DNA from: a virus
Reading direction: 5' to 3' (one strand)
Virus record (IMG/VR): IMGVR_UViG_3300009094_000001
Span: 1-64,000 of that record
Length of the DNA stretch: 64,000 nt
Shown: positions 1-64,000 of the stretch, one piece after another
Layout of the letters: the number at the start of each line of letters is the position of its first letter
Numbering within the stretch: position 1 is the first letter of the stretch
The notes under the pieces: generated by a model
What the model saw: the letters and a program-made list of their open reading frames with translations, nothing else
Told to the model about the DNA's origin: nothing
Databases searched by the model: none
Position numbers and translations under genes: made by a program

Positions 1-468
1 ATTGCGAGGGACCTCATTGTTAGCGAGCTTTTCTTTCGTGAATGCCGCGACCGGGGCATTGAGGTTTACGCTGCCGACTGCGGCACGGAGCTGGTCAACG
101 CGGAGTCGGACCCGTCCCAGACGATGATTCGACAAATTTTCGGCGCAGTATCCCAGTGGGAGAAATCACAAATCGCCAAAAAGCTTCTCGCCGGCCGGAA
201 GCGCACGAAGGAAATCACGGGCTGGCCCTGCGGCGGGAAGCCTGTTTACGGCCGCAAGCCAGAGGAGGCAATCTGGGTTCGCAGAATGCTCTACTACCAT
301 CGCCAAGGACTCGGCACCACGGAAATCTGCCGCAAGCTGAATTACAACCCCATGTGGCGCGCGGGCCGGCCGAAGTTCTGGAAAAACTCCACGGTCTTCG
401 GCATCATCAAAACGTGGCAGCACCGAATCGAATTTTCCGATGAAATCACTCTTGACTCTCTTACGTAA
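1..468 (+). CDS. Serine recombinase/resolvase (5' truncated by window edge)
   Basis: Frame is open from base 1: IARDLIVSELFFRECRDRGIEVY...MIRQIFGAVSQWEKSQI...GRKR...GGKPVYG. This matches the resolvase (DR)xARD motif, the long E helix and the GG-P-YG motif, followed by an HTH-like C-terminus. Confidence 0.85.
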   Translation: MARDLIVSELFFRECRDRGIEVYAADCGTELVNAESDPSQTMIRQIFGAVSQWEKSQIAKKLLAGRKRTKEITGWPCGGKPVYGRKPEEAIWVRRMLYYHRQGLGTTEICRKLNYNPMWRAGRPKFWKNSTVFGIIKTWQHRIEFSDEITLDSLT

Positions 469-480
469 TAGCGGACCTTA
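451..480 (+). promoter_or_regulatory. Phage promoter motif copy 1 (CTTGAC-N16-GGACCTTA)
   Basis: Motif recurs 9 times in the window with exact spacing; here it ends 7 nt upstream of ATG 488. Confidence 0.8.
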
Positions 481-487
481 CAAGCAC

Positions 488-1138
488 ATGAAACACCTTT
501 TTGAATTCAAGTCAGAAAACAAACCATCTTCCCCTGCGGGGGGAGTTGAAGCTAAGCAACCCGTTCCCCCCTCGCCGACTCCTGTCGCTCATGCAGGAGC
601 ATCGGCAGCTTTTCTTCCTCCCCCCGCTTCTACCAAGGTTTACGTCACGACCTTTGCAATCCGAAATCCGACGACCGGCAATATCGTCTCGGACGTTGTC
701 GAAGTGCCCTGCACCGGGATTTCCGCAACGGACAAAGCCGCTGCGTGGACTGCCGTAAAACTTCGCCACCCCAAGACGCTGCCGAAGGATATCCGCCGGG
801 CCGCGACCCGAATCGTTACCCGCCCCGGTGGGGAAAATCCAGTCGTGCCGATTCGCGAGGGCGAAACCATCCGCCAGATTTTCCCGGACAAGACGGAATT
901 CGAGACCGCGCGCACGGTCGGCACCATCATTTTCGACGGCGTGCTGTGCGACGTTATTCTGCGGCACCTCCGGGCTAAGGCGGCTTTCTCCGTCGTGCTG
1001 CGCCAGTCCGGCGGGACCGTGGTGACGTTTAGCGAGCAGGTAACCACAACCCGGCTGGTGGATGACTTGCCGAAGATTCTCCGCGAGATTCTCGGTGCCC
1101 CGGCGGAGACACTGAAACTTTATCTCAAGAAAGCATGA
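488..1138 (+). CDS. Hypothetical protein
   Basis: ORF directly after the promoter motif; ATGA overlap with the next gene. Confidence 0.7.
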   Translation: MKHLFEFKSENKPSSPAGGVEAKQPVPPSPTPVAHAGASAAFLPPPASTKVYVTTFAIRNPTTGNIVSDVVEVPCTGISATDKAAAWTAVKLRHPKTLPKDIRRAATRIVTRPGGENPVVPIREGETIRQIFPDKTEFETARTVGTIIFDGVLCDVILRHLRAKAAFSVVLRQSGGTVVTFSEQVTTTRLVDDLPKILREILGAPAETLKLYLKKA

Positions 1139-1518
1139 ACAACGAAACCGCCATTACGCTGCTCACAGACCCGAAACTCAAGTTGACCGCGCGCATGCGA
1201 CGTGCGGCCAAACGCCAGCGTCAGAAGGTTTACCTCGAAACCCCGGCCCTTATTGAAGATGAGGAGACGTGGACAGCGCGGCCGGTCCCCAAGGACCCAA
1301 TGCTGCGTCTTACGCAAAAACTCGCCAGCTACTCCGCTGGCCGTCTGGTGCGGTTCATACAGCAGAGCGCGCGTCGCGCAGCCGGCGCAAAGCACCTCCT
1401 CGCGAAGCTCCATCCACTCTCGGTCTTCCGGCCAAAGCTGGAGGAACAACAAAAGATGAACCTCGTCGCATTTGTTGCGGCGACTACTGAGTTGGAAAAT
1501 CGTGGAAAAACCGCGTAA
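1135..1518 (+). CDS. Hypothetical protein
   Basis: Translationally coupled ORF, 127 aa. Confidence 0.65.
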   Translation: MNNETAITLLTDPKLKLTARMRRAAKRQRQKVYLETPALIEDEETWTARPVPKDPMLRLTQKLASYSAGRLVRFIQQSARRAAGAKHLLAKLHPLSVFRPKLEEQQKMNLVAFVAATTELENRGKTA

Positions 1519-1828
1519 GACAAAAAAGTTCATCGAACAATTTGAATTTCCTCCGAAGGCATGGCAGTATGTAGGAGTGAAACAAAGCCCGCGTGAAACT
1601 GACCACCTTAGAATATCGAGATGCCTACTTCCGAATGTTGCAGGCTCGGCGGGAAAATTCTGTATGCAAATCGCAAGCGGAGACCACTCTTTCGCCGGGC
1701 TCCCGTTGGAGACCACACCGACCGAAACCAACTTCGGACCGGCGAACAACCCCGACTGGGTTAACACCGAATGGTATCGCACTTGGGTCGAACTTGCAAA
1801 ACAACCACACGAATACCCCCACAACTAA
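1502..1828 (+). CDS. Hypothetical protein
   Basis: Fills the gap in the operon; start uncertain (GTG 1502 assumed). Confidence 0.55.
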   Translation: MEKPRKTKKFIEQFEFPPKAWQYVGVKQSPRETDHLRISRCLLPNVAGSAGKFCMQIASGDHSFAGLPLETTPTETNFGPANNPDWVNTEWYRTWVELAKQPHEYPHN

Positions 1829-2398
1829 ATGATTAAACGAATTCTCGTCGTCGGATATGGAAGATGCGGGAAGGACGCCTCGGCATTTCTTCTACAGAAC
1901 ATAACCGGGATTCCATACGCAGGTAGCACCTCATGGTCGGCGAAGGAATTGGTTGCAAAAAAGATGGGTATGCACCCGCAGGTTTGCTGGGAGAATCGAC
2001 ACGCTAATCGGGAACGATGGAAATCCATTTGCGACGGGCTCCGGGAGGAGGACCAAACGCTTTTGATTCGACTCGCACTGGCCAGCGTGAACGAGGATAA
2101 ATCTTCGGGGCTACTGGCCGGTTGGCGGGGGATTGTTGCGGGAGTTCGGGACGGGAAAGAACTTTTTGCGGCGAAGGCCGAAAATCTTTTTCACCATATT
2201 ATATGGATTGACCGCCCCGGAACTCCGGTTGACCCAACTGTCACCTTTGAAGATTTTGATTGCACCTCGGTCATTGTGAATGATGGTGATATTGACGACC
2301 TAAACAGTAAACTTTTCCTTTGGGCAGAGAAACACAGGCTCATCCCGGGACTTTATTTGTCCGGGAAATGTCCGACTGTCGATATCCACCGCGAATGA
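1829..2398 (+). CDS. P-loop nucleotide (dNMP-type) kinase-like protein
   Basis: N-terminal ILVVGYGRCGKD P-loop variant; later GVRD and IIWIDR motifs typical of phage dNMP kinases. Confidence 0.7.
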   Translation: MIKRILVVGYGRCGKDASAFLLQNITGIPYAGSTSWSAKELVAKKMGMHPQVCWENRHANRERWKSICDGLREEDQTLLIRLALASVNEDKSSGLLAGWRGIVAGVRDGKELFAAKAENLFHHIIWIDRPGTPVDPTVTFEDFDCTSVIVNDGDIDDLNSKLFLWAEKHRLIPGLYLSGKCPTVDIHRE

Positions 2399-2781
2399 AA
2401 AAAGTCTACATCCGGGACGACTGCTGGGAGTTTGACCTGTGGGTAATCGCCCCGGCGACGAACAGGGAGCTGGACGCTTTCCTGCTTCGTCAGTTCGGAA
2501 TCAAAGAGAAGACAAACGACGGAAGCTTTACTGGTCGATTCGTTGAAGTTTGGGAAGGGGACGGAGAAACGGAATGGGCCGGCGTGATTGCGCTCAAGCG
2601 ATGGAACGGAACTCCGAAGGACTACGACATTTTAGCGCACGAGTGTCTGCACGCGGTCCACTGGTTCCTCGATAACCGGGGCATCAAATTGAATTTCAAG
2701 TCCGACGAGGCATTTTGTTACCTGCTCGGCTCGTTGGTGCGCCGCATCGCGGAACAACTCAATAAGGGGAAACGCAAATGA
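2395..2781 (+). CDS. HExxH metallopeptidase-like phage protein
   Basis: ILAHECLHAV followed by DEAFCYL. Confidence 0.65.
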   Translation: MKKVYIRDDCWEFDLWVIAPATNRELDAFLLRQFGIKEKTNDGSFTGRFVEVWEGDGETEWAGVIALKRWNGTPKDYDILAHECLHAVHWFLDNRGIKLNFKSDEAFCYLLGSLVRRIAEQLNKGKRK

Positions 2782-3266
2782 CTGAATACGTCCTCGGCTT
2801 CGCCTTTACCAGAGATTACGCGGACTTTGACCGCGTGCTGTTGATTCGTAAAACCAAGCCCGCGTGGCAGGCCGGGAAACTTAACGGTGTCGGGGGAAAA
2901 ATCGAGACGGGGGATTTCACTCCGCATCGGGCCATATCCCGGGAGTTTGTCGAGGAAACCGGCATAGAGACGCTTCCATCTCGCTGGACTAAATTCGCCG
3001 TCATGGAATTTGCCGATTGCCGGGTCCATTGTTTTACCACTTGGTTCAATTGGAAAGAATTCAAGAAGGCGGTCCCGCTCACTGAGGAGTTGTTGGAGAG
3101 TTACCAGCTCGATTCGGTTTTCGATGAAAAAATGAAGGAAGCGAAAGCGCTTCCAAATTTGAGGTGGCTGATTCTTTTGGCAAGGGCGGCTTGGACTGCT
3201 GGAGTAGACGAGTTCCCAGTGCTACAGATTTTCGAGTCGGTCGAGTCGAAATACGCTACAGCATGA
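2778..3266 (+). CDS. NUDIX hydrolase
   Basis: NUDIX box GGKIETGDFTPHRAISREFVEETGI. Confidence 0.9.
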   Translation: MTEYVLGFAFTRDYADFDRVLLIRKTKPAWQAGKLNGVGGKIETGDFTPHRAISREFVEETGIETLPSRWTKFAVMEFADCRVHCFTTWFNWKEFKKAVPLTEELLESYQLDSVFDEKMKEAKALPNLRWLILLARAAWTAGVDEFPVLQIFESVESKYATA

Positions 3267-3799
3267 AATTCTGGCCCTCCGTTGGAACTCGTTCGGTGCT
3301 TTGGGGTGCTCACGCATTCTGGTTTCACCCGATTGTGGTTGCTCTCGCGTGGCGCAAGCTATATCGGCGATTTCCGAACCGCTGGGAGTGCCTCGCGATT
3401 TTCTGTCACGACCTCGGTTATTGGGGTTGCGACTCGATGGACGGGGACGAGGACGGGAAGTTTCATCCCTATGTCGGGGCCTTTCTCGCCTCGGAGTTGG
3501 CTTTGATTTTCGGAGCCGACGACAGCGATGTAAGCTATGTGGAGGAACTGGTCCTCGGCCATAGCCGGTCCTTTTGCGCCGAATCCGGCGAGAAGATTTC
3601 TGAGCTGTGCGACCCCGACAAGTATTCCATCCTTTACGAGCCCGCGTGGTTCTATTGGATTCGCACGATTTTGAGCGGAGAGATTCACGAGTATCGACGC
3701 AATGAAGAAATCAAACAAGGGTGCTGCATAGCTTCAACGTGGGCTTGGCTATGCGGGTATCGACGGTCCGTAAAAGCCCGCTTCTCCAAAATCAAATGA
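3263..3799 (+). CDS. HD-domain protein
   Basis: H...CHDLGYWG...HP...HS...DK pattern. Confidence 0.7.
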   Translation: MKFWPSVGTRSVLWGAHAFWFHPIVVALAWRKLYRRFPNRWECLAIFCHDLGYWGCDSMDGDEDGKFHPYVGAFLASELALIFGADDSDVSYVEELVLGHSRSFCAESGEKISELCDPDKYSILYEPAWFYWIRTILSGEIHEYRRNEEIKQGCCIASTWAWLCGYRRSVKARFSKIK

Positions 3800-4353
3800 A
3801 ACCATTGTTCCTGATTCTAACCCTCCTCGTGCTGGGGTTCGCCCCGCTGTCCCCTCCCCCGGACGAGCTTCCGAAAATTCTCGACTATTCAGAGGCGGTC
3901 GAGTTGCTGAGTCATTCACTGAACATCCCGGAGCCGGAATGGCCACTCGGCCCGGAAGACTCTGTATACCTCTCCCCGACGCAGGAGGAGATTTCGGAGC
4001 TGCTCTGTTTTATCAAGGACCGACGCCAGCTAATCCACTACGTCGTCGACGCGACCGACTGCGATGACCTCGCAACGGAGGCAAAATACTGGGCGACGGT
4101 CTGGCATTCCCGTAGCTACGACGGAGTGAATGCAGCGCTACTTTTCGGCAAGGCATATGTGAAGCTGGACGGAAACTACGAACTGCTGTTCCCCGGGACC
4201 GGCAACGCGCACGTCATCGGGTATCACGTCATCAACTTTGTGGTCCGGTCCGACGGCAAGGTGTTCTTTTTCGAGCCGCAATCCGGCCGTATTGCCCCGG
4301 TGGAATCTTTCATTTACGAGGACTCGGTTCAAGTCCTGCGACTGGAATATTGA
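3796..4353 (+). CDS. Signal-peptide protein with papain/transglutaminase-like domain
   Basis: Hydrophobic N-terminus; DCDDLA, HVIN and FFEPQ resemble a Cys-His-Glu triad. Confidence 0.6.
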   Translation: MKPLFLILTLLVLGFAPLSPPPDELPKILDYSEAVELLSHSLNIPEPEWPLGPEDSVYLSPTQEEISELLCFIKDRRQLIHYVVDATDCDDLATEAKYWATVWHSRSYDGVNAALLFGKAYVKLDGNYELLFPGTGNAHVIGYHVINFVVRSDGKVFFFEPQSGRIAPVESFIYEDSVQVLRLEY

Positions 4354-5840
4354 AAGCTTTCGACGAAAGCGGACTTTACCCATACCAGCCAACGCCTGCG
4401 AAATACTTGGCGCAGTTGTTGGAATCTGGCCAGAACTGTCTTGACGGCTCTGACTGCGGCGTCGGCAAGACGGCAGTCGCCAGCGCAATTATCCGCCACC
4501 TGAAACTTCCAACCCTCGTGCTGACTCCGCAAATTAACATTCCGAATTGGGAGTGGATGGGGAAGCACCTCGGGGTTGAATTCGACGTGACAAATGTTGA
4601 AGAGGTTCGCACCGGGAAAAGTCTCTTTGGCCGTTGGGAATTACCAAAGCCGCCCGGGCCGTTGCCGACGGAGCTACGTTGCACGCAATGTCAGCTCGTC
4701 GTGGAGCCGGAGAAGGGCTTGCCTTGCGCATACGGGGAATTTCATTGCGTGGAGACGAAGAAGCTGCCCCACCGCTACGGGAAATTTTTCTGGCACCCGG
4801 GGATACAGTTCTTGGTATTAGACGAATGTCATAAGTATTGTGCGCTAGATTCGCTGAATGCCGACATGGCGATTGCCGCGCGCCGGCAAGGAATCCGCAC
4901 GCTGGCGATTTCCGCCACTGCGGCCGATAGCCCGCTAGGACTCAAAGCGCTGGGATACCTGCTGGGGTTACACAGTCTCGTGGGCGAGGATTCCTTCTAC
5001 CGGTTCGCGTTTAGGTTTGGATGCCGCAAGCGCATTTTCGGCGGGCTTGAATTCGGGCGCGACGATGATGACCGCAAGGTCAAAATGCAGGCGTTACACC
5101 GTGCTATTTTCCCCTCCCGGGGGACCCGCGTCAGGATTGAAGACCTCGGTGACGCGTTCCCAGAATGTGCAATCACCGCCGAGCTTTTTGACTTCGGAGA
5201 TGCACAGAGAGTGAACGCACTTTACGCCACGATGGACGAAGCGCTCGCGGAATTGCAAGCGATGCAGCTTGCCGACAAATCGCCGGAGCACCCATTCACC
5301 AAGCTGATTCGCGCTCGGCAGGCCCTTGAGTTACTAAAAACGCCGCTGTATGCCCAATTAGCGCGGGATGAGGTGGAAGCAGGAAACAGCGTCGTTATTT
5401 TCGTCGCTTTTAAAGCGACTATGGACGCCTTGTGCGACGCGCTGGGGGTTTCTGCTCGGATTGAGGGGGGTCAATCGGCTGCATTGCGGGACAAAACGAT
5501 TCAAGATTACCTCGACGACAAAACTCGCATCCTCGTAACAAACGTCGATTGCGGTGGCACTGCGCTTAATCTCCCGGATGTGCGCGGCAAATTCCCGCGC
5601 GTCGGAATTGCATCCCTTGTGTATTCATCCAGAAAGATGAGACAGCTTTTTGGGAGATTGCGAAGAATTACTAGTAAAACTAAGTCTCGATATCGTGTGA
5701 TTTTAGCAGGAGGCACAAAAGAAGAGAAAATACATGCCAAAATGACCGCGAAGTTGGATGCGATTGACCTACTCAATGACGGAGACTTGCTTGCCGCGAA
5801 TTTGCCCACGGCTGTCGTAGAATGGCCAGAGGGTCTATGA
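4350..5840 (+). CDS. Superfamily 2 DNA helicase with Zn-finger insertion
   Basis: Walker A DCGVGKT, Walker B LDECH, SAT motif III, QLFGRLRR motif VI; TTG start overlaps the upstream stop. Confidence 0.9.
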   Translation: MKAFDESGLYPYQPTPAKYLAQLLESGQNCLDGSDCGVGKTAVASAIIRHLKLPTLVLTPQINIPNWEWMGKHLGVEFDVTNVEEVRTGKSLFGRWELPKPPGPLPTELRCTQCQLVVEPEKGLPCAYGEFHCVETKKLPHRYGKFFWHPGIQFLVLDECHKYCALDSLNADMAIAARRQGIRTLAISATAADSPLGLKALGYLLGLHSLVGEDSFYRFAFRFGCRKRIFGGLEFGRDDDDRKVKMQALHRAIFPSRGTRVRIEDLGDAFPECAITAELFDFGDAQRVNALYATMDEALAELQAMQLADKSPEHPFTKLIRARQALELLKTPLYAQLARDEVEAGNSVVIFVAFKATMDALCDALGVSARIEGGQSAALRDKTIQDYLDDKTRILVTNVDCGGTALNLPDVRGKFPRVGIASLVYSSRKMRQLFGRLRRITSKTKSRYRVILAGGTKEEKIHAKMTAKLDAIDLLNDGDLLAANLPTAVVEWPEGL

Positions 5841-6031
5841 CAAAAGAACAGACTAAAAAATATAACCGGAAATACCGGAAGGAAAACCTAAAGCGGTTGA
5901 GGGAATCGGGACGCGAATACTATAAAAAGAACCGCGCCGCTATCTTAGCACAGAAGCGCAAATACACGGTAAAAAATAAGCTTCGGATTCTTGCCAAGAA
6001 GCGCGAGTATTATTTGAAAAGAACTTCTTGA
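5837..6031 (+). CDS. Small very basic protein (YxxxN helical repeats)
   Basis: KKYNRKYRKEN, REYYKKN and REYY repeats resemble the N-terminal arms of HNH endonucleases, but there is no nuclease domain. Confidence 0.5.
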   Translation: MTKEQTKKYNRKYRKENLKRLRESGREYYKKNRAAILAQKRKYTVKNKLRILAKKREYYLKRTS

Positions 6032-6056
6032 CATTCTCACAAAATCGCGGACCTTT
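6027..6056 (+). promoter_or_regulatory. Phage promoter motif copy 2
   Basis: CTTGAC attctcacaaaatcgc GGACCTTT, 13 nt before ATG 6070. Confidence 0.8.
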
Positions 6057-6069
6057 ACATCGAAAAATT

Positions 6070-6222
6070 ATGCCATACGCAATCCGAAAAGTGCCCGGCA
6101 AGAAATGCTTCAAGGTCGTCAACAAAGACACCGGCCGGGTGCTTGCGAAATGCACGAGCAAGCGGGAAGCTGAAAAACAAATTCGCGTCCTCGGAATGGT
6201 TGAGCATACCGTCATGAGCTAA
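6070..6222 (+). CDS. Small basic viral protein (MPYxIRK type)
   Basis: MPYAIRKVPGKKCFKVVNKDTGRVLAKCTSKREAEKQIRVL, directly downstream of the promoter motif. Confidence 0.7.
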   Translation: MPYAIRKVPGKKCFKVVNKDTGRVLAKCTSKREAEKQIRVLGMVEHTVMS

Positions 6223-6241
6223 CCCCGAATAAACCCACGAA

Positions 6242-7129
6242 ATGAGCGAAAATCTCTCTTCCTATCCATCCATCTTCGCCCTCGGGCACCGGAACATCGC
6301 CGACCTATTCGACGGGCCGGTCACAGTCGAGGAGAAAATCGACGGTTCCCAGTTCAGCATGGCGCGTGTAAACGGCGAGCTGGTTTGCAGGTCGAAGGGC
6401 CAGCAAATCATCGTCGGCGCACCTGAGAAAATGTTTGCCGCCGCAGTCGAGACTGCGCAGAAATTGGACCTGCGCGAGGGCTGGGTTTACCGATGCGAAT
6501 ACCTGAAATCTCCGAAGCACAACACGCTGGCGTATTCCCGGATTCCTAAGGACCATTTGATTTTGTTCGACGTGATGACGGGATACGAGACCTACCTGAC
6601 GCCGGCCGCGAAGAAGTTTGAAGCTGTTCGACTGGGTCTTGAAGTGGTGCCCTGTTTTCTGGTCGGGGAAACCTGCGTGATGGATATCCGCCCATTCATG
6701 GACCGAGAGAGCACTCTCGGCGGATGCAAAATCGAAGGCGTGGTCGTCAAGAACTACGCGCGCTTCGGCACGGATAAGAAAATCCTCATCGGCAAGTTCG
6801 TCTCCGCCGAGTTTAAGGAGAAGCACCAGCACGCGTGGAAGAAATCGAACCCGGGGCCGGCCGACGTGGTGGAGCACATCATTTCCGAGTTGAAGACGGA
6901 CGCTCGCTGGCGCAAAGCCGTGCAGCACCTTCGCGACGCCGGGAAGCTGACCGGGACGCCAACCGATATCGGGCCGTTGTTGATTGAACTCGGCACCGAC
7001 ACGGAGCGGGAAGAGTCCGAAGCAATCCGAGCATCTTTATGGAATCATTTCTGGCCGCAAATTCGGCGCGGAATCGCGAGCGGGTTTCCAGAGTGGTATA
7101 AGAAAGAAATCGGAATTATCGAATCATGA
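6242..7129 (+). CDS. ATP-dependent RNA ligase (Rnl2-like)
   Basis: Motif I EEKIDGSQF, LFDV, EGVVVK motif IV, GKFVSAEFKE motif V. Confidence 0.85.
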   Translation: MSENLSSYPSIFALGHRNIADLFDGPVTVEEKIDGSQFSMARVNGELVCRSKGQQIIVGAPEKMFAAAVETAQKLDLREGWVYRCEYLKSPKHNTLAYSRIPKDHLILFDVMTGYETYLTPAAKKFEAVRLGLEVVPCFLVGETCVMDIRPFMDRESTLGGCKIEGVVVKNYARFGTDKKILIGKFVSAEFKEKHQHAWKKSNPGPADVVEHIISELKTDARWRKAVQHLRDAGKLTGTPTDIGPLLIELGTDTEREESEAIRASLWNHFWPQIRRGIASGFPEWYKKEIGIIES

Positions 7130-8316
7130 GCGACCCGCTGTTGCCAACCCGGGTTCATCATCCGTTTTCGCCGTCCACGTTGCAGGCGCGGGAGTCATGC
7201 CCGCATTACACTCCCATCGACGGCGGAGATAACGCCGCTTCGCTCGCCGGCACGCGCCAGCACGACGCGGTCGAAAACGAGGAGGATAGCCCGCTATTAG
7301 ACGACCACCAAGCGATTGCCGTCGCCGAGTGCCTAGCCTACGCGGATAACATCGCAAAGAACTACCCGGGGGCGACGATACTCAAGGAAGAGTATCTCCC
7401 CATTGACGACGAAATCCTCGAATCCGGCGGAACTTTTACCGACGCGGTCTATGGAACTACCGCTGGGTATCCCGACTACGTAATCATATCCGCCGACCGA
7501 AAAACTGCCGAGATTCTCGACTGGAAGTTCGGCAAGCATCCGGTGGAAGACACGGAGAATAATCTGCAAGGCATCGCCTACATGCTGGGGGTCAAGTTCC
7601 GTTACCCGGAAATCGAGCGCTGCACGGTGCATTTCGTGTTGCCACACCAAGACTGCGTGGATAAACACACGTTTGTTTTGACGCCGCAGTTGCGGGACGA
7701 GTTATATCTTCGCGTTAAGGTCATCGTGAGCCGTTCGATAGTAGCCAAGGGACTGGATGATTTTTCTCTCGCGCGGCCCTCAGCCAGTGCGTGCATGTTC
7801 TGCGCGCTCGTGGGTCGCTGCACCAAGGTCACGGAACTTGTGCTGAATATCGGCAAGAAATTCTCTCCGATGCAAATCCCGGAGACGATTTCGCCGAATA
7901 TGGTTTCTGACCCGGAAGATACCTCAGTTGGTCTCAAAGTTGCCCAAGTGGTAACTGCGTGGGCCAAGGGCTACCGGGCGCGCGTAACAGAGCGCGCAAC
8001 CACCGACCCGGACTTCATGCCGAAGGGATACCAGCTAATCGAGATGCAGCGTCGCGAGGTGACTAACGCAACTGCCGTGGCAGACCTCGCCAAGAAACTT
8101 TTGCCAGAAGACAAGAAAGCGGAGGTGGACAAGCTCCTCGATATCCCAATCACCAAGGTTGAGGAATTAATCGAAGTCGCTACTCCGCGCGGCAAGAAGA
8201 CCAAAGCAGTCGCCGCGTTCGGCGAGGAACTCGCGAAGTCCGGCGCGGTCAAGCTGGGCAACCCTTACACGATTTTGCGCCAGTGCGGCGCAGAAAAACA
8301 ACAAAACAAAACATAA
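7126..8316 (+). CDS. Cas4-like PD-(D/E)XK exonuclease (DUF2800-like)
   Basis: FSPS..CP, GTRQH, PD...ILDWKFG, QGIAY and CMFC...C. Confidence 0.85.
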   Translation: MSDPLLPTRVHHPFSPSTLQARESCPHYTPIDGGDNAASLAGTRQHDAVENEEDSPLLDDHQAIAVAECLAYADNIAKNYPGATILKEEYLPIDDEILESGGTFTDAVYGTTAGYPDYVIISADRKTAEILDWKFGKHPVEDTENNLQGIAYMLGVKFRYPEIERCTVHFVLPHQDCVDKHTFVLTPQLRDELYLRVKVIVSRSIVAKGLDDFSLARPSASACMFCALVGRCTKVTELVLNIGKKFSPMQIPETISPNMVSDPEDTSVGLKVAQVVTAWAKGYRARVTERATTDPDFMPKGYQLIEMQRREVTNATAVADLAKKLLPEDKKAEVDKLLDIPITKVEELIEVATPRGKKTKAVAAFGEELAKSGAVKLGNPYTILRQCGAEKQQNKT

Positions 8317-8330
8317 AAAACAAAACACAT

Positions 8331-9212
8331 ATGGCAAAAGTTAGTTTCACCAAAGAAAACGTCGTCTCGGTTTCGCCCCCGGGCGAAAACACGACCGGTG
8401 CCCCCGTCATCGACGTGGCGTCGGAGGTCGTTACCCCTGCGACGAGTATTCCCTCCTCGCCCGTTACGCTAGCCGCTCCGGTGACTTCGACGGCAGTCGC
8501 GCGCACGGACACGCCGATTCAGTTCGACGACAACGACATTCGCTTCGAGGACATTTACCTCCCGAAGGTCAACATCGTCCACAACGTCGGGGACCTCATG
8601 AAGGTTTTCTCGCCCGGCGAAATCGTGCTCAACGGCACCTACGTTATCCACACTCCGACGCACCAGTCGAAGAAAGGGACGGACCCGCTCAAAATCACCG
8701 TCATCGGTTTCAAGAAGAAGCAGTATGTCGAGAAGGTTTCTGGCGGAGCTAAAGGGTTGCTCGTGAACTCCGAGGCCGAGGTCGAAGCCAACGGAGGCAC
8801 CCTCAATTACGCGGTCTGGAAGCAGAACGACGACGCGCGCAAGACGAATCCTGCGCTGCCCGCCATCCGGCGATTCGAGACGCTCGCAACCGCGTTGCTG
8901 CTGATTGAGCGCCCGGCGCATCTCACGGACAGCCTGCAATTTCCTTACGAGTTCGACGGCAAGTTTTACGCCCTCGCGCTGTGGGGAATGAAGGGCACCG
9001 CGTTTACCAACGCCGCCAAGCATTTCTTCACCGCCCGCAAGATTGGTTTCTTGAAGACCGGTTATGCGGTCCGTTCGTGGAACCTCACCACTCAGTTGGA
9101 GCCTTACAACAACGGCAACGTGTCGTGGATTCCTCAGGTGGAACCGTGCAAAGAAGCGAATTCCGACGCCTTCATTTCCTTCGTCAAGGAAGTGATTGGT
9201 GCCGGCAACTAA
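8331..9212 (+). CDS. Probable single-stranded DNA-binding/annealing protein
   Basis: Position after the Cas4-like nuclease; DIYLPKVNIV motif, low-complexity N-terminus and beta-rich core. Confidence 0.55.
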   Translation: MAKVSFTKENVVSVSPPGENTTGAPVIDVASEVVTPATSIPSSPVTLAAPVTSTAVARTDTPIQFDDNDIRFEDIYLPKVNIVHNVGDLMKVFSPGEIVLNGTYVIHTPTHQSKKGTDPLKITVIGFKKKQYVEKVSGGAKGLLVNSEAEVEANGGTLNYAVWKQNDDARKTNPALPAIRRFETLATALLLIERPAHLTDSLQFPYEFDGKFYALALWGMKGTAFTNAAKHFFTARKIGFLKTGYAVRSWNLTTQLEPYNNGNVSWIPQVEPCKEANSDAFISFVKEVIGAGN

Positions 9213-9225
9213 CCCACAAACACAC

Positions 9226-9453
9226 ATGCCAAACACAACTACCAAGCCCGTCGGCCGGCCGCGCGCCGTCATCAAGCTTCCGCGCAAGCGGGAATTCACC
9301 GTCGCGGACGTTATCGACATCAACGCGGTTTCGTCCCTCACGATTCGGAATTTCCTCAAGGAACTGATTCACACCGGGAATCTCGTCACGGTAGGGACCA
9401 CCAAGAACAAGGCCGGCCAGCGCGGGCGTCCTCGTTTCATCTATCGCCAGTAA
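9226..9453 (+). CDS. Winged-HTH DNA-binding protein with GRPR (AT-hook-like) ends
   Basis: VGRPR...FTVADV...TIRNFLKEL...G...RGRPRFIY. Confidence 0.65.
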   Translation: MPNTTTKPVGRPRAVIKLPRKREFTVADVIDINAVSSLTIRNFLKELIHTGNLVTVGTTKNKAGQRGRPRFIYRQ

Positions 9454-9473
9454 ACAACCCAGCCCCCGCGAAA

Positions 9474-9518
9474 GGGGCCGGGTGCAGAAGAAATTTTGCA
9501 TCCGGCCCCCGACCTTTT
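9474..9518 (+). terminator. Rho-independent terminator-like hairpin
   Basis: 16-bp stem GGGGCCGGGTGCAGAA-GAAA-TTTTGCATCCGGCCCC followed by a short T run. Confidence 0.6.
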
Positions 9519-9522
9519 GTTT

Positions 9523-10014
9523 ATGACACAAATACCTCTCGGCAAAGACGGGAAGTTTTTTACCCTAGTCGATGACCAAGATGTCCCGTTTGTAAAACAA
9601 AACAGGTGGAGCAGACACCGGGGCCGAGGGACTTATTACGCCTCTCGATTGATTCACCGACGGGGAAAGCCCGCAAAAAGAATTTATCTGCATCGAGAGA
9701 TTTTGTGCGCGGGCCGAGGTTTGAAGGTTGACCACCGAGACGGGAATGGATTGAACAACACTCGGGACAATTTACGGACCGCAACAAACTCGCAAAATCA
9801 TCAAGGAAAGATGACTCGCCCGGCCCATTTCAAAAGCAAGTTTCGCGGCGTGTATTGGCATAAGCAGAACAGAAATTGGTGCTCGCAGATTAAGTTTAAT
9901 TACAAGAAGGCGCACCTCGGCTCCTTTTCTAAGGAGGAAGATGCCGCCCGTGCGTATGATTTAACCGCCCGAAAACTCTTTGGCGCGTTCGCTCAGTTGA
10001 ATTTCCCGTCTTGA
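9523..10014 (+). CDS. HNH endonuclease with AP2 domain
   Basis: LHR...VDHRDGNGLNNTRDNLR; SKFRGVYW...AARAYD...FGAFAQLNF. Confidence 0.9.
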   Translation: MTQIPLGKDGKFFTLVDDQDVPFVKQNRWSRHRGRGTYYASRLIHRRGKPAKRIYLHREILCAGRGLKVDHRDGNGLNNTRDNLRTATNSQNHQGKMTRPAHFKSKFRGVYWHKQNRNWCSQIKFNYKKAHLGSFSKEEDAARAYDLTARKLFGAFAQLNFPS

Positions 10015-10038
10015 CATGCGGCTGGCGTGTGGTAGATT
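10011..10038 (+). promoter_or_regulatory. Host sigma70-like promoter (probably leaderless)
   Basis: TTGACA-16-TAGATT with extended TGn; ATG follows 6 nt later. Confidence 0.65.
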
Positions 10039-10044
10039 GGGGTA

Positions 10045-10662
10045 ATGATTATTGAGATAAATCGAGAGGAGTGGTTGCAGCGAGCGGTTCAAAAGCTGCG
10101 CCCCGTGTTTCTTGGGGCGGGGCACACAATTCCAGAACTTCGGGTTTCCGTCGGATGGCCCTCTAAAGGGGGGCTGGCGACAAAAAAGAGGGTTATCGGC
10201 CAGTGTTTTTACGGTCAATGTGCTGCTGACGGCAAGCCCCAGCTTTTCATCTCGCCGCTACTTGAGGAAGTCGGCGACGCAGGCGGGGTGCTGCCGACCC
10301 TCGTCCACGAGGTTTGCCACGTCGCTGCCGGACCCGACGCGAAGCACGGCCCCCGATTCGTTAAGGTGATGAAGGCCCTCGGTCTCACCGGCAAGCCGAC
10401 GGCTACAATTGCCGGCGAGGAGCTGCTGGCAAGGCTGCGCGAGATTTCAACGGAGCTGGGGCCCTTTCCGCACTCCAAGCTGGTTCCAATCAAGGATTAC
10501 AAGCCTCAAAGCACGCGCATGATTAAGTGTGCCTGCGCACAGTGCGGATACCAAATTCGGCTGACTCGGAAGTGGCTTGAAGTCGGAATCCCGGAATGTC
10601 CGGTCGATAACCACGGGGAGCTGGAACAGGAAATCAAATTCAACGAACCGCCAAACGAATGA
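10045..10662 (+). CDS. SprT-like zinc metalloprotease with Zn ribbon
   Basis: LVHEVCH...HGPRF; CxCxxCGY...CP. Confidence 0.8.
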   Translation: MIIEINREEWLQRAVQKLRPVFLGAGHTIPELRVSVGWPSKGGLATKKRVIGQCFYGQCAADGKPQLFISPLLEEVGDAGGVLPTLVHEVCHVAAGPDAKHGPRFVKVMKALGLTGKPTATIAGEELLARLREISTELGPFPHSKLVPIKDYKPQSTRMIKCACAQCGYQIRLTRKWLEVGIPECPVDNHGELEQEIKFNEPPNE

Positions 10663-10868
10663 GCCCGCCCCCCGCCCTCGGATTGACAGACTACCCCTGT
10701 CCGCTTTGCGCGGCCCGACTGTGGGTCCAGCCCGGGACTCAACTAGACCCGAATGATGGCGTCACGGTATATTGTGCTAATTTGAATTGCCCCGCCCCCG
10801 AAGTGTTCGGCCACGGAAGCAATGAAAAGTCTGCGTATCAAATCATCAAAGAAAAATATCGCCCATGA
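10659..10868 (+). CDS. Small Zn-finger protein (Lar-like)
   Basis: CPLC...CANLNC. Confidence 0.55.
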   Translation: MSPPPALGLTDYPCPLCAARLWVQPGTQLDPNDGVTVYCANLNCPAPEVFGHGSNEKSAYQIIKEKYRP

Positions 10869-11326
10869 GATTCTCGGGAGAAGAGCACTGCGAAGGTAAA
10901 AAGGTCTCGGCTGAGCGGGTCTGGGAAATCTACTGCAAGCTGTTAATCCGCTTTCAAACATTCCGGTGCCCCGGCCAATTGAACCCGGTGATGGAAATCA
11001 AGCCGACGCGTCGCGGCTGTGCATACTATGCCCCGCTCCCGGGCTTTGTGATTCCGGCCCACATACTCGACACCTGCGAGGAATATGTGATTTTTTACAT
11101 CTCACACGAGCTGTCGCATCACGCTTATGGCAGAATTCAACACGGGCCGGAGATGTGCAAGGTGGAGCGGGACATGCTGGCCCCGTTCGATATTTTTATC
11201 CACTACCGAGGCGGGTTCGGTAAAAACCAGCCTTGGTATCCTAGAGCGCTAACCCGGTCCACTGGTAGGGTTATTTGTGAAGTGGTCCGAGAGAACAGAA
11301 GAACCGTCGTAAAAATAAAATCATGA
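10865..11326 (+). CDS. SprT-like HExxH protein
   Basis: YISHELSH...HGPE. Confidence 0.6.
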   Translation: MRFSGEEHCEGKKVSAERVWEIYCKLLIRFQTFRCPGQLNPVMEIKPTRRGCAYYAPLPGFVIPAHILDTCEEYVIFYISHELSHHAYGRIQHGPEMCKVERDMLAPFDIFIHYRGGFGKNQPWYPRALTRSTGRVICEVVRENRRTVVKIKS

Positions 11327-11928
11327 CACAAGAACAAATCGAAAAATTCATCCGCATTGGAAGAAAGTCCGGCTGGCCGGCGCTAACGAACGCGCCGCAC
11401 AACCTTAGCGCCGCTGACGCGTCCACTGTTTATTTTGAATCGCGTAGGAGGGATGCTTCTGCAATGATATTTTCTTCAATTTCTCCGGCGATGAAGCTCG
11501 AAGCGAACCCCGTCGTGTCCGCCAAGCGCCGGGTGCGCGCGTGGAAGAAACTTCTCAAGCCGCAGCCTTTCCCGGCCAACGCGGGCGAGTGCATCCGAAC
11601 CTCGGCCGAGGTGCCGGCTGGATACATCCCGTCGAAACTCAACCGCTCCTCGGTCAAATCCTGTGCGCTTGCGGAGTCTACGCGAATCCGCGCCGGCAAG
11701 TTCAAGCGCGTGTCGCCCTCGTTCGTGAAGCAAGTCGAGGCTGAGCTGGAAAACATCATCCGAGGCATCGGCGGAGCGGAGGATAGCGAAGCCCCTCCCG
11801 GGGAGTGGGATTTCCTCAACCGCAAGCAAATCTCCGCTCGGGTATTCGAGCAGCTCAACCGCGCGGTGCGAAAAATCATCCTGCGCAAAGTGCGCGGGTA
11901 TCCCTCCAAAGGTCAGACATTGAAATGA
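11323..11928 (+). CDS. Hypothetical protein with candidate histone-fold C-terminus
   Basis: LNRSSVK...KRVSPSF...ELENII...PSKGQTLK. Confidence 0.5.
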   Translation: MTQEQIEKFIRIGRKSGWPALTNAPHNLSAADASTVYFESRRRDASAMIFSSISPAMKLEANPVVSAKRRVRAWKKLLKPQPFPANAGECIRTSAEVPAGYIPSKLNRSSVKSCALAESTRIRAGKFKRVSPSFVKQVEAELENIIRGIGGAEDSEAPPGEWDFLNRKQISARVFEQLNRAVRKIILRKVRGYPSKGQTLK

Positions 11929-11958
11929 CTTGACGAAACGACGAAAAGCCGGACCTTT
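11929..11958 (+). promoter_or_regulatory. Phage promoter motif copy 3
   Basis: CTTGAC gaaacgacgaaaagcc GGACCTTT ahead of the polymerase operon. Confidence 0.8.
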
Positions 11959-11969
11959 ATCCCGACTCA

Positions 11970-12173
11970 ATGTCTATCCCCGCGAAACCCAAGAGAACCA
12001 ATCATTACAACGTGTTGTTCAACACGCTGGCCAAGCCGCTAGACTTAACCCACCCGGACGCAAATATGTTTGGGGCGTTTCCCTGTCCCTACTGTCAATC
12101 CATCTTTCGTTGGCCGAATCAGAAGAAACAACTCGTGTGTGATGATTGTGGTCTGGAACAACCGCTCGAATGA
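11970..12173 (+). CDS. Small Zn-ribbon protein
   Basis: CPYC...CDDC; ATGA coupled to the polymerase gene. Confidence 0.6.
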   Translation: MSIPAKPKRTNHYNVLFNTLAKPLDLTHPDANMFGAFPCPYCQSIFRWPNQKKQLVCDDCGLEQPLE

Positions 12174-14191
12174 ATACCATCGGAGTTGACTTTGAGACCT
12201 TCTATCACAAGAAGCTGAAATACGGCATCGAGTGGCAGGGCGTTTGGAAATACTGCGATGATGCGCGCTTCGACCCCTACCTGATTTCCGTTTACGACGG
12301 CTCCGAAGCTTGGGCCGGGCATCCTCGGGATTTTAACTGGAATTCTCTCGACGGTGCCCACCTTCTCTCACACAACGCTCAATTCGAGCGAACCGTTCAC
12401 GCGGCGATGGTGCGCAAGAACCTTGCACCATCCTTGAACATCCCTAGATGGACTTGCACAGCTAACATGACTTCGTATCTGTGCAACCGAAGGGCGCTCG
12501 ACAAGGCTACGGAATTTTTATTGGGGGTCAAGATTTCCAAGGAGGTTCGGGATTACGCGGACGGAAAACACTGGGCGGATATCGTCTCGGACGGACGCGC
12601 AGACGACATGCTGGCGTATGGCCGTTCCGACGTGGTGTATTGCCACGGGCTGTGGACCCGCTATGGACACCTCTGGCCGGAATGGGAACAAAGGGTCTCC
12701 GAGCTGACCATTCGGCAGGGCATGCGCGGGATTCAAATCAACGTTGAGCTGCTCAAGGAATACATCGTTGTCGCTACGCAGATGTTGCAAGCAACCGAGC
12801 GACTCTTACCGTGGATTGAGGAAGGCCGCGCGCCGACGAGCCCCAAGGCAATTGCAGAGGCTTGCCGCGCGGCGGATATTCCGTGTCCCCCGGTGCAGTC
12901 TCATTTTGAAGACGGGGCGGAGCGGATGATGCAGTGGGAAGCCGCGTATGGACCGCGCTTCCCGTGGGTCGTCAACGTGTCAAGCTGGCGGCAGATTAAC
13001 AAGTTCCTCGACTCGCTGCAAACGATTTCAGAGAGGCTACAAGACGATGGGATTTTTGCTTTCGGGCTCAAGTATTTTGGAGCGCACACCGGGAGATGGT
13101 CCGGGGCGGAGGGGTTCAACATGCAGAATCTACGCAAGACCCCCTTGTATCGAGACGAGGCCGGGTTGTTGATTGTGGACCCCGCGCGGCTCAAGGAAAT
13201 CGAGCGGGAGAAGGTGCTCCCATCTTACGTTACTTTTGCCCTCGATATTCGCAAGCTTTTTATTCCTCGTGCCGGGCGCAAGATGATTGTCTGTGATAGT
13301 TCGCAAATTGAGCCTCGCTGCCTCTCGTGGAGCGTCCAAGACCAAGCCAAGCTGGACATGTTGCGCGCGGGCAAGTCTCCGTATCAAGCGCACGCCGAAT
13401 TAACGATGGGCTGGGACGGCGGAGACCTGAAAAAACTTATCGCCAGCGGACGCAAGGACCTCGCGGATTTTTATGCGCTGTCGAAGGCCCGAGAGCTTGG
13501 GCTGGGGTTCGGATGCGGATGGAAAAAATTTATCTTCATGGCGATGGACCTCGCGCAATATGACGTGACTAAGGACGACCCCGAAGTCACTCCGAAGCTT
13601 AGCAAGACCGGTGAACCATGTCTCGACAAGGAGGGGAACATCATCATGGAATCTGGATACGGATTCAACTCCAAGCGCATCGTCAAGGAGTGGCGCGCGG
13701 CAAACCCCTTGATTGCGGCGCGAGATTTCGACCACCCGGAAAATAACGGGCTCTGGGCGAGACTCGACGAAGCGTTCAAGGCTTCCTCCGGCCGGGATTT
13801 CGAGATTGAGTTACCATCCGGTCGGTGCCTGCGCTATGGTCAGGTGCGCCGCGAGTGCCGGACGGAGCAGGACGAGGATACCGGCGCGTTTGTGCGACGC
13901 TGGGTCACCACTGCAAATATCGGCGGGCGGCGATTCGTCATCTATGGCGGGAAGCTTACAGAGAACATGATTCAAGCTTTTGCGCGGGACGTGTTTGCGC
14001 AGCAATTACTGGAACTTGACAATACTCCGGGAATTGCTACCTTGTTCTCGTCACACGACGAAGCGATTTTGGAAGCCGACAACCATATCACCGAGGCCGA
14101 CGTGCAAACCATCATGTCGAAAGCCCCCGACTGGGCACCCGGGCTGCCGGTTGCAGCCGAGGCAAAAGAAGTCCCCCACTATGTTAAATAA
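12170..14191 (+). CDS. Family A DNA polymerase with 3'-5' exonuclease
   Basis: Exonuclease VDFET and HNAQFE; HTGRWSG; motif A DSSQIEPR, motif B KARELGLGFG, motif C SHDE. Confidence 0.95.
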   Translation: MNTIGVDFETFYHKKLKYGIEWQGVWKYCDDARFDPYLISVYDGSEAWAGHPRDFNWNSLDGAHLLSHNAQFERTVHAAMVRKNLAPSLNIPRWTCTANMTSYLCNRRALDKATEFLLGVKISKEVRDYADGKHWADIVSDGRADDMLAYGRSDVVYCHGLWTRYGHLWPEWEQRVSELTIRQGMRGIQINVELLKEYIVVATQMLQATERLLPWIEEGRAPTSPKAIAEACRAADIPCPPVQSHFEDGAERMMQWEAAYGPRFPWVVNVSSWRQINKFLDSLQTISERLQDDGIFAFGLKYFGAHTGRWSGAEGFNMQNLRKTPLYRDEAGLLIVDPARLKEIEREKVLPSYVTFALDIRKLFIPRAGRKMIVCDSSQIEPRCLSWSVQDQAKLDMLRAGKSPYQAHAELTMGWDGGDLKKLIASGRKDLADFYALSKARELGLGFGCGWKKFIFMAMDLAQYDVTKDDPEVTPKLSKTGEPCLDKEGNIIMESGYGFNSKRIVKEWRAANPLIAARDFDHPENNGLWARLDEAFKASSGRDFEIELPSGRCLRYGQVRRECRTEQDEDTGAFVRRWVTTANIGGRRFVIYGGKLTENMIQAFARDVFAQQLLELDNTPGIATLFSSHDEAILEADNHITEADVQTIMSKAPDWAPGLPVAAEAKEVPHYVK

Positions 14192-14431
14192 ATGAATGCT
14201 ATTGCTTACAAAACCAAAGACGGGCTTTATTGCATCGCCCCGGCCCCCTCTTTCAGCTCCCGTCACTACTCGTTGGACATTCCGTATTGCTCCATCCGCC
14301 GGGCGATTTATACCCGGTCTAGTTTGTGCTTTGCGGATGCCGACCCCCACGAGGTCTGTGAAGTCCTCACGCGAGAATACCGAAGAAATGGGGAAAGACA
14401 CCAAGGCTTCCCAGTTTTTGAGGAAGTCTGA
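14192..14431 (+). CDS. Hypothetical protein
   Basis: Abuts the polymerase stop and overlaps the primase start. Confidence 0.5.
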   Translation: MNAIAYKTKDGLYCIAPAPSFSSRHYSLDIPYCSIRRAIYTRSSLCFADADPHEVCEVLTREYRRNGERHQGFPVFEEV

Positions 14432-16644
14432 TGTTTTTCCTTCGCAATCTTTCGTCCATCGACATCTCCCCCGGGTTACCGTGGGAATTCACCGCGCTGG
14501 ACCGCGTTCCTGTGCAGGCCCTCGGCAAGGAGGGCAAAAAAGCGCGCACGGAATGGATAACGAATCCTAAGACAGACTTCCACGTTTACACGCTATTCGA
14601 GGGCGTGAATTCCAACCTGCGCGTCCGCGCGCCGGGTAACGACGGGGAAGGAAACCCCGCGCGAGTTTTGCACGGGCTACCGCTAGATTACGACTTCCCC
14701 CTTGCCGAGGCAGAAATTCTCGCCGGCATCGAACGTATGCCGCCCGACCTCCGACCGAACTGGCGGGAAACAACGCTCTCGGGAAATCTTCGCCTCCTAT
14801 GGCTTTTTGCGTTTCCGGTAAATCTCCCCAGCCACGAGTTTGCAATCGAATTTCTGAAATCCCTCGACGCCGTTATCCCGTTCCGCAATCTCGCCGGCAT
14901 CGACGAGTCCGCCCTCATTGCGCCGGAACGTCTATACACCAACGGCTGTCGTTGGCAGAAAATCAACCCGAATCCTTTTCCTCACGCGCTGCTAGCCGGC
15001 CACTTCATCAAGTTCTCTGATAAGTTCGATTGGAAGGGCGACAAGGACGCAACCCTCATCCCCCTCGATATCGTGGCTGAGCAGCTCCGACAAAAATTCC
15101 CGCGCTTCTCAGAATGGCCCGGGGATTTCGTGGAAGGCGCGCAGGGCCCTTCTTTTTGGATTGATGGGTCCGAGTCTCCGAAGTCCGCAATCGTTCGGCA
15201 GACCGGCATGCAGTCGATGGCGGCGCACCGGAGCAAGCCGTTTTACTTTTGGCCGGAACTAATCGGCGTGGAGTTTTGTAGCCGATACAAAACCGAGCAA
15301 ATCGGGAAGGCCACCGACGGAATTTTTTACGACGAGAAGCAATACTATTCGCTGAATCAGGCCGGGGTTTGGTGCGCAGACCCAAAGGAGAATATCGTCG
15401 GACTCCTGAAAACCGAGCGCGGCCTTTCCGACCTCAAGCGCAAGGGCGAAACGACCTCGGAGATAGAAAGGGCCCTCGTGCATATCCAGCGTCGGAACCG
15501 CGTGCGCGTGGCTGCGCCGTTCGCCTTTTTCCCGGCCGGGCGAACCACTCTACTCGGAGAATCCGTCTTGAACACTCACACACGAAAAGCGATGACGCCC
15601 GCTGAAAAACCCGGTCCGTTTCCCTTCATCGATAAGTTTCTCCGCACTCTGTTTAACCCCGCCGAGCAATACGAATTTTTCATCTCGTGGCTGAGTTACT
15701 ATTACAAGGCTTGCCACGCAAGGAGCCCCCGCTCCGGGCACGCATTATACATGTTCGGCGGCACCAGCGTAGGAAAAACCTTTTGCATGCGCGGAATCGT
15801 CGGCGGTCTCGTCGGCGGCTTCGCAGAACCGCAAGCTTTCTTCACGGGCGAGGACAGTTTTAACAGCGAGCTTTTTGACTACGCATTATGGTGCATCGAC
15901 GACGGCTCCCTCAGCAAGAACTACGCGATGCACCACAAGGTTACAGAGACCATCAAACGCACCGTAGCTAACCCCACGATGCGCTGTCGCGGTCTCTATT
16001 CCAAGGGTGCAACGGTTAGTTGTCAACCAAGGATTTCTATCACGGGCAATCTCGACGAGGAGTCCAAGAAAAACCTCCCGGACATGGACATGTCACTCCG
16101 GGAAAAAATCATGGTGCTAAAAACTCACGAGCACGCGCAGGTGGAATTTCTGCCCTTCGATGAAATGACCGCGATGCTGGCCCGGGAGCTTCCATACTTT
16201 GCCCGATTTCTTCTGGACTGGGAAATTCCGCCGCAATGCAAGGCAACGGACCCGCGTTTCGGCGTGGCGAATTACCTCGAAAAGTCTCTCGTCGAATCCG
16301 CGAACCAGAACAGCATCTCTGGCGCGTTCAGCGAAATCCTCGACGAGTGGCAGACCATGTATTTTACGCAATACGAACCGGGAGCTGATAAGTGGGAGGG
16401 GACTTCGTTGCAACTCTACAAGTCGATTATGCAGGACCATACCCTCGTTGAGGCGATGCGTCCTTTCGGAGTTCAGAACGTCGGACGCATGTTGATTTCC
16501 CTCGCGAACAAGCACGTATTCAACATCTCAGTCTCCGGCGACGAAGGTCGGCGCATGTTTACCATCCCGAGAGATGTTTCTCGCTTCCCAAAAACAAAAA
16601 GCTTGATTGTTCCGGGGAACAGTGTAAAGTTCACAAAAGTATGA
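14431..16644 (+). CDS. Primase-helicase (SF3/DUF5906-like NTPase)
   Basis: Walker A GGTSVGKT, FN-EL, Walker B WCIDD and ITGN; N-terminal primase-like DYD region. Confidence 0.85.
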   Translation: MFFLRNLSSIDISPGLPWEFTALDRVPVQALGKEGKKARTEWITNPKTDFHVYTLFEGVNSNLRVRAPGNDGEGNPARVLHGLPLDYDFPLAEAEILAGIERMPPDLRPNWRETTLSGNLRLLWLFAFPVNLPSHEFAIEFLKSLDAVIPFRNLAGIDESALIAPERLYTNGCRWQKINPNPFPHALLAGHFIKFSDKFDWKGDKDATLIPLDIVAEQLRQKFPRFSEWPGDFVEGAQGPSFWIDGSESPKSAIVRQTGMQSMAAHRSKPFYFWPELIGVEFCSRYKTEQIGKATDGIFYDEKQYYSLNQAGVWCADPKENIVGLLKTERGLSDLKRKGETTSEIERALVHIQRRNRVRVAAPFAFFPAGRTTLLGESVLNTHTRKAMTPAEKPGPFPFIDKFLRTLFNPAEQYEFFISWLSYYYKACHARSPRSGHALYMFGGTSVGKTFCMRGIVGGLVGGFAEPQAFFTGEDSFNSELFDYALWCIDDGSLSKNYAMHHKVTETIKRTVANPTMRCRGLYSKGATVSCQPRISITGNLDEESKKNLPDMDMSLREKIMVLKTHEHAQVEFLPFDEMTAMLARELPYFARFLLDWEIPPQCKATDPRFGVANYLEKSLVESANQNSISGAFSEILDEWQTMYFTQYEPGADKWEGTSLQLYKSIMQDHTLVEAMRPFGVQNVGRMLISLANKHVFNISVSGDEGRRMFTIPRDVSRFPKTKSLIVPGNSVKFTKV

Positions 16645-16823
16645 CTCCCGAGAAAGAACTGGTCCTAATCATCAAAGGCGCAATCTCTGAATTGCCCGCC
16701 GCCCAACGCGAAGCTGTCGAAGAGTTGGCAGACCATATTCGCAGGGCGCTTGTGACAGCGGGAGACCCCGTCGCATCTATGGCCCTTGCCCTCGTCGGAG
16801 CAGAAGCAGCAGCCCGAGAGTGA
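16641..16823 (+). CDS. Hypothetical protein
   Basis: Coupled 60-aa helical ORF. Confidence 0.6.
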   Translation: MTPEKELVLIIKGAISELPAAQREAVEELADHIRRALVTAGDPVASMALALVGAEAAARE

Positions 16824-17473
16824 GTATGTCTGAATACTACAAACCAACAGAAGATTTGAGATTTGAGCCGCTGAATGGCGAGGAAGAGCGGGCGCTTTTC
16901 GACGCCGCGCGCTCCGGCTGCGAACACGCGAAGGAATTCATTATCCGAAGCCATCTTCTGTTTGCCGCCAAAGAAGGACGCCGCTGGGCGCGCGGAGGAC
17001 TGCCCGAGGACGAGGTGATATCCGCCGCGAACTTTGCGCTGATGAAAGCTTACGAGGCGTTCGACCACACGCGCGGGAACCGCTTCGCGTCGTTCCTGCG
17101 CCCTTTTATCCGGGGGAGAATCGCGGAACTCTGGCGGGCGCAGAACGTGGTCGGCGAACATCAACGGAAGTTCGTTGACAAGGAAGAACAGCCGGCCGGC
17201 AAGCTTCAAGAGCCGGTGGTTTATCAGGAGGTGGAAAGCGAGGACCACGCACGATTTCTGGAAAAGATGGTCAACGAGGCCAAGCAGGCGGTGCTGACGG
17301 AGAGGGAAAGAATCGTCCTCGACCAACACTTCGGGGCAGGCAAGGAAATGACGAAGATTGCGAAGCAACTCAAGTTAACCCGCGAGCGCATTCGGCAAAT
17401 CAAGGAGTGCGCGCTGCGAAAGCTGAACCGGGAACTGACCTTGCGCATGAAACTTGCGGGGGTGCAGAGATGA
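16820..17473 (+). CDS. Phage sigma-70 family RNA polymerase sigma factor
   Basis: Region 2 ALMKAYEAFDHTRGNRFASF; region 4 LTERER...IAKQLKLTRERIRQI...ALRKL. Confidence 0.92.
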   Translation: MSMSEYYKPTEDLRFEPLNGEEERALFDAARSGCEHAKEFIIRSHLLFAAKEGRRWARGGLPEDEVISAANFALMKAYEAFDHTRGNRFASFLRPFIRGRIAELWRAQNVVGEHQRKFVDKEEQPAGKLQEPVVYQEVESEDHARFLEKMVNEAKQAVLTERERIVLDQHFGAGKEMTKIAKQLKLTRERIRQIKECALRKLNRELTLRMKLAGVQR

Positions 17474-18003
17474 GAATCCTCGCGCTCGATTTAGGAACGA
17501 TGACCGGATGGGCCATCTCGGGATACCATTTCAGCGCCGTTTTTGCTGGGACGTGGGTTCTTGAAACCCCGCGCGGCATGCGCTACGCAAAAAAGCTGCG
17601 CATGGACCGGCGGCTAGACCCCCGGGTAATGGCGCTGGTGAATCACCTTGGGGAAGTGCATCGGAAAACCCCGCTTGATTACATCGTGTTTGAGGACGTG
17701 CGATTCGCGAGTTCGCAGGCTCAGGCCCACCTTTGGGCAAGCTTTCGCGGCGCGGTCTGGGCGTTCGCGCACCTAAACGGGATTCAGACGGAGTGCCTCG
17801 ATACCGGCAAGCTGAAAATCTTCGCGACCGGCTCCGGTTCCGCAGACAAGCCGGCAATGTCGGCGGCGCTTGTGCGGCAATTCCCGGGCGTCTTCGCGCA
17901 CGAAAAAGGGCTTGTGAAACACCGCGAAACGGGGACCTTATTGGGAGACGACGCAGTCGATGCCATCCACCTTTTGAATTGGGCTCAGTCCATCCTGAAA
18001 TGA
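17470..18003 (+). CDS. RuvC-like Holliday junction resolvase
   Basis: ILALDLGTMTGWA, IVFE, K..ATGSGSADK and DDAVDA. Confidence 0.85.
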   Translation: MRILALDLGTMTGWAISGYHFSAVFAGTWVLETPRGMRYAKKLRMDRRLDPRVMALVNHLGEVHRKTPLDYIVFEDVRFASSQAQAHLWASFRGAVWAFAHLNGIQTECLDTGKLKIFATGSGSADKPAMSAALVRQFPGVFAHEKGLVKHRETGTLLGDDAVDAIHLLNWAQSILK

Positions 18004-18572
18004 AACCGCAACCACTTCCCATACCCTCCCGCGAGTCTACAAGTCACGGACAACTAAACGCGCTGCTGTGCATCACCCAAGCGCTGCAACCCTACCTGAT
18101 ACTTCCGCCGCAGGAGAACATCCCCAAGGAGCCTCAACTCGACGGCGGCACCGTGGCGGCTGCCGCAACAACGTTTATCAAAACCTGCGCCAAGATTGAC
18201 GAGCTGCTCGCGGATTTGTCCCGCTGGAATCTGGAAAGCCAAGACGCGCTTTACGACGCGCTGGTGAGGACGCAGGAACAACAACAGGCATTTTTGAAAG
18301 CCCAGACCGCCGCCGCAGAGTCGATAACGCGCCCATCTTTTCAGCTAAAGCCCGTGCTGGTGCTCGTCGATAACGGCTACGCGGCGGTATACGGGGACTT
18401 GACAACCGGCGCGTCAGTGGTAGGGTATGGGCTCACGCCGGAGCTTGCGTTTGCAGACTTTGATGCTGCGTGGCGTCGTCAGGCAATCGAGCAAAATGTG
18501 ATTTCGCCAGTGGAGCAGCCCGCGCCTCCGCCGGCAGCGCCAGAAGTAAAACCAAAGCGAAAAAAGAAATGA
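18000..18572 (+). CDS. Hypothetical protein
   Basis: Coupled ORF; C-terminal VVGYGLTPELAFADFD segment. Confidence 0.65.
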   Translation: MKPQPLPIPSRESTSHGQLNALLCITQALQPYLILPPQENIPKEPQLDGGTVAAAATTFIKTCAKIDELLADLSRWNLESQDALYDALVRTQEQQQAFLKAQTAAAESITRPSFQLKPVLVLVDNGYAAVYGDLTTGASVVGYGLTPELAFADFDAAWRRQAIEQNVISPVEQPAPPPAAPEVKPKRKKK

Positions 18573-19870
18573 ATAAACCTTGGAGCAAATACGAGGACGA
18601 AACAATACGGACGTATTCAAATAACGCGCATGCCGCCAGTGTGCTCGGCCGCACAGAAGCGGCGATACGCGGGCGTCGGCAACGTCTCGGGCTCGTGAAT
18701 CCAAAAAATCCAATCAACGAAAAGGAAGTTGTGTCGGAGACCAAGTTCCAACAGGAGAAAGAATCCACACCCTCAACTTTCGAGGAGGACCTCGACACGA
18801 GTCGAAACGAATACTGGAAGCACCAGTACAAGGCCCTCGAATCGAAATACAAGCAAGCCCTCAAGCAAACTTCCGTCGTTGAACAGCTCGTGGAGCGCGC
18901 GGCAGACCTCGCCCCGCTTTCTTATCAGTGCGCCGCCCCGGAAATCAAGCCCGTGCAACATTCCGGGAACCCGCAATCCGCTGTGTTGCTGTTATCAGAT
19001 ACGCACGTCGGCCAAATCGTCAAGCCGAGTCAAACGCTCGGGCTCGGGCTCTATAATTTCGAGGTGTTCCTTGCGAGGCTCAAATTCGTCGAGGATTCCG
19101 TTCGCAGCATCATCGGAGACCACACCACAACCGAAGTCCCGGAGCTGGTGGTTTGCCTCGGGGGCGATATGTTGCACGGCGCACTGAATCACAGCGCCGA
19201 AGCTGCTCAGCACACCACGCTGTTTTCACAATTTTACGGAGCCGGCCACGCACTCGCGCAGTTCCTTCGCAATCTCGCGCCGATTGTGCCGAAGATTCGC
19301 ATCCAAACCGCCGTTGGAAACCACCCCCGATGGGGGCACCAACACAAGATGCCGACGCACAATCGCTACTCGAATCTTGACCACTTTCTTTACGCCTACG
19401 TGCAGGCGTTGACACGGGAGATTACGTCGATTGAATGGCAGCTCGACATGCAGCCGTTCAGTCTTTTCGACGTTCAGGGATTCCGCTTTCACCTCTCGCA
19501 CGGGGACCACCTTCGCGGCGGAGACAAAGCGCTCGGGATTCCGAATCACGCCGTCGGCCGTATGGTTTCTGCCAACGTGCAGCTCTTCGGAAAGCACGAT
19601 TTGCCGGCCCCGCACTACTACCTGACCGGGCACCTTCACCGCGATATCGCGTTGCCGCATGCACGCGGCAGTTTCATCGTCAACGGCGGGTTCGCCGGCA
19701 TCGATGGATATTCGCTGACGGAGGGATTTTCGCCGGTTGACCCAACGCAGACATTTTTCCTCGTGCATCCGAAATACGGCAGGACCGCAACGTATCCGAT
19801 TCAACTCAAGTTCGCCGAAGTGCAGGAACACCGCCCTTACACGATTCCCGAGGGATATGAAATCAACTAA
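18569..19870 (+). CDS. Calcineurin-like metallophosphoesterase with N-terminal Myb/HTH
   Basis: LSDTH, GGD, GNH, HG and GHLH motifs; N-terminal WSKYED...LGRTEAAI. Confidence 0.85.
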   Translation: MNKPWSKYEDETIRTYSNNAHAASVLGRTEAAIRGRRQRLGLVNPKNPINEKEVVSETKFQQEKESTPSTFEEDLDTSRNEYWKHQYKALESKYKQALKQTSVVEQLVERAADLAPLSYQCAAPEIKPVQHSGNPQSAVLLLSDTHVGQIVKPSQTLGLGLYNFEVFLARLKFVEDSVRSIIGDHTTTEVPELVVCLGGDMLHGALNHSAEAAQHTTLFSQFYGAGHALAQFLRNLAPIVPKIRIQTAVGNHPRWGHQHKMPTHNRYSNLDHFLYAYVQALTREITSIEWQLDMQPFSLFDVQGFRFHLSHGDHLRGGDKALGIPNHAVGRMVSANVQLFGKHDLPAPHYYLTGHLHRDIALPHARGSFIVNGGFAGIDGYSLTEGFSPVDPTQTFFLVHPKYGRTATYPIQLKFAEVQEHRPYTIPEGYEIN

Positions 19871-19878
19871 ACAAAAAA

Positions 19879-20274
19879 ATGAAGTTATTCCACAAAAGCA
19901 AAGACGGGGGTCCAGAGTCCAACGTGACGGGCTACTGGCTTATCGAATGGAAATCGCTATTCAGCATTGCGCTGTTGCGGTTCAGCCACGGGACCCGGGA
20001 GTCCTTCCACAGCCACGCGTTCAACTGCGCGTCCTGGCTGTTGTCGGGACAACTCAACGAGGAATTCAAAAACGGCAACGGTCCGTATTTGATTCACAAG
20101 CCGGGATTCCGGCCAATCATTACGCGCCGGAATCATTTTCACCGCGTGTTCAGTGTGGGAACTTCGTGGGTCCTAACGTTTCGCGGACCGTGGTCAAAGA
20201 CGTGGAACGAGTTTGACCCGCGCACGAACAAAACAATCACCTTGGCCCAGGGGCGGAAAGTGCTGCCCTCCTAA
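19879..20274 (+). CDS. Cupin-like phage protein
   Basis: FHSHAF...G.L.E...FHRV. Confidence 0.6.
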   Translation: MKLFHKSKDGGPESNVTGYWLIEWKSLFSIALLRFSHGTRESFHSHAFNCASWLLSGQLNEEFKNGNGPYLIHKPGFRPIITRRNHFHRVFSVGTSWVLTFRGPWSKTWNEFDPRTNKTITLAQGRKVLPS

Positions 20275-20278
20275 ACTT

Positions 20279-20584
20279 ATGTGGACCCGCGAAACTGCAT
20301 TTCAATTCCTCGAACCGCTCGAAAAATTCCTCGCCGCGAACGGCTATCACTGCGCCCTCGGCGGCGGGGTGATGTATCGAGGTAATTCCGACAAAGACCT
20401 CGACGTTATTGTGTATCCTCACGACCGGGATAACTGCATCTTGGTGGACGTGCTTTGGGAGCGCCTGCACGGCTTTCTATCTCCGCTCAAGTCTTTCAAA
20501 TCCAAAGGAAGCTCCCGCGACAGCAAAGACGTTCGTGTGTTTTACGTATTTCAAGGGCGCATCGATTTCTTTTTCCTGAAATAA
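20279..20584 (+). CDS. Minimal Pol-beta-family nucleotidyltransferase
   Basis: ALGGGVMYRGNSDKDLDVIV followed by RIDFF. Confidence 0.7.
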   Translation: MWTRETAFQFLEPLEKFLAANGYHCALGGGVMYRGNSDKDLDVIVYPHDRDNCILVDVLWERLHGFLSPLKSFKSKGSSRDSKDVRVFYVFQGRIDFFFLK

Positions 20585-20612
20585 TCTCAGGAGCAAACCA
20601 ACCAACCACGAA

Positions 20613-21011
20613 ATGAACAAATACAAAACCCTACTGGCGCTGGCGTCCCTGCTGGCGGTTATTCCTCCGGTGCATGCCGGCGTGAAAGAAATCGGCTCCG
20701 TCAACGGGCTCCGCGTTGTCCGCATCAAGACGGCTGGCGTGTTCTGCCCTAGCACGACGACCATCGTGTGCTACGACCCGAACAAGCCGGGCACCATCGA
20801 AGGCGTCCTCAATTCAGCGGCAGGCCCCGGGTTCGTCCCGGCGGCTGCTAACGCAGGCGGTCTCGTCGGCGCAGCGGCGCTGTTGCGCCCGAACCACACG
20901 ACAGTCAACAACGACGGAGGAAATTCTTCCGCGAATTCGTCGGCTTCTGGTTCCGGCAGCTCCACCACGACCGGCGGAAGCTCTGGCTGGATTCCGCCCG
21001 GACATCGCTAA
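20613..21011 (+). CDS. Secreted/periplasmic hypothetical protein
   Basis: Sec signal peptide (LLALASLLAVIPPVHA); Gly/Ser-rich tail ending IPPGHR. Confidence 0.65.
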   Translation: MNKYKTLLALASLLAVIPPVHAGVKEIGSVNGLRVVRIKTAGVFCPSTTTIVCYDPNKPGTIEGVLNSAAGPGFVPAAANAGGLVGAAALLRPNHTTVNNDGGNSSANSSASGSGSSTTTGGSSGWIPPGHR

Positions 21012-21210
21012 AAGGCATTATGGACAATTTAACCGGCCCATTGACACTTCTTGTTTGCGTCCTAGCTTCCGCCATAATGGCACGCCTGTCGGTCCGTGAA
21101 ATGATTCGAGACGAGGTGGAAAAAGAAGCCCGGCTCACTAAAAACGGAGAGAAGGACTACGGTTCTTTGGCAGACTGGGGGCTCTAAAATTCACTTCGAC
21201 GGAGCGTGAA

Positions 21211-21235
21211 CGCCCCATGACGGGGCGATTTTTTT
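21211..21235 (+). terminator. Rho-independent terminator
   Basis: CGCCCC-ATGAC-GGGGCG followed by ATTTTTTT. Confidence 0.75.
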
Positions 21236-21237
21236 AC

Positions 21238-21265
21238 TTGACGGGGCGGTTTTCTGTAGTAAATT
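21238..21265 (+). promoter_or_regulatory. sigma70-like promoter for the ncRNA
   Basis: TTGACG-16-TAAATT immediately after the terminator. Confidence 0.6.
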
Positions 21266-21271
21266 GATGGC

Positions 21272-21495
21272 GTCGGGCAAGTATCAGAGATGCCGCGAGC
21301 CGTCCTCGGAAGAGTGACCTGAGACTGAGATGGGCGCTGCGAACCCCCGACTGTCGGTTCAAAGGCGCACATGCCGGGAAACGTTCCCGGAATTAGGATA
21401 GGATATCTACTTGCGCGTTTACGGCTGGAAGCCGTCGCGTCACGGAGGATTGGGAGATGCTATCGAGGGACGTGTGCCCCTTTGAGCCGACACCA
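21272..21495 (+). ncRNA. Unclassified about 224-nt structured RNA with 3' ACCA
   Basis: Lies in a gap with no + strand ORF and has its own promoter. Terminal stem GUCGG/CCGAC plus ACCA; nested long-range helices and several hairpins. Confidence 0.65.
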
Positions 21496-21509
21496 ACTAT
21501 AACAAAAAC

Positions 21510-21962
21510 ATGAGAACTGAACTTACTGACAAAGCCAGAGATTTCGCAGTGGAAGCCCACCGTGGACAATTTCGCAGAAACCGAACTACTCCCTATATTC
21601 TCCATCCAGCGCGCGTCGCAAAACACCTAGCTTCTAGGGGCGAGTCAGAAAACGTGGTTGCGGCAGCGTGGCTGCATGACGTTCTTGAAGACACACAGAC
21701 CACCGAGATTTTCCTTCGGTCCGCTGGTTTCCCGGACCGGGTTATTCAAGCCGTCGTTGCCCTTTCCAAACGCAAGGGCGAGAATTACGACGAATATTTG
21801 TCCCGGGTGATGTTTGATGCCATCGCCCGCAAGGTTAAAATCGCCGATATCCTTGACAACATCTCGGATTCCCCTACCCCCGGCCAGATTTCTCGCTACG
21901 CCAAAGCCCTGAACTTCCTCGTCAACCACCCCGGGGCCAAAAATTCACCGATTCCCGAATAA
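21510..21962 (+). CDS. RelA/SpoT-type HD hydrolase (small alarmone hydrolase/Mesh1-like)
   Basis: AHRGQFR...PYILHP...AAWLHDVLEDT...VKIADILDN. Confidence 0.9.
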   Translation: MRTELTDKARDFAVEAHRGQFRRNRTTPYILHPARVAKHLASRGESENVVAAAWLHDVLEDTQTTEIFLRSAGFPDRVIQAVVALSKRKGENYDEYLSRVMFDAIARKVKIADILDNISDSPTPGQISRYAKALNFLVNHPGAKNSPIPE

Positions 21963-21968
21963 AATTAC

Positions 21969-21997
21969 TTGACAGACCGCCCCGGACCGTGTAATTT
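21969..21997 (+). promoter_or_regulatory. sigma70-like promoter (probably leaderless)
   Basis: TTGACA-17-TAATTT; ATG 22004 follows 6 nt later. Confidence 0.65.
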
Positions 21998-22003
21998 AAC
22001 GCC

Positions 22004-22914
22004 ATGAGCAAAACGAATCTCGTGGCAATTGAGGGAAATACTTACAGAGTCAGGGAACAACTCAAGGCACTCGGCGCGCGTTGGAACGGCGCAAACCGGT
22101 GCTGGATGATTTCGGCCGAGCGCGCGGACGAAGCCCGGGCTATCGTCATCGGCAAACCCGAACCCAAGCCGGCTGTCCAAAAGGCGGACACTAACTGGTC
22201 CGACGAACAGAAGGCGATTTTCGCGTGGTTTGCCTCGGGGACCGGCAATCTTATCGTGCAGGCGTATGCTGGCACCGGCAAAACCACCACCATCAAGGAG
22301 GCTTTCACGCACGCGCCCGAGGAGGGCCGGCTGCTTTACGCGGTGTTCAACAAGAAGAACCAGCGCGAGGCGCAGGAGAAAATCACAGACCCCCGCGTGG
22401 ATGTTCGCACGCTGCACTCCCTCGGGTATTTCTTCATCAAGAACGTCTGGCGCGACGCGAAGCCGGATGACTTCGTGGAAACGGACCGCCTCGTCGCCAT
22501 TGACCCGACCCTGCCCGAGGAGGTTTCCTCGCAGGTGCTCAAGCTCGTCGGATTCTGCAAAAACCTCACGACCGGGATTCCTGAACTGAACGCCGTCCTC
22601 GAAATTGCCGACGCGCGCAACATCTCCGTGCCCGATGACATGGAGCGCGATTTTCCCCCGGCCCGAGTTGCGTCCCTCGCGATTGAAGTGCTCAAGCAAT
22701 CGCTGATTAAGGACCGCTCTGGCCGGGTTTCTTTCAACGACATGGTGTGGTTGCCCGTCGCCGCCGGCTGGGTGAAGCCGACCTTTTCGCTCGTGGTGGT
22801 TGACGAGGCCCAAGACATGAACATGCCCCAGCTCATGATGGCGGAGCGCGCGTGTAAACGACGAGGGCCAAAAAGGTGCTCGTCCGCGCGTGCGGAAAGG
22901 CGGGTGCAGAATGA
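22004..22914 (+). pseudogene. UvrD/Rep-like SF1 helicase with internal deletion and frameshift
   Basis: Motif I AYAGTGKT, TLHS and motif II VVDEAQD are present; motifs III-V are absent. The motif VI remnant TTRAKKVLV..GAE* is in another frame at 22858-22914. Confidence 0.75.
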
Positions 22915-23180
22915 GAAATATCGACATTGCGAAAACCTACATCAAGCACGGAGAAGACTGGTTCTTCGTGTCCACCATCAATCGGGAGTCCTCTGCGGCG
23001 ATTATTCCGTCATCGTGGTATGCCGAAACGATTGTTTGGAGCACCAATGTTGCCGGGGAGAGGCAGGAACTTCTTTGGCAGGGCGACGCCTATTTCGACA
23101 GCATCAAGACTCACCAGCGCGTTGTCGAGGCGCTACACGCTAAGGGTGCGGAGGGACTTAAAGGACCGGACGACGAATGA
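22911..23180 (+). CDS. Hypothetical protein
   Basis: ATGA overlaps on both sides; FFVST...YAETIVW...H. Confidence 0.65.
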   Translation: MRNIDIAKTYIKHGEDWFFVSTINRESSAAIIPSSWYAETIVWSTNVAGERQELLWQGDAYFDSIKTHQRVVEALHAKGAEGLKGPDDE

Positions 23181-23374
23181 AAACCCCTGCTCACAACCAC
23201 CAGTTTGAAGTGGTGTGGCGAGGTCGCTGGTATCGACTGGGGTCTTTTTCAGACCACATCAGGCACAAAGTTGACCCAACCGGACCGGTGCGGATACTTT
23301 TCGACAAGTTATATAATCGGACTCTCGCGCCGGCTAAAGAAATCCACATTCCCTCAAACCCATTACCAAGATGA
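23177..23374 (+). CDS. Hypothetical protein
   Basis: Coupled small ORF. Confidence 0.5.
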   Translation: MKTPAHNHQFEVVWRGRWYRLGSFSDHIRHKVDPTGPVRILFDKLYNRTLAPAKEIHIPSNPLPR

Positions 23375-23571
23375 CTAAGAAAGCTCTTATCTCCCGTCTC
23401 GAAACGTTGCAAGGTGATTATCGGAAGCGAAGTCGGGAGTATTCCCGCGAAGCCGTTTTTCAACGAAAAACCTCACACCCGTTCGAGGCGAACCGGTATG
23501 AAGGAGTCGCGATGGCGAGCCGGTGGGTCGCCGAGGATTTGGAAGAACTCCTCGACTCGGTTAGAGGATAG
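23371..23571 (+). CDS. Hypothetical protein
   Basis: Coupled small ORF; last gene of the + arm. Confidence 0.55.
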   Translation: MTKKALISRLETLQGDYRKRSREYSREAVFQRKTSHPFEANRYEGVAMASRWVAEDLEELLDSVRG

Positions 23572-23731
23572 TCCGGCTCGGGTCGTTCGGCACCTTGTCG
23601 TTCGCGCGGTCGAGGGCCTTCTGGCGCTCCGCCTCTTCATCGATGGCGTAGTTGAAGGGAGACGACGGCGCGGGATTCGGATGAACGGCTGTCGGAGTTT
23701 CGGGCTGGAGTTTGTTGTTTCGTTCTGGCAT
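23561..23731 (-). CDS. Hypothetical protein (56 aa)
   Basis: Read manually: MPERNNKLQPETPTAV...SRTIL; starts 3 nt after the upstream stop. Confidence 0.5.
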   Translation of the reverse strand: MPERNNKLQPETPTAVHPNPAPSSPFNYAIDEEAERQKALDRANDKVPNDPSRTIL

Positions 23732-23734
23732 AGG

Positions 23735-24307
23735 TCAAATAACGTTTTTTAATACGGAGTTCAAGATTCTCCCGCTGCCGGGAACTGCGCCCGAAGTAGG
23801 GGAACCAATCTGCAAGTTTGCCGCCCGCTTCGTCGCGAGGGATTTCTGTGCCGCACTCGACGGAGGGCTGCCGGCAGCAACTGGAGCGCCGGGCAAAGTA
23901 GACGGCGGCTGGCCGGAAATCGCACTCTCCGCGCCCTGTTTCACCGCATCGTATTTCGGGATATCCTTCGTCAGCGTTCCGGCCTTGTCGCGTTTCTTCA
24001 ACTCGTCTTGGGCCACGAATGCCGAATTATACAACACTGTGGTTTTCCCGTCGGTGCTCTTGTAGAATCCAATCCCAGACTCCTCAAGCGGCTTGACGTT
24101 CTGCACCACGACCTGAATCTCCGGGTCCTTACGCCCGGTTTCCGCCCAGACGGCCGGCGGCGCGCCGTTCAGGATTCCCAGCATGACGGGTAATTCCAAG
24201 ACCGCGTCAGGGATTCCGGCGGTTGATTCTGAGTTCGCGGGGGGCTCCTGCGGAGAGGCGAGGATATCGGTCTCGGTCGGCAGGGAGTTGTTAACGGGTT
24301 CGGCCAT
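23735..24307 (-). CDS. Hypothetical (probable virion) protein
   Basis: 190-aa ORF in the virion operon. Confidence 0.7.
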   Translation of the reverse strand: MAEPVNNSLPTETDILASPQEPPANSESTAGIPDAVLELPVMLGILNGAPPAVWAETGRKDPEIQVVVQNVKPLEESGIGFYKSTDGKTTVLYNSAFVAQDELKKRDKAGTLTKDIPKYDAVKQGAESAISGQPPSTLPGAPVAAGSPPSSAAQKSLATKRAANLQIGSPTSGAVPGSGRILNSVLKNVI

Positions 24308-24310
24308 ACA

Positions 24311-24466
24311 TTAAGGTCCAGTTTTTTGCTCGCCGGTCAAGGAAAGCGTTTCGTCCTCTTGCGGGTCGGCTGGCGGAAGTATCGCCCGCGCGCCCGAGAG
24401 TAAGAGTTCCATTTCCTCGGGGGATAGCCCGAGGTCTTCGAGTTCAATTGCCTTTTTCGGGGACAT
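24311..24466 (-). CDS. Small acidic hypothetical protein
   Basis: MSPKKAIELEDLGLSPEE...; fills the gap between genes. Confidence 0.45.
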   Translation of the reverse strand: MSPKKAIELEDLGLSPEEMELLLSGARAILPPADPQEDETLSLTGEQKTGP

Positions 24467-27400
24467 AAGAGGTCTCCTGTTTGAAAGTGATTCGTTGGTT
24501 GCCCGGGGAGTCTGCCGGCACGATGCGCGCGTCGGTGAATCCCTCGGATTCGATGAAAGATTGTGCTTCCGCCCGGGTATCAAAAATAGCCGGCTTCGTC
24601 CCGCCGATGAATTCGGTAGCCCAATAGCCCCTCGTCGTGGGGCCGATTCGAGACGGGCGCTCCACGCGAACACGAGCGCGCGGTTGTATTTCTCCCGGCA
24701 AAAATTGCGTTAACTTTTTCACACCAGCAATTTCGCCCGTTTTCGGCGCAACCGCAACTTTTTTCTTTTGGATTTTCGGCTCCTCTTTTAGCTGGAATTT
24801 CCCCGGGCCGACCTTCTCCGTTTTGGCGAAGAACGTGTTGAAATCCGACTTCTCGGCCGCAGCGACGTTCTCTCCTTTCAGCCAGCCCTGTTTTTGCCAG
24901 TGGTCCTTTTCCGCGAACCACAAAATTGCTTGCAGCGCATCCGGCTGGATTCCCACCTTTTCGGCGGCATGACGAAAAGCCTTCTGGCCGAACTCAAAAT
25001 CGGCGTCAGTAACACCGGTCTCGCTCTCGGGGAGAATTCTCCATCGCTTGCCGGGTTGCTCTGCGCCCATGCGATGTAACGCACGAGCTGCCCAGATATC
25101 AATCGTCGCCTCGAACGTGTCGCCGGTAAGGTTGCCCATGAAGTTCGGAGTCTTCGGTCCGACAACTTCCTCAAGCCAGCTACCGTCGAGAACACGCAGC
25201 AAAGGCTTACTGTGCATGCCGTATCGTAGCGGCTTGCCCTCGGGATTTTTCTCCGAACGATAGGGGGTCAGCTCATTCTTCTCAATCCACCAGTTCAGGA
25301 AATGTCCGCGAGTTGCCTGCTTGACTTTCGGCCCGGTTAATTTCTTGCCCGTGTCGTCGAGATATTCTTGAATATCGCCAGTTGCCCACTTCTGTTTCCC
25401 CTCGCGATATTTTTTGAGGATATCATCGAACGCACCCGCCTTGAACTGATTGTAGGCGTCGAGTGCGTATTTGAAATTCTGTTTTACATCCGTCTGCGGA
25501 GACGTTGCGCCGAGCAGCTCCGCAAAAAGCTTGCTGTCGTCGCCGAAAAGTTCCACCAGTTTTTTGCGCGCGAGCGAATACCACGTAACGCCGGACGAGA
25601 TTTCCGGGATATCCTTGATGCTGTTGTAATACTCCGCCAGCTTGTCGCCAAGCGCGGTAGCAGCCGCTTCGGTTGCCGCCTTACCTTCTTTTCCCTTGGA
25701 CGCTTGCTTCGCTAGCTGTGTATCCGCAAAGTTGTAAACCTCAAGCTGACGACCGAGCTGCCCGCCATAAACAACCTTCGGCGAGCCGTCGTCGTTATAC
25801 ACGAACTGCGGAATTTTCGCCTCGGGGAATTTGATTTCCGCGTTGTCTTGGACTTCCTTGATGAAGGCTTTTTGTTCCTTCGGCGTCATTTCTGCAACCG
25901 GCAGGAACGCCCCTCGCAAAGACTCAACCCCCTCAGAAATTTTCCCTGCACGTTCGGCACCCTCCACGTCGAACAAACTCGTGCGGAACGAATCCACGAC
26001 TTGTCCCTTGTCATTCAGCAGTGAAACCGAAAGCCGGTCGATGCTGTCCTCTTGGTCTAGGAGTTGGTCAAGGATAGCTTTGCGCTGTTTCCCCCAGTGC
26101 TTCGCATTCACCTCGACGTGCGCTTCTCCCGTGCCCGACTCGTAACGGATGCGCGAAAACCCGGCGTTGAGTGCCGCTAGGCGTTCCTCCACGTCAGGGC
26201 TATCAGAAAACTTCGTGCCGAATTTCTTGTTGAGGTTCGTCGAGTTCTCGGCGAGGTATTGTTCGTGATACGATTGCGACAGCGGGACAAATTCCTTGTT
26301 CGGCAGCACCCATCCAGTGAGCTTCGTTTCCGTTTTCTTGGGTTCAACGTTGTATTTCGAGAAGTCCACCTTCTCCAAATCCCGCTTCGGCTTGCGCGGG
26401 AGGAACTCCGGCTCTTGACCGGGGATGTTCGGCTTTTCGATAATAACTTCCCCGTCGTAAGTAACCGACTTGTTAGCGCGAAACGCGATATCCTCGGCTG
26501 TCTGTCGTGCGATTCGACTCAGCTCCGCCGTTCCGTTTAGGTAGACCTTGTTGAGAGTATCATTCACTCCTCGAATCCAGCCGGAGGATTCCATCTGGTC
26601 GTAAATCTGGGCGGCATCCGAACCGGAAGGAACTCCGCCTAGGTCGCGCGCAGCTTCGACATGTCCTTCGGGGGCGAGCAACACCTTGCCGGTTTCTGCG
26701 TTCAGCCAAAATTGCGGCGTCGTTCCTTTCGTTCGGATGAAATCTGCACTCATCGCAGAGATTCGTCCCTGTTCAGGGGTTTCCAGATACCGAGGAAGTT
26801 CTTCCACCGGCTCTGCTTTCCTGCGAGGCAAAAACTCCACGCCCTCGCTGGGGAACGGCGGCTTGTAATCCGGGTTTACGTATTTCCGAATCATCCCCGT
26901 CTTGCCGCCCTCTCCGGTCGCTGCCTCGATTGCCTCTTGGAAGAACTGGGCCTTGATGGAGCTGGCCCCGGCTGCGTCTATATCTCCCTTCGCGATGTCC
27001 TCTTTGAAGGTTGCGCGCTGCTCTCTTGCAAGCTCTCGGAGAGTTTCAATATCAGCGAGAGATTTAACATTCTCCCCGATTTCATATGCCTTAAGAGTGA
27101 GGCTTTTTCCCCACTCTTTAATTTTGGCTTGAAACCCCGGCACGTCGAGGTTTCGTAAGTCGTCCCCGATTTGTTGAATTGACTGTTCATTGGGTAAAAA
27201 TCCGCCGCGAATCACGTCCGTAACCGGGGCTTTGAAATTCAGGTCCGTCCTAGGCTTCACGCTCGCGATATCTTTCGCGCGGATACGCTCCGTCACGTCG
27301 AGAAGTTCTCGCACGCTGACTCCCCGCGCGGACAGCTCGTTTCGCAGCGGGTTGACCTCTTTGAGGGACCGGCCCGGAAAAGATTTGAAAGCCTGCTTGC

Positions 27401-30400
27401 CGACGTTGCGCGGCTTGATAACGGACGGCGTTAACAGTTCGCGCTTGTTCAGCTCCGCGAGAATCTGGCCCTTGACGTTGCCGGGAGTCTTCCCGCGAAT
27501 TTCGCGCGCGGTCTCCGGCGTTGCGAGTCCCTGCACGAGGTTCGCGAAGTTCGCGACCTCCGGCGTTAGCTGCGTCGGAACGTAATCCTTATTCTCGGCC
27601 GGAATGGAAAGCTCGCCCTCCGTCGGCCGGGTCAACCGTTGCCCATCACCGCGAAAACCGTTTGCTTGATTTTCGGTATACGCCTGCACATCTGCCAAAG
27701 CTTTTCGCCACGCGGCGTCGGTCAGCTTGCCGTTGACGACCTCGTAAGGTAAAAGCGACTCCGCTTTCTTTTCGGACGCGAGTTTCGCAATCTGGTGGAG
27801 GTTTGAAATCACCTTGTCGGACGACATGGCGATAAGAGTCGGGGTGCCGCCCTGCTCTGTCCACCGCACTGGCACAAAGGTTTTCTGGTGAAGGTTGACG
27901 ATGTCTGCCGGGGCGTTAGCCCGATTTTCGACGCGTAATCGTTCCAGCTCCGCGTATCCGGCGGCTTGCGCGCCGCGCCGGGGCGTGCGGCCTGTCGGTG
28001 CTGCCGGGGTGCCTGTATCCGCAATCCCGAGATGCTCGATTTCGAGGACCGGGTTGCCAGCTTCCATCTGGGCGGAGATAGCGTTTACACGCTCAGTGAC
28101 GGTCGGGTCGGCGTCCTTGGCAGCGAGTGCCTTGGCTTCCGTAACGCCCGTTTCTGCCGCGCGCTGCGCTAGGGCGTCCTGCTGGGCCTTGGTGACGCGT
28201 ATATTGCGCGCTGGCGGAGCCGGGGCGGCGCTGGGGGGCGTTGGAGCGGCGGGAGCGGCTGCCGGCGGCGTGGGGGCGGCGGGCTGCGATTCTGGGGCAT
28301 TGGCTAACAGCTCCCGAGCAGCACCTTCAAACTGAGCCCGTAATTTCTGGGTCAACGGCACGTTCAGGTCAGGGCTGGTGCGCCCTTGTGTCACGTCCGC
28401 GCCGAGGACTTCCCCCACCTGCGCGAGGACGCTTCCGACGGAGCGTAGGAATCCCGCCGGGGCCTTAAGCTGGCTCACCGGCACGTTGTTGAACACCGCG
28501 TTGAAATTCTCGGCAATCAGCTCGTCAATGAACTTGGCTTCCGAAATCGGGCTGCCAAGTCGAGATTCGTATTGCGCCTTGAGCTGCGCGAGCTGGTCCG
28601 GTGCATAGTTCGCGCGCACGGATTCCGCGAGCGCGTTTTTCGTCTGGTCCGGGAGCAGCGCATACGTGAGGTGCCCGGACTCGTGCCAGAGAGCGTTGGA
28701 ATCTGCATTCAGCAGGACCACCTTGCGCCCGTCCGGCCGTTCAAAATCGAAATAGCCTTGGGCGTCAATTTTCCCTTGGATGCCCGCGAGTTCGTCGGCT
28801 GTTGGGGTTCGCCCGAGCTGCTCCGTTAGCTGCCCAATGATTTGGTTTGCAAAGGTCGTCTTGTCTACCGAGTAAATCTCACCGCCGAGCGGGCGAAAAA
28901 TCTCCCGGGCGGTAGTCACATCTCCCTGCTCGTTGACGGAGCGCTTTACTAAGTTGGCCTTGTGCGCGGCGTCGAGAGTTGCATCGACACCGTAGTCAGG
29001 GCTGTTGACCGGCTCGAACTTCGTCGAGTGCGGGTCGAAAAAGGTTTTCGCCGCCAGCTCTCCGCCGACGCGCGCGACTCCGTGAACCCCGCCGCCGACT
29101 GCGCCGAGCCCGAGACCGCCGCCGAGAATTGCGCCGGCCTGTTCCGAGCCTTCCGCTGCGGCTGCAAGAGGCAAAGACACCCCTGCGCCGATAGCTGCGC
29201 CCTTGAGCGGGCTGGTGAACAACGGGGCCGCAAGCCGCGTTCCTTCGACAATACTGGCGAGCGCAGGGGACAGCGGGGCCTTGCCCGAGACTTGCTGCCC
29301 AAAATTCTGGATTGCCTCGCCGGCCCGAGCGAGTTTCGGCGCGAGACGTTCGCCCGCATAAATTCCGGCAATCGTGCCGAAGGGCCCGCCCTTGACGGTT
29401 CCCACCACCGCGCCGGTTGTCGGGGCAGTTTTCCCCGCGAGCGAAACTGCCCTGCCTGCGACTTCAATCGGCTTGCCGACGACCGCTCGCGCCGACGGGA
29501 GAGATTCAAGCACGGGCTTGATTGCAGTCCCAAGTTTGTCCGCTAGTTTGATTCCGGCTTGCACGGACGGAACCGTGGCGAGGACCTTCCCGCCCTTGCC
29601 GATGAGATTGAATCCAAGCTTGCCGACGCCGCCGGTAGCGACAAGCGTCAAAGGGTCCACCAGAGACATGTTCTCGATGGCACTGGGGTCGAGGGTGATT
29701 CCCTCCTTCGCGAGTTCGTCCGCGTCGAGTCCGACGCCGCGCAGCAATTCGCCCCGGCCTTCGGTAGTTTCCCGAAGCTTGGTTTGAAAAGCTGCATCGG
29801 TGGAAAGCTCTTGTAGCAACTCTTGGTCGGTTTGTTCCTCTACGGACTTCCCGAAAATTTTCCTCGCCCCGGCCCTTGCGAGGTCTGCGATTCCAGTAGC
29901 CGAAGTTTCAGTTGCGGCAAGTGCCTTGGCTTGGGCCTCGGTGGATTGCCGGAGCCCTTCCGTCTGCAACTCCCGTTTCACCTGCGGGGATTCAAAAGAC
30001 CCGAGAATAGTATTCGCGAGGTCCTGCAATCCCGTTAACACAAAAAGATTTGAGGCGGTCTGATACGCGCCTTGGGCGAACTTTCCGACTGTTGGGATGG
30101 CGGACTTAGCCGCCGCCTTTAATGTTTCGCCGACTTGAATTCCCTCCGCGCGACGGGAGCGGTAAGCCGCTAGAAGTTTTCGTAGACTCTCTGGGTTGCT
30201 AGCAATGTTGGGATTGCTCGCAAAAAAGTCTGTGGGGTTGAACTCTTTGTCGGCGGCGAGTTCTTCTGGGGTTTTAGTGGCGATGTCCTCGGTCGAAAAT
30301 AACTTCGTAAAAGGCTGATTCGCATTGAAGGCGGCTCTGGGAGTTCCTGACGACGTTGTCGCGTCGGGAATCACCTCGAAAGGTTGGTCGGGATTAAACG

Positions 30401-30512
30401 CCGGCTTTGCGGGGACTGCTGACGCCGCCGGAGTAGCCGACTCCGTCACCTGAGTAAAGGGCAGGCTAGGATTAAACTGGGGCGGCAGCGCCGGCAATGG
30501 ATAGTCGGCCAT
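24444..30512 (-). CDS. Large polyvalent internal-virion/ejection protein (2022 aa)
   Basis: N-terminal FNPxQPF repeats, Gly/Ala-rich membrane-like region, WHESGH metallopeptidase motif, FLP-delimited modules and a C-terminal WY...ATSPQ...N...TIDIW domain. Confidence 0.8.
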   Translation of the reverse strand: MADYPLPALPPQFNPSLPFTQVTESATPAASAVPAKPAFNPDQPFEVIPDATTSSGTPRAAFNANQPFTKLFSTEDIATKTPEELAADKEFNPTDFFASNPNIASNPESLRKLLAAYRSRRAEGIQVGETLKAAAKSAIPTVGKFAQGAYQTASNLFVLTGLQDLANTILGSFESPQVKRELQTEGLRQSTEAQAKALAATETSATGIADLARAGARKIFGKSVEEQTDQELLQELSTDAAFQTKLRETTEGRGELLRGVGLDADELAKEGITLDPSAIENMSLVDPLTLVATGGVGKLGFNLIGKGGKVLATVPSVQAGIKLADKLGTAIKPVLESLPSARAVVGKPIEVAGRAVSLAGKTAPTTGAVVGTVKGGPFGTIAGIYAGERLAPKLARAGEAIQNFGQQVSGKAPLSPALASIVEGTRLAAPLFTSPLKGAAIGAGVSLPLAAAAEGSEQAGAILGGGLGLGAVGGGVHGVARVGGELAAKTFFDPHSTKFEPVNSPDYGVDATLDAAHKANLVKRSVNEQGDVTTAREIFRPLGGEIYSVDKTTFANQIIGQLTEQLGRTPTADELAGIQGKIDAQGYFDFERPDGRKVVLLNADSNALWHESGHLTYALLPDQTKNALAESVRANYAPDQLAQLKAQYESRLGSPISEAKFIDELIAENFNAVFNNVPVSQLKAPAGFLRSVGSVLAQVGEVLGADVTQGRTSPDLNVPLTQKLRAQFEGAARELLANAPESQPAAPTPPAAAPAAPTPPSAAPAPPARNIRVTKAQQDALAQRAAETGVTEAKALAAKDADPTVTERVNAISAQMEAGNPVLEIEHLGIADTGTPAAPTGRTPRRGAQAAGYAELERLRVENRANAPADIVNLHQKTFVPVRWTEQGGTPTLIAMSSDKVISNLHQIAKLASEKKAESLLPYEVVNGKLTDAAWRKALADVQAYTENQANGFRGDGQRLTRPTEGELSIPAENKDYVPTQLTPEVANFANLVQGLATPETAREIRGKTPGNVKGQILAELNKRELLTPSVIKPRNVGKQAFKSFPGRSLKEVNPLRNELSARGVSVRELLDVTERIRAKDIASVKPRTDLNFKAPVTDVIRGGFLPNEQSIQQIGDDLRNLDVPGFQAKIKEWGKSLTLKAYEIGENVKSLADIETLRELAREQRATFKEDIAKGDIDAAGASSIKAQFFQEAIEAATGEGGKTGMIRKYVNPDYKPPFPSEGVEFLPRRKAEPVEELPRYLETPEQGRISAMSADFIRTKGTTPQFWLNAETGKVLLAPEGHVEAARDLGGVPSGSDAAQIYDQMESSGWIRGVNDTLNKVYLNGTAELSRIARQTAEDIAFRANKSVTYDGEVIIEKPNIPGQEPEFLPRKPKRDLEKVDFSKYNVEPKKTETKLTGWVLPNKEFVPLSQSYHEQYLAENSTNLNKKFGTKFSDSPDVEERLAALNAGFSRIRYESGTGEAHVEVNAKHWGKQRKAILDQLLDQEDSIDRLSVSLLNDKGQVVDSFRTSLFDVEGAERAGKISEGVESLRGAFLPVAEMTPKEQKAFIKEVQDNAEIKFPEAKIPQFVYNDDGSPKVVYGGQLGRQLEVYNFADTQLAKQASKGKEGKAATEAAATALGDKLAEYYNSIKDIPEISSGVTWYSLARKKLVELFGDDSKLFAELLGATSPQTDVKQNFKYALDAYNQFKAGAFDDILKKYREGKQKWATGDIQEYLDDTGKKLTGPKVKQATRGHFLNWWIEKNELTPYRSEKNPEGKPLRYGMHSKPLLRVLDGSWLEEVVGPKTPNFMGNLTGDTFEATIDIWAARALHRMGAEQPGKRWRILPESETGVTDADFEFGQKAFRHAAEKVGIQPDALQAILWFAEKDHWQKQGWLKGENVAAAEKSDFNTFFAKTEKVGPGKFQLKEEPKIQKKKVAVAPKTGEIAGVKKLTQFLPGEIQPRARVRVERPSRIGPTTRGYWATEFIGGTKPAIFDTRAEAQSFIESEGFTDARIVPADSPGNQRITFKQETSYVPEKGN

Positions 30513-30515
30513 AGA

Positions 30516-31094
30516 TTATCGAGCGCCCTTACTAAGATTCTCCGCTGCAAACAGCGGTTGAAAATTGGAAAAGTGAAAGCACTCACGCTGCTGTTCTGGG
30601 TCAGTCAAGTCAAACTTGGCGCAAGGTTTTATGTGGTCGAGGTGCCAGACCGGCCCGTGGTTTTCCCATGACATGCCGGGACGAAATTGCTTTTCAATAT
30701 GCTGCCGGAATTCAGGCAGCGGGCAACCGAGAAGTTTTTTCGCCGAGCAGGCGCGGCTGTCCCGGTTTACCAGTTGTGAGAGTCGTTTTCGGAGGCGAAG
30801 CATCAGCTTATATTCGGGGTCGGTTCTCCGGCGGTTAAGGAAATACAACCGGATTTTTTCCCGATTTTCCTTCCGGTAACGTGTGGCATACTCCTCCCGC
30901 TTCTCTGAATTGTTTGCCACGTATCTACGAGTCTGCTCAAGTAATTTTTCCCGATTGTTCAGATACCGAACGCGGTCCTTTTCCTTTTTGCACGCCCGAC
31001 AATACCCAACAAAATGCCCTGAATATGGGCCAGACAACCGACGGCTTGAATTCTCGTCGGTCTGAACCTCTTTGCAGTATGGACAAGTCTGCAT
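30516..31094 (-). CDS. HNH endonuclease
   Basis: CPYC/CRAC N-terminus; GMSWENHG..WHLDHIKPC..FDL...NFQPL..EN.SKG. Confidence 0.85.
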   Translation of the reverse strand: MQTCPYCKEVQTDENSSRRLSGPYSGHFVGYCRACKKEKDRVRYLNNREKLLEQTRRYVANNSEKREEYATRYRKENREKIRLYFLNRRRTDPEYKLMLRLRKRLSQLVNRDSRACSAKKLLGCPLPEFRQHIEKQFRPGMSWENHGPVWHLDHIKPCAKFDLTDPEQQRECFHFSNFQPLFAAENLSKGAR

Positions 31095-31098
31095 AGAA

Positions 31099-32511
31099 TT
31101 ATTCCGGGACGTATCGATTTCCATCCCAACGATACGTGGTTCCATTTTGCACTACCCGCTGCGTTCCTGCCGAGGGTGGTGCCACAGAGCCAGTCGCGGG
31201 TTGATTAGAAGAAGACGGACCCGCCTTCCTTGTTCTACTGTTCGCGCGGTTAATAAGGTCTACGTCCTGCTGAGGGACAATCGAGCCCACCGGGGCCCCT
31301 AACCGACTCTCGGTTTCAACAAACTGTTCGATGGTAGGGATTGCAGATTGAACCTGTCCGAGGTAAACCTCTTCCGACGCCTCCGCCAATTTAATGCGTT
31401 GTTCGGGGGTTAGCCTCAATCCCTTGACGACTTTGTTCCAATAATTACGAATTGTTTCTGGGACGCCCCTCGCGTTTTCAGAAGTAGCATACTCCCCCTC
31501 ACGAACTGTAGACCCGGGGTCCAAAATCTTGAGCCAGCTAAAAATTGCTGCTTGGTCGTTTTGTGGCGTGCTTGGCTTATTCGGGTCTAGCACGTTTGAT
31601 AATTTGAAAAACGCAGACTGAACTTTTCGTAAATCTTGGATTTCTTGTTTTGTGCCGTATGCAGAATTCGTTACGCGAACCTCAGACTCTAGTTTCGCTC
31701 CGGCCTCGCCAGCTTGTTTCGCCTGCGCTTCAATCACGCCGGGAATCGCCTTGATGCGCGCCGCCTCGATAGCCTGATTACGCGCCAAGTCAGTTACGTC
31801 CTGTTTCAGCCGGTTAAAATATTCCGGCGTGCCTTTGAAAATCGTCAACGGCCGGGACTTGACCTCGTTCACGTATCGCTGATACGCCGCCTGCACCTCG
31901 GGGCGGTTCAGGTTGTCAGCCGCGTTAGTGCCGGCAGGATGTTGACCGCCTTGATTAAGAAACCATTCATCAATCGGAGCAGGAGTATTCGTAGCCGCCT
32001 CCGGGTCGGTGACGGTGAGGCGCTCCGGCGGAGGGGCTCCGTTTGCGGCTGTCCACGCGTCGAGGATTTGGTCAGTCGTGAGCTGCGCGACGGTTCGCAA
32101 TCGCGTGTCAACATCCGGGCTGGCGAGTCCTGTAGTGATTTCAGCAGCTTTTGCACGCTGCAAATCGGAGGCTGCTGATTCCGCTTCGGTAGGAAGCGCA
32201 CGGATGGCAGCTTCGGTCTGTCCAACAGCGAGGGCTTGTCGTCGAGGTTGAATATTGATTTCATTTTCGAGTGCTCCGGTCTGTGCTCGCCGCGCGAGTG
32301 GGCGGATATTGCGGAGGTCTTCGAGATTCTGTTTTTGCGCTTCTGCCTCGACGGGCAAGGAAAGACCTCGACGAGTGAAGTCGTCCACCGTCAAGAAACC
32401 TTGACGGAATGCCTGCATCAAATCGCCAACAGCCGGCGTGATGTTGCCCTCGCCGATTGCTGCGATGTTTTGGGTATTTAACCCGCCCGCTCTGTCGGAT
32501 GCTAAAGCCAT
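31099..32511 (-). CDS. Internal virion/DNA ejection protein
   Basis: Helical; KILDPGSTVREGEY motif seen in phage injection proteins; position in the operon. Confidence 0.65.
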   Translation of the reverse strand: MALASDRAGGLNTQNIAAIGEGNITPAVGDLMQAFRQGFLTVDDFTRRGLSLPVEAEAQKQNLEDLRNIRPLARRAQTGALENEINIQPRRQALAVGQTEAAIRALPTEAESAASDLQRAKAAEITTGLASPDVDTRLRTVAQLTTDQILDAWTAANGAPPPERLTVTDPEAATNTPAPIDEWFLNQGGQHPAGTNAADNLNRPEVQAAYQRYVNEVKSRPLTIFKGTPEYFNRLKQDVTDLARNQAIEAARIKAIPGVIEAQAKQAGEAGAKLESEVRVTNSAYGTKQEIQDLRKVQSAFFKLSNVLDPNKPSTPQNDQAAIFSWLKILDPGSTVREGEYATSENARGVPETIRNYWNKVVKGLRLTPEQRIKLAEASEEVYLGQVQSAIPTIEQFVETESRLGAPVGSIVPQQDVDLINRANSRTRKAGPSSSNQPATGSVAPPSAGTQRVVQNGTTYRWDGNRYVPE

Positions 32512-32514
32512 ATA

Positions 32515-33591
32515 TTAATATCGAACCCCGTATTGAGAATACTGCGGGTTCTGCAAAATGCTTTGCGAAAGTCGAGTGTAGTCGATGAGCGGTTGCTGCC
32601 CGAGTTGGTATCCTGCCTGCATTCCGCCGGCCCCGCCAACTGCGCCAACTGTTCCGCCGCCTGCTCCGACGCTGCCGACAGCGGGAGTCGCCATCGAACC
32701 GATTCCAGCCGTCGCAAGCCCCGTGCCCGCGCCGATGAGGCTAGCCGTAAATTGTCCCTGCGCCGCCGCTTGTCCGGCCGCAACTTGCCCGCGTTGGCCG
32801 AGCAGGTTCGCCTTGCCCTTGGTGCGCGCGATTTCGATATCGGTTGCCTGCAACCCGGAGAGCCCGCTCTCAGGCAGCAAAGCCTCGGAAAGCTGTAACC
32901 CCGCGCCGGCACGCTGAATTTCCGCCGCTTCTTTTGCAGCGACGGATGGGAAAATGTTGGCCAGCAAAGTCTGCCGGCTACGCGCGAGCGCGTCCGCCGT
33001 GCTGGCGAGTGCCGCGCCTTCCTGCGCACGTTGCGACTTGAGGGCGAGACCCGCTCCGCCGAGAAGTCGTGCGGTCGTTCCGCCGATTGCGCGCTCCCCC
33101 GTGCCGATGCCCGCCTGAGCGCCGGTGGTAAGACCAGAGCGAACAAGCTCCGCCTGAAATTCGGGAGGCAGTGACGCGCCTGCGTCGAAATCTTCTTGGG
33201 CCCGCTGGATGATAGAACTCTTGAGCCTCTCCATCCGTTCATCCGGCGCGATGCTTTCCTTGAAAAGCTGATTCGCGACTTGACTGGTCTGCCGGGATTC
33301 CACCGGCTGCCGCGCGAGCTTGAGCAATTGCTCCTTGCTGTATTGACGCAAGTCTGCAATCTCCGGGTCGATTTCCTTTTGGAGGTCGAGACGATTGCGA
33401 GCGCGTTCCTCGTCGAATTGAATCGCGAGGCGATTGAGAGCGCCGGGGTCCAGCTTCCGGCGCAACAGCTCCTCTTGCCTGCCGATAGCTTTCTTTTGAG
33501 CCGACGCGGCTTTGTCGGATGCACGTTTTTGCGCGTATGCGGCACCCGCCGCACCCACTGCAATGACCGCTGCTGTCGTTATGACCGCCAA
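32515..33591 (-). CDS. Internal virion/pilot protein
   Basis: Hydrophobic Ala/Gly N-terminus followed by AQKRASDKAASAQ; Gln/Ala-rich. Confidence 0.65.
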   Translation of the reverse strand: MAVITTAAVIAVGAAGAAYAQKRASDKAASAQKKAIGRQEELLRRKLDPGALNRLAIQFDEERARNRLDLQKEIDPEIADLRQYSKEQLLKLARQPVESRQTSQVANQLFKESIAPDERMERLKSSIIQRAQEDFDAGASLPPEFQAELVRSGLTTGAQAGIGTGERAIGGTTARLLGGAGLALKSQRAQEGAALASTADALARSRQTLLANIFPSVAAKEAAEIQRAGAGLQLSEALLPESGLSGLQATDIEIARTKGKANLLGQRGQVAAGQAAAQGQFTASLIGAGTGLATAGIGSMATPAVGSVGAGGGTVGAVGGAGGMQAGYQLGQQPLIDYTRLSQSILQNPQYSQYGVRY

Positions 33592-33606
33592 GGTATACCT
33601 CCCATA

Positions 33607-34062
33607 TTAAATTTCTTTACCAAAAGTTTTCTCTACCGGTCGGTAGCCACGTCGCAGGTAAATTCCGTCCAGCAATTCTATCTGCGGAGTTTCCAGCCTC
33701 GCCATAAGAATTTTCTTACAGCCCCGCAACGCTGCCTCCGCCTCAAACGCATCGAAAAGTTTCCCAGCTAACTTCGCGCCGCGATACTCCGGCAGCACAT
33801 ACCAAAAGGACTCGCTCGCGGTCAGTAGCCCCGAGAAGCAGTCGGGAACGAACGCGCAACCCAAAATCGCAACCGCCCGGTTCTCGTGGTAAATCACGAA
33901 CAGCGCGCCGATTTCCGTATCGAGCAAAGGGCCCCAATACTTGTCGAACGCTTCGTAGTTGAACCCGCCGGGGTGGTTCACCTCTTTGGCGAACGCGTGC
34001 CCAATCTCTTCAACGTCCCGGAGATTAACGCGAGTAATTTTTTCGATGGGGTCTAGGTGCAT
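33607..34062 (-). CDS. GNAT family acetyltransferase
   Basis: FWYVLPEYRG...L...E...RG and YLRRGYRPVE. Confidence 0.85.
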   Translation of the reverse strand: MHLDPIEKITRVNLRDVEEIGHAFAKEVNHPGGFNYEAFDKYWGPLLDTEIGALFVIYHENRAVAILGCAFVPDCFSGLLTASESFWYVLPEYRGAKLAGKLFDAFEAEAALRGCKKILMARLETPQIELLDGIYLRRGYRPVEKTFGKEI

Positions 34063-34649
34063 GGGGTAAAAAAGGAGCAGAACACGAGCCGCCCGTTTTC
34101 AGGAGTCGTCCCGAAAGCCTTGAACGGAAATCTTGAGTGGAACGCGGCGGTTGGATAAGTGATGGCTCTGTTATACCGCATCTCAGCGAGATGCGTTTGC
34201 TCCCACGCCGAAACATCGTCCCAGTCTTTTGTCAGGCCCTCCCAAACTCGCTTCGGGTTCTTCCCCCGCCGAAGGATTTCTTCCTTGGTCGGCCAAGCAG
34301 TGAAACCCGTCTTGCGGTGACGCCAGAAGGCCGTTCCGCCGGAGCAGTCCTCCGGCTTGCTGAGATACAGCACCAGCGCGCACTTGTCGTATTGAGCATC
34401 GGAGTGAATCGCGCTGTTGGGGCTCTCGTCGCCGAAATTCAGGCGAAAGACTGAGTATCTCTGTTCGATTGGGGCCCCCACCCACTCTTCGATTTCGGAT
34501 TTGAAAAGATATCGGGCGGCGACGGCGACGCGCTTATATAACTGCCCGTCCGGCCCCGTGATGTCCTGAAAAGGCATGTCCGGCATTAGGGCTCGAATCG
34601 CCCCCGGGTCTCGGAGGAAATCATCTTTCACAATGTAGGGCGGCGTCAT
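34053..34649 (-). CDS. 2OG-Fe(II) oxygenase (DUF6445-like)
   Basis: VKDDFL..P, IHSD, LYLS..GGTAFW, YNR, FHS and GRL. Confidence 0.8.
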   Translation of the reverse strand: MTPPYIVKDDFLRDPGAIRALMPDMPFQDITGPDGQLYKRVAVAARYLFKSEIEEWVGAPIEQRYSVFRLNFGDESPNSAIHSDAQYDKCALVLYLSKPEDCSGGTAFWRHRKTGFTAWPTKEEILRRGKNPKRVWEGLTKDWDDVSAWEQTHLAEMRYNRAITYPTAAFHSRFPFKAFGTTPENGRLVFCSFFTPCT

Positions 34650-34654
34650 CTAGT

Positions 34655-34684
34655 AAAGGTCCCCGAAACAGGAACCAAGTCAAG
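34655..34684 (-). promoter_or_regulatory. Phage promoter motif copy 4
   Basis: Minus strand CTTGAC ttggttcctgtttcgg GGACCTTT, 5 nt before the ATG. Confidence 0.8.
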
Positions 34685-34687
34685 CCG

Positions 34688-35767
34688 TTACAGCTTATAA
34701 AGGGTCCAGAGCCAGAGCGATTGGGGCTCGTTGTCGTGAGGCTGAGCAGCAGTAGTATACGCCTCGGCGTCCGCCTTATCGTATTGCTTTGCCGTAATCA
34801 GCGTAGCGCCCGTGGTTCCATTGCCTGCGGTGCCCGCTACTGGGTCGCCCGCGATGTCTTGGCCGATTCCCTGCTGGGGGTTCGACCGAAAGTGATTCGG
34901 CGGAACCGGTGTGGGAATCTCCATGTCGTCCCCGTCGTCGATTCGGTGAATCCGAAAACGCTGGTCCGGCGCGTTGGCGAACATGTGCCCGATTTCGTGC
35001 GTGTGCTGCTCAACCTGCCGCGAGTTCAGCGTGACGTTTTGCGAACCCGACTGCTCGCCGGCAGCCTTGCCGGAGATGCCGGACTGCGTGGATAACGCCG
35101 AGACCGGGCTGGTGCCGGGGTCCTTGGACGCCATGCCGAGAAATCGGCCGCGCTGCGATTCGTCGTCTCGCCCGAGCACGTCCCAGCCCGGGTTGTGCCG
35201 GAGTGCCTCCGTCAAAATAGTGTGCGTGACGTGCTTCACGTCGCCGGGTGAACCTGCAACCGTGCGCCAAGTGCCGCGCTCCCAGCGAATCAGCACGTTG
35301 ATATCCGTGTCGAAATAATTTTCGAGGTCAACGGGTTCGGTGGGGCGGTTCGCCGTCGGGCCGGAGTGCGTGATGTTTGCGGACGCCTGCCACTCGGCCC
35401 CGTCCCACGCATATAGACCGACAATTCGGTTTTGCGAGGTTCGGAGCCAGACGAGCGGGTCGTCCGGTCCCGGCGTGCCGGGATTCGCATCTTGGGCAAA
35501 GAACAACGGAAGCTGCGACGCGGAAATGTCCTGCGGAATGTAGCGCCCTGCGGACGCACTAAATACCCACCACTGCGTTCCGTTTTTCAACCACGGGCCA
35601 ACATTAGAAGAGGGCTCCACTTCGCCGATGACAAAGAAGTTGGTTCCGACGGGACTCAGGATTGCCAATCGGCGCACCATCTCCTCGAAAAATTCTTGGA
35701 CAGTTCCTTGGAAATCTTGGGGGAGCGGGGCAGCTCGTAAAACCAAATTCGTGCGGTTCAGGGACAT
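34688..35767 (-). CDS. Tail fibre/baseplate-like protein
   Basis: GPTANRP, YFDTD, GRFL-G, HTH and C-terminal PHDN.PQ (collar-like) motifs. Confidence 0.65.
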   Translation of the reverse strand: MSLNRTNLVLRAAPLPQDFQGTVQEFFEEMVRRLAILSPVGTNFFVIGEVEPSSNVGPWLKNGTQWWVFSASAGRYIPQDISASQLPLFFAQDANPGTPGPDDPLVWLRTSQNRIVGLYAWDGAEWQASANITHSGPTANRPTEPVDLENYFDTDINVLIRWERGTWRTVAGSPGDVKHVTHTILTEALRHNPGWDVLGRDDESQRGRFLGMASKDPGTSPVSALSTQSGISGKAAGEQSGSQNVTLNSRQVEQHTHEIGHMFANAPDQRFRIHRIDDGDDMEIPTPVPPNHFRSNPQQGIGQDIAGDPVAGTAGNGTTGATLITAKQYDKADAEAYTTAAQPHDNEPQSLWLWTLYKL

Positions 35768-36231
35768 ACTAGATTTACTTTCTCTGCAATGCGCTTATCT
35801 GCATTGCGGTTTTTTGTTCGGACTCTGTGACAATTAGAGCAAACCAACTGGCACTTATCAATTTCTTGGCGTAGCTCCTCCAATGGTCGGCAAGTCGCCT
35901 GACCGATGGTAAATTTCTTATCCCTTAGGTGGTCGAAATCCATGCACTCGGGGGGAAACATTCCGCCGCAATCATAGCAAGGACGTTCGGCTTTAATGAA
36001 ATGAATCAGTCGATAAAACCGCTCTTCTCGCCGGTTTATTCCCGCCAGATATTTTTCTCGGTTGTCTTGATTCCATTTTGAGGTTCTCTTACACTGACAC
36101 TTTCGGCAAGTGGAAGATAATTTCCCCCGCATGGATTTCTTGGCCGAGCTTACAGGATACCGATAAGTATTCTCGTCGGTTTTCGTCACGCCGCATTTTG
36201 TGCAGTTCGGATTGATTGGATTTACATTCAT
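35758..36231 (-). CDS. HNH endonuclease
   Basis: PCYDCG...MDFDH...EIDKCQLVCSNCHRVRT. Confidence 0.88.
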   Translation of the reverse strand: MNVNPINPNCTKCGVTKTDENTYRYPVSSAKKSMRGKLSSTCRKCQCKRTSKWNQDNREKYLAGINRREERFYRLIHFIKAERPCYDCGGMFPPECMDFDHLRDKKFTIGQATCRPLEELRQEIDKCQLVCSNCHRVRTKNRNADKRIAEKVNLVCP

Positions 36232-36635
36232 GGTATTGTAACGGGCCCGATTAGGGGAGAAGGAAACGTTTCTCCGTAGTCCGGCTCTAAACCTGTTACT
36301 TTAAACCAATATTCGCCCGGTGTCAAGGAAGAAAAAACATCAAAGTGCGGGTCAACCAAGTTCGCCGTCAGTAACGAAAACGGTCCGCCCTCTGCCGTTG
36401 CGTAATACACCACGAACGCGTCGATATACGAGCGCGTGCTCCACGACAGGAAATTCCCGTCCATGAAAATCGTCTCCGGGCCGGCGAGTCGGTTCGTCTG
36501 CTCAACCTCCAGCGTGGCGGAAATTGCGCCGCCCGAGCCGGAACTCGACGCGAACATCTCGCACACCAGCGGCGAGAAGTAGTTAATCGACAACGCGCGA
36601 CGAGTGACGCCGACGAAACTAGCAAATTCTCTCAC
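36228..36635 (-). CDS. Virion protein with Fn3-like domain
   Basis: LSW...FVVY...LTPGEYWFKVTG. Confidence 0.55.
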   Translation of the reverse strand: MREFASFVGVTRRALSINYFSPLVCEMFASSSGSGGAISATLEVEQTNRLAGPETIFMDGNFLSWSTRSYIDAFVVYYATAEGGPFSLLTANLVDPHFDVFSSLTPGEYWFKVTGLEPDYGETFPSPLIGPVTIP

Positions 36636-38626
36636 AGCGCTCCCTCCGGCAGGCTGACGATAGCCGGCAGCTCTTCCTCAAGCCGTTTCGCGGCTTTCCT
36701 CGTCGCGATGCGCATCGCAACCTTGTCAGCGGTTGCTTGCGAAATCGTGCTCTCGGCTTCCCCGATGCCGGTCTCGATAAATCCGTCCTGCGTCAGCGTG
36801 ACGGATTGGTTCGACCGGAAAATTTCAATCTCAGCAGCAAGACGGTCGGCGGCTTCGAGAAACTCCAACGAGGAATCCCCCGCGCCGTCGAATCGAACGA
36901 GCTTTTGTTCAGCTTCGTCTTCCTCGCACGCACCGCCGAGCTTTTCTCCCTCTACCGGGTCGGTATAAGTCAGCACTGCGTTCACCGCGCCGGGGCCGGA
37001 GACCACAATCAAAAGCTGGAAGGACTCGTCCATGAATTCGGCCTTGGCATCCTCCACCCCGCAGGAAGTCAGCGTCTCGTTCGTCCAGATTTCTTTCGCG
37101 TCTTGGGTCTTCAACTCTCGCGATTGCTTTTTCAACGCGTAGAGAATGTCGTCAGCCGTAATCACGTCGAGTGCGCGCAACATCCCCGCCGTCGCATTGA
37201 TTCGCTTGGTGAGGATGCGCTTGTAGCGACCCCGCTGCCCACCTGCCCAGAACACAGCAACGTCGATGGTGCCGAGCAGCTCGCTCATGAAAACCTTGGC
37301 GAAACGAAACTGCTTTTTGACGGTAGGGTCCTGATTAAAGTAAGCCCGGGTTTCGAGATACCACGTAATGTGGCACCCGTCATCGAGGCGGTCGGGAGTG
37401 AACTCCTCCCACAGACGAACCAGCCCGTCGTAATCTTGAGAAAATGCAAAGACCGCGTTGGTGTCGTTCACCTGACCAACCAGCCAAGTAATCGGCCTCG
37501 TGCCCGTCCAAAAGCTGTTCCAAGCCGGCGGAGCCATCGCATTCAGGGTTTGATACGCCCCGGTATCCATCACCCACGTATGCCGGTTGTAAATATCCGA
37601 GTGCGGAACGCTGACGAGAAGGTAGTTTTCCACAGACGCTATAGCGACGCCGCCGAGGTCTTCGGAGAGCTGGCCCTTGCTGTCATTCATGTCGGAATCA
37701 CGATACGGAAGGGATGCGGTGATGAAATTAAGCCCGGCTGCGTCGAACGAAACGAGCCCAAACTCAGACCACCACCACAACATCCCGTAATGCGCCTGCA
37801 CGGACCGATTCGAGGTGCATCCGATGCTGGAAAGAACGACTTGCTGAAAATCCCGGGTCGTCGGCCACTGGGCACGGTCACGAATTGAGGCGAGAAAAAG
37901 AGAGGTGGTGTGGTCGGTGTAGACCAGTAATTGCGGCGACGTGGGGTTCGTCGTTTTATGTAACGCCGTGATGGGTCCCGGGAGCGTGAACGCACGCACG
38001 GTCGCGAAATAAATGTCTTCGGTGAAGGAGACTGGGTTCGCAATGTCGGAAGCGAAAAGGAAAATATCCCGCCCGACCCACAGCCGGTCTCCAACCCATT
38101 CCATCGGCCCGCCGAGAGGAATCGCCCCTGCGCCGCGTTGGTGCTCCGCAGTCGTGCCGTCGAAAACGGCGGGAGGAGTAAACCCCCCGTCCTGAATCAC
38201 CATCAGCTCGCGGGCGTCAATCAGAGTCAACGAGCCGTCGGGATTACGCTCAACCGATTGCTGAACCTGCTTGAAAAAGACTTCCCTAGCACTCGGCAGA
38301 AACGAGACGCCCGGGATTTGTCGGTAGCTGGTAAACGGAGATTCGGAGATGTAAATCAACCCCTCAACCGCAAACAAAATTACGCGGGTCCCCTGACGGG
38401 GGACGAACCACTCGCTGCCCTGAAAATTTCCCGGCGGGCAAACAAACTTGCACCGACGCCCGGGCCGGCACTGCACGATGCCGCCGCGATTCACCGTGTT
38501 CATGGAGCGCGCGTATTGCCCGGGCTGTAATTGCGACGGGTGCGCGTTGCTGTTCATCCCGGGCAGGAAAGAAGTATCCCCGTCGGCGCGGCGGAATGGA
38601 ACTTGGTTGAGCTGTGGAGAACTCAC
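36632..38626 (-). CDS. Tail tubular/nozzle (stabilisation) protein
   Basis: 664 aa, beta-propeller-like repeats, typical podovirus position. Confidence 0.65.
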   Translation of the reverse strand: MSSPQLNQVPFRRADGDTSFLPGMNSNAHPSQLQPGQYARSMNTVNRGGIVQCRPGRRCKFVCPPGNFQGSEWFVPRQGTRVILFAVEGLIYISESPFTSYRQIPGVSFLPSAREVFFKQVQQSVERNPDGSLTLIDARELMVIQDGGFTPPAVFDGTTAEHQRGAGAIPLGGPMEWVGDRLWVGRDIFLFASDIANPVSFTEDIYFATVRAFTLPGPITALHKTTNPTSPQLLVYTDHTTSLFLASIRDRAQWPTTRDFQQVVLSSIGCTSNRSVQAHYGMLWWWSEFGLVSFDAAGLNFITASLPYRDSDMNDSKGQLSEDLGGVAIASVENYLLVSVPHSDIYNRHTWVMDTGAYQTLNAMAPPAWNSFWTGTRPITWLVGQVNDTNAVFAFSQDYDGLVRLWEEFTPDRLDDGCHITWYLETRAYFNQDPTVKKQFRFAKVFMSELLGTIDVAVFWAGGQRGRYKRILTKRINATAGMLRALDVITADDILYALKKQSRELKTQDAKEIWTNETLTSCGVEDAKAEFMDESFQLLIVVSGPGAVNAVLTYTDPVEGEKLGGACEEDEAEQKLVRFDGAGDSSLEFLEAADRLAAEIEIFRSNQSVTLTQDGFIETGIGEAESTISQATADKVAMRIATRKAAKRLEEELPAIVSLPEGAL

Positions 38627-39571
38627 TTAATCAAGATAATCGCACTTATTCGAGATGCTGTTGCGGTCATCGACCTGCAAGGGACTCCCCATCGGGGGGT
38701 CCAGCGTCCATTGTTTTTGAGTAATCAGGCGCACGGCGTTCGCTTCGTATGCGTTGCCGTTCGCGAGGTCACCGTCCTGATACCACTTGAGCGCTCGCAT
38801 CGCGAGAAGCAACGCGGGGCGGGAGTGGAGGAGAATCCGGTCGTGAATGGACGTAATTTCATACGTCCGCTTTCGGTAGACCAGCCGAACCCACGTTCCG
38901 GGGCGGTTGATTTTGATGCGCCGATATTGTGGCTTCGTTTCATCCGGCTCGTAAACGCCGAGAAGAGTCCCGGTAGACGTTGAGCTGTCGAAGCTCGAAA
39001 GCCGAAGGGTTGAAATAGTAGGGTCCTTGACGACACCCGTAATACGCGCAACCATCGGGTCGTTCGCCGACGGGAGCGCGTAGTTGAAAATGGTAGGGAC
39101 TCGCAAGCCGGGTTCGACGATGTCGCCAACGAGCGTTTGCAACGGCCTGCCCTGCGTGTCGAAGCCGAAAACCCGGAGCAACTTTCCGGCGTCTCGCTCG
39201 TCATCCACAAAAGCAATCAGCTTGGCTGGGCACTTGAGGTCCTTGTAAGTCGGGTGCGTTCCAGCGTCCGCCCAAGTCCAACTGCAACTGCAATCCCGGG
39301 AGCCGGGTCCGTTGAGATGGAACTGAAAAAGGATGTCTCGCCCGTGTGCTGGCCGGCCGCAGATGTTCACTCCGAGCGGGGTCTCGATTTCGCGCGGGAG
39401 CGTGACGCAGTTCCCGTCCACGCAAATATCCACCACGCCCACGAGCGGGTCGATATCGCCGGAGGTCGTCAGCAGTTCAATAGAGTCCGTTAGCTGTCGG
39501 AACAGCTTCGGCTCGTGACAATGGCCAAAGATTTCCTTGGCGCTGTCCCACACTTCCTCCGCGATAATCAT
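38627..39571 (-). CDS. Head-tail adaptor/tail tubular protein A-like
   Basis: Position upstream of the nozzle; TLPRE..T motif and helical C-terminus. Confidence 0.55.
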   Translation of the reverse strand: MIIAEEVWDSAKEIFGHCHEPKLFRQLTDSIELLTTSGDIDPLVGVVDICVDGNCVTLPREIETPLGVNICGRPAHGRDILFQFHLNGPGSRDCSCSWTWADAGTHPTYKDLKCPAKLIAFVDDERDAGKLLRVFGFDTQGRPLQTLVGDIVEPGLRVPTIFNYALPSANDPMVARITGVVKDPTISTLRLSSFDSSTSTGTLLGVYEPDETKPQYRRIKINRPGTWVRLVYRKRTYEITSIHDRILLHSRPALLLAMRALKWYQDGDLANGNAYEANAVRLITQKQWTLDPPMGSPLQVDDRNSISNKCDYLD

Positions 39572-39957
39572 TAATAATCCTCCCCGTCATCTTCTTCAAC
39601 TACGACTTTGGATTTCTTCGCCGTGACTTTCTTCATCTCCTTATCGAGAATGTCGCCGGAATCCTCCTCGGACTCGTCGGTATCCTCCTTCGTCGCCTTG
39701 GTGTCGAGAATTTCGTGGATATCGAGTTCAACTTTTTGAATAGTTTTGTCCCCAGTCTTGCGGTTCTCCTCGGAGCGTTTCTTGAACCGCACGGTCATCG
39801 TGCCCTCGTCAGGAAAGCCGTAGGGCTTCTCCCATTCGAGATACAGCGAGGGGTAGATTGTCTTCGGAACTTCACCGCCGACCGGCATCGGGAGGTCGAG
39901 GTCCTTCGGGGTTTTCCCGAGGTCGATGGGATACTTGGGTTGAGATTTCTTGGGCAT
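39571..39957 (-). CDS. Acidic hypothetical protein
   Basis: Coupled ORF, 128 aa. Confidence 0.65.
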   Translation of the reverse strand: MPKKSQPKYPIDLGKTPKDLDLPMPVGGEVPKTIYPSLYLEWEKPYGFPDEGTMTVRFKKRSEENRKTGDKTIQKVELDIHEILDTKATKEDTDESEEDSGDILDKEMKKVTAKKSKVVVEEDDGEDY

Positions 39958-39960
39958 AGA

Positions 39961-41148
39961 TTAGTAGATTTTTCGGACGCCGATGGCGGAGAGTTCTAGA
40001 TTGGGAGTCGAGCCCCAGAAAATATTCAAGGTGTCGAAGGCCCCGGTGCTTTCGTCGAAGCTAAAGCTTCCAGTGACCGCGCCTGCGTCGGTCCCGGTGA
40101 TATTGACAATGTCTTGGTTCCCCACGTCGCCCTCCAGTAATCGAATCAGCGCATCCTTGGACACGGAAAATTCTGCGTTGTTCGTGCTGGTGGAGCGCCA
40201 AACAAAAGAGTAGGTAACTGAGGTTGCAGAGGTCGCAAAAACGGGGCGGGTGATTTCCACGACCCAGACCGTCCGGCTGTCCTCTTGGGAGCCCCAGTGC
40301 CGACCGTCCGAACCAACGCCGCCGCCGTGCGTGGTGATGGTGTTGACGCGCTTGTCCGCCATGTTCGTCCCGATGCCTTGGGAATACCAGTTGCGGACCA
40401 CGCCAGCATTGTGCGTCCACGTATACGTGCCGGAGTCCAGAGAAAACCCGATGAAGTTCGTGCAAGTCGCACTGCCGACGGAGGTCGCGAGAGAATTGGT
40501 ATTACACAGACCAAACCGAAAATTGGGGTTGAACGTCGCGGCTCCCGTGGCCCGGAACATTAGCACGATGCGAATCTTGTGCCACTCCCCGCCGAAATAA
40601 GGCGTCCTTGCGTATTCCCCGTTCGTTGCGAGGGAGAGCCGGTTCTCGGTTTTGCTGTTCGGGATGTTGCGCGACACAATAGTCGCCGCAGTTCCGTTTC
40701 CGGCGGCTGACCATCCGAACCCTTGATTAAAGCTGGAAATTGACCCCGCCGCGTAATCGTCGAAGAACTCCCACGCGATTCCGTCGCGGTTCGACCCGTC
40801 GGTGCCGTTAGTGCCGTTGGTGCCATTGGTCCCGTTCGTGCCATTGGTCCCGTTCGTGCCATTGGTCCCGTTCGTGCCGTTCGCACCCGGGGGGCCTTGG
40901 ATACCTTGAATGCCCTGCGGACCCTGCGCGCCCGGCGCTCCATCTGCCCCTGCGGGACCGGGGGCACCGTCGCCCGAGGCTCCCGGAGGCCCTTGAATCC
41001 CCTGCGGGCCGACAGGGCCAATTGCGCCAACAACGTCGGGCCGGACCTTCTTGGTGATGTAACTGCCGTCCTCCTGCAACTCCGCGATGAACAAAAATCC
41101 ATCGGGGTGGGGCTGCGTTACTTCTGGATATTCAGAAACTTTTGCCAT
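39961..41148 (-). CDS. Collagen-like fibre protein with C-terminal beta domain
   Basis: Gly-X-Y run including (NGT)9. Confidence 0.8.
   Translation of the reverse strand: MAKVSEYPEVTQPHPDGFLFIAELQEDGSYITKKVRPDVVGAIGPVGPQGIQGPPGASGDGAPGPAGADGAPGAQGPQGIQGIQGPPGANGTNGTNGTNGTNGTNGTNGTNGTNGTDGSNRDGIAWEFFDDYAAGSISSFNQGFGWSAAGNGTAATIVSRNIPNSKTENRLSLATNGEYARTPYFGGEWHKIRIVLMFRATGAATFNPNFRFGLCNTNSLATSVGSATCTNFIGFSLDSGTYTWTHNAGVVRNWYSQGIGTNMADKRVNTITTHGGGVGSDGRHWGSQEDSRTVWVVEITRPVFATSATSVTYSFVWRSTSTNNAEFSVSKDALIRLLEGDVGNQDIVNITGTDAGAVTGSFSFDESTGAFDTLNIFWGSTPNLELSAIGVRKIY
40801..40881 (-). repeat. Coding tandem repeat (Asn-Gly-Thr)9, including 3 exact 18-bp units
   Basis: gtgccattggtcccgttc x3 at 40820-40873. 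Confidence 0.9.
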
Positions 41149-41150
41149 AC

Positions 41151-41369
41151 TTAAAAATTACGCCAGTCGTCGTAGATGAATCCGGCCGTTAGCTCGTCCA
41201 AAATCGGAGCGCCGAACTCGTCCTGCAAAATCTGCGGGTCGTTGTTCAAAAACCGTTGCGGCGGTAACTCGTGCCGAATCCGATGCGCCTCTTTGATGCC
41301 GGCCTTCGGCGGGCAGCAACAGTCGGAGAATTCTCCGTTGATGTCGCGGATTATCGGATAGGGCGTCAT
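41151..41369 (-). CDS. Small hypothetical virion protein
   Basis: Coupled; ILQDE.G.PILDE motif. Confidence 0.6.
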   Translation of the reverse strand: MTPYPIIRDINGEFSDCCCPPKAGIKEAHRIRHELPPQRFLNNDPQILQDEFGAPILDELTAGFIYDDWRNF

Positions 41370-42511
41370 GCCAACTTGATGAACAGTGCCTTCGACTCGA
41401 TATAAGAAATCTCTTGGGTCGTGTCGTTCGCGGAGGACTGCCCATGAATCGAAATCACTTCGCCGTCCGCGCTGGTCGTCACTAACCCGGTGATGATGAA
41501 GTGCGCGAAGCGGTCAGAAGACGAATCCTGATTTATCACGTTGTTCGTCTCGGTCTTGTCGATATCCGCTGCTTGCGTTTCGTTATGCAGCTTGAAGGTC
41601 CACCGTCGGGTAGCCCCGGAGTTGTTGACTCCACCGAGGTCAAAAAGAACAAAGTAGGTTCCTGCCGTCGGCAACGTAAGCTGCAAATCCGTCGTCCCAA
41701 AATCAATCCTTTGATAAATGGTGGTCATCGCGTAATCCGTGGTGCCGCCAGTGACGGCTCCGTTGGAATTCGTCGCGGCCGAACCTGCGGGACCAGCCGC
41801 ACCTGTCGCGCCGGCAGCGCCGGTATCCCCGGGGACGCCTTGGTCTCCCTTGTCGCCTTTGAGACCTTGCTCGCCCTGCGGGCCCGTAATCGACAGCCCG
41901 CGCGGGCCGGTCGGTAGCACGAGAGAGCCGGGCAAAATCACCGCACTCGGCGACGGAATCAATTCCACGAGCGTTGTAAAGACGGTCGTGTTGTCGAGGA
42001 TATCCGTGATGCGGACCCACCCGAGGGTCGTGATGAAAACGGTCTGGCCGACGGAGACGACCGGGGTCGGGATTATGGTGAACTGAGAAGTCGGATTGTC
42101 ATCGGAAGGAGCGTTGAACGCGGAGGTGATAACCGCGTAGGCGTTTCGCCCGTTCGTCCCGGCGGGACCTGTCGGACCGACGGGCCCCATCTGGCCGATG
42201 ATTCCGTCATTGAACAGGCGCAGGAAATAGCACGCGAGCCCTTCGCCGTCGAGGCGTGGATTGCCCGGCAGGCCAACGTCCAAATCGCACGGGAGCGCCC
42301 AGCGGATTTCTCCGTCGATGACGACCCTTTCGATGCTGCCGAAAAACTGGCGCGTGAAGTTATCGAGCGCGCTCGGTAGCGTCTCGCAATCGACCGTGTT
42401 CTCCGGGCAGGCGTTGCACGGGTTGCAATTACCGGTGCCGCGATTCCCGTTGATGCAATCCTGACACAGGCCGGGGCCGCAGTTCGCACATCCGCAATTT
42501 TGGCAAGACAT
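41366..42511 (-). CDS. Collagen-like fibre protein with Cys-rich N-terminus
   Basis: MSCQNCGCANC...; two Gly-X-Y runs; C-terminal C1q/BclA-like beta domain. Confidence 0.8.
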   Translation of the reverse strand: MSCQNCGCANCGPGLCQDCINGNRGTGNCNPCNACPENTVDCETLPSALDNFTRQFFGSIERVVIDGEIRWALPCDLDVGLPGNPRLDGEGLACYFLRLFNDGIIGQMGPVGPTGPAGTNGRNAYAVITSAFNAPSDDNPTSQFTIIPTPVVSVGQTVFITTLGWVRITDILDNTTVFTTLVELIPSPSAVILPGSLVLPTGPRGLSITGPQGEQGLKGDKGDQGVPGDTGAAGATGAAGPAGSAATNSNGAVTGGTTDYAMTTIYQRIDFGTTDLQLTLPTAGTYFVLFDLGGVNNSGATRRWTFKLHNETQAADIDKTETNNVINQDSSSDRFAHFIITGLVTTSADGEVISIHGQSSANDTTQEISYIESKALFIKLA

Positions 42512-42512
42512 A

Positions 42513-43064
42513 TTATTGCTTGGAATCGTCGATTCCGTCTTTGTTCGCATCGACGAATCCACGGAGTTTCCCGTGGCGATTCGCAAACCAATACAGCACG
42601 GCGGCACCGATGCATGCGCCGAGAATCAAAAGCTCGTTTCCGACAATCAGCGTCGGGAGCACAATCAACGCAAGGCCCGCGAGAGTAATCACCGCACTGG
42701 TCGTCACGCTGGCTCCGACGAGAAGTTTCAGCGGAGGATAGACAAAGCTGGCCGCGCCGAACAGGAACACCAGCACGCCAATCCACGACACCCCGCGCAA
42801 AGACGAAAGCTTGGCGGCAACTTCGCGCCCCGTGTCTTTCTGAGCAGCGCCGAGGACCGTGTTGATTTCTTCGGTCGTTTTTCCATCTTTGGTCTCCTGC
42901 GTTCGTTTGTAAACCTGCGTAGTCCCTGTCTTCGGATTCTGCGACTGTTTCGTAGTGACGGTTGTTCCGTCCGGGGATTTGTAAGAAACGCGCCCGGGTT
43001 TCAGCGGCGCAAAGGAGCAGCCGGAAATTGCTGCAATTAAAAGGATGAGGGGTAAACTTTTCAT
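42513..43064 (-). CDS. Lipoprotein with C-terminal membrane helices (possible spanin/lysis accessory)
   Basis: Lipobox-like ISGC after a signal peptide; about 3 hydrophobic segments; DANKDGIDD. Confidence 0.55.
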   Translation of the reverse strand: MKSLPLILLIAAISGCSFAPLKPGRVSYKSPDGTTVTTKQSQNPKTGTTQVYKRTQETKDGKTTEEINTVLGAAQKDTGREVAAKLSSLRGVSWIGVLVFLFGAASFVYPPLKLLVGASVTTSAVITLAGLALIVLPTLIVGNELLILGACIGAAVLYWFANRHGKLRGFVDANKDGIDDSKQ

Positions 43065-43267
43065 TCTGATTTTCGAGTCTTGCGCCACTTCGCCCAGATA
43101 TAGAGAATCGTGACGGCGGCGACACCAAACTGCCCGATTTTGATTAGCCCGTCGAGTAGCGGGCCGGCTTTGTCGAAAAATTCCGTAAGCCACGGAACCG
43201 TGACGCCGATGACTGCGGCGGTTTTTACCTTCACCCACTCGGGCACTTGGGTATTCTCGGTCAGCAT
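43061..43267 (-). CDS. Holin-like small membrane protein
   Basis: 68 aa with hydrophobic segments and a basic C-terminus KWRKTRK. Confidence 0.5.
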   Translation of the reverse strand: MLTENTQVPEWVKVKTAAVIGVTVPWLTEFFDKAGPLLDGLIKIGQFGVAAVTILYIWAKWRKTRKSE

Positions 43268-43686
43268 AGTTTTTCCCTGCGGGCATCCGTTCGGACCCGG
43301 TGACAATTGGCACAAACCAATTGGCACTTGTCGATTTCTTTACGAACGTCATCCCACGAATATTTATAGCCTTTGGTGAGTTCAAAGGACTTGTCTCGGA
43401 GATGGTCAAACTCCATCGCAGACGGAGGAAAAATCGAGCCACAGTCATAGCAGGGACGCTCGGATTTCAAAGAGTTCAACCGCTCTCGATAATCATTCCG
43501 AATTTCCGACATTCGTTCTCGGGAGACGATTTTAATTTGCTCGCGCTCCTCTGAGGATAGCCTCGCCCTATATTCCTGCGTATTCTCGGCGGCGCAGAGC
43601 CGACAATAGGAATATCTCCGGCCAGATTTTCCGGTCGTAAAATTTTCCTCCGGCTGAGGGAGCTTACATTTCGAGCATATTTTCAT
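43261..43686 (-). CDS. HNH endonuclease
   Basis: PCYDCG...MEFDH...EIDKCQLVCANCHRVRT; paralog of 35758-36231. Confidence 0.88.
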   Translation of the reverse strand: MKICSKCKLPQPEENFTTGKSGRRYSYCRLCAAENTQEYRARLSSEEREQIKIVSRERMSEIRNDYRERLNSLKSERPCYDCGSIFPPSAMEFDHLRDKSFELTKGYKYSWDDVRKEIDKCQLVCANCHRVRTDARREKLC

Positions 43687-43689
43687 AAG

Positions 43690-43728
43690 AAAAACGGGGG
43701 CAGTTTCCTCGAAAGAAAACCACCCCCG
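43690..43728 (-). terminator. Rho-independent terminator after the capsid gene
   Basis: Minus strand CGGGGGTGGTTTTCT-TTCG-AGGAAACTGCCCCCG followed by TTTTT. Confidence 0.8.
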
Positions 43729-43750
43729 CCCCCACGAGTCTAGTTATCGC

Positions 43751-45073
43751 TTAGGTGATTTCTTCCCCAACACAACCACCCGGATTATTACAGTCTTCGG
43801 CCTCGCACACACCCAAGGTCGCGAACGAATCCGCGCCAGTGAAGCTGGACGAGCTAGGCACCTCGCAAGCTTCCAAGCCGAGGTCGGCCGGGCAGCGGAG
43901 GTAGAGAATCGGCACGATATGCTGCGGACGGACCGGCTGATACGCACGAGTAATCTGATACTTGTGCTGGCCGAAGTCACCCCACAGGTTGCAATCGTTG
44001 TCGATTTCGTAGTGCCAATCGAGTTCGCCCATGTAAAGCTGGGGCGCGAACTTGAACGTGCCCTCGCCGGTGTAGCGTTCCGGGGTCAGGCGGTTGAATG
44101 AATTGTCGGCGAACAGGAAGCCAACTTCCCAGAGCGCGGCGAGCCACGTCGGGTTTGCCTTGGCATACGCCGTGTTCTTGCAGGTGTTGACGACCGTGAT
44201 GACGGGGTCAATGAGCGCCAGCGTGCCGTCCTCGTTGAAACCGTTAGCCCGGAGGGGCCGTTGGTCGGTGCCGAGAGCGATGCCGCGATACGCGCCAGCC
44301 TGCTCAAAAGAGTAGGCGGAGATGGCAACCTCGCCGAGGCGATAGCTGCCCTGCGTCAAGCAACAGATGGCGTCCTTGACGGACGTTTCGTTGCGGAACG
44401 CTTCGATGATGTCGGAGCTGCCGATGAAACGGAAATGGGGCATGCCCTTCCCGCCGGCATCGAACATTTCGGCGAACAGCGCTTCCTTCAAGTAGCGGGC
44501 GATGGTGTGCAGCGCCTTGAAAGAAATCGGAGCGGTCGGAGCGATGGGGGCGAACTTGACGCCAACATCCGTCTCGTTACCGCCGGTGAACAGCGAGTCG
44601 AAATCGTAGCCGATGGCGGCGACGAACTTGGAAGCGGAACGCAGATACAACTGGGCGCGAATGTCCGAGTTGATATACTGGGTCATCAGCTTCTTGAGCG
44701 AATCCTCGGCAGCGAGGTAGCTGGACTTGAACGCGGCGAAGCCTTTCTTGACGCAGACCCGAGGGCCGAGACCGCGTTTCGATTCGAGCTGTGCCGTGAA
44801 TTCGACGGCGTCCGTGAGGTCTTGGAGACCAACGGTGCCGCACAATTCCAAATCGCACACAAACGTCGGAAGGGCGAGGCTATCCCCGGGGGCAGCCTGT
44901 TGCTGCACAGCCGTCCTGATAACATCAGAAACGCCGGAGGGGAACGTTCCACCTCCAATCACATTCATAAAAGGACTGTTAGCCGCGAGAGCCTTCGCGA
45001 TGGTGCCCACAAGGCGGGCGGAATCCTTCCTCGCAATATCTGAGAGGTCGGAGGGGGTAATACAATCGGCCAT
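43751..45073 (-). CDS. Major capsid protein (probable)
   Basis: 440 aa with its own promoter, structured leader and terminator, downstream of portal and scaffold. Confidence 0.75.
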   Translation of the reverse strand: MADCITPSDLSDIARKDSARLVGTIAKALAANSPFMNVIGGGTFPSGVSDVIRTAVQQQAAPGDSLALPTFVCDLELCGTVGLQDLTDAVEFTAQLESKRGLGPRVCVKKGFAAFKSSYLAAEDSLKKLMTQYINSDIRAQLYLRSASKFVAAIGYDFDSLFTGGNETDVGVKFAPIAPTAPISFKALHTIARYLKEALFAEMFDAGGKGMPHFRFIGSSDIIEAFRNETSVKDAICCLTQGSYRLGEVAISAYSFEQAGAYRGIALGTDQRPLRANGFNEDGTLALIDPVITVVNTCKNTAYAKANPTWLAALWEVGFLFADNSFNRLTPERYTGEGTFKFAPQLYMGELDWHYEIDNDCNLWGDFGQHKYQITRAYQPVRPQHIVPILYLRCPADLGLEACEVPSSSSFTGADSFATLGVCEAEDCNNPGGCVGEEIT

Positions 45074-45220
45074 ATACTGAAATTTTCTGTCTTAACCGCT
45101 TGGAGCGGTTATGGTTGAGTTGGTGTGCGTGTGTAAACGCACGGTTCTTTGTCTCGCGGCCAGCCGAAACAAAATTGGCCTATCTCAACCTAGAGCAGCG
45201 GCAGAGGATGCTTTAGCTCT
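45074..45220 (-). promoter_or_regulatory. Structured 5' leader of the capsid mRNA
   Basis: Stems AGAGC/GCUCU, GGUUGAG/CUCAACC, GGCCA/UGGCC, UUUGUUUCG/CGAGACAAA, GUGCGU/ACGCAC and UAACCGCU/AGCGGUUA. Confidence 0.6.
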
Positions 45221-45225
45221 GTGGG

Positions 45226-45255
45226 AAAGGTCCACACTTCGGACCAAAAGTCAAG
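45226..45255 (-). promoter_or_regulatory. Phage promoter motif copy 5 (capsid)
   Basis: CTTGAC ttttggtccgaagtgt GGACCTTT. Confidence 0.8.
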
Positions 45256-46105
45256 AGATTTTCGTCTTTCCCGGGACATACATCATCTCCCCGAGGTGTC
45301 CGACCACGCAACCCAAATCGACGTAGCACTGGTGCCCCGCTTGGGCGGCGCGTCGGCAGAACTGAACGTCTTCGCCCACGCCGAGGTTGCTCATACGTTG
45401 CGAGACGGCGAGCGCGCTTTCCAGACGTTTCGTGATGTCGGGTATGACGTTGATGTAATCAAGGTCGGACAAATTATAGAGGTCGGTCAAGGAATCCTGC
45501 ACGGCTTCCACGAGGTCGTGCTCCGACGACGTGAAAAAATTCGAGCCGGTGCCATCCGGCTTGCGCGCGAGGCGGGGGAATTTCCTCTCGATGTCGAGGA
45601 AGACCGATTTATGGATGAGAACCCAGCCGAACCCGACCCACTGCGTCGGGCGAAGTTCGTCGCGCGGGCCGGCGTTCACGTATTTTTCCAACTGCACGCC
45701 TTCCGCGAAAATGGATTTCGAGTGGGGCCAACGTCCACGATACAGCCCTCCTACGAGCGTCTTGCCGTGACTGAGAAGCCTGTCGATTCCGTGAAGGCCG
45801 GCGAAAAGCGGCGGGAGGTCGAAGCCCGTGAACTGATTGTAGAGAGCTGCGTTGCCGAAGGGCGGCACGTTGTCATCATCGCACATCAGGCACCACTCCA
45901 TGCCGGAGCGCAAAAACTGGTCAGCAAGTTTATTGCGCGAATGAGCCACAAAGGCGTCACCGAAATCCAGTGACAACGCCATGCGCTTCTTGTCGAAGAG
46001 CGTCATCAGCGCAAACAGCGTGCGGGGGTTCGTGGTTTTGTAGAACGGCAGGCACAACATCACCTGCTTGTTCTCGATTAGCATCGTAGGGGTTGCTTCG
46101 CTCAT
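45251..46105 (-). CDS. GT-A fold glycosyltransferase
   Basis: SRNKLA, LMCDDD (DxD), GFGWVLI..SVF and GEDVQFC...GH. Confidence 0.8.
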   Translation of the reverse strand: MSEATPTMLIENKQVMLCLPFYKTTNPRTLFALMTLFDKKRMALSLDFGDAFVAHSRNKLADQFLRSGMEWCLMCDDDNVPPFGNAALYNQFTGFDLPPLFAGLHGIDRLLSHGKTLVGGLYRGRWPHSKSIFAEGVQLEKYVNAGPRDELRPTQWVGFGWVLIHKSVFLDIERKFPRLARKPDGTGSNFFTSSEHDLVEAVQDSLTDLYNLSDLDYINVIPDITKRLESALAVSQRMSNLGVGEDVQFCRRAAQAGHQCYVDLGCVVGHLGEMMYVPGKTKIS

Positions 46106-47388
46106 CGGGACGCCATCTTTTCTTTGAAAAGGTTGTCAATCGCGACAACGCTCGGGGTATTCACGTTATCCGTCACCGGATTCGACGTGCTGTCGGGCTT
46201 CGCAGACGGCGCTAGCCGCGCGGTGCTCGCGCCCTTGACCTTCTCGAATTTTTCAGTCACTTCCTTGAGGCTGGCCTCCAGCGCCTTGACCTTCTCCGTG
46301 CTCTCGACCGTCATGCGCGCAATATCCGCGCGGGCCTTCAAAAGCTGCACGTAGCCGACGGCGAGCAGGCTGCGCAACTCAGGCGAGTTGTCGGCAACGG
46401 CTTGGGCTAAAAATTCGTTCGACTCCTTCACGAGTTTGTTGTGCGCTTCCACCGCAGTCTTCTCCGCCGGTGTTGCGCCGTCTTTGGCCTTGCGCTCCTC
46501 CAGCCATCCGAGTTGAGGGGCCAGCTCCTTTACCTTGAGTTCAACCTGCTTGTTGTGCTGCGCAACCACGTCGGTTTGGGAAGCCTGCTTGTTGCGCAGG
46601 TATTCGTCGGCGTTCGCCTTGGCTTCGGCAATGGCCTTGTTTTTCTTTTCGAGAATATTTTCGTTCTCGATGATTTTCGCGTCCACGAAACGCTTGAGCC
46701 GCCCGTCCATCTTGACGGCGTCCCAGTCCACTTCGGAAGGACCGCCCAGCGCTTTGATTTTGGCGATGTGTTCGTCGGTAAAACCGTCGGCCTTGAGCCG
46801 GGCGTAAATCGATTCTGTGTTGTCCGCAATCGTCTTATCGAAGGTCTTGAACTCCGGGTCCGCCTCTACATCAAGCTTGCTGCGAAAAGACCTCAGCTCC
46901 TTCAACTCGTTTTCGAGTTCGACCGGGACTCCGTTGCCCAGCTTCGCGGCGAGTTCGTCGCGTTCCTTTTTCAGTGCATCGCGCTCCTGCTCCGCCGCAG
47001 CCACGCGCTCGCGCGCGAGGGTCTTGAGTTTATCAAAGGACTCGTTCGTCTTCGGCTTGCTGTATGGGGGCAGCGTAATCGCGTCGAAATCGTCGGTTGG
47101 TTTCGCGGCGGGCTCGGGCTTCGGCTCAGCGGTCGGCTCGGTGGGCTCGGGCTTCGCGGCAGGCTCGGGCTCCGTAGTCGGCTCAGGCTTCGCAGCCGGT
47201 TCTGCCGGGGGCTCCGGCTCAGTTTTCGCGGCTGGCTCGGGCTTCGGCTCGGGGTTGGTTTTCTCGGCCGTCTTTGCGGCAATCATCTTGTCGAGTTCAG
47301 CGGCGGACTCGGGGTCAATAGAGGGCTGACTGTCAAAGCCGGGAATCGCGGACAATTCGCGGAGGTCAGAGGAGGGGGTTGCGGCCAT
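46102..47388 (-). CDS. Scaffolding protein (probable)
   Basis: PEPAAK repeats and acidic coiled coils; located between portal and capsid. Confidence 0.65.
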   Translation of the reverse strand: MAATPSSDLRELSAIPGFDSQPSIDPESAAELDKMIAAKTAEKTNPEPKPEPAAKTEPEPPAEPAAKPEPTTEPEPAAKPEPTEPTAEPKPEPAAKPTDDFDAITLPPYSKPKTNESFDKLKTLARERVAAAEQERDALKKERDELAAKLGNGVPVELENELKELRSFRSKLDVEADPEFKTFDKTIADNTESIYARLKADGFTDEHIAKIKALGGPSEVDWDAVKMDGRLKRFVDAKIIENENILEKKNKAIAEAKANADEYLRNKQASQTDVVAQHNKQVELKVKELAPQLGWLEERKAKDGATPAEKTAVEAHNKLVKESNEFLAQAVADNSPELRSLLAVGYVQLLKARADIARMTVESTEKVKALEASLKEVTEKFEKVKGASTARLAPSAKPDSTSNPVTDNVNTPSVVAIDNLFKEKMASR

Positions 47389-47390
47389 AT

Positions 47391-47705
47391 TTATCGGGGG
47401 TTTGCGCCGTCCCACTTGGATTCATCGTCCAAGTCGGCATAGGCTTCTTTCGTTTGGGGTTTGGGTCGGAACTCGGCGGGCGGGTCAACGGTAAGTGAAA
47501 CCAGCAAGTCGAAAATGGTCTGGGCTCCCTTCACCTCTCCCGCGCGCACGAGCGTTTTATTTTTGTGCTCGCCGTCGAGTAGGTCGGGGATATATCTGTG
47601 CAGAATGTGCAGGACCTTGTCGCCGGTTTTCCCGGAGAAAAATTCCTTGAGATTTTGCGCGTCCGTGGAATCCCAGAGGATTCCGGTCTTCGTGGGGGAG
47701 AACAT
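47391..47705 (-). CDS. Small head-assembly protein (Bbp19-like)
   Basis: Follows the portal; FF...G..VL..L...GE..G pattern. Confidence 0.5.
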   Translation of the reverse strand: MFSPTKTGILWDSTDAQNLKEFFSGKTGDKVLHILHRYIPDLLDGEHKNKTLVRAGEVKGAQTIFDLLVSLTVDPPAEFRPKPQTKEAYADLDDESKWDGANPR

Positions 47706-47707
47706 GT

Positions 47708-49801
47708 TTAAGCGGTGGGTGGGATTTGTCCGGCGTCAATTGCGGCAGCTTCTTGTTGGGCTTGTCCGGCGACTTGGCCAATCTGGGCCTGCTGTTCGGC
47801 GAGTTGAGTCAGCTCGCCCATGATTCCTCGGAGCTTCGTCGCAACGTCCTTCGCAGGCGCGAGTGCTTCCTTCGGTGCGCCGGCAGCTTCCGCTGCTTCG
47901 ATGTGCGCTTCCGCATGCTTCAACAGCGCGGTCAGCGTCGCAACCGCGTGCGGGTCCGCAGTCGCAGCCATCGCTGCGTTTTCCATCGCCGGCAGCAAAA
48001 CCTGCAAATGAACGAGATGATTATCGCGCGGCGACACCGGCACCTCTGCGCCTTGGCCGACGATGATAAGCAGCTCCAACTGCTGCTGGCGTGATTGCTC
48101 GGCGACAACAGTCGGGTCTTCGTCGGGCAGAATAACCGCCTTGGCAAATTCTTCGTTGACTTGCGCCGACACCTTACGCATCTGCAATTCTTTCTGATTA
48201 TACAACGGGTTGCCGGCGGCTTCTGTCGCGGCAATGACAATCTGCTGGCGCTCCAAGTCGGTGTAATCCTTGACTGTCTCCGCCACAGGCTGCTTGGAAA
48301 GCTTGTTCAGCTCTTCGCGCGTCATGACTTTCAGCAGACGTTTCTGCATCTCCTTGGCGTCCTTTTCCGTGGTGTCCGGGTCGCACAACCTTTTCTGAAT
48401 CGTCGTCATGAAGTCCGCGAACTGATTCAGAAATCGTCCGATGATGGTGTCGCGAGATTGCTCCTCGCGCGCGGCGAACAAATCCACCTGCGCCTTGGTG
48501 ACGCGCTCACCCTCGAAAACTTTCGGCGTAGTTGCGCCGGCCATCTGGTCGAGTAGCCCGGTGAGGAATGCGTCGAGCTGCAAAAACGGCTCCACACTTC
48601 CGTCCAGTTGCTTTTCGACGACGGTGAACCCGGCCCCAATGAGAATCGCGTTTCCGACGATGCTCATTTTGAAACGCTGCAACTGTTTCTCGTCGCCTTG
48701 GATGATAATCTTGCCGGAGAGATTCAGCCGGTCAACGACCTCGTTCCGCGAGCGGTCGAGAATGCCTGCCATCGCGTAGATTTCACGCCCGATTCCCTTC
48801 GACCCGTGCATCGTTCCGTTGCCCTGCTGGAAACTGAAAAACGAGACCGCGTCCGCCATGCTATCGTATTGGTCGTGGCTGACGAAAAGCTCAGCAAAAC
48901 CGTGCGAGTCGAATACGTAGTGGGAAATCTTCCCGGTAATCTCCGTCGCAAACAAATGCCAAAGACACACCGCCCGCGCGCCGGCCTCGTAAGAGGTGCC
49001 GACGACGGATTCGCGAATCAGGTCCTCGTAAGCCCGCTCCGGGTCTTTCATGTCGGAGCGACGATGCTCCGGCATCGCGGCGTTGATGGACTTGACGGTT
49101 TCCTTGATGTCCCAGCCACGGGTCTGCGCTGCTTCCTTGTCGGAAATTACTATCGCAAGTTCGTGAATGAGGACTTCCTCCCGGAGCGCGACAACCTGCG
49201 CAAAGTTCGGCAGTTGCTTGGTCCCGGTCGGGATGAAAAAATGGTCCTGCCGGAAAAACTTCGGGAACCAGTGAAATTCGTCAAGCTGCGCAAGCGCCGC
49301 GTATCCGAACAGAGCGTTTTCCTGACCGAGTTCGGAGAGCATGGAACGCCAGCCGGGCCTCGCGCGGCAAGTCGTGGTGATTTCTCGACGAAAAGCTTCC
49401 GTCTTTGCGGCGGCACCCGGTTCGTCGTCGGGGAGCGAAGAGTTCGTCAGGTATTTTACGCCCTCAATCGCTTCGACAAAGCGCGGCGCAACCTTGTCGA
49501 TGAGCATCGGCAAAGGTTTGCTTGTAAAATTCGTCTTCCAGCCGAGTCCCTCCGCCTCCAGCGCGGTTTGGGAGAAGGGTCGCTCGCTGTTATACTTCGC
49601 CATGATGCGCGCGTTCTTGAGATTACGCTCTTTGTTCGCGCATTCGAGAGTCGTGATGATGGATTTCGCCTGCGCTGCGTCGATGATGGACCGATTTTTC
49701 GGCTTGACCGCGTTGCTCAGGTTCGGAGACGCAATCGCGCCGACGTAATCGTTCTGGTCGTCCGTCGTCGGAGGGTATGCAGGAAAGTCAATGGCGGGCA
49801 T
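47708..49801 (-). CDS. Portal protein (probable)
   Basis: 697 aa, helical, DNH.VH C-terminal motif, downstream of the terminase. Confidence 0.75.
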   Translation of the reverse strand: MPAIDFPAYPPTTDDQNDYVGAIASPNLSNAVKPKNRSIIDAAQAKSIITTLECANKERNLKNARIMAKYNSERPFSQTALEAEGLGWKTNFTSKPLPMLIDKVAPRFVEAIEGVKYLTNSSLPDDEPGAAAKTEAFRREITTTCRARPGWRSMLSELGQENALFGYAALAQLDEFHWFPKFFRQDHFFIPTGTKQLPNFAQVVALREEVLIHELAIVISDKEAAQTRGWDIKETVKSINAAMPEHRRSDMKDPERAYEDLIRESVVGTSYEAGARAVCLWHLFATEITGKISHYVFDSHGFAELFVSHDQYDSMADAVSFFSFQQGNGTMHGSKGIGREIYAMAGILDRSRNEVVDRLNLSGKIIIQGDEKQLQRFKMSIVGNAILIGAGFTVVEKQLDGSVEPFLQLDAFLTGLLDQMAGATTPKVFEGERVTKAQVDLFAAREEQSRDTIIGRFLNQFADFMTTIQKRLCDPDTTEKDAKEMQKRLLKVMTREELNKLSKQPVAETVKDYTDLERQQIVIAATEAAGNPLYNQKELQMRKVSAQVNEEFAKAVILPDEDPTVVAEQSRQQQLELLIIVGQGAEVPVSPRDNHLVHLQVLLPAMENAAMAATADPHAVATLTALLKHAEAHIEAAEAAGAPKEALAPAKDVATKLRGIMGELTQLAEQQAQIGQVAGQAQQEAAAIDAGQIPPTA

Positions 49802-49810
49802 GGTCTTGTT

Positions 49811-49840
49811 AAAGGTCCGTAAAAAGGGGTCTGAGTCAAG
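49811..49840 (-). promoter_or_regulatory. Phage promoter motif copy 6 (portal)
   Basis: CTTGAC tcagacccctttttac GGACCTTT, 9 nt before the ATG. Confidence 0.8.
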
Positions 49841-49843
49841 TAT

Positions 49844-50089
49844 TTACCGATTGGTAACTACCCACCGGTGCCGGGGGCATTTTTCGGTCGCGAGCTGGGC
49901 TTTTAGGTCCACAAAACAGGTGCAAGCATTGCACTGGCGGATACTTGGGTCGAATTCCGGGCATTTCTCGCACGCGGCGAGTCGCTGTTTCACCGACTCA
50001 TCGTCCAGCAGCAGGGGGTCGCCCTTGACGAGGGTTTTGACGACCCGACAAGCCGACTTCGCGGCGTTTTTCAGGTTCGGGAGCCTCAT
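49844..50089 (-). CDS. Small Cys-rich protein (DUF6171-like)
   Basis: RLAACEKCP...CNACTC...K...CP..W. Confidence 0.7.
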   Translation of the reverse strand: MRLPNLKNAAKSACRVVKTLVKGDPLLLDDESVKQRLAACEKCPEFDPSIRQCNACTCFVDLKAQLATEKCPRHRWVVTNR

Positions 50090-50676
50090 ACCTTACGCCA
50101 ACAATTCGCCGGTAGCGACGGATTTGCGCTCGGGTTCTGATAAATGTGCACGCTGGTCGAGGTATCCTCCCCCAACACACGGCAGCCCTTCAACTTTTCG
50201 CCGATGGACGAGCTGCCGCCGAATAAAATCTGCTTGGCTGTCTTCCGCATGGCCTTGCAAGACCCGCAATTCGACGAGAGGGCCTTCTGCATCGGGCAGC
50301 CGGCGCAGATTGCTGCGCGACGACGCGCTTCTTCTCGGGAAACCGGCTGGGCTCCGCCAACTCGGCGCAGGCGAAGGATTCCGACTAGCCATTGCACAAC
50401 GGCGCGAGACGAGGCACGCGTCGATTGGTTTGCGGCAGCAACCGCGCGCTGCACCGGGGCCTCGGGTTTCGCCTCTTGGCAGTAGTCTGGTTGACGAGCG
50501 CAAACTTGGTCGAGGATTTCCTGCTCCGGGTCTCCCGGGGGTTTACCCGCGCGCTTACGATAGGACGCGACGCGCACCGCGAGGTGCTCCCACTGGTCAG
50601 CCTTGTGCTTGACGCCGTCCTCGTCGATGAAATATTTTCCGCCAATAGCGCGCAGGAATTTGTTAAACTTCTTCAT
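50086..50676 (-). CDS. Cys-rich hypothetical protein
   Basis: RAAICAGCP...CGSC...C...CW. Confidence 0.7.
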   Translation of the reverse strand: MKKFNKFLRAIGGKYFIDEDGVKHKADQWEHLAVRVASYRKRAGKPPGDPEQEILDQVCARQPDYCQEAKPEAPVQRAVAAANQSTRASSRAVVQWLVGILRLRRVGGAQPVSREEARRRAAICAGCPMQKALSSNCGSCKAMRKTAKQILFGGSSSIGEKLKGCRVLGEDTSTSVHIYQNPSANPSLPANCWRKV

Positions 50677-52565
50677 AGGTCAACCTCAGAAAACCGGTTT
50701 GTGATGTCAATGCGAACCTCGTCGCCGGAATAATAGTCCTCGTAGTCATCGCCGCCAGAAAGCGTGTTCTCGGAACTCATGCCAAGGACAACGCCGGACG
50801 CTTTGCGGACCGCCTGCACCAGCAGGGACAACGCGTCGCAGTCGTCCGGGGACTTCCCTTGATTCCGGGACTTGTAGTCGGGCTTCGGCTCCACCTTGGA
50901 AAACTTCCCAGTCGCGCGGAATAGACGCCCGGTCATCTGCGGGTAAAGCTCGGAGGTCTCCAGCCCGGGCAGCGCTTTGAGGTATCCAAACTCAATGAAC
51001 TTTCGCAGCGCGAACATCAGCTCGCTCTGCATGCGGTCGTAGAGTTTGTGCGCCACGTCGGAATCTTCCACCATGATGCGAGTCTCGGACGCGCTCTCGG
51101 AGTAGTTGACGCCGGTAATCCCGACGCCCCACTCGTATTTCATAAGGTCAAAAACCCCTTGCATGTTACCCGTTCGGTCGAGTGCCAGCCACTCTGGCGT
51201 AATTCCGAGAGATTTCGCCAGCCGCACGATTTCATTTTTCATCGCGACGGTATCGCCCTTCGGCAGGAGGAAAATCTTATCGAGTTGCAACGCGAAGCGG
51301 GGGTATGCGCGGCCCTTGGCGTTCTTGAACATGATGATGCGCCCGTTCGGATGTTGCAGCGTCGGCGGGAACTTTATCCCGGTTGCCATGCCCCACTTCC
51401 CGGACGCGAAGCGAGCGGAGTCTCCGCCCTCCAACGCACCGTCCACGCCCCCGCACGGTCTTGGATTTTCATACCAAATAAACTCCGCCTTGAACTCGTC
51501 CAGCATGCCGACGGGAATAATCGATAGAACGGTGCCGAGGGGCGGGAAGCATCCGCGCGCCATCGCCCAGTATCCCGGCGTGTCCGTTCCGCCAGAGTTG
51601 CGGATGATTTGATTGAACCCCTCCAAGGTCTGCAACCCCGGGAAAATAACTCTCCCGGCTTTGACGTTCTCGCTGTATTTTGCGTCTAGGCGCACGACGA
51701 ACCAGCCGCGAGTGGACCGCCACTCAAAGTGCGTGTCCGGGTCAAACGAAGGCCAGCCAAAGGGCGGCTCGCAGCGCTGCCCGACGAGGTCGTTCTGGTC
51801 CGTGGGGTTGAACGCGCCCCCGACTTTAAGTCCGTCGCCGGACATATTCGACATGATGTTGTCGAGGTCCCGATGCACGCCGGCCGGAATGTTCGCGATT
51901 TCGTCGAGGAACACAAACAACCGGGACATCTCGCCGAAAATGGGGTGCGGGACCTTACGTGGAATGCGCTTCACGCCCTGCAATCTCCCGGCGGCTTTTT
52001 TCCCGAGAGGAATCACGACGCCGGTGATGGAGCCTTTGCGCGCCCGCTTGTCGAGACCGATGTAAAGCTTTCCGACCTCTCCCGGAAGCGGAATGGTGCT
52101 GGTTTTGTGCAGCGTGACTAAGTGCGTGAAAAGATTATCCTCCAAGTGCGTCTCGCTCGGGCCGAGGACTTTAATTGTAGTATATTCCGGGTCGCGAATC
52201 CATTGCAGAAACAGCCACACGGCGGAGGAAAAGGATTTGCCCATCGACCCCGCGCCCATGAACAGCATGAAATTGTTGTTCTCCCACGCGTCCCACACGC
52301 GCCGAACGCACTCCGGCTCTGCCGTGAATTGCGTGGGGCCCCAGAGCAGCCTCGCGGCATCCTCAAGCCCGTCGTTGTTCAGGCAATATTGCAACAAAAT
52401 ATTCAGGAGCGTGTATGCCTCCGCCTTTTTTGTCGGGTCTGGGACCTTGGTGCCTGTGCTGCGCACCCACTCCGCGACGAGCTTCGCGGCTTCAAAGGGC
52501 TTGTCCGCGTGTAGCAACACGCTGACCTCGTTTACGAGCTGTTTTTGTGGTCCGTCGGGTAGCAT
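50673..52565 (-). CDS. Terminase large subunit
   Basis: Walker A GAGSMGKS, Walker B FLDE, FNP, nuclease GVDGALEGGD, DRTG and SPDDCDAL; start at a TAATG overlap. Confidence 0.88.
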   Translation of the reverse strand: MLPDGPQKQLVNEVSVLLHADKPFEAAKLVAEWVRSTGTKVPDPTKKAEAYTLLNILLQYCLNNDGLEDAARLLWGPTQFTAEPECVRRVWDAWENNNFMLFMGAGSMGKSFSSAVWLFLQWIRDPEYTTIKVLGPSETHLEDNLFTHLVTLHKTSTIPLPGEVGKLYIGLDKRARKGSITGVVIPLGKKAAGRLQGVKRIPRKVPHPIFGEMSRLFVFLDEIANIPAGVHRDLDNIMSNMSGDGLKVGGAFNPTDQNDLVGQRCEPPFGWPSFDPDTHFEWRSTRGWFVVRLDAKYSENVKAGRVIFPGLQTLEGFNQIIRNSGGTDTPGYWAMARGCFPPLGTVLSIIPVGMLDEFKAEFIWYENPRPCGGVDGALEGGDSARFASGKWGMATGIKFPPTLQHPNGRIIMFKNAKGRAYPRFALQLDKIFLLPKGDTVAMKNEIVRLAKSLGITPEWLALDRTGNMQGVFDLMKYEWGVGITGVNYSESASETRIMVEDSDVAHKLYDRMQSELMFALRKFIEFGYLKALPGLETSELYPQMTGRLFRATGKFSKVEPKPDYKSRNQGKSPDDCDALSLLVQAVRKASGVVLGMSSENTLSGGDDYEDYYSGDEVRIDITNRFSEVDL

Positions 52566-52927
52566 TAATGAACAAATCTTCCAGCTGGCTCCAGCCACTT
52601 CTCGTCGCGGGAAATAAAGGTGTGGGTGTAGGCGTCTAACTGGTAAACCAGAGCTTCCCCCCGGTCCCTCCCAAAGAACCTTCTCATAATCCACGCAATG
52701 TCGTGGGAAACCTGACTGAGGTCGGAGTAAAAAACCATCCCCTTACATTCTTCCCAGCGGGCGAAGTCCTCGATAAATTCGGTGCTCGGCACCCACTTCA
52801 ACCAATCCTGCTTTACATTTTTCTTAAGTCGCTCGTCATCCCAGATGCACGCGAAGAAAAATCGAATAGGCTCAGCCGGCGGAGGCGGAAAAGGTTTTGT
52901 TTCCTCAGTTGTGTCGCCCAGTTCCAT
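52565..52927 (-). CDS. Hypothetical protein
   Basis: Stop overlaps the terminase ATG. Confidence 0.6.
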   Translation of the reverse strand: MELGDTTEETKPFPPPPAEPIRFFFACIWDDERLKKNVKQDWLKWVPSTEFIEDFARWEECKGMVFYSDLSQVSHDIAWIMRRFFGRDRGEALVYQLDAYTHTFISRDEKWLEPAGRFVH

Positions 52928-53861
52928 GTCGGGTCTCCGGGTTCAGCAGGAAATCGTCGTAGGTCGCGTGAAACGCCCACTCGGGGTTGTGACGCGGCTC
53001 CCAGCCAAGCGCGCGAATTTTCGAGTTGTCCATGATTTTTCGTAGCACGCCGACGGGTTGGCTCGGGTCGAAAACAATCTTGCCGCGATAGCCAACGACC
53101 TTGGCCAGCGTGTGCGCGAGGCAATCAACGGACCACTCCTCTCCAGAGCCGGTGTTGATAGGTTCGTCGTCCTCGTATTTCTGCATCACGGCGATGAGTG
53201 CGTTGGCGAGGTCGGCCGAGTAAAGCAGTTCCCGCTTCGCCGTGCCGTCGCCCCAAATCACGAACTCCGGCGCGTTCTCGCACTTCGCGCGGTGCAGTCT
53301 GGCGATAAGCCCGGGGACGAGGTGCGCGTCGTGTTCGTTGAAGTTGTCGTTTTCGCCGAAGAGATTGCAAGGCTGCGCGGAGACTACGTTCAGTTTGCCC
53401 GCGCGCCTCAAAAACTGTCCGAGGCGTATTCCGCAGAGCTTCGCCAGCGCGTAGCCTTCATTGGTTTGTTCAAGGGGTCCAGTAAGCAGGGCGGATTCTT
53501 TTATCGGCTGCTCCGCATTTTTTGGATAAATGCAGCTGCTCCCGAGGAACACCAGCTTTTCGCAGCCATACCTCGACGCGTTCAACATCACGTTCTCTTG
53601 GATGCGCAGATTATCGATGAGGAACTCCGACGGGCTCACAATATTCGCTTTGATTCCCCCAACGCGCGCGGCTGCGAGGAACACGTATTTCGGATTATGA
53701 CACGAAAACCACCACTCCACCGCGACGGGGTCGCATAGGTCCACCTCGTTGCGGGGGGCCGTGAGGATGTTAGTGAAACCCCTTTCGCGAAGTTCCCGAA
53801 CGAGCGCGGAGCCGACCAGCCCACGATGCCCGGCGACAAAAATCTTTGAATCTTTTTCCAT
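52905..53861 (-). CDS. fcl: GDP-L-fucose synthase-like epimerase/reductase
   Basis: AGHRGLVGS, LAAARVGGI, GSSCIYP, YALAK, PCNLFG and WGDG..RE. Confidence 0.92.
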   Translation of the reverse strand: MEKDSKIFVAGHRGLVGSALVRELRERGFTNILTAPRNEVDLCDPVAVEWWFSCHNPKYVFLAAARVGGIKANIVSPSEFLIDNLRIQENVMLNASRYGCEKLVFLGSSCIYPKNAEQPIKESALLTGPLEQTNEGYALAKLCGIRLGQFLRRAGKLNVVSAQPCNLFGENDNFNEHDAHLVPGLIARLHRAKCENAPEFVIWGDGTAKRELLYSADLANALIAVMQKYEDDEPINTGSGEEWSVDCLAHTLAKVVGYRGKIVFDPSQPVGVLRKIMDNSKIRALGWEPRHNPEWAFHATYDDFLLNPETRHGTGRHN

Positions 53862-53862
53862 G

Positions 53863-54561
53863 TTAAAAGGGGCGAATCGCTTCGATGAATTTATACTTCG
53901 GCCAATATCCGCGACTGTGCATCGCAAATCCGTAGTGAACAAGCGGGCTCGTGCGGTATCCGGCGTAATCATACAACGCGCAAACACCGTTCGTCTTTAC
54001 CATCCATTCCGGCTTGGGTCGTGCAGCATCCCCGGCGACGGGATGAAACATGCGCGCAAGCATTGACAAATCATCTTGGTGGTATACATTAGAATTGTGC
54101 GCGAAGTCCAGTTCATCATATTTCCAAGAAGCGAAAAGCTCCGCGATGTCAAGAAAATGCTGGGGGATGCCGAGGACCGCGCCCATGTAAATCGACTCCG
54201 GCGGAGTGTCGCAGAGGATTTCCATTTTCCCCGGCTCCGGCGGGCGCGGGGCGAACCCATAATTAATCACATCGTAGTCGGACAAAAGCACCGGCTCGTT
54301 TACACGCTCGCCGATGACATACGCGCCAAACCAACGGAGAAAACACGCGGCGGTGTAGTCCACGGGATACGCAGTCGGCTTGGCGTAATAATGCTCCTTG
54401 AAGAATTCAAAGCGGGGGTGGTCCCGGATATGACTCTCGTCGATGACGAGCGGCTCCCAGCCGGCCTTGCGCCAACTGCGCTCCCAGATTTTGATTAGCT
54501 CACGCTGCGATTGGTCGGACCAGAGACCGGGGACAGGGACATAATACGTGATAACCTTCAC
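53863..54561 (-). CDS. Putative glycosyltransferase
   Basis: W..SW...GW, CFLRW and LSDYDVIN (DxD); inside the sugar island. Confidence 0.6.
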   Translation of the reverse strand: MKVITYYVPVPGLWSDQSQRELIKIWERSWRKAGWEPLVIDESHIRDHPRFEFFKEHYYAKPTAYPVDYTAACFLRWFGAYVIGERVNEPVLLSDYDVINYGFAPRPPEPGKMEILCDTPPESIYMGAVLGIPQHFLDIAELFASWKYDELDFAHNSNVYHQDDLSMLARMFHPVAGDAARPKPEWMVKTNGVCALYDYAGYRTSPLVHYGFAMHSRGYWPKYKFIEAIRPF

Positions 54562-55298
54562 AATAACCTTTTCCGGGCAATTTCCAGCAAGCTGTTGTCC
54601 TTGGTTCCGTGGACCCATCGAACGCCGGCCGCGCGCAGGATATCCCACTCCGCTGGCTGGAACGTCGGACGCTTCCAGTGCGATTGAATGCCGGGGATGT
54701 TCGCCCAGCCCTTCAATTCATATTGCGGAGCTAACACCCAATCGTGTCCGCCGCCGCCCCGGATTACACTACCCGCTTGTTTCGCGAGAAAAGTCAAAAA
54801 ATCCAGCTCGCCAGAAATCAGCATGCAGTCCGCGTTAATGTGGGAACCGCCTTGGCAGCGCGCATTGCCGCCGACCATTGCGCCGGCAACTTTGACTCCA
54901 TGTTTACACAGCCGGTCCCACTCGCTGTGCAAATAGAGAAGCCCGTCGTTGACGAGCGGCGCGGTGTCCGAGGCGAGATTGAGAATGGCTTTATACTTTG
55001 GAAGCTTTCCGCCGGAGATTCCGCGCAGGCACCAGTCAATACTGCCGAAAAATAATCCGTTGCATCCCTGCGGCCATCCCGTCTCGGGACGTTGAGAAAT
55101 TGCGGTGAAAACGGTGAATTTCCTTGAGACGTGGTTAATCGAAGCGGTATCGTGTTTGCAGTCCCGTCTGGCCACGAACGCAAAATCACATGCTCCTGAG
55201 TGGACGGACTGGAGGTCCGCCAGCAGGCGCGCGAGCGTCATCGCTTGGGCCCGGTCGCCTTTCCAGTAAGACAGGAGAATCAGGATTTTGTCGGTCAC
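54558..55298 (-). CDS. Putative glycosyltransferase-like protein
   Basis: GWPQGCN, SD..PL, HINA, D-W and HG.KD; inside the sugar island. Confidence 0.5.
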   Translation of the reverse strand: MTDKILILLSYWKGDRAQAMTLARLLADLQSVHSGACDFAFVARRDCKHDTASINHVSRKFTVFTAISQRPETGWPQGCNGLFFGSIDWCLRGISGGKLPKYKAILNLASDTAPLVNDGLLYLHSEWDRLCKHGVKVAGAMVGGNARCQGGSHINADCMLISGELDFLTFLAKQAGSVIRGGGGHDWVLAPQYELKGWANIPGIQSHWKRPTFQPAEWDILRAAGVRWVHGTKDNSLLEIARKRLL

Positions 55299-56326
55299 TA
55301 TACCTTCCTCGCCATGTCAACCATCAGTTGACCGAAGTCGTTCGCGCCAGTTCCCGAGTTCGCGTGGTCTTCGATGATTTCCAGCACTGCGCTGACCAGC
55401 TTCGGTTCGACCTTCCGGTTCAACCCGAGAATTGGACAGTCCGGCCCGAGTGGTTGCCAGTGCTCGTCATCTTCCTTCATGTCCTCCTCAAGTTTCTCGT
55501 TGCCGACGCGGGTATAATCGTTAAAAATCTCGATGCCCGGAGAAATTTTCTTCACGAGCGCATCGATACGCAGCGGTTTCCCCATGTCAAGACAATACTT
55601 ACCGGGTTTAAAGGTCAACGTGGACAGCGCGAGCCCGACCGCTTCTTTGGCGGTAACGAAAAAACGAGCCATGTCCGGGTGATTGAGGGTGAACCTCGCC
55701 CCGAGTGTTCCTCCGGCTACCTTGCGTTCGACGATTTCCACCAGCGAACCGGCTGAACCTAGCACGTTGCCGAGTCGAATTGTCCTCGCGAGTTTGCAGT
55801 TCGCGTCAATCCACGCCTCAGCCAGCTTTTTACTCGCGCCCATGACGGTAGTCGGCTTCACTGCTTTGTCGGTGGAAACGTAAACGAGACGAACCCCGTG
55901 CTTCTCGCACTGCCGGGCCAGCCAAATGGTCGTTTGCGTGTTGTTCGCGAAAGCCGCGCGCGGATTTGATTCCATCAGCCCGACGTGCTTGTGTGCGGCG
56001 GTGTGGAAAACGCAGTCCACGCTGCCATCTCGCAGAAGGGTTGCGACTTCCTCGGAAAGCACGTCGGCAATAATAGGGTGAATCCAGTCCTTTCCCGGCT
56101 CGTCGCGCAAGCATCGAATCAACTGAAAAATCGAGTCCTCGCCGTGCCCGAGAATGTAAACGTTATTGGGGCTTGCCTTGTTGATTCTACGAACCAGCGC
56201 GGAGCCGATAGACCCGCCGGCACCGGTGACGAGGATGTTTTTCGTCAGCAGCTCGCGGTCAATGGCTTTCTCGTCGAAGGTGTGCTCCGGCCGGCGGAGC
56301 AGGTGTGCGTAGTCTTTATCAATCAC
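55298..56326 (-). CDS. CapD/PglF-like UDP-GlcNAc 4,6-dehydratase (soluble catalytic domain)
   Basis: TGAGGSIGS, AAHKHV, STDKAV, MGASK, GNVLGS.GS and M.RFF; start uncertain. Confidence 0.88.
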   Translation of the reverse strand: MIDKDYAHLLRRPEHTFDEKAIDRELLTKNILVTGAGGSIGSALVRRINKASPNNVYILGHGEDSIFQLIRCLRDEPGKDWIHPIIADVLSEEVATLLRDGSVDCVFHTAAHKHVGLMESNPRAAFANNTQTTIWLARQCEKHGVRLVYVSTDKAVKPTTVMGASKKLAEAWIDANCKLARTIRLGNVLGSAGSLVEIVERKVAGGTLGARFTLNHPDMARFFVTAKEAVGLALSTLTFKPGKYCLDMGKPLRIDALVKKISPGIEIFNDYTRVGNEKLEEDMKEDDEHWQPLGPDCPILGLNRKVEPKLVSAVLEIIEDHANSGTGANDFGQLMVDMARKV

Positions 56327-56349
56327 TGTATGTAAATTGAAGCAGAATT

Positions 56350-56931
56350 TTATTGTGGCCCGTCGGTAACCCGACTCGGGCATTGCTTATCCTGGCCATC
56401 CTCCGCTAGTTTCTGCTTCCCGGAAGGGCGATTACGCTCTGGTCCGGCTATGTCGGGAGTTATGGTCGGGAAGTTCGGCGAAGCAAACTCGCCAAAATAT
56501 TTGCGCGCGGCGACATCATAGGCTTTCGCGGCTTCGATTTCAAATTGAAAAGTCCCCAAGTGAATCTGTTTTCTACCCATCTGAATTTGCGCCGCCCACT
56601 TTTTATCTCGATTTTTCCATGATACTCCGCGATATCTGGACGAGGCCCTAGGTGATTTACGCAGGTGCCCCATCTTGTTTTGCGAGGAGGTCGCCGGCCG
56701 CAAATTTTCCCTCTGGTTATTAAGGCCGTCACCATCGCGATGGTCAATTTCCGAATGCCCGGGCAAAAGAAAACGATGGAGCCGCTGTGTCCCACTTCTT
56801 CGAGGGAGATTGCGAATTGCGTAGAAAGTATGCCGGTCCCTTCGGGCACACCACTTAAACTGATTAACCGCCTCGTAATCGGCGTCGTCAACCATTGCGA
56901 ATTTGCCCTGCGACAGCTTGATGGTCTTCAC
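56350..56931 (-). CDS. HNH endonuclease with AP2 domain
   Basis: IDHRDGDGLNNQRENLR; SRYRGVSW...AAKAYD...FGEFA.PNF. Confidence 0.9.
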   Translation of the reverse strand: MKTIKLSQGKFAMVDDADYEAVNQFKWCARRDRHTFYAIRNLPRRSGTQRLHRFLLPGHSEIDHRDGDGLNNQRENLRPATSSQNKMGHLRKSPRASSRYRGVSWKNRDKKWAAQIQMGRKQIHLGTFQFEIEAAKAYDVAARKYFGEFASPNFPTITPDIAGPERNRPSGKQKLAEDGQDKQCPSRVTDGPQ

Positions 56932-56938
56932 TGGAAAT

Positions 56939-57000
56939 TGGTGGACCCTATCGCGGCCCCGGCGTCCGGCTAACGGACGGAGACTGAGTTCTCAGTGTCC
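56939..57000 (-). ncRNA. Degenerate tRNA-like RNA (62 nt, no T arm)
   Basis: Acceptor GGACACU/AGGGUCC (6 of 7 pairs) plus ACCA; central hairpin CGUCCG/CGGACG. Confidence 0.45.
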
Positions 57001-57009
57001 GGCTTAAAT

Positions 57010-57094
57010 TGGCACTCGGGGCCGATTCGTTTTTGCATCCGTCGGCAATTTCGACGTGTATCACGCCGGTGTTTTATTCTTAAACTACCCGAGT
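57010..57094 (-). ncRNA. tRNA-like RNA with 16-nt T loop
   Basis: Perfect acceptor ACUCGGG/CCCGAGU plus GCCA; D arm GUUU/AAAC; anticodon stem CGGCG/CGUCG with non-canonical loop UGAUACA; T stem GCCGA/UCGGC. Confidence 0.65.
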
Positions 57095-57097
57095 TTT

Positions 57098-57260
57098 AGT
57101 GCCCCTGTCTTTATACCCCCGGGACGGGAGGGTTGTTGAGGTTCGGTGCAGGCGCGACCTGTAACGCACCGGAGCCTCAACTATCGCGATTTACCACCAT
57201 ACCCCGTATACCGGAGACAGGATTTACCACGCGATACATTCCCCCGTTGCTGCGGGAGAA
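57098..57260 (-). ncRNA. Unclassified structured RNA between tRNA-like elements
   Basis: Stems UUCUCCCG/CGGGGGAA, UAUCGCG/CGCGAUA, GUUGAGG/CCUCAAC, CGGUGC/GCACCG and CCUGUCU/AGACAGG; duplicated UGGUAAAUC. Confidence 0.5.
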
Positions 57261-57263
57261 ATT

Positions 57264-57336
57264 TGGCGGGCAGAGACGGGTTTTAACCGCCGTTTCCGAG
57301 ACAAAAGCTCGGTGTCCTCACTTAGACGATTCGCCC
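57264..57336 (-). tRNA. Atypical tRNA, anticodon UUU (Lys), CCA encoded
   Basis: GGGCGAA TC GTCTAAGTGAGGAC A CCGAG CTTTTGT CTCGG AAAC GGCGG TTAAAAC CCGTC TCTGCCC G CCA. Forms a cloverleaf with one acceptor mismatch and an atypical T loop. Confidence 0.7.
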
Positions 57337-57357
57337 TATCAAAAGAACAACCGCTAC

Positions 57358-57387
57358 AAAGGTCCGCAAAACGAACCCAAAGTCAAG
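57358..57387 (-). promoter_or_regulatory. Phage promoter motif copy 7 (RNA cluster/sugar island)
   Basis: CTTGAC tttgggttcgttttgc GGACCTTT. Confidence 0.8.
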
Positions 57388-57464
57388 CTACCGAACGCCC
57401 TTCGCTGCGACGAAAATGAACAGCACTGTGATGGCGACGAACGCTGCAAAAATCTCTACATTAG

Positions 57465-57740
57465 TCATGGCGCAACCTTATCACCGTTCTCCGGCTTGTC
57501 AAGCGGAAATTTCTCGTTGAAATTCGTGCAGCCCTCCGTCCGGCAGGTGGTGCCCCGCTTTGACGTGACGAGGATTTCCCCGCAGTCGGGACAGCGTTCG
57601 GGGTTGCCGGCGGTGTGGACGTTTTCTCCTGCAAGTCCACATTCCTTGCGTAACACTCGTTTATGTGCACCCCGGGGGTTCAATACCCGGCCCTCCGTTT
57701 CTTGCGCTTCTTTGGGCACTTGCACTTGCGGGCTTCCCAT
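57465..57740 (-). CDS. Small Zn-ribbon protein
   Basis: CPDCG...C...C; true start may be the TTG at about 57683. Confidence 0.5.
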   Translation of the reverse strand: MGSPQVQVPKEAQETEGRVLNPRGAHKRVLRKECGLAGENVHTAGNPERCPDCGEILVTSKRGTTCRTEGCTNFNEKFPLDKPENGDKVAP

Positions 57741-57877
57741 TCGCCGTCTTCAATCCACGAGGCCGGCGTGAGCGGACCTCCGACCTTTTCGGAGTGCTTC
57801 GCGTTACCGGCAGAACCGGCGTTGAGCCGTCTTGCGTATCGCAGAAGCGATAGTGAGCCGTTGAGTGTGAGGTTCAT
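57680..57877 (-). CDS. Hypothetical protein
   Basis: MNLTLNG...; follows the previous stop. Confidence 0.4.
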   Translation of the reverse strand: MNLTLNGSLSLLRYARRLNAGSAGNAKHSEKVGGPLTPASWIEDGEWEARKCKCPKKRKKRRAGY

Positions 57878-57878
57878 A

Positions 57879-58082
57879 TTATTCAAAGCAGAGGTCGCCG
57901 AGGAAGGCGCAGCGGAGCTTTCCGCCCTGCGCCCCTCCAAACTTGTTGCATTCCTCCAGCCACGCCGTGCTGCCTTTATCGCCGTCAAAATTTATTGCGC
58001 GCAGGAGGTAGGTCTTCCCGGTCGGCCCCTCGTGGGCGAGCCGGACGACTCTATTCAGAAGGTCAACATGATTCGTTGTCAT
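57879..58082 (-). CDS. Hypothetical protein
   Basis: 67-aa ORF in the operon. Confidence 0.45.
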   Translation of the reverse strand: MTTNHVDLLNRVVRLAHEGPTGKTYLLRAINFDGDKGSTAWLEECNKFGGAQGGKLRCAFLGDLCFE

Positions 58083-58201
58083 TGCGACACGTTACCAGCA
58101 GATTTCGGGTTTGTCAAGGGAATTCCAGCCGTCGCCCCAGAGTTTTTCCAGCCGGGAAAAATAGTGCTCGTAGTCGCAACACAAACTCCACATGGAATAC
58201 T

Positions 58202-59080
58202 TCATGCGAGCCCGGTCGCTCCTGTTGGTCCGGTCGGCCCAGTTGCGCCCGTGTCCCCTGTTGGTATAAATTCTAGAACATATTCCTGCCCGTCGGTCGG
58301 TAAGGGGGAGCCCGCCGGGAACGAGACGGCCAAAGTAAAATAACCGCCAGAAGAGCTTATCGAGCTGACGAAAAAGGTATTGAGTAGGTTGTCAGTGTTA
58401 TCGTTGCTCTTGACCACCAGCGTCCCGCCGCCGGAGCCGACGATACCAACCGCTAAAACCGTCCAATAAGTTCCGAGGTTGATTCCCCCAACTGCATCCG
58501 CACTGACGTAAACTTCCGTAACGGCCGCGACGGCAGCATTGTTATATCGAAAAAAGCCCGAGCCCGGGTCGCTGTTGGTGGTGTCGTCACTGAAATCGTA
58601 TCGAAGCCCGCCCTTGTCGCCCTGCGGTCCAGTGGGTCCAGTGGGTCCTGTCGCGCCCGTGGCTCCGGTTGCTCCGGTTGCTCCGGTTGCTCCGGTTGCT
58701 CCGGTTGCTCCGGTTGCTCCGGTTGCTCCGGTTGGTCCCGTCGGCCCCGTTGGACCACTCGCCCCAGTGGCTCCAGTTGCGCCCGTAGGTCCAGTAACTC
58801 CGTCTGCGCCTGTCGGCCCCGTTGGACCACTCGCGCCGGTTGCGCCAGTCGGACCAGTAGCCCCGGTTGCACCGCTCGCTCCAGTCGGTCCAGTCGGTCC
58901 AGTCGGACCTGTTGCACCATCCACGCCGTCAATACCGTCGGTGCCATTAAGCCCCGGCGGTCCAGTGGGTCCCGTCGGCCCAGTTGGACCGGTAGGACCA
59001 CCCGAGGGAATTCCGTTTTCCAACGCCTGCGCAATTTTCTTGAGCAGTGTATTGTCTGAGTTGTAACAACAGTCTACCAT
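58202..59080 (-). CDS. Collagen-like protein (GPT/GAT repeats)
   Basis: Over 40 Gly-X-Y triplets, mostly ending in Thr; DPGSG.FRYN domain. Confidence 0.85.
58662..58733 (-). repeat. Perfect 9-bp coding tandem repeat x8 (Gly-Ala-Thr)
   Basis: gctccggtt repeated 8 times. Confidence 0.95.
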
Positions 59081-59385
59081 TACGGAGGGGTCGGGCCGAG
59101 TGCAGTTGATAAAGCCGCGATTTCGTCTGCCGCTGCGGCTAGCGTAGCTGCGTCAGCGGCGGCGAATTTGCGTAGCAGCAACGCCACGTCGGTATTACCC
59201 GCCGAAGTTTCCTGAACAAAAATGGACTTCGCCCCCGAAATCGCCGAGGTAACTTGCTTGGAGAGTTTGTTCAGCGCTGAGCTTAGTGACCCGCCCGCCT
59301 GCTGCTTTATCGCGGCGACGGCGAAATCCGATAACGCCGAAAAGTCGGACGCCTGAAACGTCACCACGTCATTTACGATTGTCAT
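59080..59385 (-). CDS. Hypothetical Ala-rich protein
   Basis: MTIVNDVV...; coupled to the collagen gene. Confidence 0.6.
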
Positions 59386-59525
59386 ATCACTCCTAAAAGC
59401 TTGGCCCACTTTGTCAGCAGCCGGTTAATCGAGTCGTCCCGCTTTGGTGCGTGTAACCCGCCGGCAGCGTTGGAAAGCGCGCGGACGATAAGCACGAGAT
59501 ATTGCTGATTTGTCGAAGGTCCCAC
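59382..59525 (-). CDS. Small hypothetical protein (47 aa)
   Basis: Read manually: GTG start, MGPSTNQQYLVLIVRAL...[18 protein letters not shown]; ATGA overlap. Confidence 0.5.
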   Translation of the reverse strand: MGPSTNQQYLVLIVRALSNAAGGLHAPKRDDSINRLLTKWAKLLGVI

Positions 59526-59526
59526 G

Positions 59527-59793
59527 CTATGGAACTAACGTCACTGTAACGGTGCCGGGGGCAGACGGGAGGTCCGGGCCTTCTGCTTCGGCAGTAAAAG
59601 GTCCGTAGCCGATGAAGTTGTGCGCGCGGACGCGCCAGCGATATTTCCCGGCGGAAGGAGTCTCGAAAACGATGTGGTTGGTGTCCACGAGGGACTTCAC
59701 GTTCCAAAAACCATTGTCAATCTGTTCCCACACCTCGTAAGTGTCTACTAATTCGGAAGGGGAGTTCGCCGGCCAGTCGAGTCGGATGTTCAT
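59527..59793 (-). CDS. Fibronectin type III domain protein
   Basis: LDW...YEV...YRWRVRAHNFIGYGPF. Confidence 0.8.
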   Translation of the reverse strand: MNIRLDWPANSPSELVDTYEVWEQIDNGFWNVKSLVDTNHIVFETPSAGKYRWRVRAHNFIGYGPFTAEAEGPDLPSAPGTVTVTLVP

Positions 59794-59798
59794 GCATG

Positions 59799-59828
59799 AA
59801 AGGTCCGCAAAACGGGAGGGGAGTCAAG
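59799..59828 (-). promoter_or_regulatory. Phage promoter motif copy 8
   Basis: CTTGAC tcccctcccgttttgc GGACCTTT, 5 nt before the ATG. Confidence 0.8.
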
Positions 59829-59835
59829 CGTTGCG

Positions 59836-60348
59836 TCAGATGAAAAACTCGGGCTCTGGCAACGTCGGCGGTAGGCCAGCTCGTCGTCGCGCCGTGCGGA
59901 CACGATGGCAGTTGGAACACACCAAATCGCATTTTGCCATCTCCTTGAGAAGGTCTTCTCGCTTGGTCAGCTTCAACAAACTACTCACATTCGCGGATTT
60001 AGTCGAGGGGTCCCGGTGGTCAAAATCCATCGAGTGTGGATGAAAAATACCCCCGCAATCAGCGCATGGCTTTCGACTTTTTTCCGCCGCAATCATCTTA
60101 TAGCGGTCCCGGGAAAGCTGTCGGGACCATTCCTTTTGACGCTCTATTTTTGCCTCGGGGGGAAGCGCCACAAGCGCCCTCCTCCGAAGTAGCACGGCCT
60201 GTTTGTCGGGGGGTAGCGATGCCAATTTCTTAGCTCGGTCCTTCTCGGTTCGACAATCCCGACAGATATGGTCCCTAGCCCGCCGAGGGCCTTTTGAATG
60301 AAAGTGTTCTGGGGGTCTAATGGCTTTGCATCGATTACAAGTTTTCAT
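59836..60348 (-). CDS. HNH endonuclease
   Basis: PCADCG...MDFDHRD...EMAKCDLVCSNCHRVRT. Confidence 0.88.
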   Translation of the reverse strand: MKTCNRCKAIRPPEHFHSKGPRRARDHICRDCRTEKDRAKKLASLPPDKQAVLLRRRALVALPPEAKIERQKEWSRQLSRDRYKMIAAEKSRKPCADCGGIFHPHSMDFDHRDPSTKSANVSSLLKLTKREDLLKEMAKCDLVCSNCHRVRTARRRAGLPPTLPEPEFFI

Positions 60349-60354
60349 ACCCCC

Positions 60355-60384
60355 AAAGGTCCGCACTAAAAACCCAAAGTCAAG
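60355..60384 (-). promoter_or_regulatory. Phage promoter motif copy 9
   Basis: CTTGAC tttgggtttttagtgc GGACCTTT, 6 nt before the ATG. Confidence 0.8.
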
Positions 60385-60721
60385 GGCTTTTAACCTCGCG
60401 GGTCTCAAAAATAATATTGCCCGGGAGGCGTCGAGCGACATCGTGGGGCCCCCAAGTCCCCCGGGTCTATACCGATAAAGTGCTCAGAATCAGGACGTTT
60501 CGTCGGTCCGGCGGTTCGGTGGCAGGGCGCGCCACAGGCTGACGGATTGTGCCCAGTGTGCGGGCTACAGGTCGTTGAGGCGTAGTGACATCGAGGCGGT
60601 GGGGCGTTTTGGCGTGAGAATCACGCACCGACTGTGCCAAAAAGTCACTTCTGGGTCGTTTTGTCGCGCTTCGCTCGATTTAAATTCGCTCAAGCTGTAG
60701 GTCAAGCCACAAAATACCTGC

Positions 60722-60750
60722 TTGACAAGCTGCGCGCCGTGGTGTAATTT
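60722..60750 (+). promoter_or_regulatory. sigma70-like promoter (probably leaderless)
   Basis: TTGACA-17-TAATTT; ATG 60757 follows 6 nt later. Confidence 0.65.
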
Positions 60751-60849
60751 ATCGGCATGAGCAAAGAACTACTTCAACAGTCGGAACAACTGGGGCGCGA
60801 GTGCTGCCTTGGAAAACCAACCGACCGCTGAGAATCCGCAGGTAAATAT

Positions 60850-61086
60850 ATGAAGAACCGAGTTTTCTTTTTTCACTACAACAAGCCCGCGTCGCAAGCG
60901 CAAAAGAAAAACGTGCTGACGGTCCATTGGAAGGGTGCGTGCTGCCTCGCCCATCACATTAAATGTTTTCGGCCCGTCGAGACTGCACACCGGAAATCTC
61001 AGCCGCGCTGCGTCATCAAAGGAAAGGCCGAATCAATAGCTTTCTCTTTAACCGAGAGCGGCGAAACCCTCGCTACGATTATATGA
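60850..61086 (+). CDS. Hypothetical phage protein
   Basis: FFFHYNKP...VH..G.C...QPR. Confidence 0.65.
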   Translation: MKNRVFFFHYNKPASQAQKKNVLTVHWKGACCLAHHIKCFRPVETAHRKSQPRCVIKGKAESIAFSLTESGETLATII

Positions 61087-61274
61087 AAAGCGTTCGACGG
61101 AAAATAGTAAAAAGGTATCCACCCACGGCAATCCACGGGTGCTATGTCCGAATAGTCAAATTATCTTGCGGCCACGAACAAGAGATATCGAACGCTTTTT
61201 ATTCCCACACTGGAAGCACGACTATTTGTCACCGCTGCTCGGTTCCGAAGCAGGAGAATCCACAGCCTGTATGA
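61083..61274 (+). CDS. Small Zn-finger protein
   Basis: LSCGH...CHRC; ATGA coupled. Confidence 0.55.
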   Translation: MKSVRRKIVKRYPPTAIHGCYVRIVKLSCGHEQEISNAFYSHTGSTTICHRCSVPKQENPQPV

Positions 61275-61453
61275 AACTCTGGAGATTAACGCGAATCACA
61301 AAAACCCACGTCTATGTCCTTCCACTTTGTTACGGAGCTTGCTCCCGCGCACGGCAGCGCGGCCTGTCTCGACGAATCCCTATTGAGGAATTTCACCGGG
61401 ACTGGGAACGACTCCCTCAGCGCGAGTGCTGTCTTCGCCAGAGGACAGCTTGA
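61271..61453 (+). CDS. Hypothetical protein
   Basis: ATGA coupled, 60 aa. Confidence 0.45.
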   Translation: MKLWRLTRITKTHVYVLPLCYGACSRARQRGLSRRIPIEEFHRDWERLPQRECCLRQRTA

Positions 61454-61486
61454 CTACGAGGTCATCCTAAAAGCGTGGCAATGAGT

Positions 61487-63229
61487 TCACTCCACAGTAA
61501 CGCTCTTGGCCAGACCACGCGGCTTGTCCACGTCTCGGCCGAGTGCAACAGCGATGTGATACGCGAACAGTTGCAACGGTATCGCTGCCAGCATTGGCAC
61601 AAAGGGCTCAGCAGTCTCGGGCAGCCAGATTACGTCGTCAACCTCGGATGCGATGCTGTCGTTGCCCTCGGTAGCAAGTGCAATCACCGGACCACCACGG
61701 GACTTAATCTCGCGTAGGTTACTGAACGTCTTGCTGTATAGCCTACCGTTCGGTATGACGATGACGCTTGGGGTGCTGCTGTCAATCATCGCCAGCGGTC
61801 CATGCTTCATCTCTCCGGCTGGCAATCCTTCTGCGTGAATGTAGGAAATCTCCTTGAGCTTCAACGCGCCTTCCAACGCAATCGGGTAGTTGTATCCTCG
61901 GCCAAGGAAAAAGAAACTCTTGGCGTTTGCGTATTTGGTGGCGATGCTTTGAATTTCGTAATCCTTGGCGAGTAGCATTTCAATTTGCTCTGGTATCGCC
62001 TTGAGTGCGGATTGCAAAGCCTTGTCGTGGGGTGGAACTGCAAGTGAGGCTAGCACACGAAGCTGGGCGGTGAATGTTTTCGTCGCAGCCACTCCAATCT
62101 CGGGGCCCGCGTCTAGATAGATAACGCGGTGTGCTTCTCGCGCAAGCGTGCTGCCGGGCGCGTTACAGATTGCAACGGTCCAGTGGTCTTTGTTCTCGCG
62201 AACGCAGGCCAACGTGTCTGCCGTCTCTCCGCTTTGGGACAGCGCCAGAATCACAGGTCTTTTTCCAGTGACGTGGCTTGAATACCGGAACTCGCTAGCG
62301 AAATCAACCTGCGTAGGAATACCGGCGAACTCCTCAAAAAAGTATTTGCCAATCAGCGCTGCGTGTCTGCTCGTGCCGCAGGCGGGAATGAAAATCTGCT
62401 CGACTCCGCGTAGCGCAGATAGAGCCCCGTCGCTGCTGCTAATCCTTCTGATTACTTCCGGCTGCTCGTAAATCTCACTGAGCATCGCGTGGGGAAATCC
62501 TGCGCTGGGGTCAGTGGGCGGTGCGCTGCGCAGCCTCTTCATTTCTCTGAACTGTAGTTCAGGAGTAAGCGCCACTAAATCACCGTCCCGCAAGTAAACA
62601 ACATTCAGAGTGTGCTCGCGAATTGCCTCGGCATCGCTGGATAAAAACCTCTCGTTATCTCCAATGCCGACGACAAGGGGCAATCCTTTACAAGCGCCGA
62701 CCACCACACCGGGCCAATCCACACAGGCCACGGCGATTGCGTAGTCTCCGACGACCTCGCGCAAGGCATCAGCAACTGAGCTGGCTAGATGAAAACGCTT
62801 TTCGTAATACGCTCCAATCAACCACGCGAGAACTTCGCTATCCGTGCCGGAAGAGAACCGAGGCTCTCCTTGCAGCTCTCGAATACGGTTGTGCAGATAC
62901 CCAACGTTCTCGATGATGCCGTTATGGACAACTGCAATTCTCCCGCTCTTGTCAGTGTGTGGGTGCGCGTTGGCGTCACTCGGTTCTCCATGCGTGGCCC
63001 AGCGCGTGTGGCCGATACCGGTTGTTCCTCGAATCTCTACGGGGTCGGCGAGAAGGAGCGGCTCAAGGCCCTCGCTGATTTTCCCGGCCTTCTTGCGGAC
63101 AAACATTCGGTCATCTGACACGACTGCGAGGCCAGCGCTATCATAGCCCCGATACTCAAGCTTCTTGAGGCCGGCGAGGATAATCGGCTTGGCTTGGTGC
63201 TGCCCAACGTATCCGTAAATTCCACACAT
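61487..63229 (-). CDS. glmS: Glutamine--fructose-6-phosphate aminotransferase
   Basis: MCGI, EYRGYDSAG, GHTRWATHG, HNGIIEN, SQSGETADT, EGALKLKEISYIHAEG and PRGLAKSVTVE. Confidence 0.97.
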   Translation of the reverse strand: MCGIYGYVGQHQAKPIILAGLKKLEYRGYDSAGLAVVSDDRMFVRKKAGKISEGLEPLLLADPVEIRGTTGIGHTRWATHGEPSDANAHPHTDKSGRIAVVHNGIIENVGYLHNRIRELQGEPRFSSGTDSEVLAWLIGAYYEKRFHLASSVADALREVVGDYAIAVACVDWPGVVVGACKGLPLVVGIGDNERFLSSDAEAIREHTLNVVYLRDGDLVALTPELQFREMKRLRSAPPTDPSAGFPHAMLSEIYEQPEVIRRISSSDGALSALRGVEQIFIPACGTSRHAALIGKYFFEEFAGIPTQVDFASEFRYSSHVTGKRPVILALSQSGETADTLACVRENKDHWTVAICNAPGSTLAREAHRVIYLDAGPEIGVAATKTFTAQLRVLASLAVPPHDKALQSALKAIPEQIEMLLAKDYEIQSIATKYANAKSFFFLGRGYNYPIALEGALKLKEISYIHAEGLPAGEMKHGPLAMIDSSTPSVIVIPNGRLYSKTFSNLREIKSRGGPVIALATEGNDSIASEVDDVIWLPETAEPFVPMLAAIPLQLFAYHIAVALGRDVDKPRGLAKSVTVE

Positions 63230-63837
63230 TATGGTTTTTCCTCCGGGGTATCCGTAATCTGCTTAACAGTCACATCGACGCTGGACTTCAATTCGGATTC
63301 CACGTCGATGGCTTTGACCTTGGGGTTGTTGAGCGCCGACATCACCGCCATGTGCAGCGCGGTTGCGTTCATCTCTTCGGAGTCATTGTCAACGCGCTTC
63401 ACACGCTCGCCGGCAGTGTCGCCGAGTGCCGCGTATTTCATCGAGTGGCATTTCTCCATCGCTGCGGTGAGGTCCGCAAAAAACCGTCCGCTGACATGGC
63501 GTGAACCGTCCTTGGCCACGCTGGCGATTGCTTCAATAATCTCCTCGTTAGTCATGTCGGAGAACTGTTCCAACACGCGATTGATTAGCTCGCTGGTCTG
63601 GTGCGCCTGAACAAACGAAAGCGCGCGGTTCTGCGCTCGCTCGAAATCTCCGGGGCGTCCGGTTTTAGATAGGAGCGTGATGCGTCGGAGCTGCTCATTC
63701 CAACCCTCGTCTTTCGCCAGCTTGCGAACGAAGTCCGGGTCAAGGTTTAACGCATTGGCGGTTTTATCCACGTCCCCGACGAACGCGGAATAAACTAAAA
63801 AAATACGAACTATATTTACGTCATTTTTACCGCGCAT
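63229..63837 (-). CDS. HTH protein, possible terminase small subunit
   Basis: N-terminal HTH (VDKTANALNLDPDFVRKLAKDEGW) followed by helices; TAATG overlap with glmS. Confidence 0.5.
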   Translation of the reverse strand: MRGKNDVNIVRIFLVYSAFVGDVDKTANALNLDPDFVRKLAKDEGWNEQLRRITLLSKTGRPGDFERAQNRALSFVQAHQTSELINRVLEQFSDMTNEEIIEAIASVAKDGSRHVSGRFFADLTAAMEKCHSMKYAALGDTAGERVKRVDNDSEEMNATALHMAVMSALNNPKVKAIDVESELKSSVDVTVKQITDTPEEKP

Positions 63838-64000
63838 CTGCTTCCTCCTCGTGTTTTTTCAAGTAATCCTTTACCTTATCTAAGATTGATATCGACTCAC
63901 CTGCTAACCCAATCAGACAATTGCACTTTCCACACAACAAGCCCCGAACTTGGCCCGTCGTGTGGTTGTGGTCCACATGCAAGTCGCGTCCTTTGCTATC

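Follow-up and report, generated by a model that had tools for sequence, protein, structure and literature searches.

Positions 21272–21492 of the window, the whole 64,000-nt stretch of viral DNA analysed here, would specify on the + strand, according to the predicted fold that we favour, an RNA composed of two separate three-way-junction modules, D1 (21272–21351) and D2 (21352–21492). Our preferred reading, to which we give slightly less than even probability, is that these modules form a portable, cis-acting 5´ leader of a promoter-driven, moron-type unit that now feeds an alarmone hydrolase gene; the evidence for this leader is, overall, suggestive and not decisive. The region is conserved, structured and largely non-coding and has no described family, in agreement with the original prediction of an unclassified structured RNA.

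Promoter, terminators and the hydrolase gene

The unit follows an intrinsic-terminator-like hairpin and T run (21211–21235, + strand) that close the upstream unit, which holds a 55-codon ORF (21020–21187). As predicted, both parts of this terminator are seen: the hairpin at 21211–21227 has a CGCCCC/GGGGCG stem of six G-C pairs and a 5-nt loop and is followed by ATTTTTTTAC. The anticipated sigma70-type promoter, TTGACG-16-TAAATT, is present on the + strand at 21238–21265, with a transcription start predicted near G21272, and sites of this type number three in the window against 0.29 expected. The 6-nt leaderless spacing noted earlier is a genuine feature of this DNA, as TTGAC-N15-19-TANNNT-N6-ATG occurs six times in the window against an expectation of 0.04, a number reached by none of 100 shuffles. 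The next + strand promoter, TTGACA-17-TAATTT (21969–21997), gives the helicase gene (ATG 22004) a leaderless start and marks the end of the unit. Between 21266 and 21962 no terminator-like site was found on the + strand, so that the transcript would run into the hydrolase gene. The reality of the promoter class and the missing terminator favour the proposal that the RNA shares a unit with the next gene; the transcript start, the transcript end and co-transcription with the hydrolase gene are features that we infer.

The gene in question (21510–21962, + strand) encodes a small, 150-aa protein with a RelA/SpoT-type HD domain. The assignment to RelA/SpoT-type hydrolases made earlier is confirmed by a match to PF13328 (E 2e-9; 37.8 bits, cut-off 27.2). 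Further matches are to the 149-aa (p)ppApp hydrolase in PDB 7smg (E 6e-20, residues 4–121), to RelA/SpoT and MESH1 chains and to phrog_990 (E 3e-46), and from the protein sequence we predict a hydrolase of the (p)ppApp/(p)ppGpp type. The gene has no ribosome-binding word, and its ATG lies in open, A-rich RNA (opening cost of the start region, 1.6 kcal/mol).

In relatives, the exonuclease-like and helicase genes flank a hypervariable slot that holds HNH-AP2 endonuclease genes, and the nearest relatives of the phage lack the unit. Promoter-driven tRNA-like RNAs, or pieces of them, occupy the same genomic slot in a relative, L085. Elsewhere the phage encodes an RNA ligase and has a gene for tRNA-Lys (57264–57336 by ARAGORN, 57267–57336 by Rfam), and its GlmS-like gene was uninformative as a host pointer.

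Predicted folds and module variants

The best fold of the whole + strand stretch has an energy of -94.7 kcal/mol (z -3.46; equalled by 2 of 200 shuffles), and the closing helices of the modular fold have pair probabilities of 0.98–0.99. D1 is an 80-nt three-way junction on the + strand with a closing stem (21272–77/21346–51; pair probability 0.99), a hairpin at 21281–93 and a long hairpin at 21294–21341; folded alone it shows no advantage over shuffles, 53 of 200 of which do at least as well (z -0.71). D2, a predicted 141-nt three-way junction also on the + strand, is closed by a helix of 14 + 7 bp (21352–73 with 21471–92) and contains hairpin P2 (21374–90) and the long imperfect hairpin P3 (21397–21464), whose variable distal hairpin (21412–21445) has a GGA in its loop (21427–29). 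Alone, D2 folds at -66.9 kcal/mol (z -5.38), with none of 200 shuffles as good. The minus strand of D2 reaches -55.9 kcal/mol (z -4.90), and the D2 ends, 21352–71 and 21473–92, are alike in inverted orientation at 18 of 20 positions (90%). Given this difference in energy and the nine G·U pairs among 78 pairs, the + strand is preferred.

The original prediction had drawn a different, nested long-range fold. All eight of its complementary word pairs are found at their places, but the fold itself is not supported: it reaches -47.5 kcal/mol against -94.7 kcal/mol for the best fold, its helices R1–R6 have a mean pair probability of 0.0000, and of its elements the ensemble holds only the two local hairpins at 21374–90 and 21421–35.

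D1 and D2 were found apart, with different flanks, in contigs of three other studies, a comparison that draws on single low-depth metagenome contigs by way of difference tables and 30-letter flanks. In the X9 contig, likeness begins at the promoter side and covers 21231–21411 (the promoter, D1 and the start of D2) with 14 differences, while the sequence upstream of 21231 is different. The X4/X5 contigs are alike over 21353–22086, whereas 21013–21352 is replaced in them by 174 other letters, so that D1 is missing. D2 matches in other contigs start at 21352 or 21353 with different sequence upstream. One X7 contig contains D1 alone (21280–21348) in foreign flanks, with 13 differences (56 of 69 positions alike), and a second X7 contig retains 21352–71 and 21459–90 around 82 different letters. 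After D2 the sequence of the X7 and X9 contigs differs from that of the window, likeness stopping at 21490. These arrangements suggest that the leader modules may be portable, preceding other sequence in other soil and sediment phage-like contigs. A minus-strand RNA starting from a TGnTATAGT-like word (21495–21503) was considered and rejected, as the word is lost in the X7 and X9 flanks and the G·U pairs favour the + strand.

Where the copies differ, pairing tends to be retained. The D1 copy in X7 is flanked by AAUGGG and CCCAUU instead of GUCGGG and CCCGAC, so that all six closing pairs are kept, three of them changed on both sides. In X4/X5 the distal hairpin of P3 differs by 13 substitutions and a deletion of 1 nt; among the six pairs affected, three are kept by double changes and two by a one-sided change, and one is lost beside the deletion. 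Retention to this degree has a P of about 0.001 when changes are put at random places and 0.04 when they are put at the same places. The loop GGA at 21427–29 is retained in all variant hairpins while the stem varies. On this sequence comparison, the D1 closing stem and the D2 distal hairpin appear to carry compensatory changes, a suggestive pattern.

As the original prediction had it, Rfam has no family for the RNA: over the whole window at gathering score the tRNA-Lys gene was the sole match, and over 21100–21600 at E up to 10 there was one noise match of 13.3 bits. No homologue was returned by blastn against INPHARED phages or PLSDB plasmids, by exact or gapped patterns in IMG/VR (D2 5´ end, both ends, centre and 3´ end; D1 ends), or by a 20-mer in JGI metagenome contigs and two 20-mers in GTDB genomes; exact patterns detect near-identical DNA alone, so these pattern blanks do not establish absence. 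The RNA was likewise not found by nhmmer and blastn over 80 and then 166 loci. Single-sequence covariance models of D2 and D1, applied to the window and 165 loci (160 with hydrolase homologues and five from phage relatives), gave a best foreign match of 20 bits (E 0.22), which we take as noise; none of the 165 loci carries the RNA, and the whole records of the five phage relatives were also blank. The suggested synteny with HD hydrolases was not borne out and a functional tie to such genes is not supported, the RNA occurring in none of the 160 hydrolase-bearing loci (80 viral and 80 metagenomic, at most 56% identical) by nhmmer, blastn and covariance models R1 and R2 at E <0.1, and the RNA–hydrolase pairing is common only to the near-identical X4/X5 contigs. 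As no homologue was found in the collections searched, the element would be rare or recent, and the results suggest that D1 and D2 represent one or two new RNA families. Resemblances to hammerhead, SRP, 6S, Y-RNA, retron and put-like RNAs were set aside, since they came with no model match or partner gene; for the retron, no reverse transcriptase was found in the 47 ORFs scanned with Pfam, a set outside which lay the 2022-codon ORF at 24444–30512 and many small ORFs.

These data bear on the original suggestion of a 224-nt tRNA mimic, in which an acceptor-like 5´/3´ helix with a free ACCA end would let the RNA divert toxSAS or stringent-response defences as a decoy. GUCGG (21272–76) is complementary to CCGAC (21487–91), which ACCA follows; the adjoining gene encodes an alarmone hydrolase; the phage has both RNA ligase and tRNA-Lys genes; and toxSAS enzymes act on tRNA CCA ends (PMC11559606). 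However, the GUCGG/CCGAC helix has a probability of 0.0000, the complete structure falls 47 kcal/mol short of the best one, and the RNA is absent from the 160 hydrolase-bearing loci. The supposed tRNA-like 5´ end, GUCGGG, pairs locally with 21346–51, a pairing that the three double changes in X7 keep. The ACCA tail reads AUCA in X4/X5 (21493 C>T) and lies beyond 21490, where likeness ends in X7 and X9. Finally, the locus has no tRNA-clan, tmRNA or T-loop match (Rfam at E up to 10; ARAGORN). Already contradicted on three defining points, the mimic is scarcely credible.

The inverted ends of D2 raise another explanation, namely that D2 is a DNA-level element, either a MITE-like palindrome or a recombination linker between phage modules, whose fold is a by-product. 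Terminal inverted repeats are indeed present in the 20-nt ends; they are kept around the different 82-letter interior in one X7 contig, the flanks vary, the minus strand folds well too and the slot is hypervariable, with its HNH-AP2 endonuclease genes in relatives. Yet D2 is single copy in the 72,578-bp record, and neither the window nor the X7 flanks showed a direct repeat of flanking sequence. The compensatory changes in the interior hairpin would be needless for a passive palindrome, the G·U pairs give the + strand RNA an advantage of 11 kcal/mol, and the D1 closing stem keeps pairing and not sequence, the opposite of what terminal repeats do. We judge a DNA element unlikely. Should the leader reading fail, the locus would be an ordinary recombination scar with a strong palindrome.

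D1 might alternatively be a ligand-sensing aptamer, that is, an orphan riboswitch, with D2 as its expression platform and a pairing between 21334–45 and 21356–68 that competes with both folds. The promoter-proximal position of the 80-nt junction, its conserved core (56/69 in X7), its covarying closing stem and the variable sequence downstream would suit such a device, and the bridging words GCGC/GCGC and GAACC/GGUUC exist. The bridging helices, however, have a pair probability of 0.0000, D2 occurs without D1 in X4 and D1 without D2 in X7, the D1 fold is no better than shuffles, and the class of gene downstream is inconsistent. Rfam riboswitches gave no match, the known classes searched at gathering score and at E up to 10 including ppGpp/PRPP (ykkC subtype 2). 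A switch had also been proposed for GCAAGUA/UACUUGC; the complementarity is present, but the switch is not supported, because D1 is involved and the X4 contig lacks it. An aptamer with its platform seems to us quite improbable.

Reading frames, GGA motifs and the proposed leader

The original statement that the gap before the hydrolase gene has no + strand ORF was not exact, as a 43-codon ATG frame (21371–21502) and an 18-codon frame (21457–21513) exist. The former was rejected as a protein: it has no PHROG match, and indels of 1–2 nt in other contigs break the frame, indicating that the core is non-coding. The latter, MLSRDVCPFEPTPTITKT, opens at ATG 21457, separated by 7 nt (21450–21456) from a Shine-Dalgarno-like GGAGGA (21444–21449, + strand), and its TGA overlaps the hydrolase ATG (ATGA), an overlap expected by chance in about one frame in three. 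A Shine-Dalgarno-like word at -15 to -5 precedes just 8 of 58 other hand-picked ORF starts, and host use of GGAGGA is unproven, as most genes of the phage are leaderless or have no Shine-Dalgarno word.

The 18-codon frame is probably the stump of another gene. Past 21490 the X7 and X9 flanks are alike at 19 of 30 positions with no stop in the 21457 frame, and 6 of their 11 differences fall at codon position 3 (both manual counts). ATG 21457 thus seems, weakly, to open a longer gene in these contigs, a case built on 30 letters in which one flank is a two-contig consensus with an agreement of 0.65. The opening costs of GGAGGA and ATG 21457 are 1.4 and 2.0 kcal/mol, and that of the whole initiation region is 6.6 kcal/mol; with the GGAGGA and ATG so weakly sequestered, simple occlusion cannot be taken as given.

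In the leader that we favour, transcription would start near 21272 from the phage-typical sigma70-type promoter and D1 would form at the extreme 5´ end, its closing stem beginning at +1, as a 5´-terminal protective or sensing module. D2 would form next and serve as an operator or processing hairpin, its 21-bp closing helix joining part of the 5´ leader to the opening codons of the short GGAGGA-led frame. The transcript would continue into the hydrolase gene, and the leader would most likely set how stable the downstream cistron is and how it is processed and translated, while the short frame (21457–21513) would deliver ribosomes to the hydrolase start. In this lineage, the hydrolase gene would have replaced the body of the original gene at 21490. 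Coupling within the unit, like any ligand or protein partner of the modules, is something we infer rather than observe.

D2 contains nine GGA in 141 nt, a post hoc count that none of 2000 shuffles reaches (average 4.2) and that only 0.13% of 141-nt tiles in the window show. In the predicted ensemble, two of the nine are fully unpaired (21427 in the loop, 21468 in the junction) and three are about half exposed. The Csr/Rsm family models in Rfam gave no match, and no CsrA gene was found in the phage. We treat the GGA richness as only a lead.

The same modules could work apart from the gene, as a stand-alone trans-acting sRNA or RNA pair, for example a sponge or decoy that occupies an RNA-binding protein of the host, with the hydrolase merely downstream since the 3´ part of the cassette was lost. 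Because D1 and D2 can each be found without the other and in different surroundings, they would be units in their own right. This separability between contigs, the start of the D1 closing stem at the predicted +1, the great stability of D2 (z -5.38), its GGA excess with the loop GGA kept across variants, and the promoter-driven tRNA-like RNAs of L085 in the same slot all speak for such an RNA. Nevertheless, no terminator or other 3´-end signal precedes the hydrolase gene, and the 3´ strand of the D2 closing helix is the GGAGGA-led frame, apparently continuing as a gene in X7 and X9. Moreover, just 2 of 9 GGA are fully unpaired, no Csr/Rsm model matches, and the GGA count was noticed only after the sequence had been inspected. 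We consider a stand-alone RNA rather doubtful.

A more specific proposal, and in our view a long shot, casts D2 as a GGA-motif RNA through which the phage engages a global regulator of its host, be it of CsrA/Rsm type or another GGA-binding protein, with D2 serving either as a sponge or as a CsrA-gated leader. If so, one early transcript would titrate or read the host carbon-storage and translation regulator and also deliver an alarmone hydrolase, which would erase the stringent response. D1, for its part, would serve separately as a sensor or protective module open to reuse. Soil phages would then exchange such modular plug-in RNA leaders much as they do protein-coding morons.

Comparison with known systems

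Phage non-coding RNAs are poorly charted. If the leader reading is correct, ornate RNA modules would be swapped between phages as independent parts before different cargo genes, providing a handle on how phages time and tune counter-stress and counter-defence genes in mostly leaderless or Shine-Dalgarno-free hosts, and one or two new RNA families would be available for structural and ligand or partner searches.

Structured phage leaders and operators include the lambda N and cIII leaders with their RNase III sites and the T4 translational operators, and 5´-terminal stabiliser hairpins are exemplified by the ompA leader. D1 resembles these in being promoter-proximal with a stem from the 5´ end, and D2 in placing a 21-bp helix just upstream of and across a start region, with a short frame that abuts the next start. 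Neither module matches a described leader by sequence or by model, however; their ornate junctions exceed by far the size required of a stabiliser hairpin, and the modules are shuffled between contexts.

Compared with the Csr/Rsm RNAs (CsrB/CsrC/RsmY/RsmZ and CsrA-repressed leaders), D2 has a similarly high GGA density, with one GGA in a conserved loop on a covarying stem. A second GGA overlaps the GGAGGA, 17–20 nt downstream of the loop GGA, a spacing that suits a CsrA dimer. It differs from them in having no family-model match and no terminator of its own and in the at least partial pairing of most of its GGA.

Among phage small stable RNAs are the T4 species 1 and 2 RNAs, and the present RNA is like phage small stable or tRNA-like RNAs in being promoter-driven, non-coding, structured and located in an accessory region. 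Further examples are the tRNA-like candidates reported from IMG/VR (PMC10690425); unlike tRNA-like RNAs, D1 and D2 have no T-loop, cloverleaf or conserved CCA.

A moron cassette consists of a promoter, a gene and a terminator between core genes. The present unit is moron-like in following an upstream terminator with its own promoter, in its variable position, in its absence from the nearest relatives and in its accessory hydrolase cargo. It is unlike morons in that its long leader is the best-conserved part and is common to other cargo.

Fold and promoter of the RNA region

The favoured fold of the 224-nt region on the + strand consists of two adjacent three-way junctions, D1 (21272-21351) and D2 (21352-21492). 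D1 is closed by a GUCGGG/CCCGAC stem (pair probability 0.99) and D2 by a helix in which a one-base bulge separates 14 bp from 7 bp (0.98-0.99). The whole region folds at -94.7 kcal/mol (z -3.46, 2 of 200 shuffles equal) and its minus strand at -81.6 kcal/mol (z -2.22). Folded alone, D2 reaches -66.9 kcal/mol (z -5.38, 0/200 shuffles equal); D1 alone is indistinguishable from shuffles (z -0.71, 53/200). Of the 78 pairs predicted for the + strand, nine are G.U, and D2 is weaker by 11 kcal/mol on the minus strand; both points favour an RNA made from the + strand rather than a simple palindrome in the DNA.

This architecture differs from the single nested, tRNA-like RNA of the original prediction. 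The complementary words named there all exist, but the nested global structure reaches only -47.5 kcal/mol, the six long-range helices have a mean pair probability of 0.0000, and the hairpins at 21374-90 and 21421-35 are the only proposed elements present in the ensemble. The proposed novelty withstood the Rfam check: the sole match in the whole window at gathering score was tRNA-Lys, and 21100-21600, searched with E up to 10, gave only 13.3-bit noise. ARAGORN called no tRNA or tmRNA at the RNA region.

A consensus scan recovered both upstream signals that had been proposed, a terminator-like hairpin with a T run (21211-27) and the promoter TTGACG-16-TAAATT (21238-65). TTGAC-N15-19-TAAWTT occurs three times against 0.29 expected. 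The rule that ATG lies exactly 6 nt past the -10 box is correct, since TTGAC-N15-19-TANNNT-N6-ATG occurs six times against 0.04 expected, a count reached in 0 of 100 shuffles. These leaderless-type promoters lie at 10011-10047, 21969-22006 and 60722-60759 on the + strand and at 55583-55618, 57466-57502 and 58080-58117 on the minus strand, and a locus from a phage relative (L082) has the same layout ahead of its helicase gene. Thus, the 21238-65 promoter belongs to a real promoter class, the pattern points to widespread leaderless mRNAs in this phage, and the same spacing predicts a transcription start near G21272.

Variants in public metagenome contigs

At least part of 20600-22000 is contained in 9 of the 12 listed public runs, among which there is no RNA run. 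We compared four of these, from three studies other than the likely source (X4 and X5 from one study, X7 and X9), as low-depth assembled contigs, using difference tables and 30-letter flanks. A 31,409-bp X4 contig, together with X5 pieces, matches 21353-22086 with 61 differences; since 174 other letters replace 21013-21352, it has D2 and the hydrolase gene but lacks the window's promoter and D1. X9 contains the promoter, D1 and the beginning of D2 (21231-21411) with 14 differences, preceded by unrelated sequence; it also matches 21422-21490, followed by differing sequence. A 400-nt X7 contig matches 21280-21348 only, gaplessly and with 13 differences, between ...GAAUGGGAC on the 5' side and AUUCCAAAC... 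on the 3' side. In it the D1 closing stem becomes AAUGGG/CCCAUU, keeping all six pairs through three double-sided changes, and one more G-C pair could form, making seven; three consecutive pairs would arise from unrelated flanks with a chance of ~(6/16)^3 = 0.05. In a second X7 contig, 21352-71 (0 differences) and 21459-90 (1 difference) enclose 82 different letters.

Within D2, the X4/X5 differences concentrate at 21412-21440, where 13 bases are substituted and a single nucleotide is deleted; 21365-21411 and 21441-21492 each have at most two of the listed differences. Double changes keep three pairs (21414-39 and 21422-34, both C-G to U-A, and 21426-30, U-A to G-C), one-sided changes keep two more (G.U or U.G to G-C or C-G), and one predicted pair, adjoining the deletion, is lost. 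In simulation, such pair-keeping had P ~0.001 with random places and bases and 0.04 with random bases only. A third variant (X7, record 12) alters the same hairpin by small indels, which by inspection would convert ACGGC/GCCGU to CUGGC/GCCAG. The 43-codon frame 21371-21502 and a 77-codon minus-strand frame both contain 1-nt and 2-nt indels in these contigs, so the core is not coding.

These variants support two autonomous, structurally constrained modules and contradict the acceptor-like pairing of the 5' and 3' ends. The proposed ACCA end does not hold either: 21493 is T in X4/X5, giving AUCA, and similarity to X7 and X9 ends at 21490. A tRNA mimic, having failed three of its defining tests, is very unlikely. 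An element acting as DNA, a palindrome or linker, is less likely because of the interior covariation, strand asymmetry and single copy.

The 3' edge of D2 also holds ATG 21457, which has GGAGGA (21444-49) upstream with a 7-nt spacer and opens an 18-codon frame (MLSRDVCPFEPTPTITKT) whose TGA (21511-13) overlaps the hydrolase ATG (21510). In a survey of 59 hand-picked ORF starts, such Shine-Dalgarno-like words at -15 to -5 were rare (8 of the 58 others), most other starts lying in A-rich RNA without one. The hydrolase start has neither such a word nor a leaderless promoter; it lies in open, A-rich RNA with a predicted opening cost of 1.6 kcal/mol, compared with 6.6 kcal/mol for the initiation region of the short frame. 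Past 21490, the X7 and X9 flanks are alike at 19 of 30 positions by hand count, the X7 string being a two-contig consensus with agreement 0.65; six of the 11 differences fall at codon position 3 of the 21457 frame, with no stop in frame. We tentatively suggest that ATG 21457 opens a real gene in these contigs, in which case the D2 closing helix would pair the leader with its codons 6-12. With similarly low confidence, 21490 may be a recombination joint in the window/X4 lineage, where a hydrolase cassette replaced the gene body. A TGnTATAGT-like extended -10 word at 21495-21503 (-), which would place an antisense start at ~21489, the D2 3' edge, is not kept in the X7/X9 flanks and is probably a chance occurrence in A/T-rich sequence.

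Genome setting and the accessory slot

The parent IMG/VR virus record (72,578 bp, of which the window is bases 1-64,000) has direct terminal repeats and is rated complete. Its + strand genes to ~24 kb encode, among others, a NUDIX hydrolase (2778-3266), a DEAD-type helicase, an RNA ligase (6242-7129; PF09414, E 9e-15), a family A DNA polymerase, the phage's own sigma-70-family protein (16820-17473), an exonuclease-like protein and a UvrD-like helicase. The RNA region is flanked by a 55-codon ORF (21020-21187) and the 150-codon HD-domain gene (21510-21962), whose predicted product is a single-domain RelA/SpoT-type hydrolase (PF13328, E 2e-9; phrog_990, E 3e-46). Among solved structures its best relative is 7smg, a 149-aa '(p)ppApp hydrolase' (E 6e-20); chains of Rel/SpoT, MESH1 and small alarmone hydrolases come next.

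The segment has no counterpart in the nearest phage relatives, whose helicase or exonuclease-like proteins are 65-71% identical. In L082, ~270 nt (L082:1201-1475) separate the exonuclease-like and helicase genes; HNH-AP2 endonuclease (homing-endonuclease-like) genes fill this slot in L083 (3148-4000) and L086 (2585-4008), and five small genes plus the RNA fill it in the window (19870-22000). As relatives carry differing content there, the interval is a hypervariable accessory slot housing the RNA and hydrolase.

In the same slot of L085 (IMGVR_UViG_3300010401_000640), a 490-nt ORF-free gap (L085:3043-3530) follows a gene homologous to 20613-21011 of the window. Two tRNA-like pieces lie in the gap, along with a promoter, TTGACA-16-TAAAGT. 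The first piece (3148-3245; tRNA-Sec model, 22.9 bits, E 0.038) has stem GGGACGG/CCGUCCC and loop GGUUCGAAGCC; the second (3455-3517; 20.2 bits) reads GGGUUCGAUUCCC, then ...GCCGGCCA. Neither was called by ARAGORN or by Rfam at gathering score. The window's UvrD-like helicase gene (22004-23143) is truncated: only 22004-22960 aligns to the L085 homologue, covering residues 1-327 of its 550 aa, homologues in relatives have 546-551 codons, and tblastn found no C-terminal half anywhere in the window. The phage also encodes tRNA-Lys(UUU) (57264-57336, minus strand), with the 57466-57502 promoter ~130 nt upstream; its co-occurrence with the RNA ligase gene may relate to tRNA repair against anticodon nucleases. 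Minus-strand genes at 52905-53987, 55298-56383 and 61487-63229 encode two NAD-dependent epimerase/dehydratase-family proteins and one GlmS-like glutamine-fructose-6-phosphate aminotransferase, which are sugar-metabolism accessory genes. Three presumed structural proteins (39961-41148, 41366-42607, 58202-59080) carry collagen-like repeats.

A proposed modular leader and its distribution

The region is a real, conserved and structured RNA stretch of no known family, and 'putative modular leader' describes it better than 'tRNA-like RNA'. It is most economically read as the portable, cis-acting leader, built from two modules, of a moron-type unit that would run from an upstream terminator through its own promoter and the leader to the cargo. 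The 21-bp helix would be a plausible RNase III substrate and the 5'-terminal stem a plausible stabiliser.

A trans-acting RNA is the chief alternative. D2 contains nine GGA in 141 nt (shuffle mean 4.2; nine reached in 0 of 2000), a count matched by only 0.13% of window tiles, and the loop of the covarying hairpin contains one. However, this tally was made post hoc, only two of the nine are predicted to be fully exposed, no Csr/Rsm model matched, and the phage lacks a CsrA gene.

No similar sequence was found in phage and plasmid records, in 166 loci searched with nhmmer or blastn, by covariance models built from the single D2 and D1 sequences, or across the full records of five relatives. Eight scans with exact or gapped patterns, which reach near-identical DNA, also gave no match in IMG/VR, in JGI metagenomes or in GTDB genomes. 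The HD protein itself has many homologues, with 111 confirmed in IMG/VR (best identity 56%) and 450 in metagenomes (55%); the RNA was found in 0 of the 160 hydrolase-homologue loci retained (nhmmer/blastn, covariance models). Among the papers listed by full-text literature searches, none described an RNA located upstream of alarmone hydrolase genes in phages or a phage-encoded Csr-type RNA. One survey of IMG/VR 3.0 (PMC10690425) reports 8,495 candidates for structured RNAs and demands that each match three or more regions. An element present once in IMG/VR would therefore fall outside that set, and the survey's supplementary alignments could hold a relative.

Follow-up and report, generated by a model that had tools for sequence, protein, structure and literature searches.

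Why would a phage keep one tRNA gene beside RNAs that hold a tRNA-derived shape and do not appear to decode? This question is raised by the window examined here, a 64,000-nt stretch of DNA that belongs to the complete 72.6-kb genome of a soil phage recovered from a metagenome. On the minus strand, a locus of approximately 450 nt carries four RNA modules downstream of a conserved promoter-like motif. A preliminary description of this locus had recognized three of the modules as aberrant tRNA-like elements kept by selection on shape rather than left to decay. All three are found where it had placed them, each followed by (A)AUUU, with CCAAAUUU past 57264, GCCAAUUU past 57010 and ACCAAUUU past 56939. 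Taken as a whole, the description is borne out for elements 1 and 2, both of which fold as tRNA-shaped cloverleaves, and the shape proposed for element 3 is unsupported. On balance, we favour the view that the locus is a phage RNA operon, in which a promoter-driven transcript would carry the four RNA modules and then protein genes.

The promoter-like motif (57358..57386, minus strand) joins TTGACT to ACCTTT across a 17-nt spacer, and its function as a promoter is predicted from motif counts and conservation. Seven matches occur in the window versus 0.05 expected, ten are present in the whole genome, and most of the genome copies sit 1-13 nt 5' of an ATG. The copy at the array shows 83% identity to the closest relative, contig L003, and a similar motif precedes tRNA arrays in contigs L015, L016, L019 and L077. 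The motif that had been reported in front of the cluster is thus real, and its position is kept in relatives. A search of a phage collection by DNA and by terminase protein returned no cultured relatives. Between the motif and the tRNA lies a 5' leader (57337..57357, minus strand), delimited by the L003 alignment; in three contigs from other runs, leader similarity to the window ends at 57349 (X5 and X6) or at 57339 (X8), and a promoter-plus-leader pattern gave 0 matches in genome contigs. Outside the RNA array, a small ORF (57388..57468, minus strand) whose translation is a hydrophobic peptide of 26 aa is conserved in L003, with the alignment covering its 3' part only at 76% nt identity. Because no ORF of at least 40 aa and no terminator-like site is found on the minus strand from 57388 to 56932, and because G-U pairs in the predicted folds fit the minus strand only, we believe that the array would be made as one transcript. 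Beyond it lie genes for an HNH endonuclease, sugar epimerases and terminase.

The first module (57264..57336, minus strand), assigned by ARAGORN, Rfam and its fold, is a tRNA-Lys(UUU) with an encoded GCCA that fills what we regard as an exchangeable tRNA slot. It is the sole ARAGORN call (tRNA-Lys(ttt), default settings) in the 64 kb and in the 72.6-kb genome, and it scores 44.2 bits against the Rfam tRNA model (RF00005; gathering score 29). These calls uphold the earlier account of a 73-nt cloverleaf with anticodon UUU, G37, U38 and T loop UUAAAAC. The anticodon loop, CUUUUGU, has 7 nt, U33 and a purine at position 37, and the minimum-energy structure is the cloverleaf, with a z of only -1.5. 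The elbow is non-canonical, as the D loop (AAGUGA) has no GG and the T loop has no U-U-C. However, the same odd T loop and GG-less D loop occur in the high-scoring tRNA-Met genes of L016 (60.8 bits) and L019 (66.1 bits), and the elbow therefore looks like a trait of the lineage and not like decay. We consider it probable that this tRNA would be aminoacylated and decode, supplying lysine decoding during infection. Its acceptor stem, with a G5-U68 pair and an A6/C67 mismatch, is imperfect, and the mismatch, the weak fold z and G37, a base that cannot carry t6A, all speak against decoding. Lysine codon usage is uninformative on this point, with AAA making up 329 of the 824 Lys codons in 34 ORFs and early and late genes alike. 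The nearest sequence relative of the tRNA, at 3134-3204 of L077, has 8 nt in its anticodon loop and lacks CCA; an exact tRNA core pattern gave 0 matches in viral contigs.

Element 2 (57010..57094, minus strand), defined by folds, its L003 orthologue and model searches, is best described as a tRNA-derived, non-decoding cloverleaf. Within its 85 nt, the acceptor stem has 7 bp and the T stem 5 bp, the latter carrying a loop of 16 nt; a D arm is present, the 'anticodon' hairpin is irregular, and the acceptor stem is followed by GCCA. The perfect acceptor stem, the missing U33 and the 16-nt T loop that had been noted earlier are all confirmed. The acceptor stem has 7/7 Watson-Crick pairs, a combination with NCCA at 55-95 nt for which the two genome strands together give only 9 instances, and the minimum-energy structure is the cloverleaf (z = -2.83; 2/200 shuffles fold equally well). 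The proposal of 7-bp acceptor stems throughout consequently holds in full here, with the wobble pair and mismatch already given for element 1, and at no better than chance level for element 3. Decoding features are absent: the anticodon loop can be drawn with 3 nt on a 7-bp stem, or with 7 nt and G33. In L003 this loop has 6 nt of unlike sequence, so that no 7-nt loop is conserved, and the T loop spans 14-16 nt.

Unlike element 1, elements 2 and 3 of the window go uncalled by ARAGORN, which the preliminary description had suggested as a check, and by the Rfam tRNA model. ARAGORN finds nothing at element 2 even with -ps80 (76 calls genome-wide) or -ps70 -i (230 calls), and the Rfam tRNA model has no match there at E<=10, whether in 1.3 kb or in 171 nt. 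The L003 orthologue scores 31.3 bits against the same model (gathering 29), with its T and anticodon loops taken as insertions or deletions, and is absent from a faster gathering-mode Rfam run and from ARAGORN calls. In turn, a model built on element 2 finds the tRNA-Met genes of L077 (21.7 bits, E 6e-5) and L015 (17.0 bits, E 4e-4), as well as three tRNA-like elements of L077 and positions 3615-3702 of that contig (14.4 bits). Given that the orthologue passes the Rfam threshold and that the element 2 model recovers true tRNAs, we conclude that element 2 descends from a tRNA. Further matches of this model in L017 and L005 (E 0.3 and 2.5) fall within conserved coding DNA and are attributed to chance.

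The claim that shape and not decoding has been selected holds for element 2. Between the window and L003, 20 of 22 base pairs are unchanged, one has a one-sided change and one a compensatory change, and the acceptor, D-arm and T stems show 0 changes against a divergence of 24% in the neighbouring small ORF. Within the body of the element, all differences are confined to the 'anticodon' hairpin, the oversized T loop and one D-loop base, and the 'anticodon' stem itself is kept through one compensatory and one G-U/G-C change. The three element 2 indels among the differences listed for X5 and X6, at 57058, 57056 and 57030, all fall in the 'anticodon' hairpin or the T loop. The covariation check that had been proposed accordingly shows kept stems, and since only two full sequences (window and L003) were compared, the covariation rests on a single compensatory pair. 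An exact element 2 core pattern matched the L003 contig only. The D-arm pattern matched five loci in metagenome contigs: one (L012) is the L003 contig, another (L013) is the L003 phage again, identical over 720/720 nt, and the other three are chance matches of 23-25 nt.

The preliminary description had omitted the swapping of tRNAs among relatives and a conserved RNA in the interval between elements 1 and 2. This RNA of approximately 130 nt (57135..57263, minus strand), recognized from its fold z and a consensus fold with L003, has three hairpins, at 57260-57239, 57236-57182 and 57181-57135. Its fold z is -3.47, equalled by 0/200 shuffles, and the consensus fold of the window and L003 has 34 pairs with 3 compensatory changes; several of the pairs are G-U and would form on the minus strand only. 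A two-sequence alignment of this RNA, made for a covariance model, is misregistered at the 3' end. In hairpin 2, two GUGGUAAAUC copies face each other, and the three-hairpin RNA that carries this two-fold symmetric internal loop is a candidate new RNA motif. By blastn, no homologue was found in six more distant loci, and an exact hairpin-2 core pattern matched the L003 contig only. A scan for two GUGGUAAAUC copies returned 55 loci, of which 54 are unrelated coding tandem repeats and one is the L003 contig. The 35-nt spacer that follows (57095..57129, minus strand) is missing from L003.

Comparison with relatives shows that the RNA modules are shuffled among related phages. The tRNA slot of L003 holds a different tRNA with a 5-nt anticodon loop, that of X5, X6 and X8 is filled by other sequence, and L019 and L077 carry further RNA modules after a protein gene. 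In the window phage, AAUUU spacers lie between modules and every module closes with a purine-CCA. Across eight array stretches from six phages, AATTT occurs 27 times in 4115 nt, versus 5.6 expected from those same loci (P about 6e-11), and pentamers with an identical base composition range from 4 to 11 occurrences each. The pentamer sits 0-5 nt 5' of the next module. This punctuation strengthens the idea of tRNA-like processing signals, already raised in the preliminary description. The encoded CCA that had also been reported is present in the window, but it is not fixed, since element 2 ends in CAAA in L003 and has no CCA in X8. Together, module swapping and shape retention hint, at the level of sequence comparison, that the array may take part in an arms race or in RNA processing. 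Two other AATTT clusters, in L017 and L014, were rejected as RNA arrays because they proved to be a 180-bp terminal direct repeat and coding DNA.

We therefore lean towards the explanation that the locus is a co-transcribed array that host tRNA-processing enzymes would cut; one of its modules is a tRNA that probably decodes, and several others do not decode and would be retained for their shape. A phage-type promoter would drive one transcript from the tRNA slot through the three-hairpin RNA and element 2 to element 3, continuing into the HNH, sugar epimerase and terminase genes. Host tRNA-maturation enzymes would cut this precursor, RNase P on the 5' side of the acceptor-type stems, and an RNase E-like cut or 3' trimming within the AAUUU right after CCA. 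Such cleavage would free the tRNA, together with the RNA that lies between the two cloverleaves and the mRNA downstream of the array. None of the sequencing runs listed as containing the stretch is recorded as RNA. Element 2 would be retained as a processing and end-protecting module, and may also serve as a binding site for a tRNA-shape-reading factor of the host or phage. RNase P reads the tRNA elbow, and because the 16-nt T loop and GG-less D loop alter that part of the molecule, cleavage at element 2 is not assured. Of the features expected in an RNase P substrate, element 2 of the window has the 7-bp stem, the 5-bp T stem and GCCA, but its T loop is oversized and its CCA is lost in L003 and X8. 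RNase P uses a 3' RCCA motif (PMC12710915), and RNase E cleaves 1-3 nt past an encoded CCA in E. coli (PMC2190699). The host of this phage may lack RNase E. Against this explanation stand the missing CCA after element 2 in L003 and X8, the AACUU that replaces AAUUU after the L003 tRNA, the failure of tRNA finders to detect element 2 in the window, and the anticodon loops of 5 nt in the L003 slot tRNA and of 8 nt in L077 3134-3204, the nearest relative of the window tRNA by sequence.

Several known systems bear comparison with such a processed array. The tRNA region of T4 includes tRNAs along with the stable RNA species 1 and 2, whose role is unknown. As proposed for the array, tRNA and non-tRNA stable RNAs are made on a common transcript there and rely on host processing enzymes, and homing endonuclease genes lie among them; the window array differs from it in having a single exchangeable slot, cloverleaves with 3-8-nt anticodon loops, a fixed AAUUU spacer and a promoter motif specific to the phage. 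The herpesvirus MHV68 uses uncharged tRNA-like RNAs as processing handles for linked microRNA hairpins. There too, viral tRNA-like units lie beside small RNAs, but MHV68 is a eukaryotic virus that relies on an internal polymerase III promoter and RNase Z cutting, whereas the predicted promoter of the array is external. In mitochondria, non-decoding tRNA shapes called t-elements mark RNA ends and are cut by RNase P and RNase Z, as described in PMC1920247 and PMC3790967. They resemble the window array in setting non-decoding tRNA-shaped structures beside neighbouring RNAs, but they are organellar and serve mRNA ends, while the T loop of element 2 is far from canonical and its cleavage is a prediction. 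GOLLD and ROOL, large ornate RNAs near tRNAs in prophages (PMC5737381 and PMC12286853), are similar as structured RNAs of unknown role adjoining phage tRNA genes. The RNAs of the window array are much smaller, and no Rfam match to GOLLD or ROOL was obtained in the window or in the relatives scanned.

An alternative that we consider rather unlikely is that these tRNA-shaped RNAs work in trans to counter tRNA-cutting host immunity. The tRNA-Lys would then be a cleavage-resistant substitute, and the role of element 2 and its relatives would be to decoy or inhibit anticodon nucleases or further readers of tRNA shape. That phage tRNAs can beat tRNA-cutting bacterial immunity is a recent finding. 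The differing content of the tRNA slot between close relatives is what an arms race predicts, and 6 of 11 cloverleaf elements (from six phages) have anticodon loops other than 7 nt, with lengths spanning 3-8 nt. Like the cleavage-resistant T5 tRNA-Lys(UUU) that acts against PARIS AriB (PMC11464382, PMC12409363, PMC10264068 and PMC11555353), the window tRNA is a phage-borne tRNA-Lys(UUU) that departs from the AriB site of E. coli and has no A37. It reads U36-G-U-C-U-C where E. coli has U36-A-A-U-C|A41, the reference being E. coli tRNA-Lys and not the copy of the phage's own host; T5 tRNA-Lys is made resistant by changes at positions 39 and 41 (PMC12409363). G37 also excludes t6A, a positive determinant for PrrC by a title cited in PMC12409363, a paper whose authors further raise AriB inhibition by overexpressed viral tRNAs as a possibility. 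Among the genes of this phage is one for a protein of the RNA ligase family, and T4 encodes an RNA ligase that repairs cut tRNA-Lys (PMC10264068), but phage proteins of this family serve other uses too. T5 tRNAs are otherwise canonical, whereas the window tRNA-Lys has non-decoding cloverleaf neighbours and no defence system in view, and the locus has no linked defence gene or trigger. The loops of element 2 differ between the window and L003, which is not what one would expect of a decoy with a single fixed target enzyme. The idea of a nuclease-resistant substitute, which had been offered for the cluster, fits element 1 only.

A broader form of the same alternative, which we put forward tentatively and regard as improbable, is that a group of soil phages has a rapidly evolving operon, punctuated by AAUUU, whose tRNA-shaped RNAs share a lineage-specific elbow and have anticodon loops of 3-8 nt. 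Its non-decoding cloverleaves would be trans-acting decoys or inhibitors of tRNA-shape readers, such as immune nucleases that cut tRNAs, and its slot would hold a resistant tRNA for the current host. If true, such an operon would amount to a modular counter-defence cassette made of RNA only, and it would be the first RNA operon with tRNA punctuation to be described in a phage.

The phage lineage keeps one tRNA together with tRNA-derived, shape-keeping and non-decoding RNAs that are swapped among close relatives. If the non-decoding cloverleaves are processed and stable, they might be the first case of tRNA-like punctuation in a phage, or RNA decoys against tRNA-targeting defence, and either outcome, if true, would mean a new kind of RNA tool in phages.

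We judge it still less probable that the folded RNAs other than the tRNA are never released and form a long 5' untranslated leader of a late operon, for example one that makes polymerase termination-resistant or sets mRNA stability. Lambdoid phages do have two-hairpin antitermination RNAs, such as HK022 put. The RNAs of the window are preceded by the promoter-like motif and followed by the genes for epimerase and terminase, no terminator-like site intervenes, and the L003 array runs straight into its epimerase gene, directly 3' of the array. However, a leader of this type would not readily account for a tRNA-derived element 2 that has kept its full cloverleaf and acceptor-type end, for modules that, like separate units, are shuffled and set apart by AAUUU, or for modules in L019 and L077 that are located after a protein gene.

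For element 3, we find a different answer from that given in the preliminary description. The unit (56935..57005, minus strand), delimited by the contigs from other runs, similarity to L077 and L015, and folds, has 71 nt, of which the 62-nt stretch first described is 57000-56939. It ends in a hairpin with loop GCGAUAG and then ACCAAUUU, and a direct repeat of CCAAUUU flanks the unit. Its claimed acceptor stem has 6/7 pairs with an A/G mismatch, and stems of at least 6/7 pairs (G-U allowed) with NCCA number 1199 on both strands of the genome, or approximately one per 120 nt. The minimum-energy structure has three hairpins without the claimed stem (z = -1.39; 17/200 shuffles equal it), the stem is impossible in the distant homologue in L077, and neither Rfam nor ARAGORN gives a tRNA-model match. 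Hence, the view of element 3 as an acceptor-closed tRNA mimic without a T arm has to be abandoned. Element 3 is missing from L003 and present in X5, X6 and X8. In L077, positions 3020-3053 match the 3' half of the module with 80% identity over 35 nt (E = 0.005), this half also aligns with L015, and the X8 contig differs from the window at 2 positions in 81 nt here versus 26 in approximately 160 nt over the ORF and promoter part. Judged by these alignments, element 3 is a conserved RNA module.

The same observations weigh on the idea that tRNA-Lys is the sole gene and that elements 2 and 3 are functionless dying tRNA genes or scars of HNH insertion, a reading that we disfavour and think very unlikely: tRNA finders do miss both elements in the window, the HNH gene adjoins the array and the element 3 acceptor stem is no better than chance, but the acceptor, D-arm and T stems of element 2 are unchanged and a further stem change is compensated, element 3 is retained in three contigs from other runs, with few differences in X8, and is present where the HNH gene is absent, and its 3' half is recognizable in L077 and L015, where terminases are only 64% identical.

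The HNH endonuclease gene (56350..56931, minus strand) is an insertion private to this phage. It matches PHROG 99 and six further PHROGs, five annotated as HNH endonuclease and one of unknown function. It is missing from L003, and X5, X6 and X8 depart from the window at 56930 and then resemble the L003 spacer. We rejected the possibility that element 3 travels with this gene, because HNH relatives (39-47% identity, in unrelated contexts) have no element 3 upstream and element 3 occurs in the X5, X6 and X8 contigs, where the gene is absent. Neither ARAGORN nor Rfam detected a tmRNA in the window or its relatives, and weak Rfam matches to ctRNA_p42d, mraW, ZTP, SpF41, mir-731 and Plastid-ycf2 are far under the gathering score and are taken as chance. 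Elsewhere in the window, CCAAUUU also follows the promoter copy at 45254, where it falls within a hairpin-like stretch.

The virus record of 72,578 bp, of which the window is the first 64 kb, has direct terminal repeats and is rated complete. Its genes include those for a DNA polymerase, helicases, an exonuclease, tail-fibre-like proteins and a large terminase, and no cultured phage relative was matched by its DNA or by its terminase protein. The array of RNA modules, the adjoining ORFs and the HNH endonuclease gene that follows all lie on the minus strand, and we read their layout over positions 57700 to 56700. Directly upstream of the array, a 91-aa Cys-rich ORF (57740-57465) has a C-x15-CPDC-x16-C-x4-C pattern that looks by eye like a zinc ribbon; a PHROG search returned no match for it. 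A 26-aa hydrophobic ORF (57468-57388), a copy of the motif TTGACT-N17-ACCTTT (57386-57358) and a 21-nt leader precede the first RNA module, a 73-nt tRNA (element 1, 57336-57264). About 170 nt of non-coding sequence separates it from element 2 (57094-57010), followed by element 3 (57000-56939) and the HNH gene (56931-56350, GTG start, PHROG 99). Between 57388 and 56932, the minus strand has neither an ORF of at least 40 aa nor a terminator-like site.

The motif matches the window seven times against 0.05 expected, and the whole genome ten times. Copies lie at 452, 6028, 34683, 45254, 49839, 57386, 59827 and 60383 in the window and at 64474 and 65386 in the rest of the genome, with the consensus TTGAC(T/A), a 17-nt spacer and A(C/T)CT(T/C)T. 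Because an ATG follows most copies at 1-13 nt, the motif behaves like the promoter of short-leader or leaderless genes, and we infer that it is one; the nearby start codons suggest leaderless or short-leader mRNAs. They possibly also point to a phage-specific sigma factor or a modified polymerase. A(C/T)CT(T/C)T is an unusual -10-like element.

Element 1 had been described as a 73-nt cloverleaf with anticodon UUU and T loop UUAAAAC, and these features are borne out. ARAGORN calls it tRNA-Lys(ttt), the only gene that it finds, whether in the window or genome-wide, and the Rfam tRNA model scores it at 44.2 bits (gathering score 29). The Rfam alignment gives a 7-nt anticodon loop (CUUUUGU), the T loop UUAAAAC and the D loop AAGUGA. 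The acceptor stem has an A6/C67 mismatch, and the minimum-energy fold is a cloverleaf with a z of only -1.5. The odd elbow does not appear to be private decay, since the high-scoring tRNA-Met genes of two more distant relatives (L016 and L019; 60.8 and 66.1 bits) have similar ones, with T loops UGAAAAU and UUAAAAU and D loops lacking GG; those of L015 and L077, also distant relatives, have canonical T-loop and D-loop forms. Element 1 is probably a working tRNA. The E. coli AriB site, U36-A-A-U-C|A41, does not occur in its anticodon arm, which reads U36-G-U-C-U-C, and phage T5 tRNA-Lys is reported to be protected by changes at positions 39 and 41 (PMC12409363). Measured against the E. coli site alone, the difference is at most compatible with a 'resistant substitute'.

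Element 2 is a different kind of cloverleaf. The preliminary description credited it with a perfect acceptor stem, no U33 and a 16-nt T loop, and each of these holds. Its acceptor stem, ACUCGGG/CCCGAGU, forms 7/7 Watson-Crick pairs, with GCCA after it; the genome has just nine such stems followed by NCCA, both strands counted. The minimum-energy fold is a cloverleaf (z = -2.83) with a 4-bp D arm, a 5-bp T stem carrying the 16-nt loop, and an 'anticodon' hairpin that can pair as 7 bp around a 3-nt loop or as 5 bp around a 7-nt loop containing G33. Neither ARAGORN nor Rfam calls the window's copy as a tRNA. Its orthologue in the closest relative contig, L003, folds with z = -4.78 and, at 31.3 bits, passes the gathering score of the Rfam tRNA model. 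A covariance model made from these two sequences recovers genuine tRNA-Met in L077 (21.7 bits) and in L015 (17.0 bits), as well as three tRNA-like elements of L077 and L077 3615-3702 (14.4 bits). The orthologue's score and the tRNA-Met matches together indicate that element 2 derives from a tRNA.

What appears to be kept in element 2 is its shape. Comparison of the window with L003 shows no change in 20 of the 22 pairs; of the other two, one is G-U/G-C and one has a compensatory change from C-G to U-A. The differences are confined to the 'anticodon' hairpin, the T loop (16 nt versus 14 nt), a single base of the D loop and the tail, where GCCA stands against CAAA; the small ORF next to the array is 76% identical. 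The earlier proposal of selection on shape therefore stands for this element. Because the anticodon-hairpin loop varies in both length and sequence, decoding is not what selection maintains.

Element 3 fared less well as a tRNA-like RNA. It had been described as a 62-nt element without a T arm and with a 7-bp acceptor stem, and we find 6/7 pairs, a stem with NCCA of which the genome holds 1199, and no partner strand for it in L077 or L015. The minimum-energy fold has three hairpins (z = -1.39). The module itself is nevertheless real. It is missing from L003 and present in contigs from three sequencing runs (X5, X6 and X8), and the X8 contig has 2 differences in 81 nt at this module, compared with 26 across some 160 nt of the ORF and promoter part. 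The 3' half of element 3 matches L077 3020-3053 (80% of 35 nt, E 0.005) and can be aligned with L015; the terminases of these two phages share 64% identity with that of the window. The loop GCGAUAG of the last hairpin and the tail ACCAAUUU are retained, with one stem pair changed from C-G to G-C in L077. An extra G at 56997 in the X5 and X6 contigs would extend the first hairpin of the predicted fold and break the stem first proposed. The HNH gene just beyond is a private insertion. It is absent from L003, the X5, X6 and X8 contigs diverge from the window at 56930 and then resemble the L003 spacer, and its relatives elsewhere (39-47% identity) lie in unrelated contexts. The 72.6-kb genome has three HNH endonuclease genes, at 9496-10014 (+), 56350-56931 (-) and 59836-60441 (-), one with an AP2 domain.

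The stretch after element 1 (57263-57135) folds as three hairpins with z = -3.47, which none of 200 shuffles equalled. The window and L003 share a consensus of 34 pairs, three of them compensated, and several G-U pairs are possible on the minus strand only. In hairpin 2 (57182-57236, minus strand), two identical copies of GUGGUAAAUC lie opposite each other, giving an internal loop of two-fold symmetry in which G/A oppositions stand in tandem. L003 has both copies without any change, and the X6 contig retains the second even though the sequence around it differs. This loop is a candidate site for a dimeric protein, or a candidate new RNA motif; no Rfam family matched the three-hairpin RNA.

The tRNA occupies an exchangeable slot. 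L003, whose terminase is 94% identical to the window's, keeps the small ORF, the motif, the three-hairpin RNA and element 2, and its slot holds a different tRNA (2934-3005; 47% identity in a forced alignment). This tRNA scores 45.3 bits, and Rfam aligns it with an anticodon loop of 5 nt; the SeC(tca) label from ARAGORN probably arose because the program forces 7 nt into the loop. In contigs of three runs, 57263 is connected to 57349 or 57339 through 77, 158 or 312 other letters, so the exchange begins right after the CCA and ends within the leader. Seven related loci extend 3.5 kb or more upstream of the terminase; five of them (L003, L015, L016, L019 and L077) have a tRNA in that stretch, and none was found in L014 or L017. 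A 180-bp direct repeat at the start of the L017 contig (1-300) is probably part of a terminal repeat.

The richest array, L077 2908-3720 and 3995-4400, holds a tRNA-Met, an element 3 homologue, three cloverleaves and two large RNAs. Past the tRNA-Met come four modules: the element 3 homologue; a cloverleaf with a 5-nt anticodon loop; one with an 8-nt anticodon loop and no CCA (Rfam 39.6 bits), which shares its D and T arms with the window's tRNA-Lys (77% of 64 nt, E 6e-7); and one with a 9-nt T loop and a 5-nt anticodon loop. Across six phages, the anticodon loop has the normal 7 nt in 5 of 11 cloverleaf elements and another length in the other six. Related structured RNAs of about 250-370 nt occur at L016 4634-4925, L019 7180-7527 and L077 4045-4400, with no Rfam family at E<=5 (L016, L019) or E<=1 (L077). 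A conserved RNA-like stretch also follows the tRNA-Met at L015 7150-7300, L016 4390-4500 and L019 6670-6800; it has the common core ...GAAGCUGCC.CGAAAG.UGGCA..GGUCUAAAC.GUC... and no Rfam match. The L077 contig (12.7 kb) was binned in a 'Candidatus Peribacteraceae' genome, which may or may not point to the host.

Splitting the arrays after AAUUU separates the modules cleanly. The 4115 nt of arrays contain AATTT 27 times, versus 5.6 expected (P about 6e-11), and pentamers of the same composition occur 4-11 times. Each module in the window terminates in purine-CCA plus AAUUU; L003 departs from this pattern, with AACUU after the tRNA and CAAAAUUU after element 2.

On balance, we lean towards a reading in which a single transcript would start at the phage motif and then be processed by the host's tRNA-maturation enzymes. 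The acceptor-type stems would be the sites of RNase P cleavage, for which RCCA is a reported determinant (PMC12710915), and an RNase E-like cut, or trimming, would fall just past the CCA; E. coli RNase E is reported to cut 1-3 nt after CCA (PMC2190699). These cuts would release tRNA-Lys as a decoding tRNA, together with the three-hairpin RNA and the mRNA downstream, with element 2 retained as a shape-only processing and end-protecting module. It is unlikely that the array instead acts in trans against host defence, a role favoured by the fast turnover of the tRNA slot and by the presence, in the replication module, of a gene of the RNA ligase family (6242-7129, plus strand; PF09414, 55.7 bits; phrog_548 'RNA ligase'). 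A motif copy at 6028-6056 precedes this gene, whose product may serve in tRNA repair or elsewhere; T4 ligase mends tRNA-Lys cut by PrrC (PMC10264068). Somewhat less likely still is a purely cis-acting leader, and decay of the modules is the most doubtful reading of all.

Several known systems come close to the array. Phage T4 has a tRNA cluster with extra stable RNAs and MHV68 has tRNA-like units, and both are among the closest. So are mitochondrial tRNA punctuation and t-elements (PMC1920247, PMC3790967), resistant phage tRNAs (PMC11464382, PMC12409363) and the GOLLD and ROOL RNAs reported near prophage tRNAs (PMC5737381). In a limited search we found no description of a phage operon that combines non-decoding cloverleaves, a fixed spacer and an exchangeable tRNA slot, and one may exist.

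Two further features of the genome may be mentioned. The array is flanked by two nucleotide-sugar epimerase-like genes and a GlmS-like gene with glutamine amidotransferase and SIS domains (52905-56383 and 61487-63229, minus strand), a set that suggests sugar modification of the virion, the DNA or the host surface. At 21510-21962 (plus strand), a gene encodes a small HD_4/HD-domain phosphohydrolase (phrog_990), and the HD_4 domain is of the type found in (p)ppGpp hydrolases.
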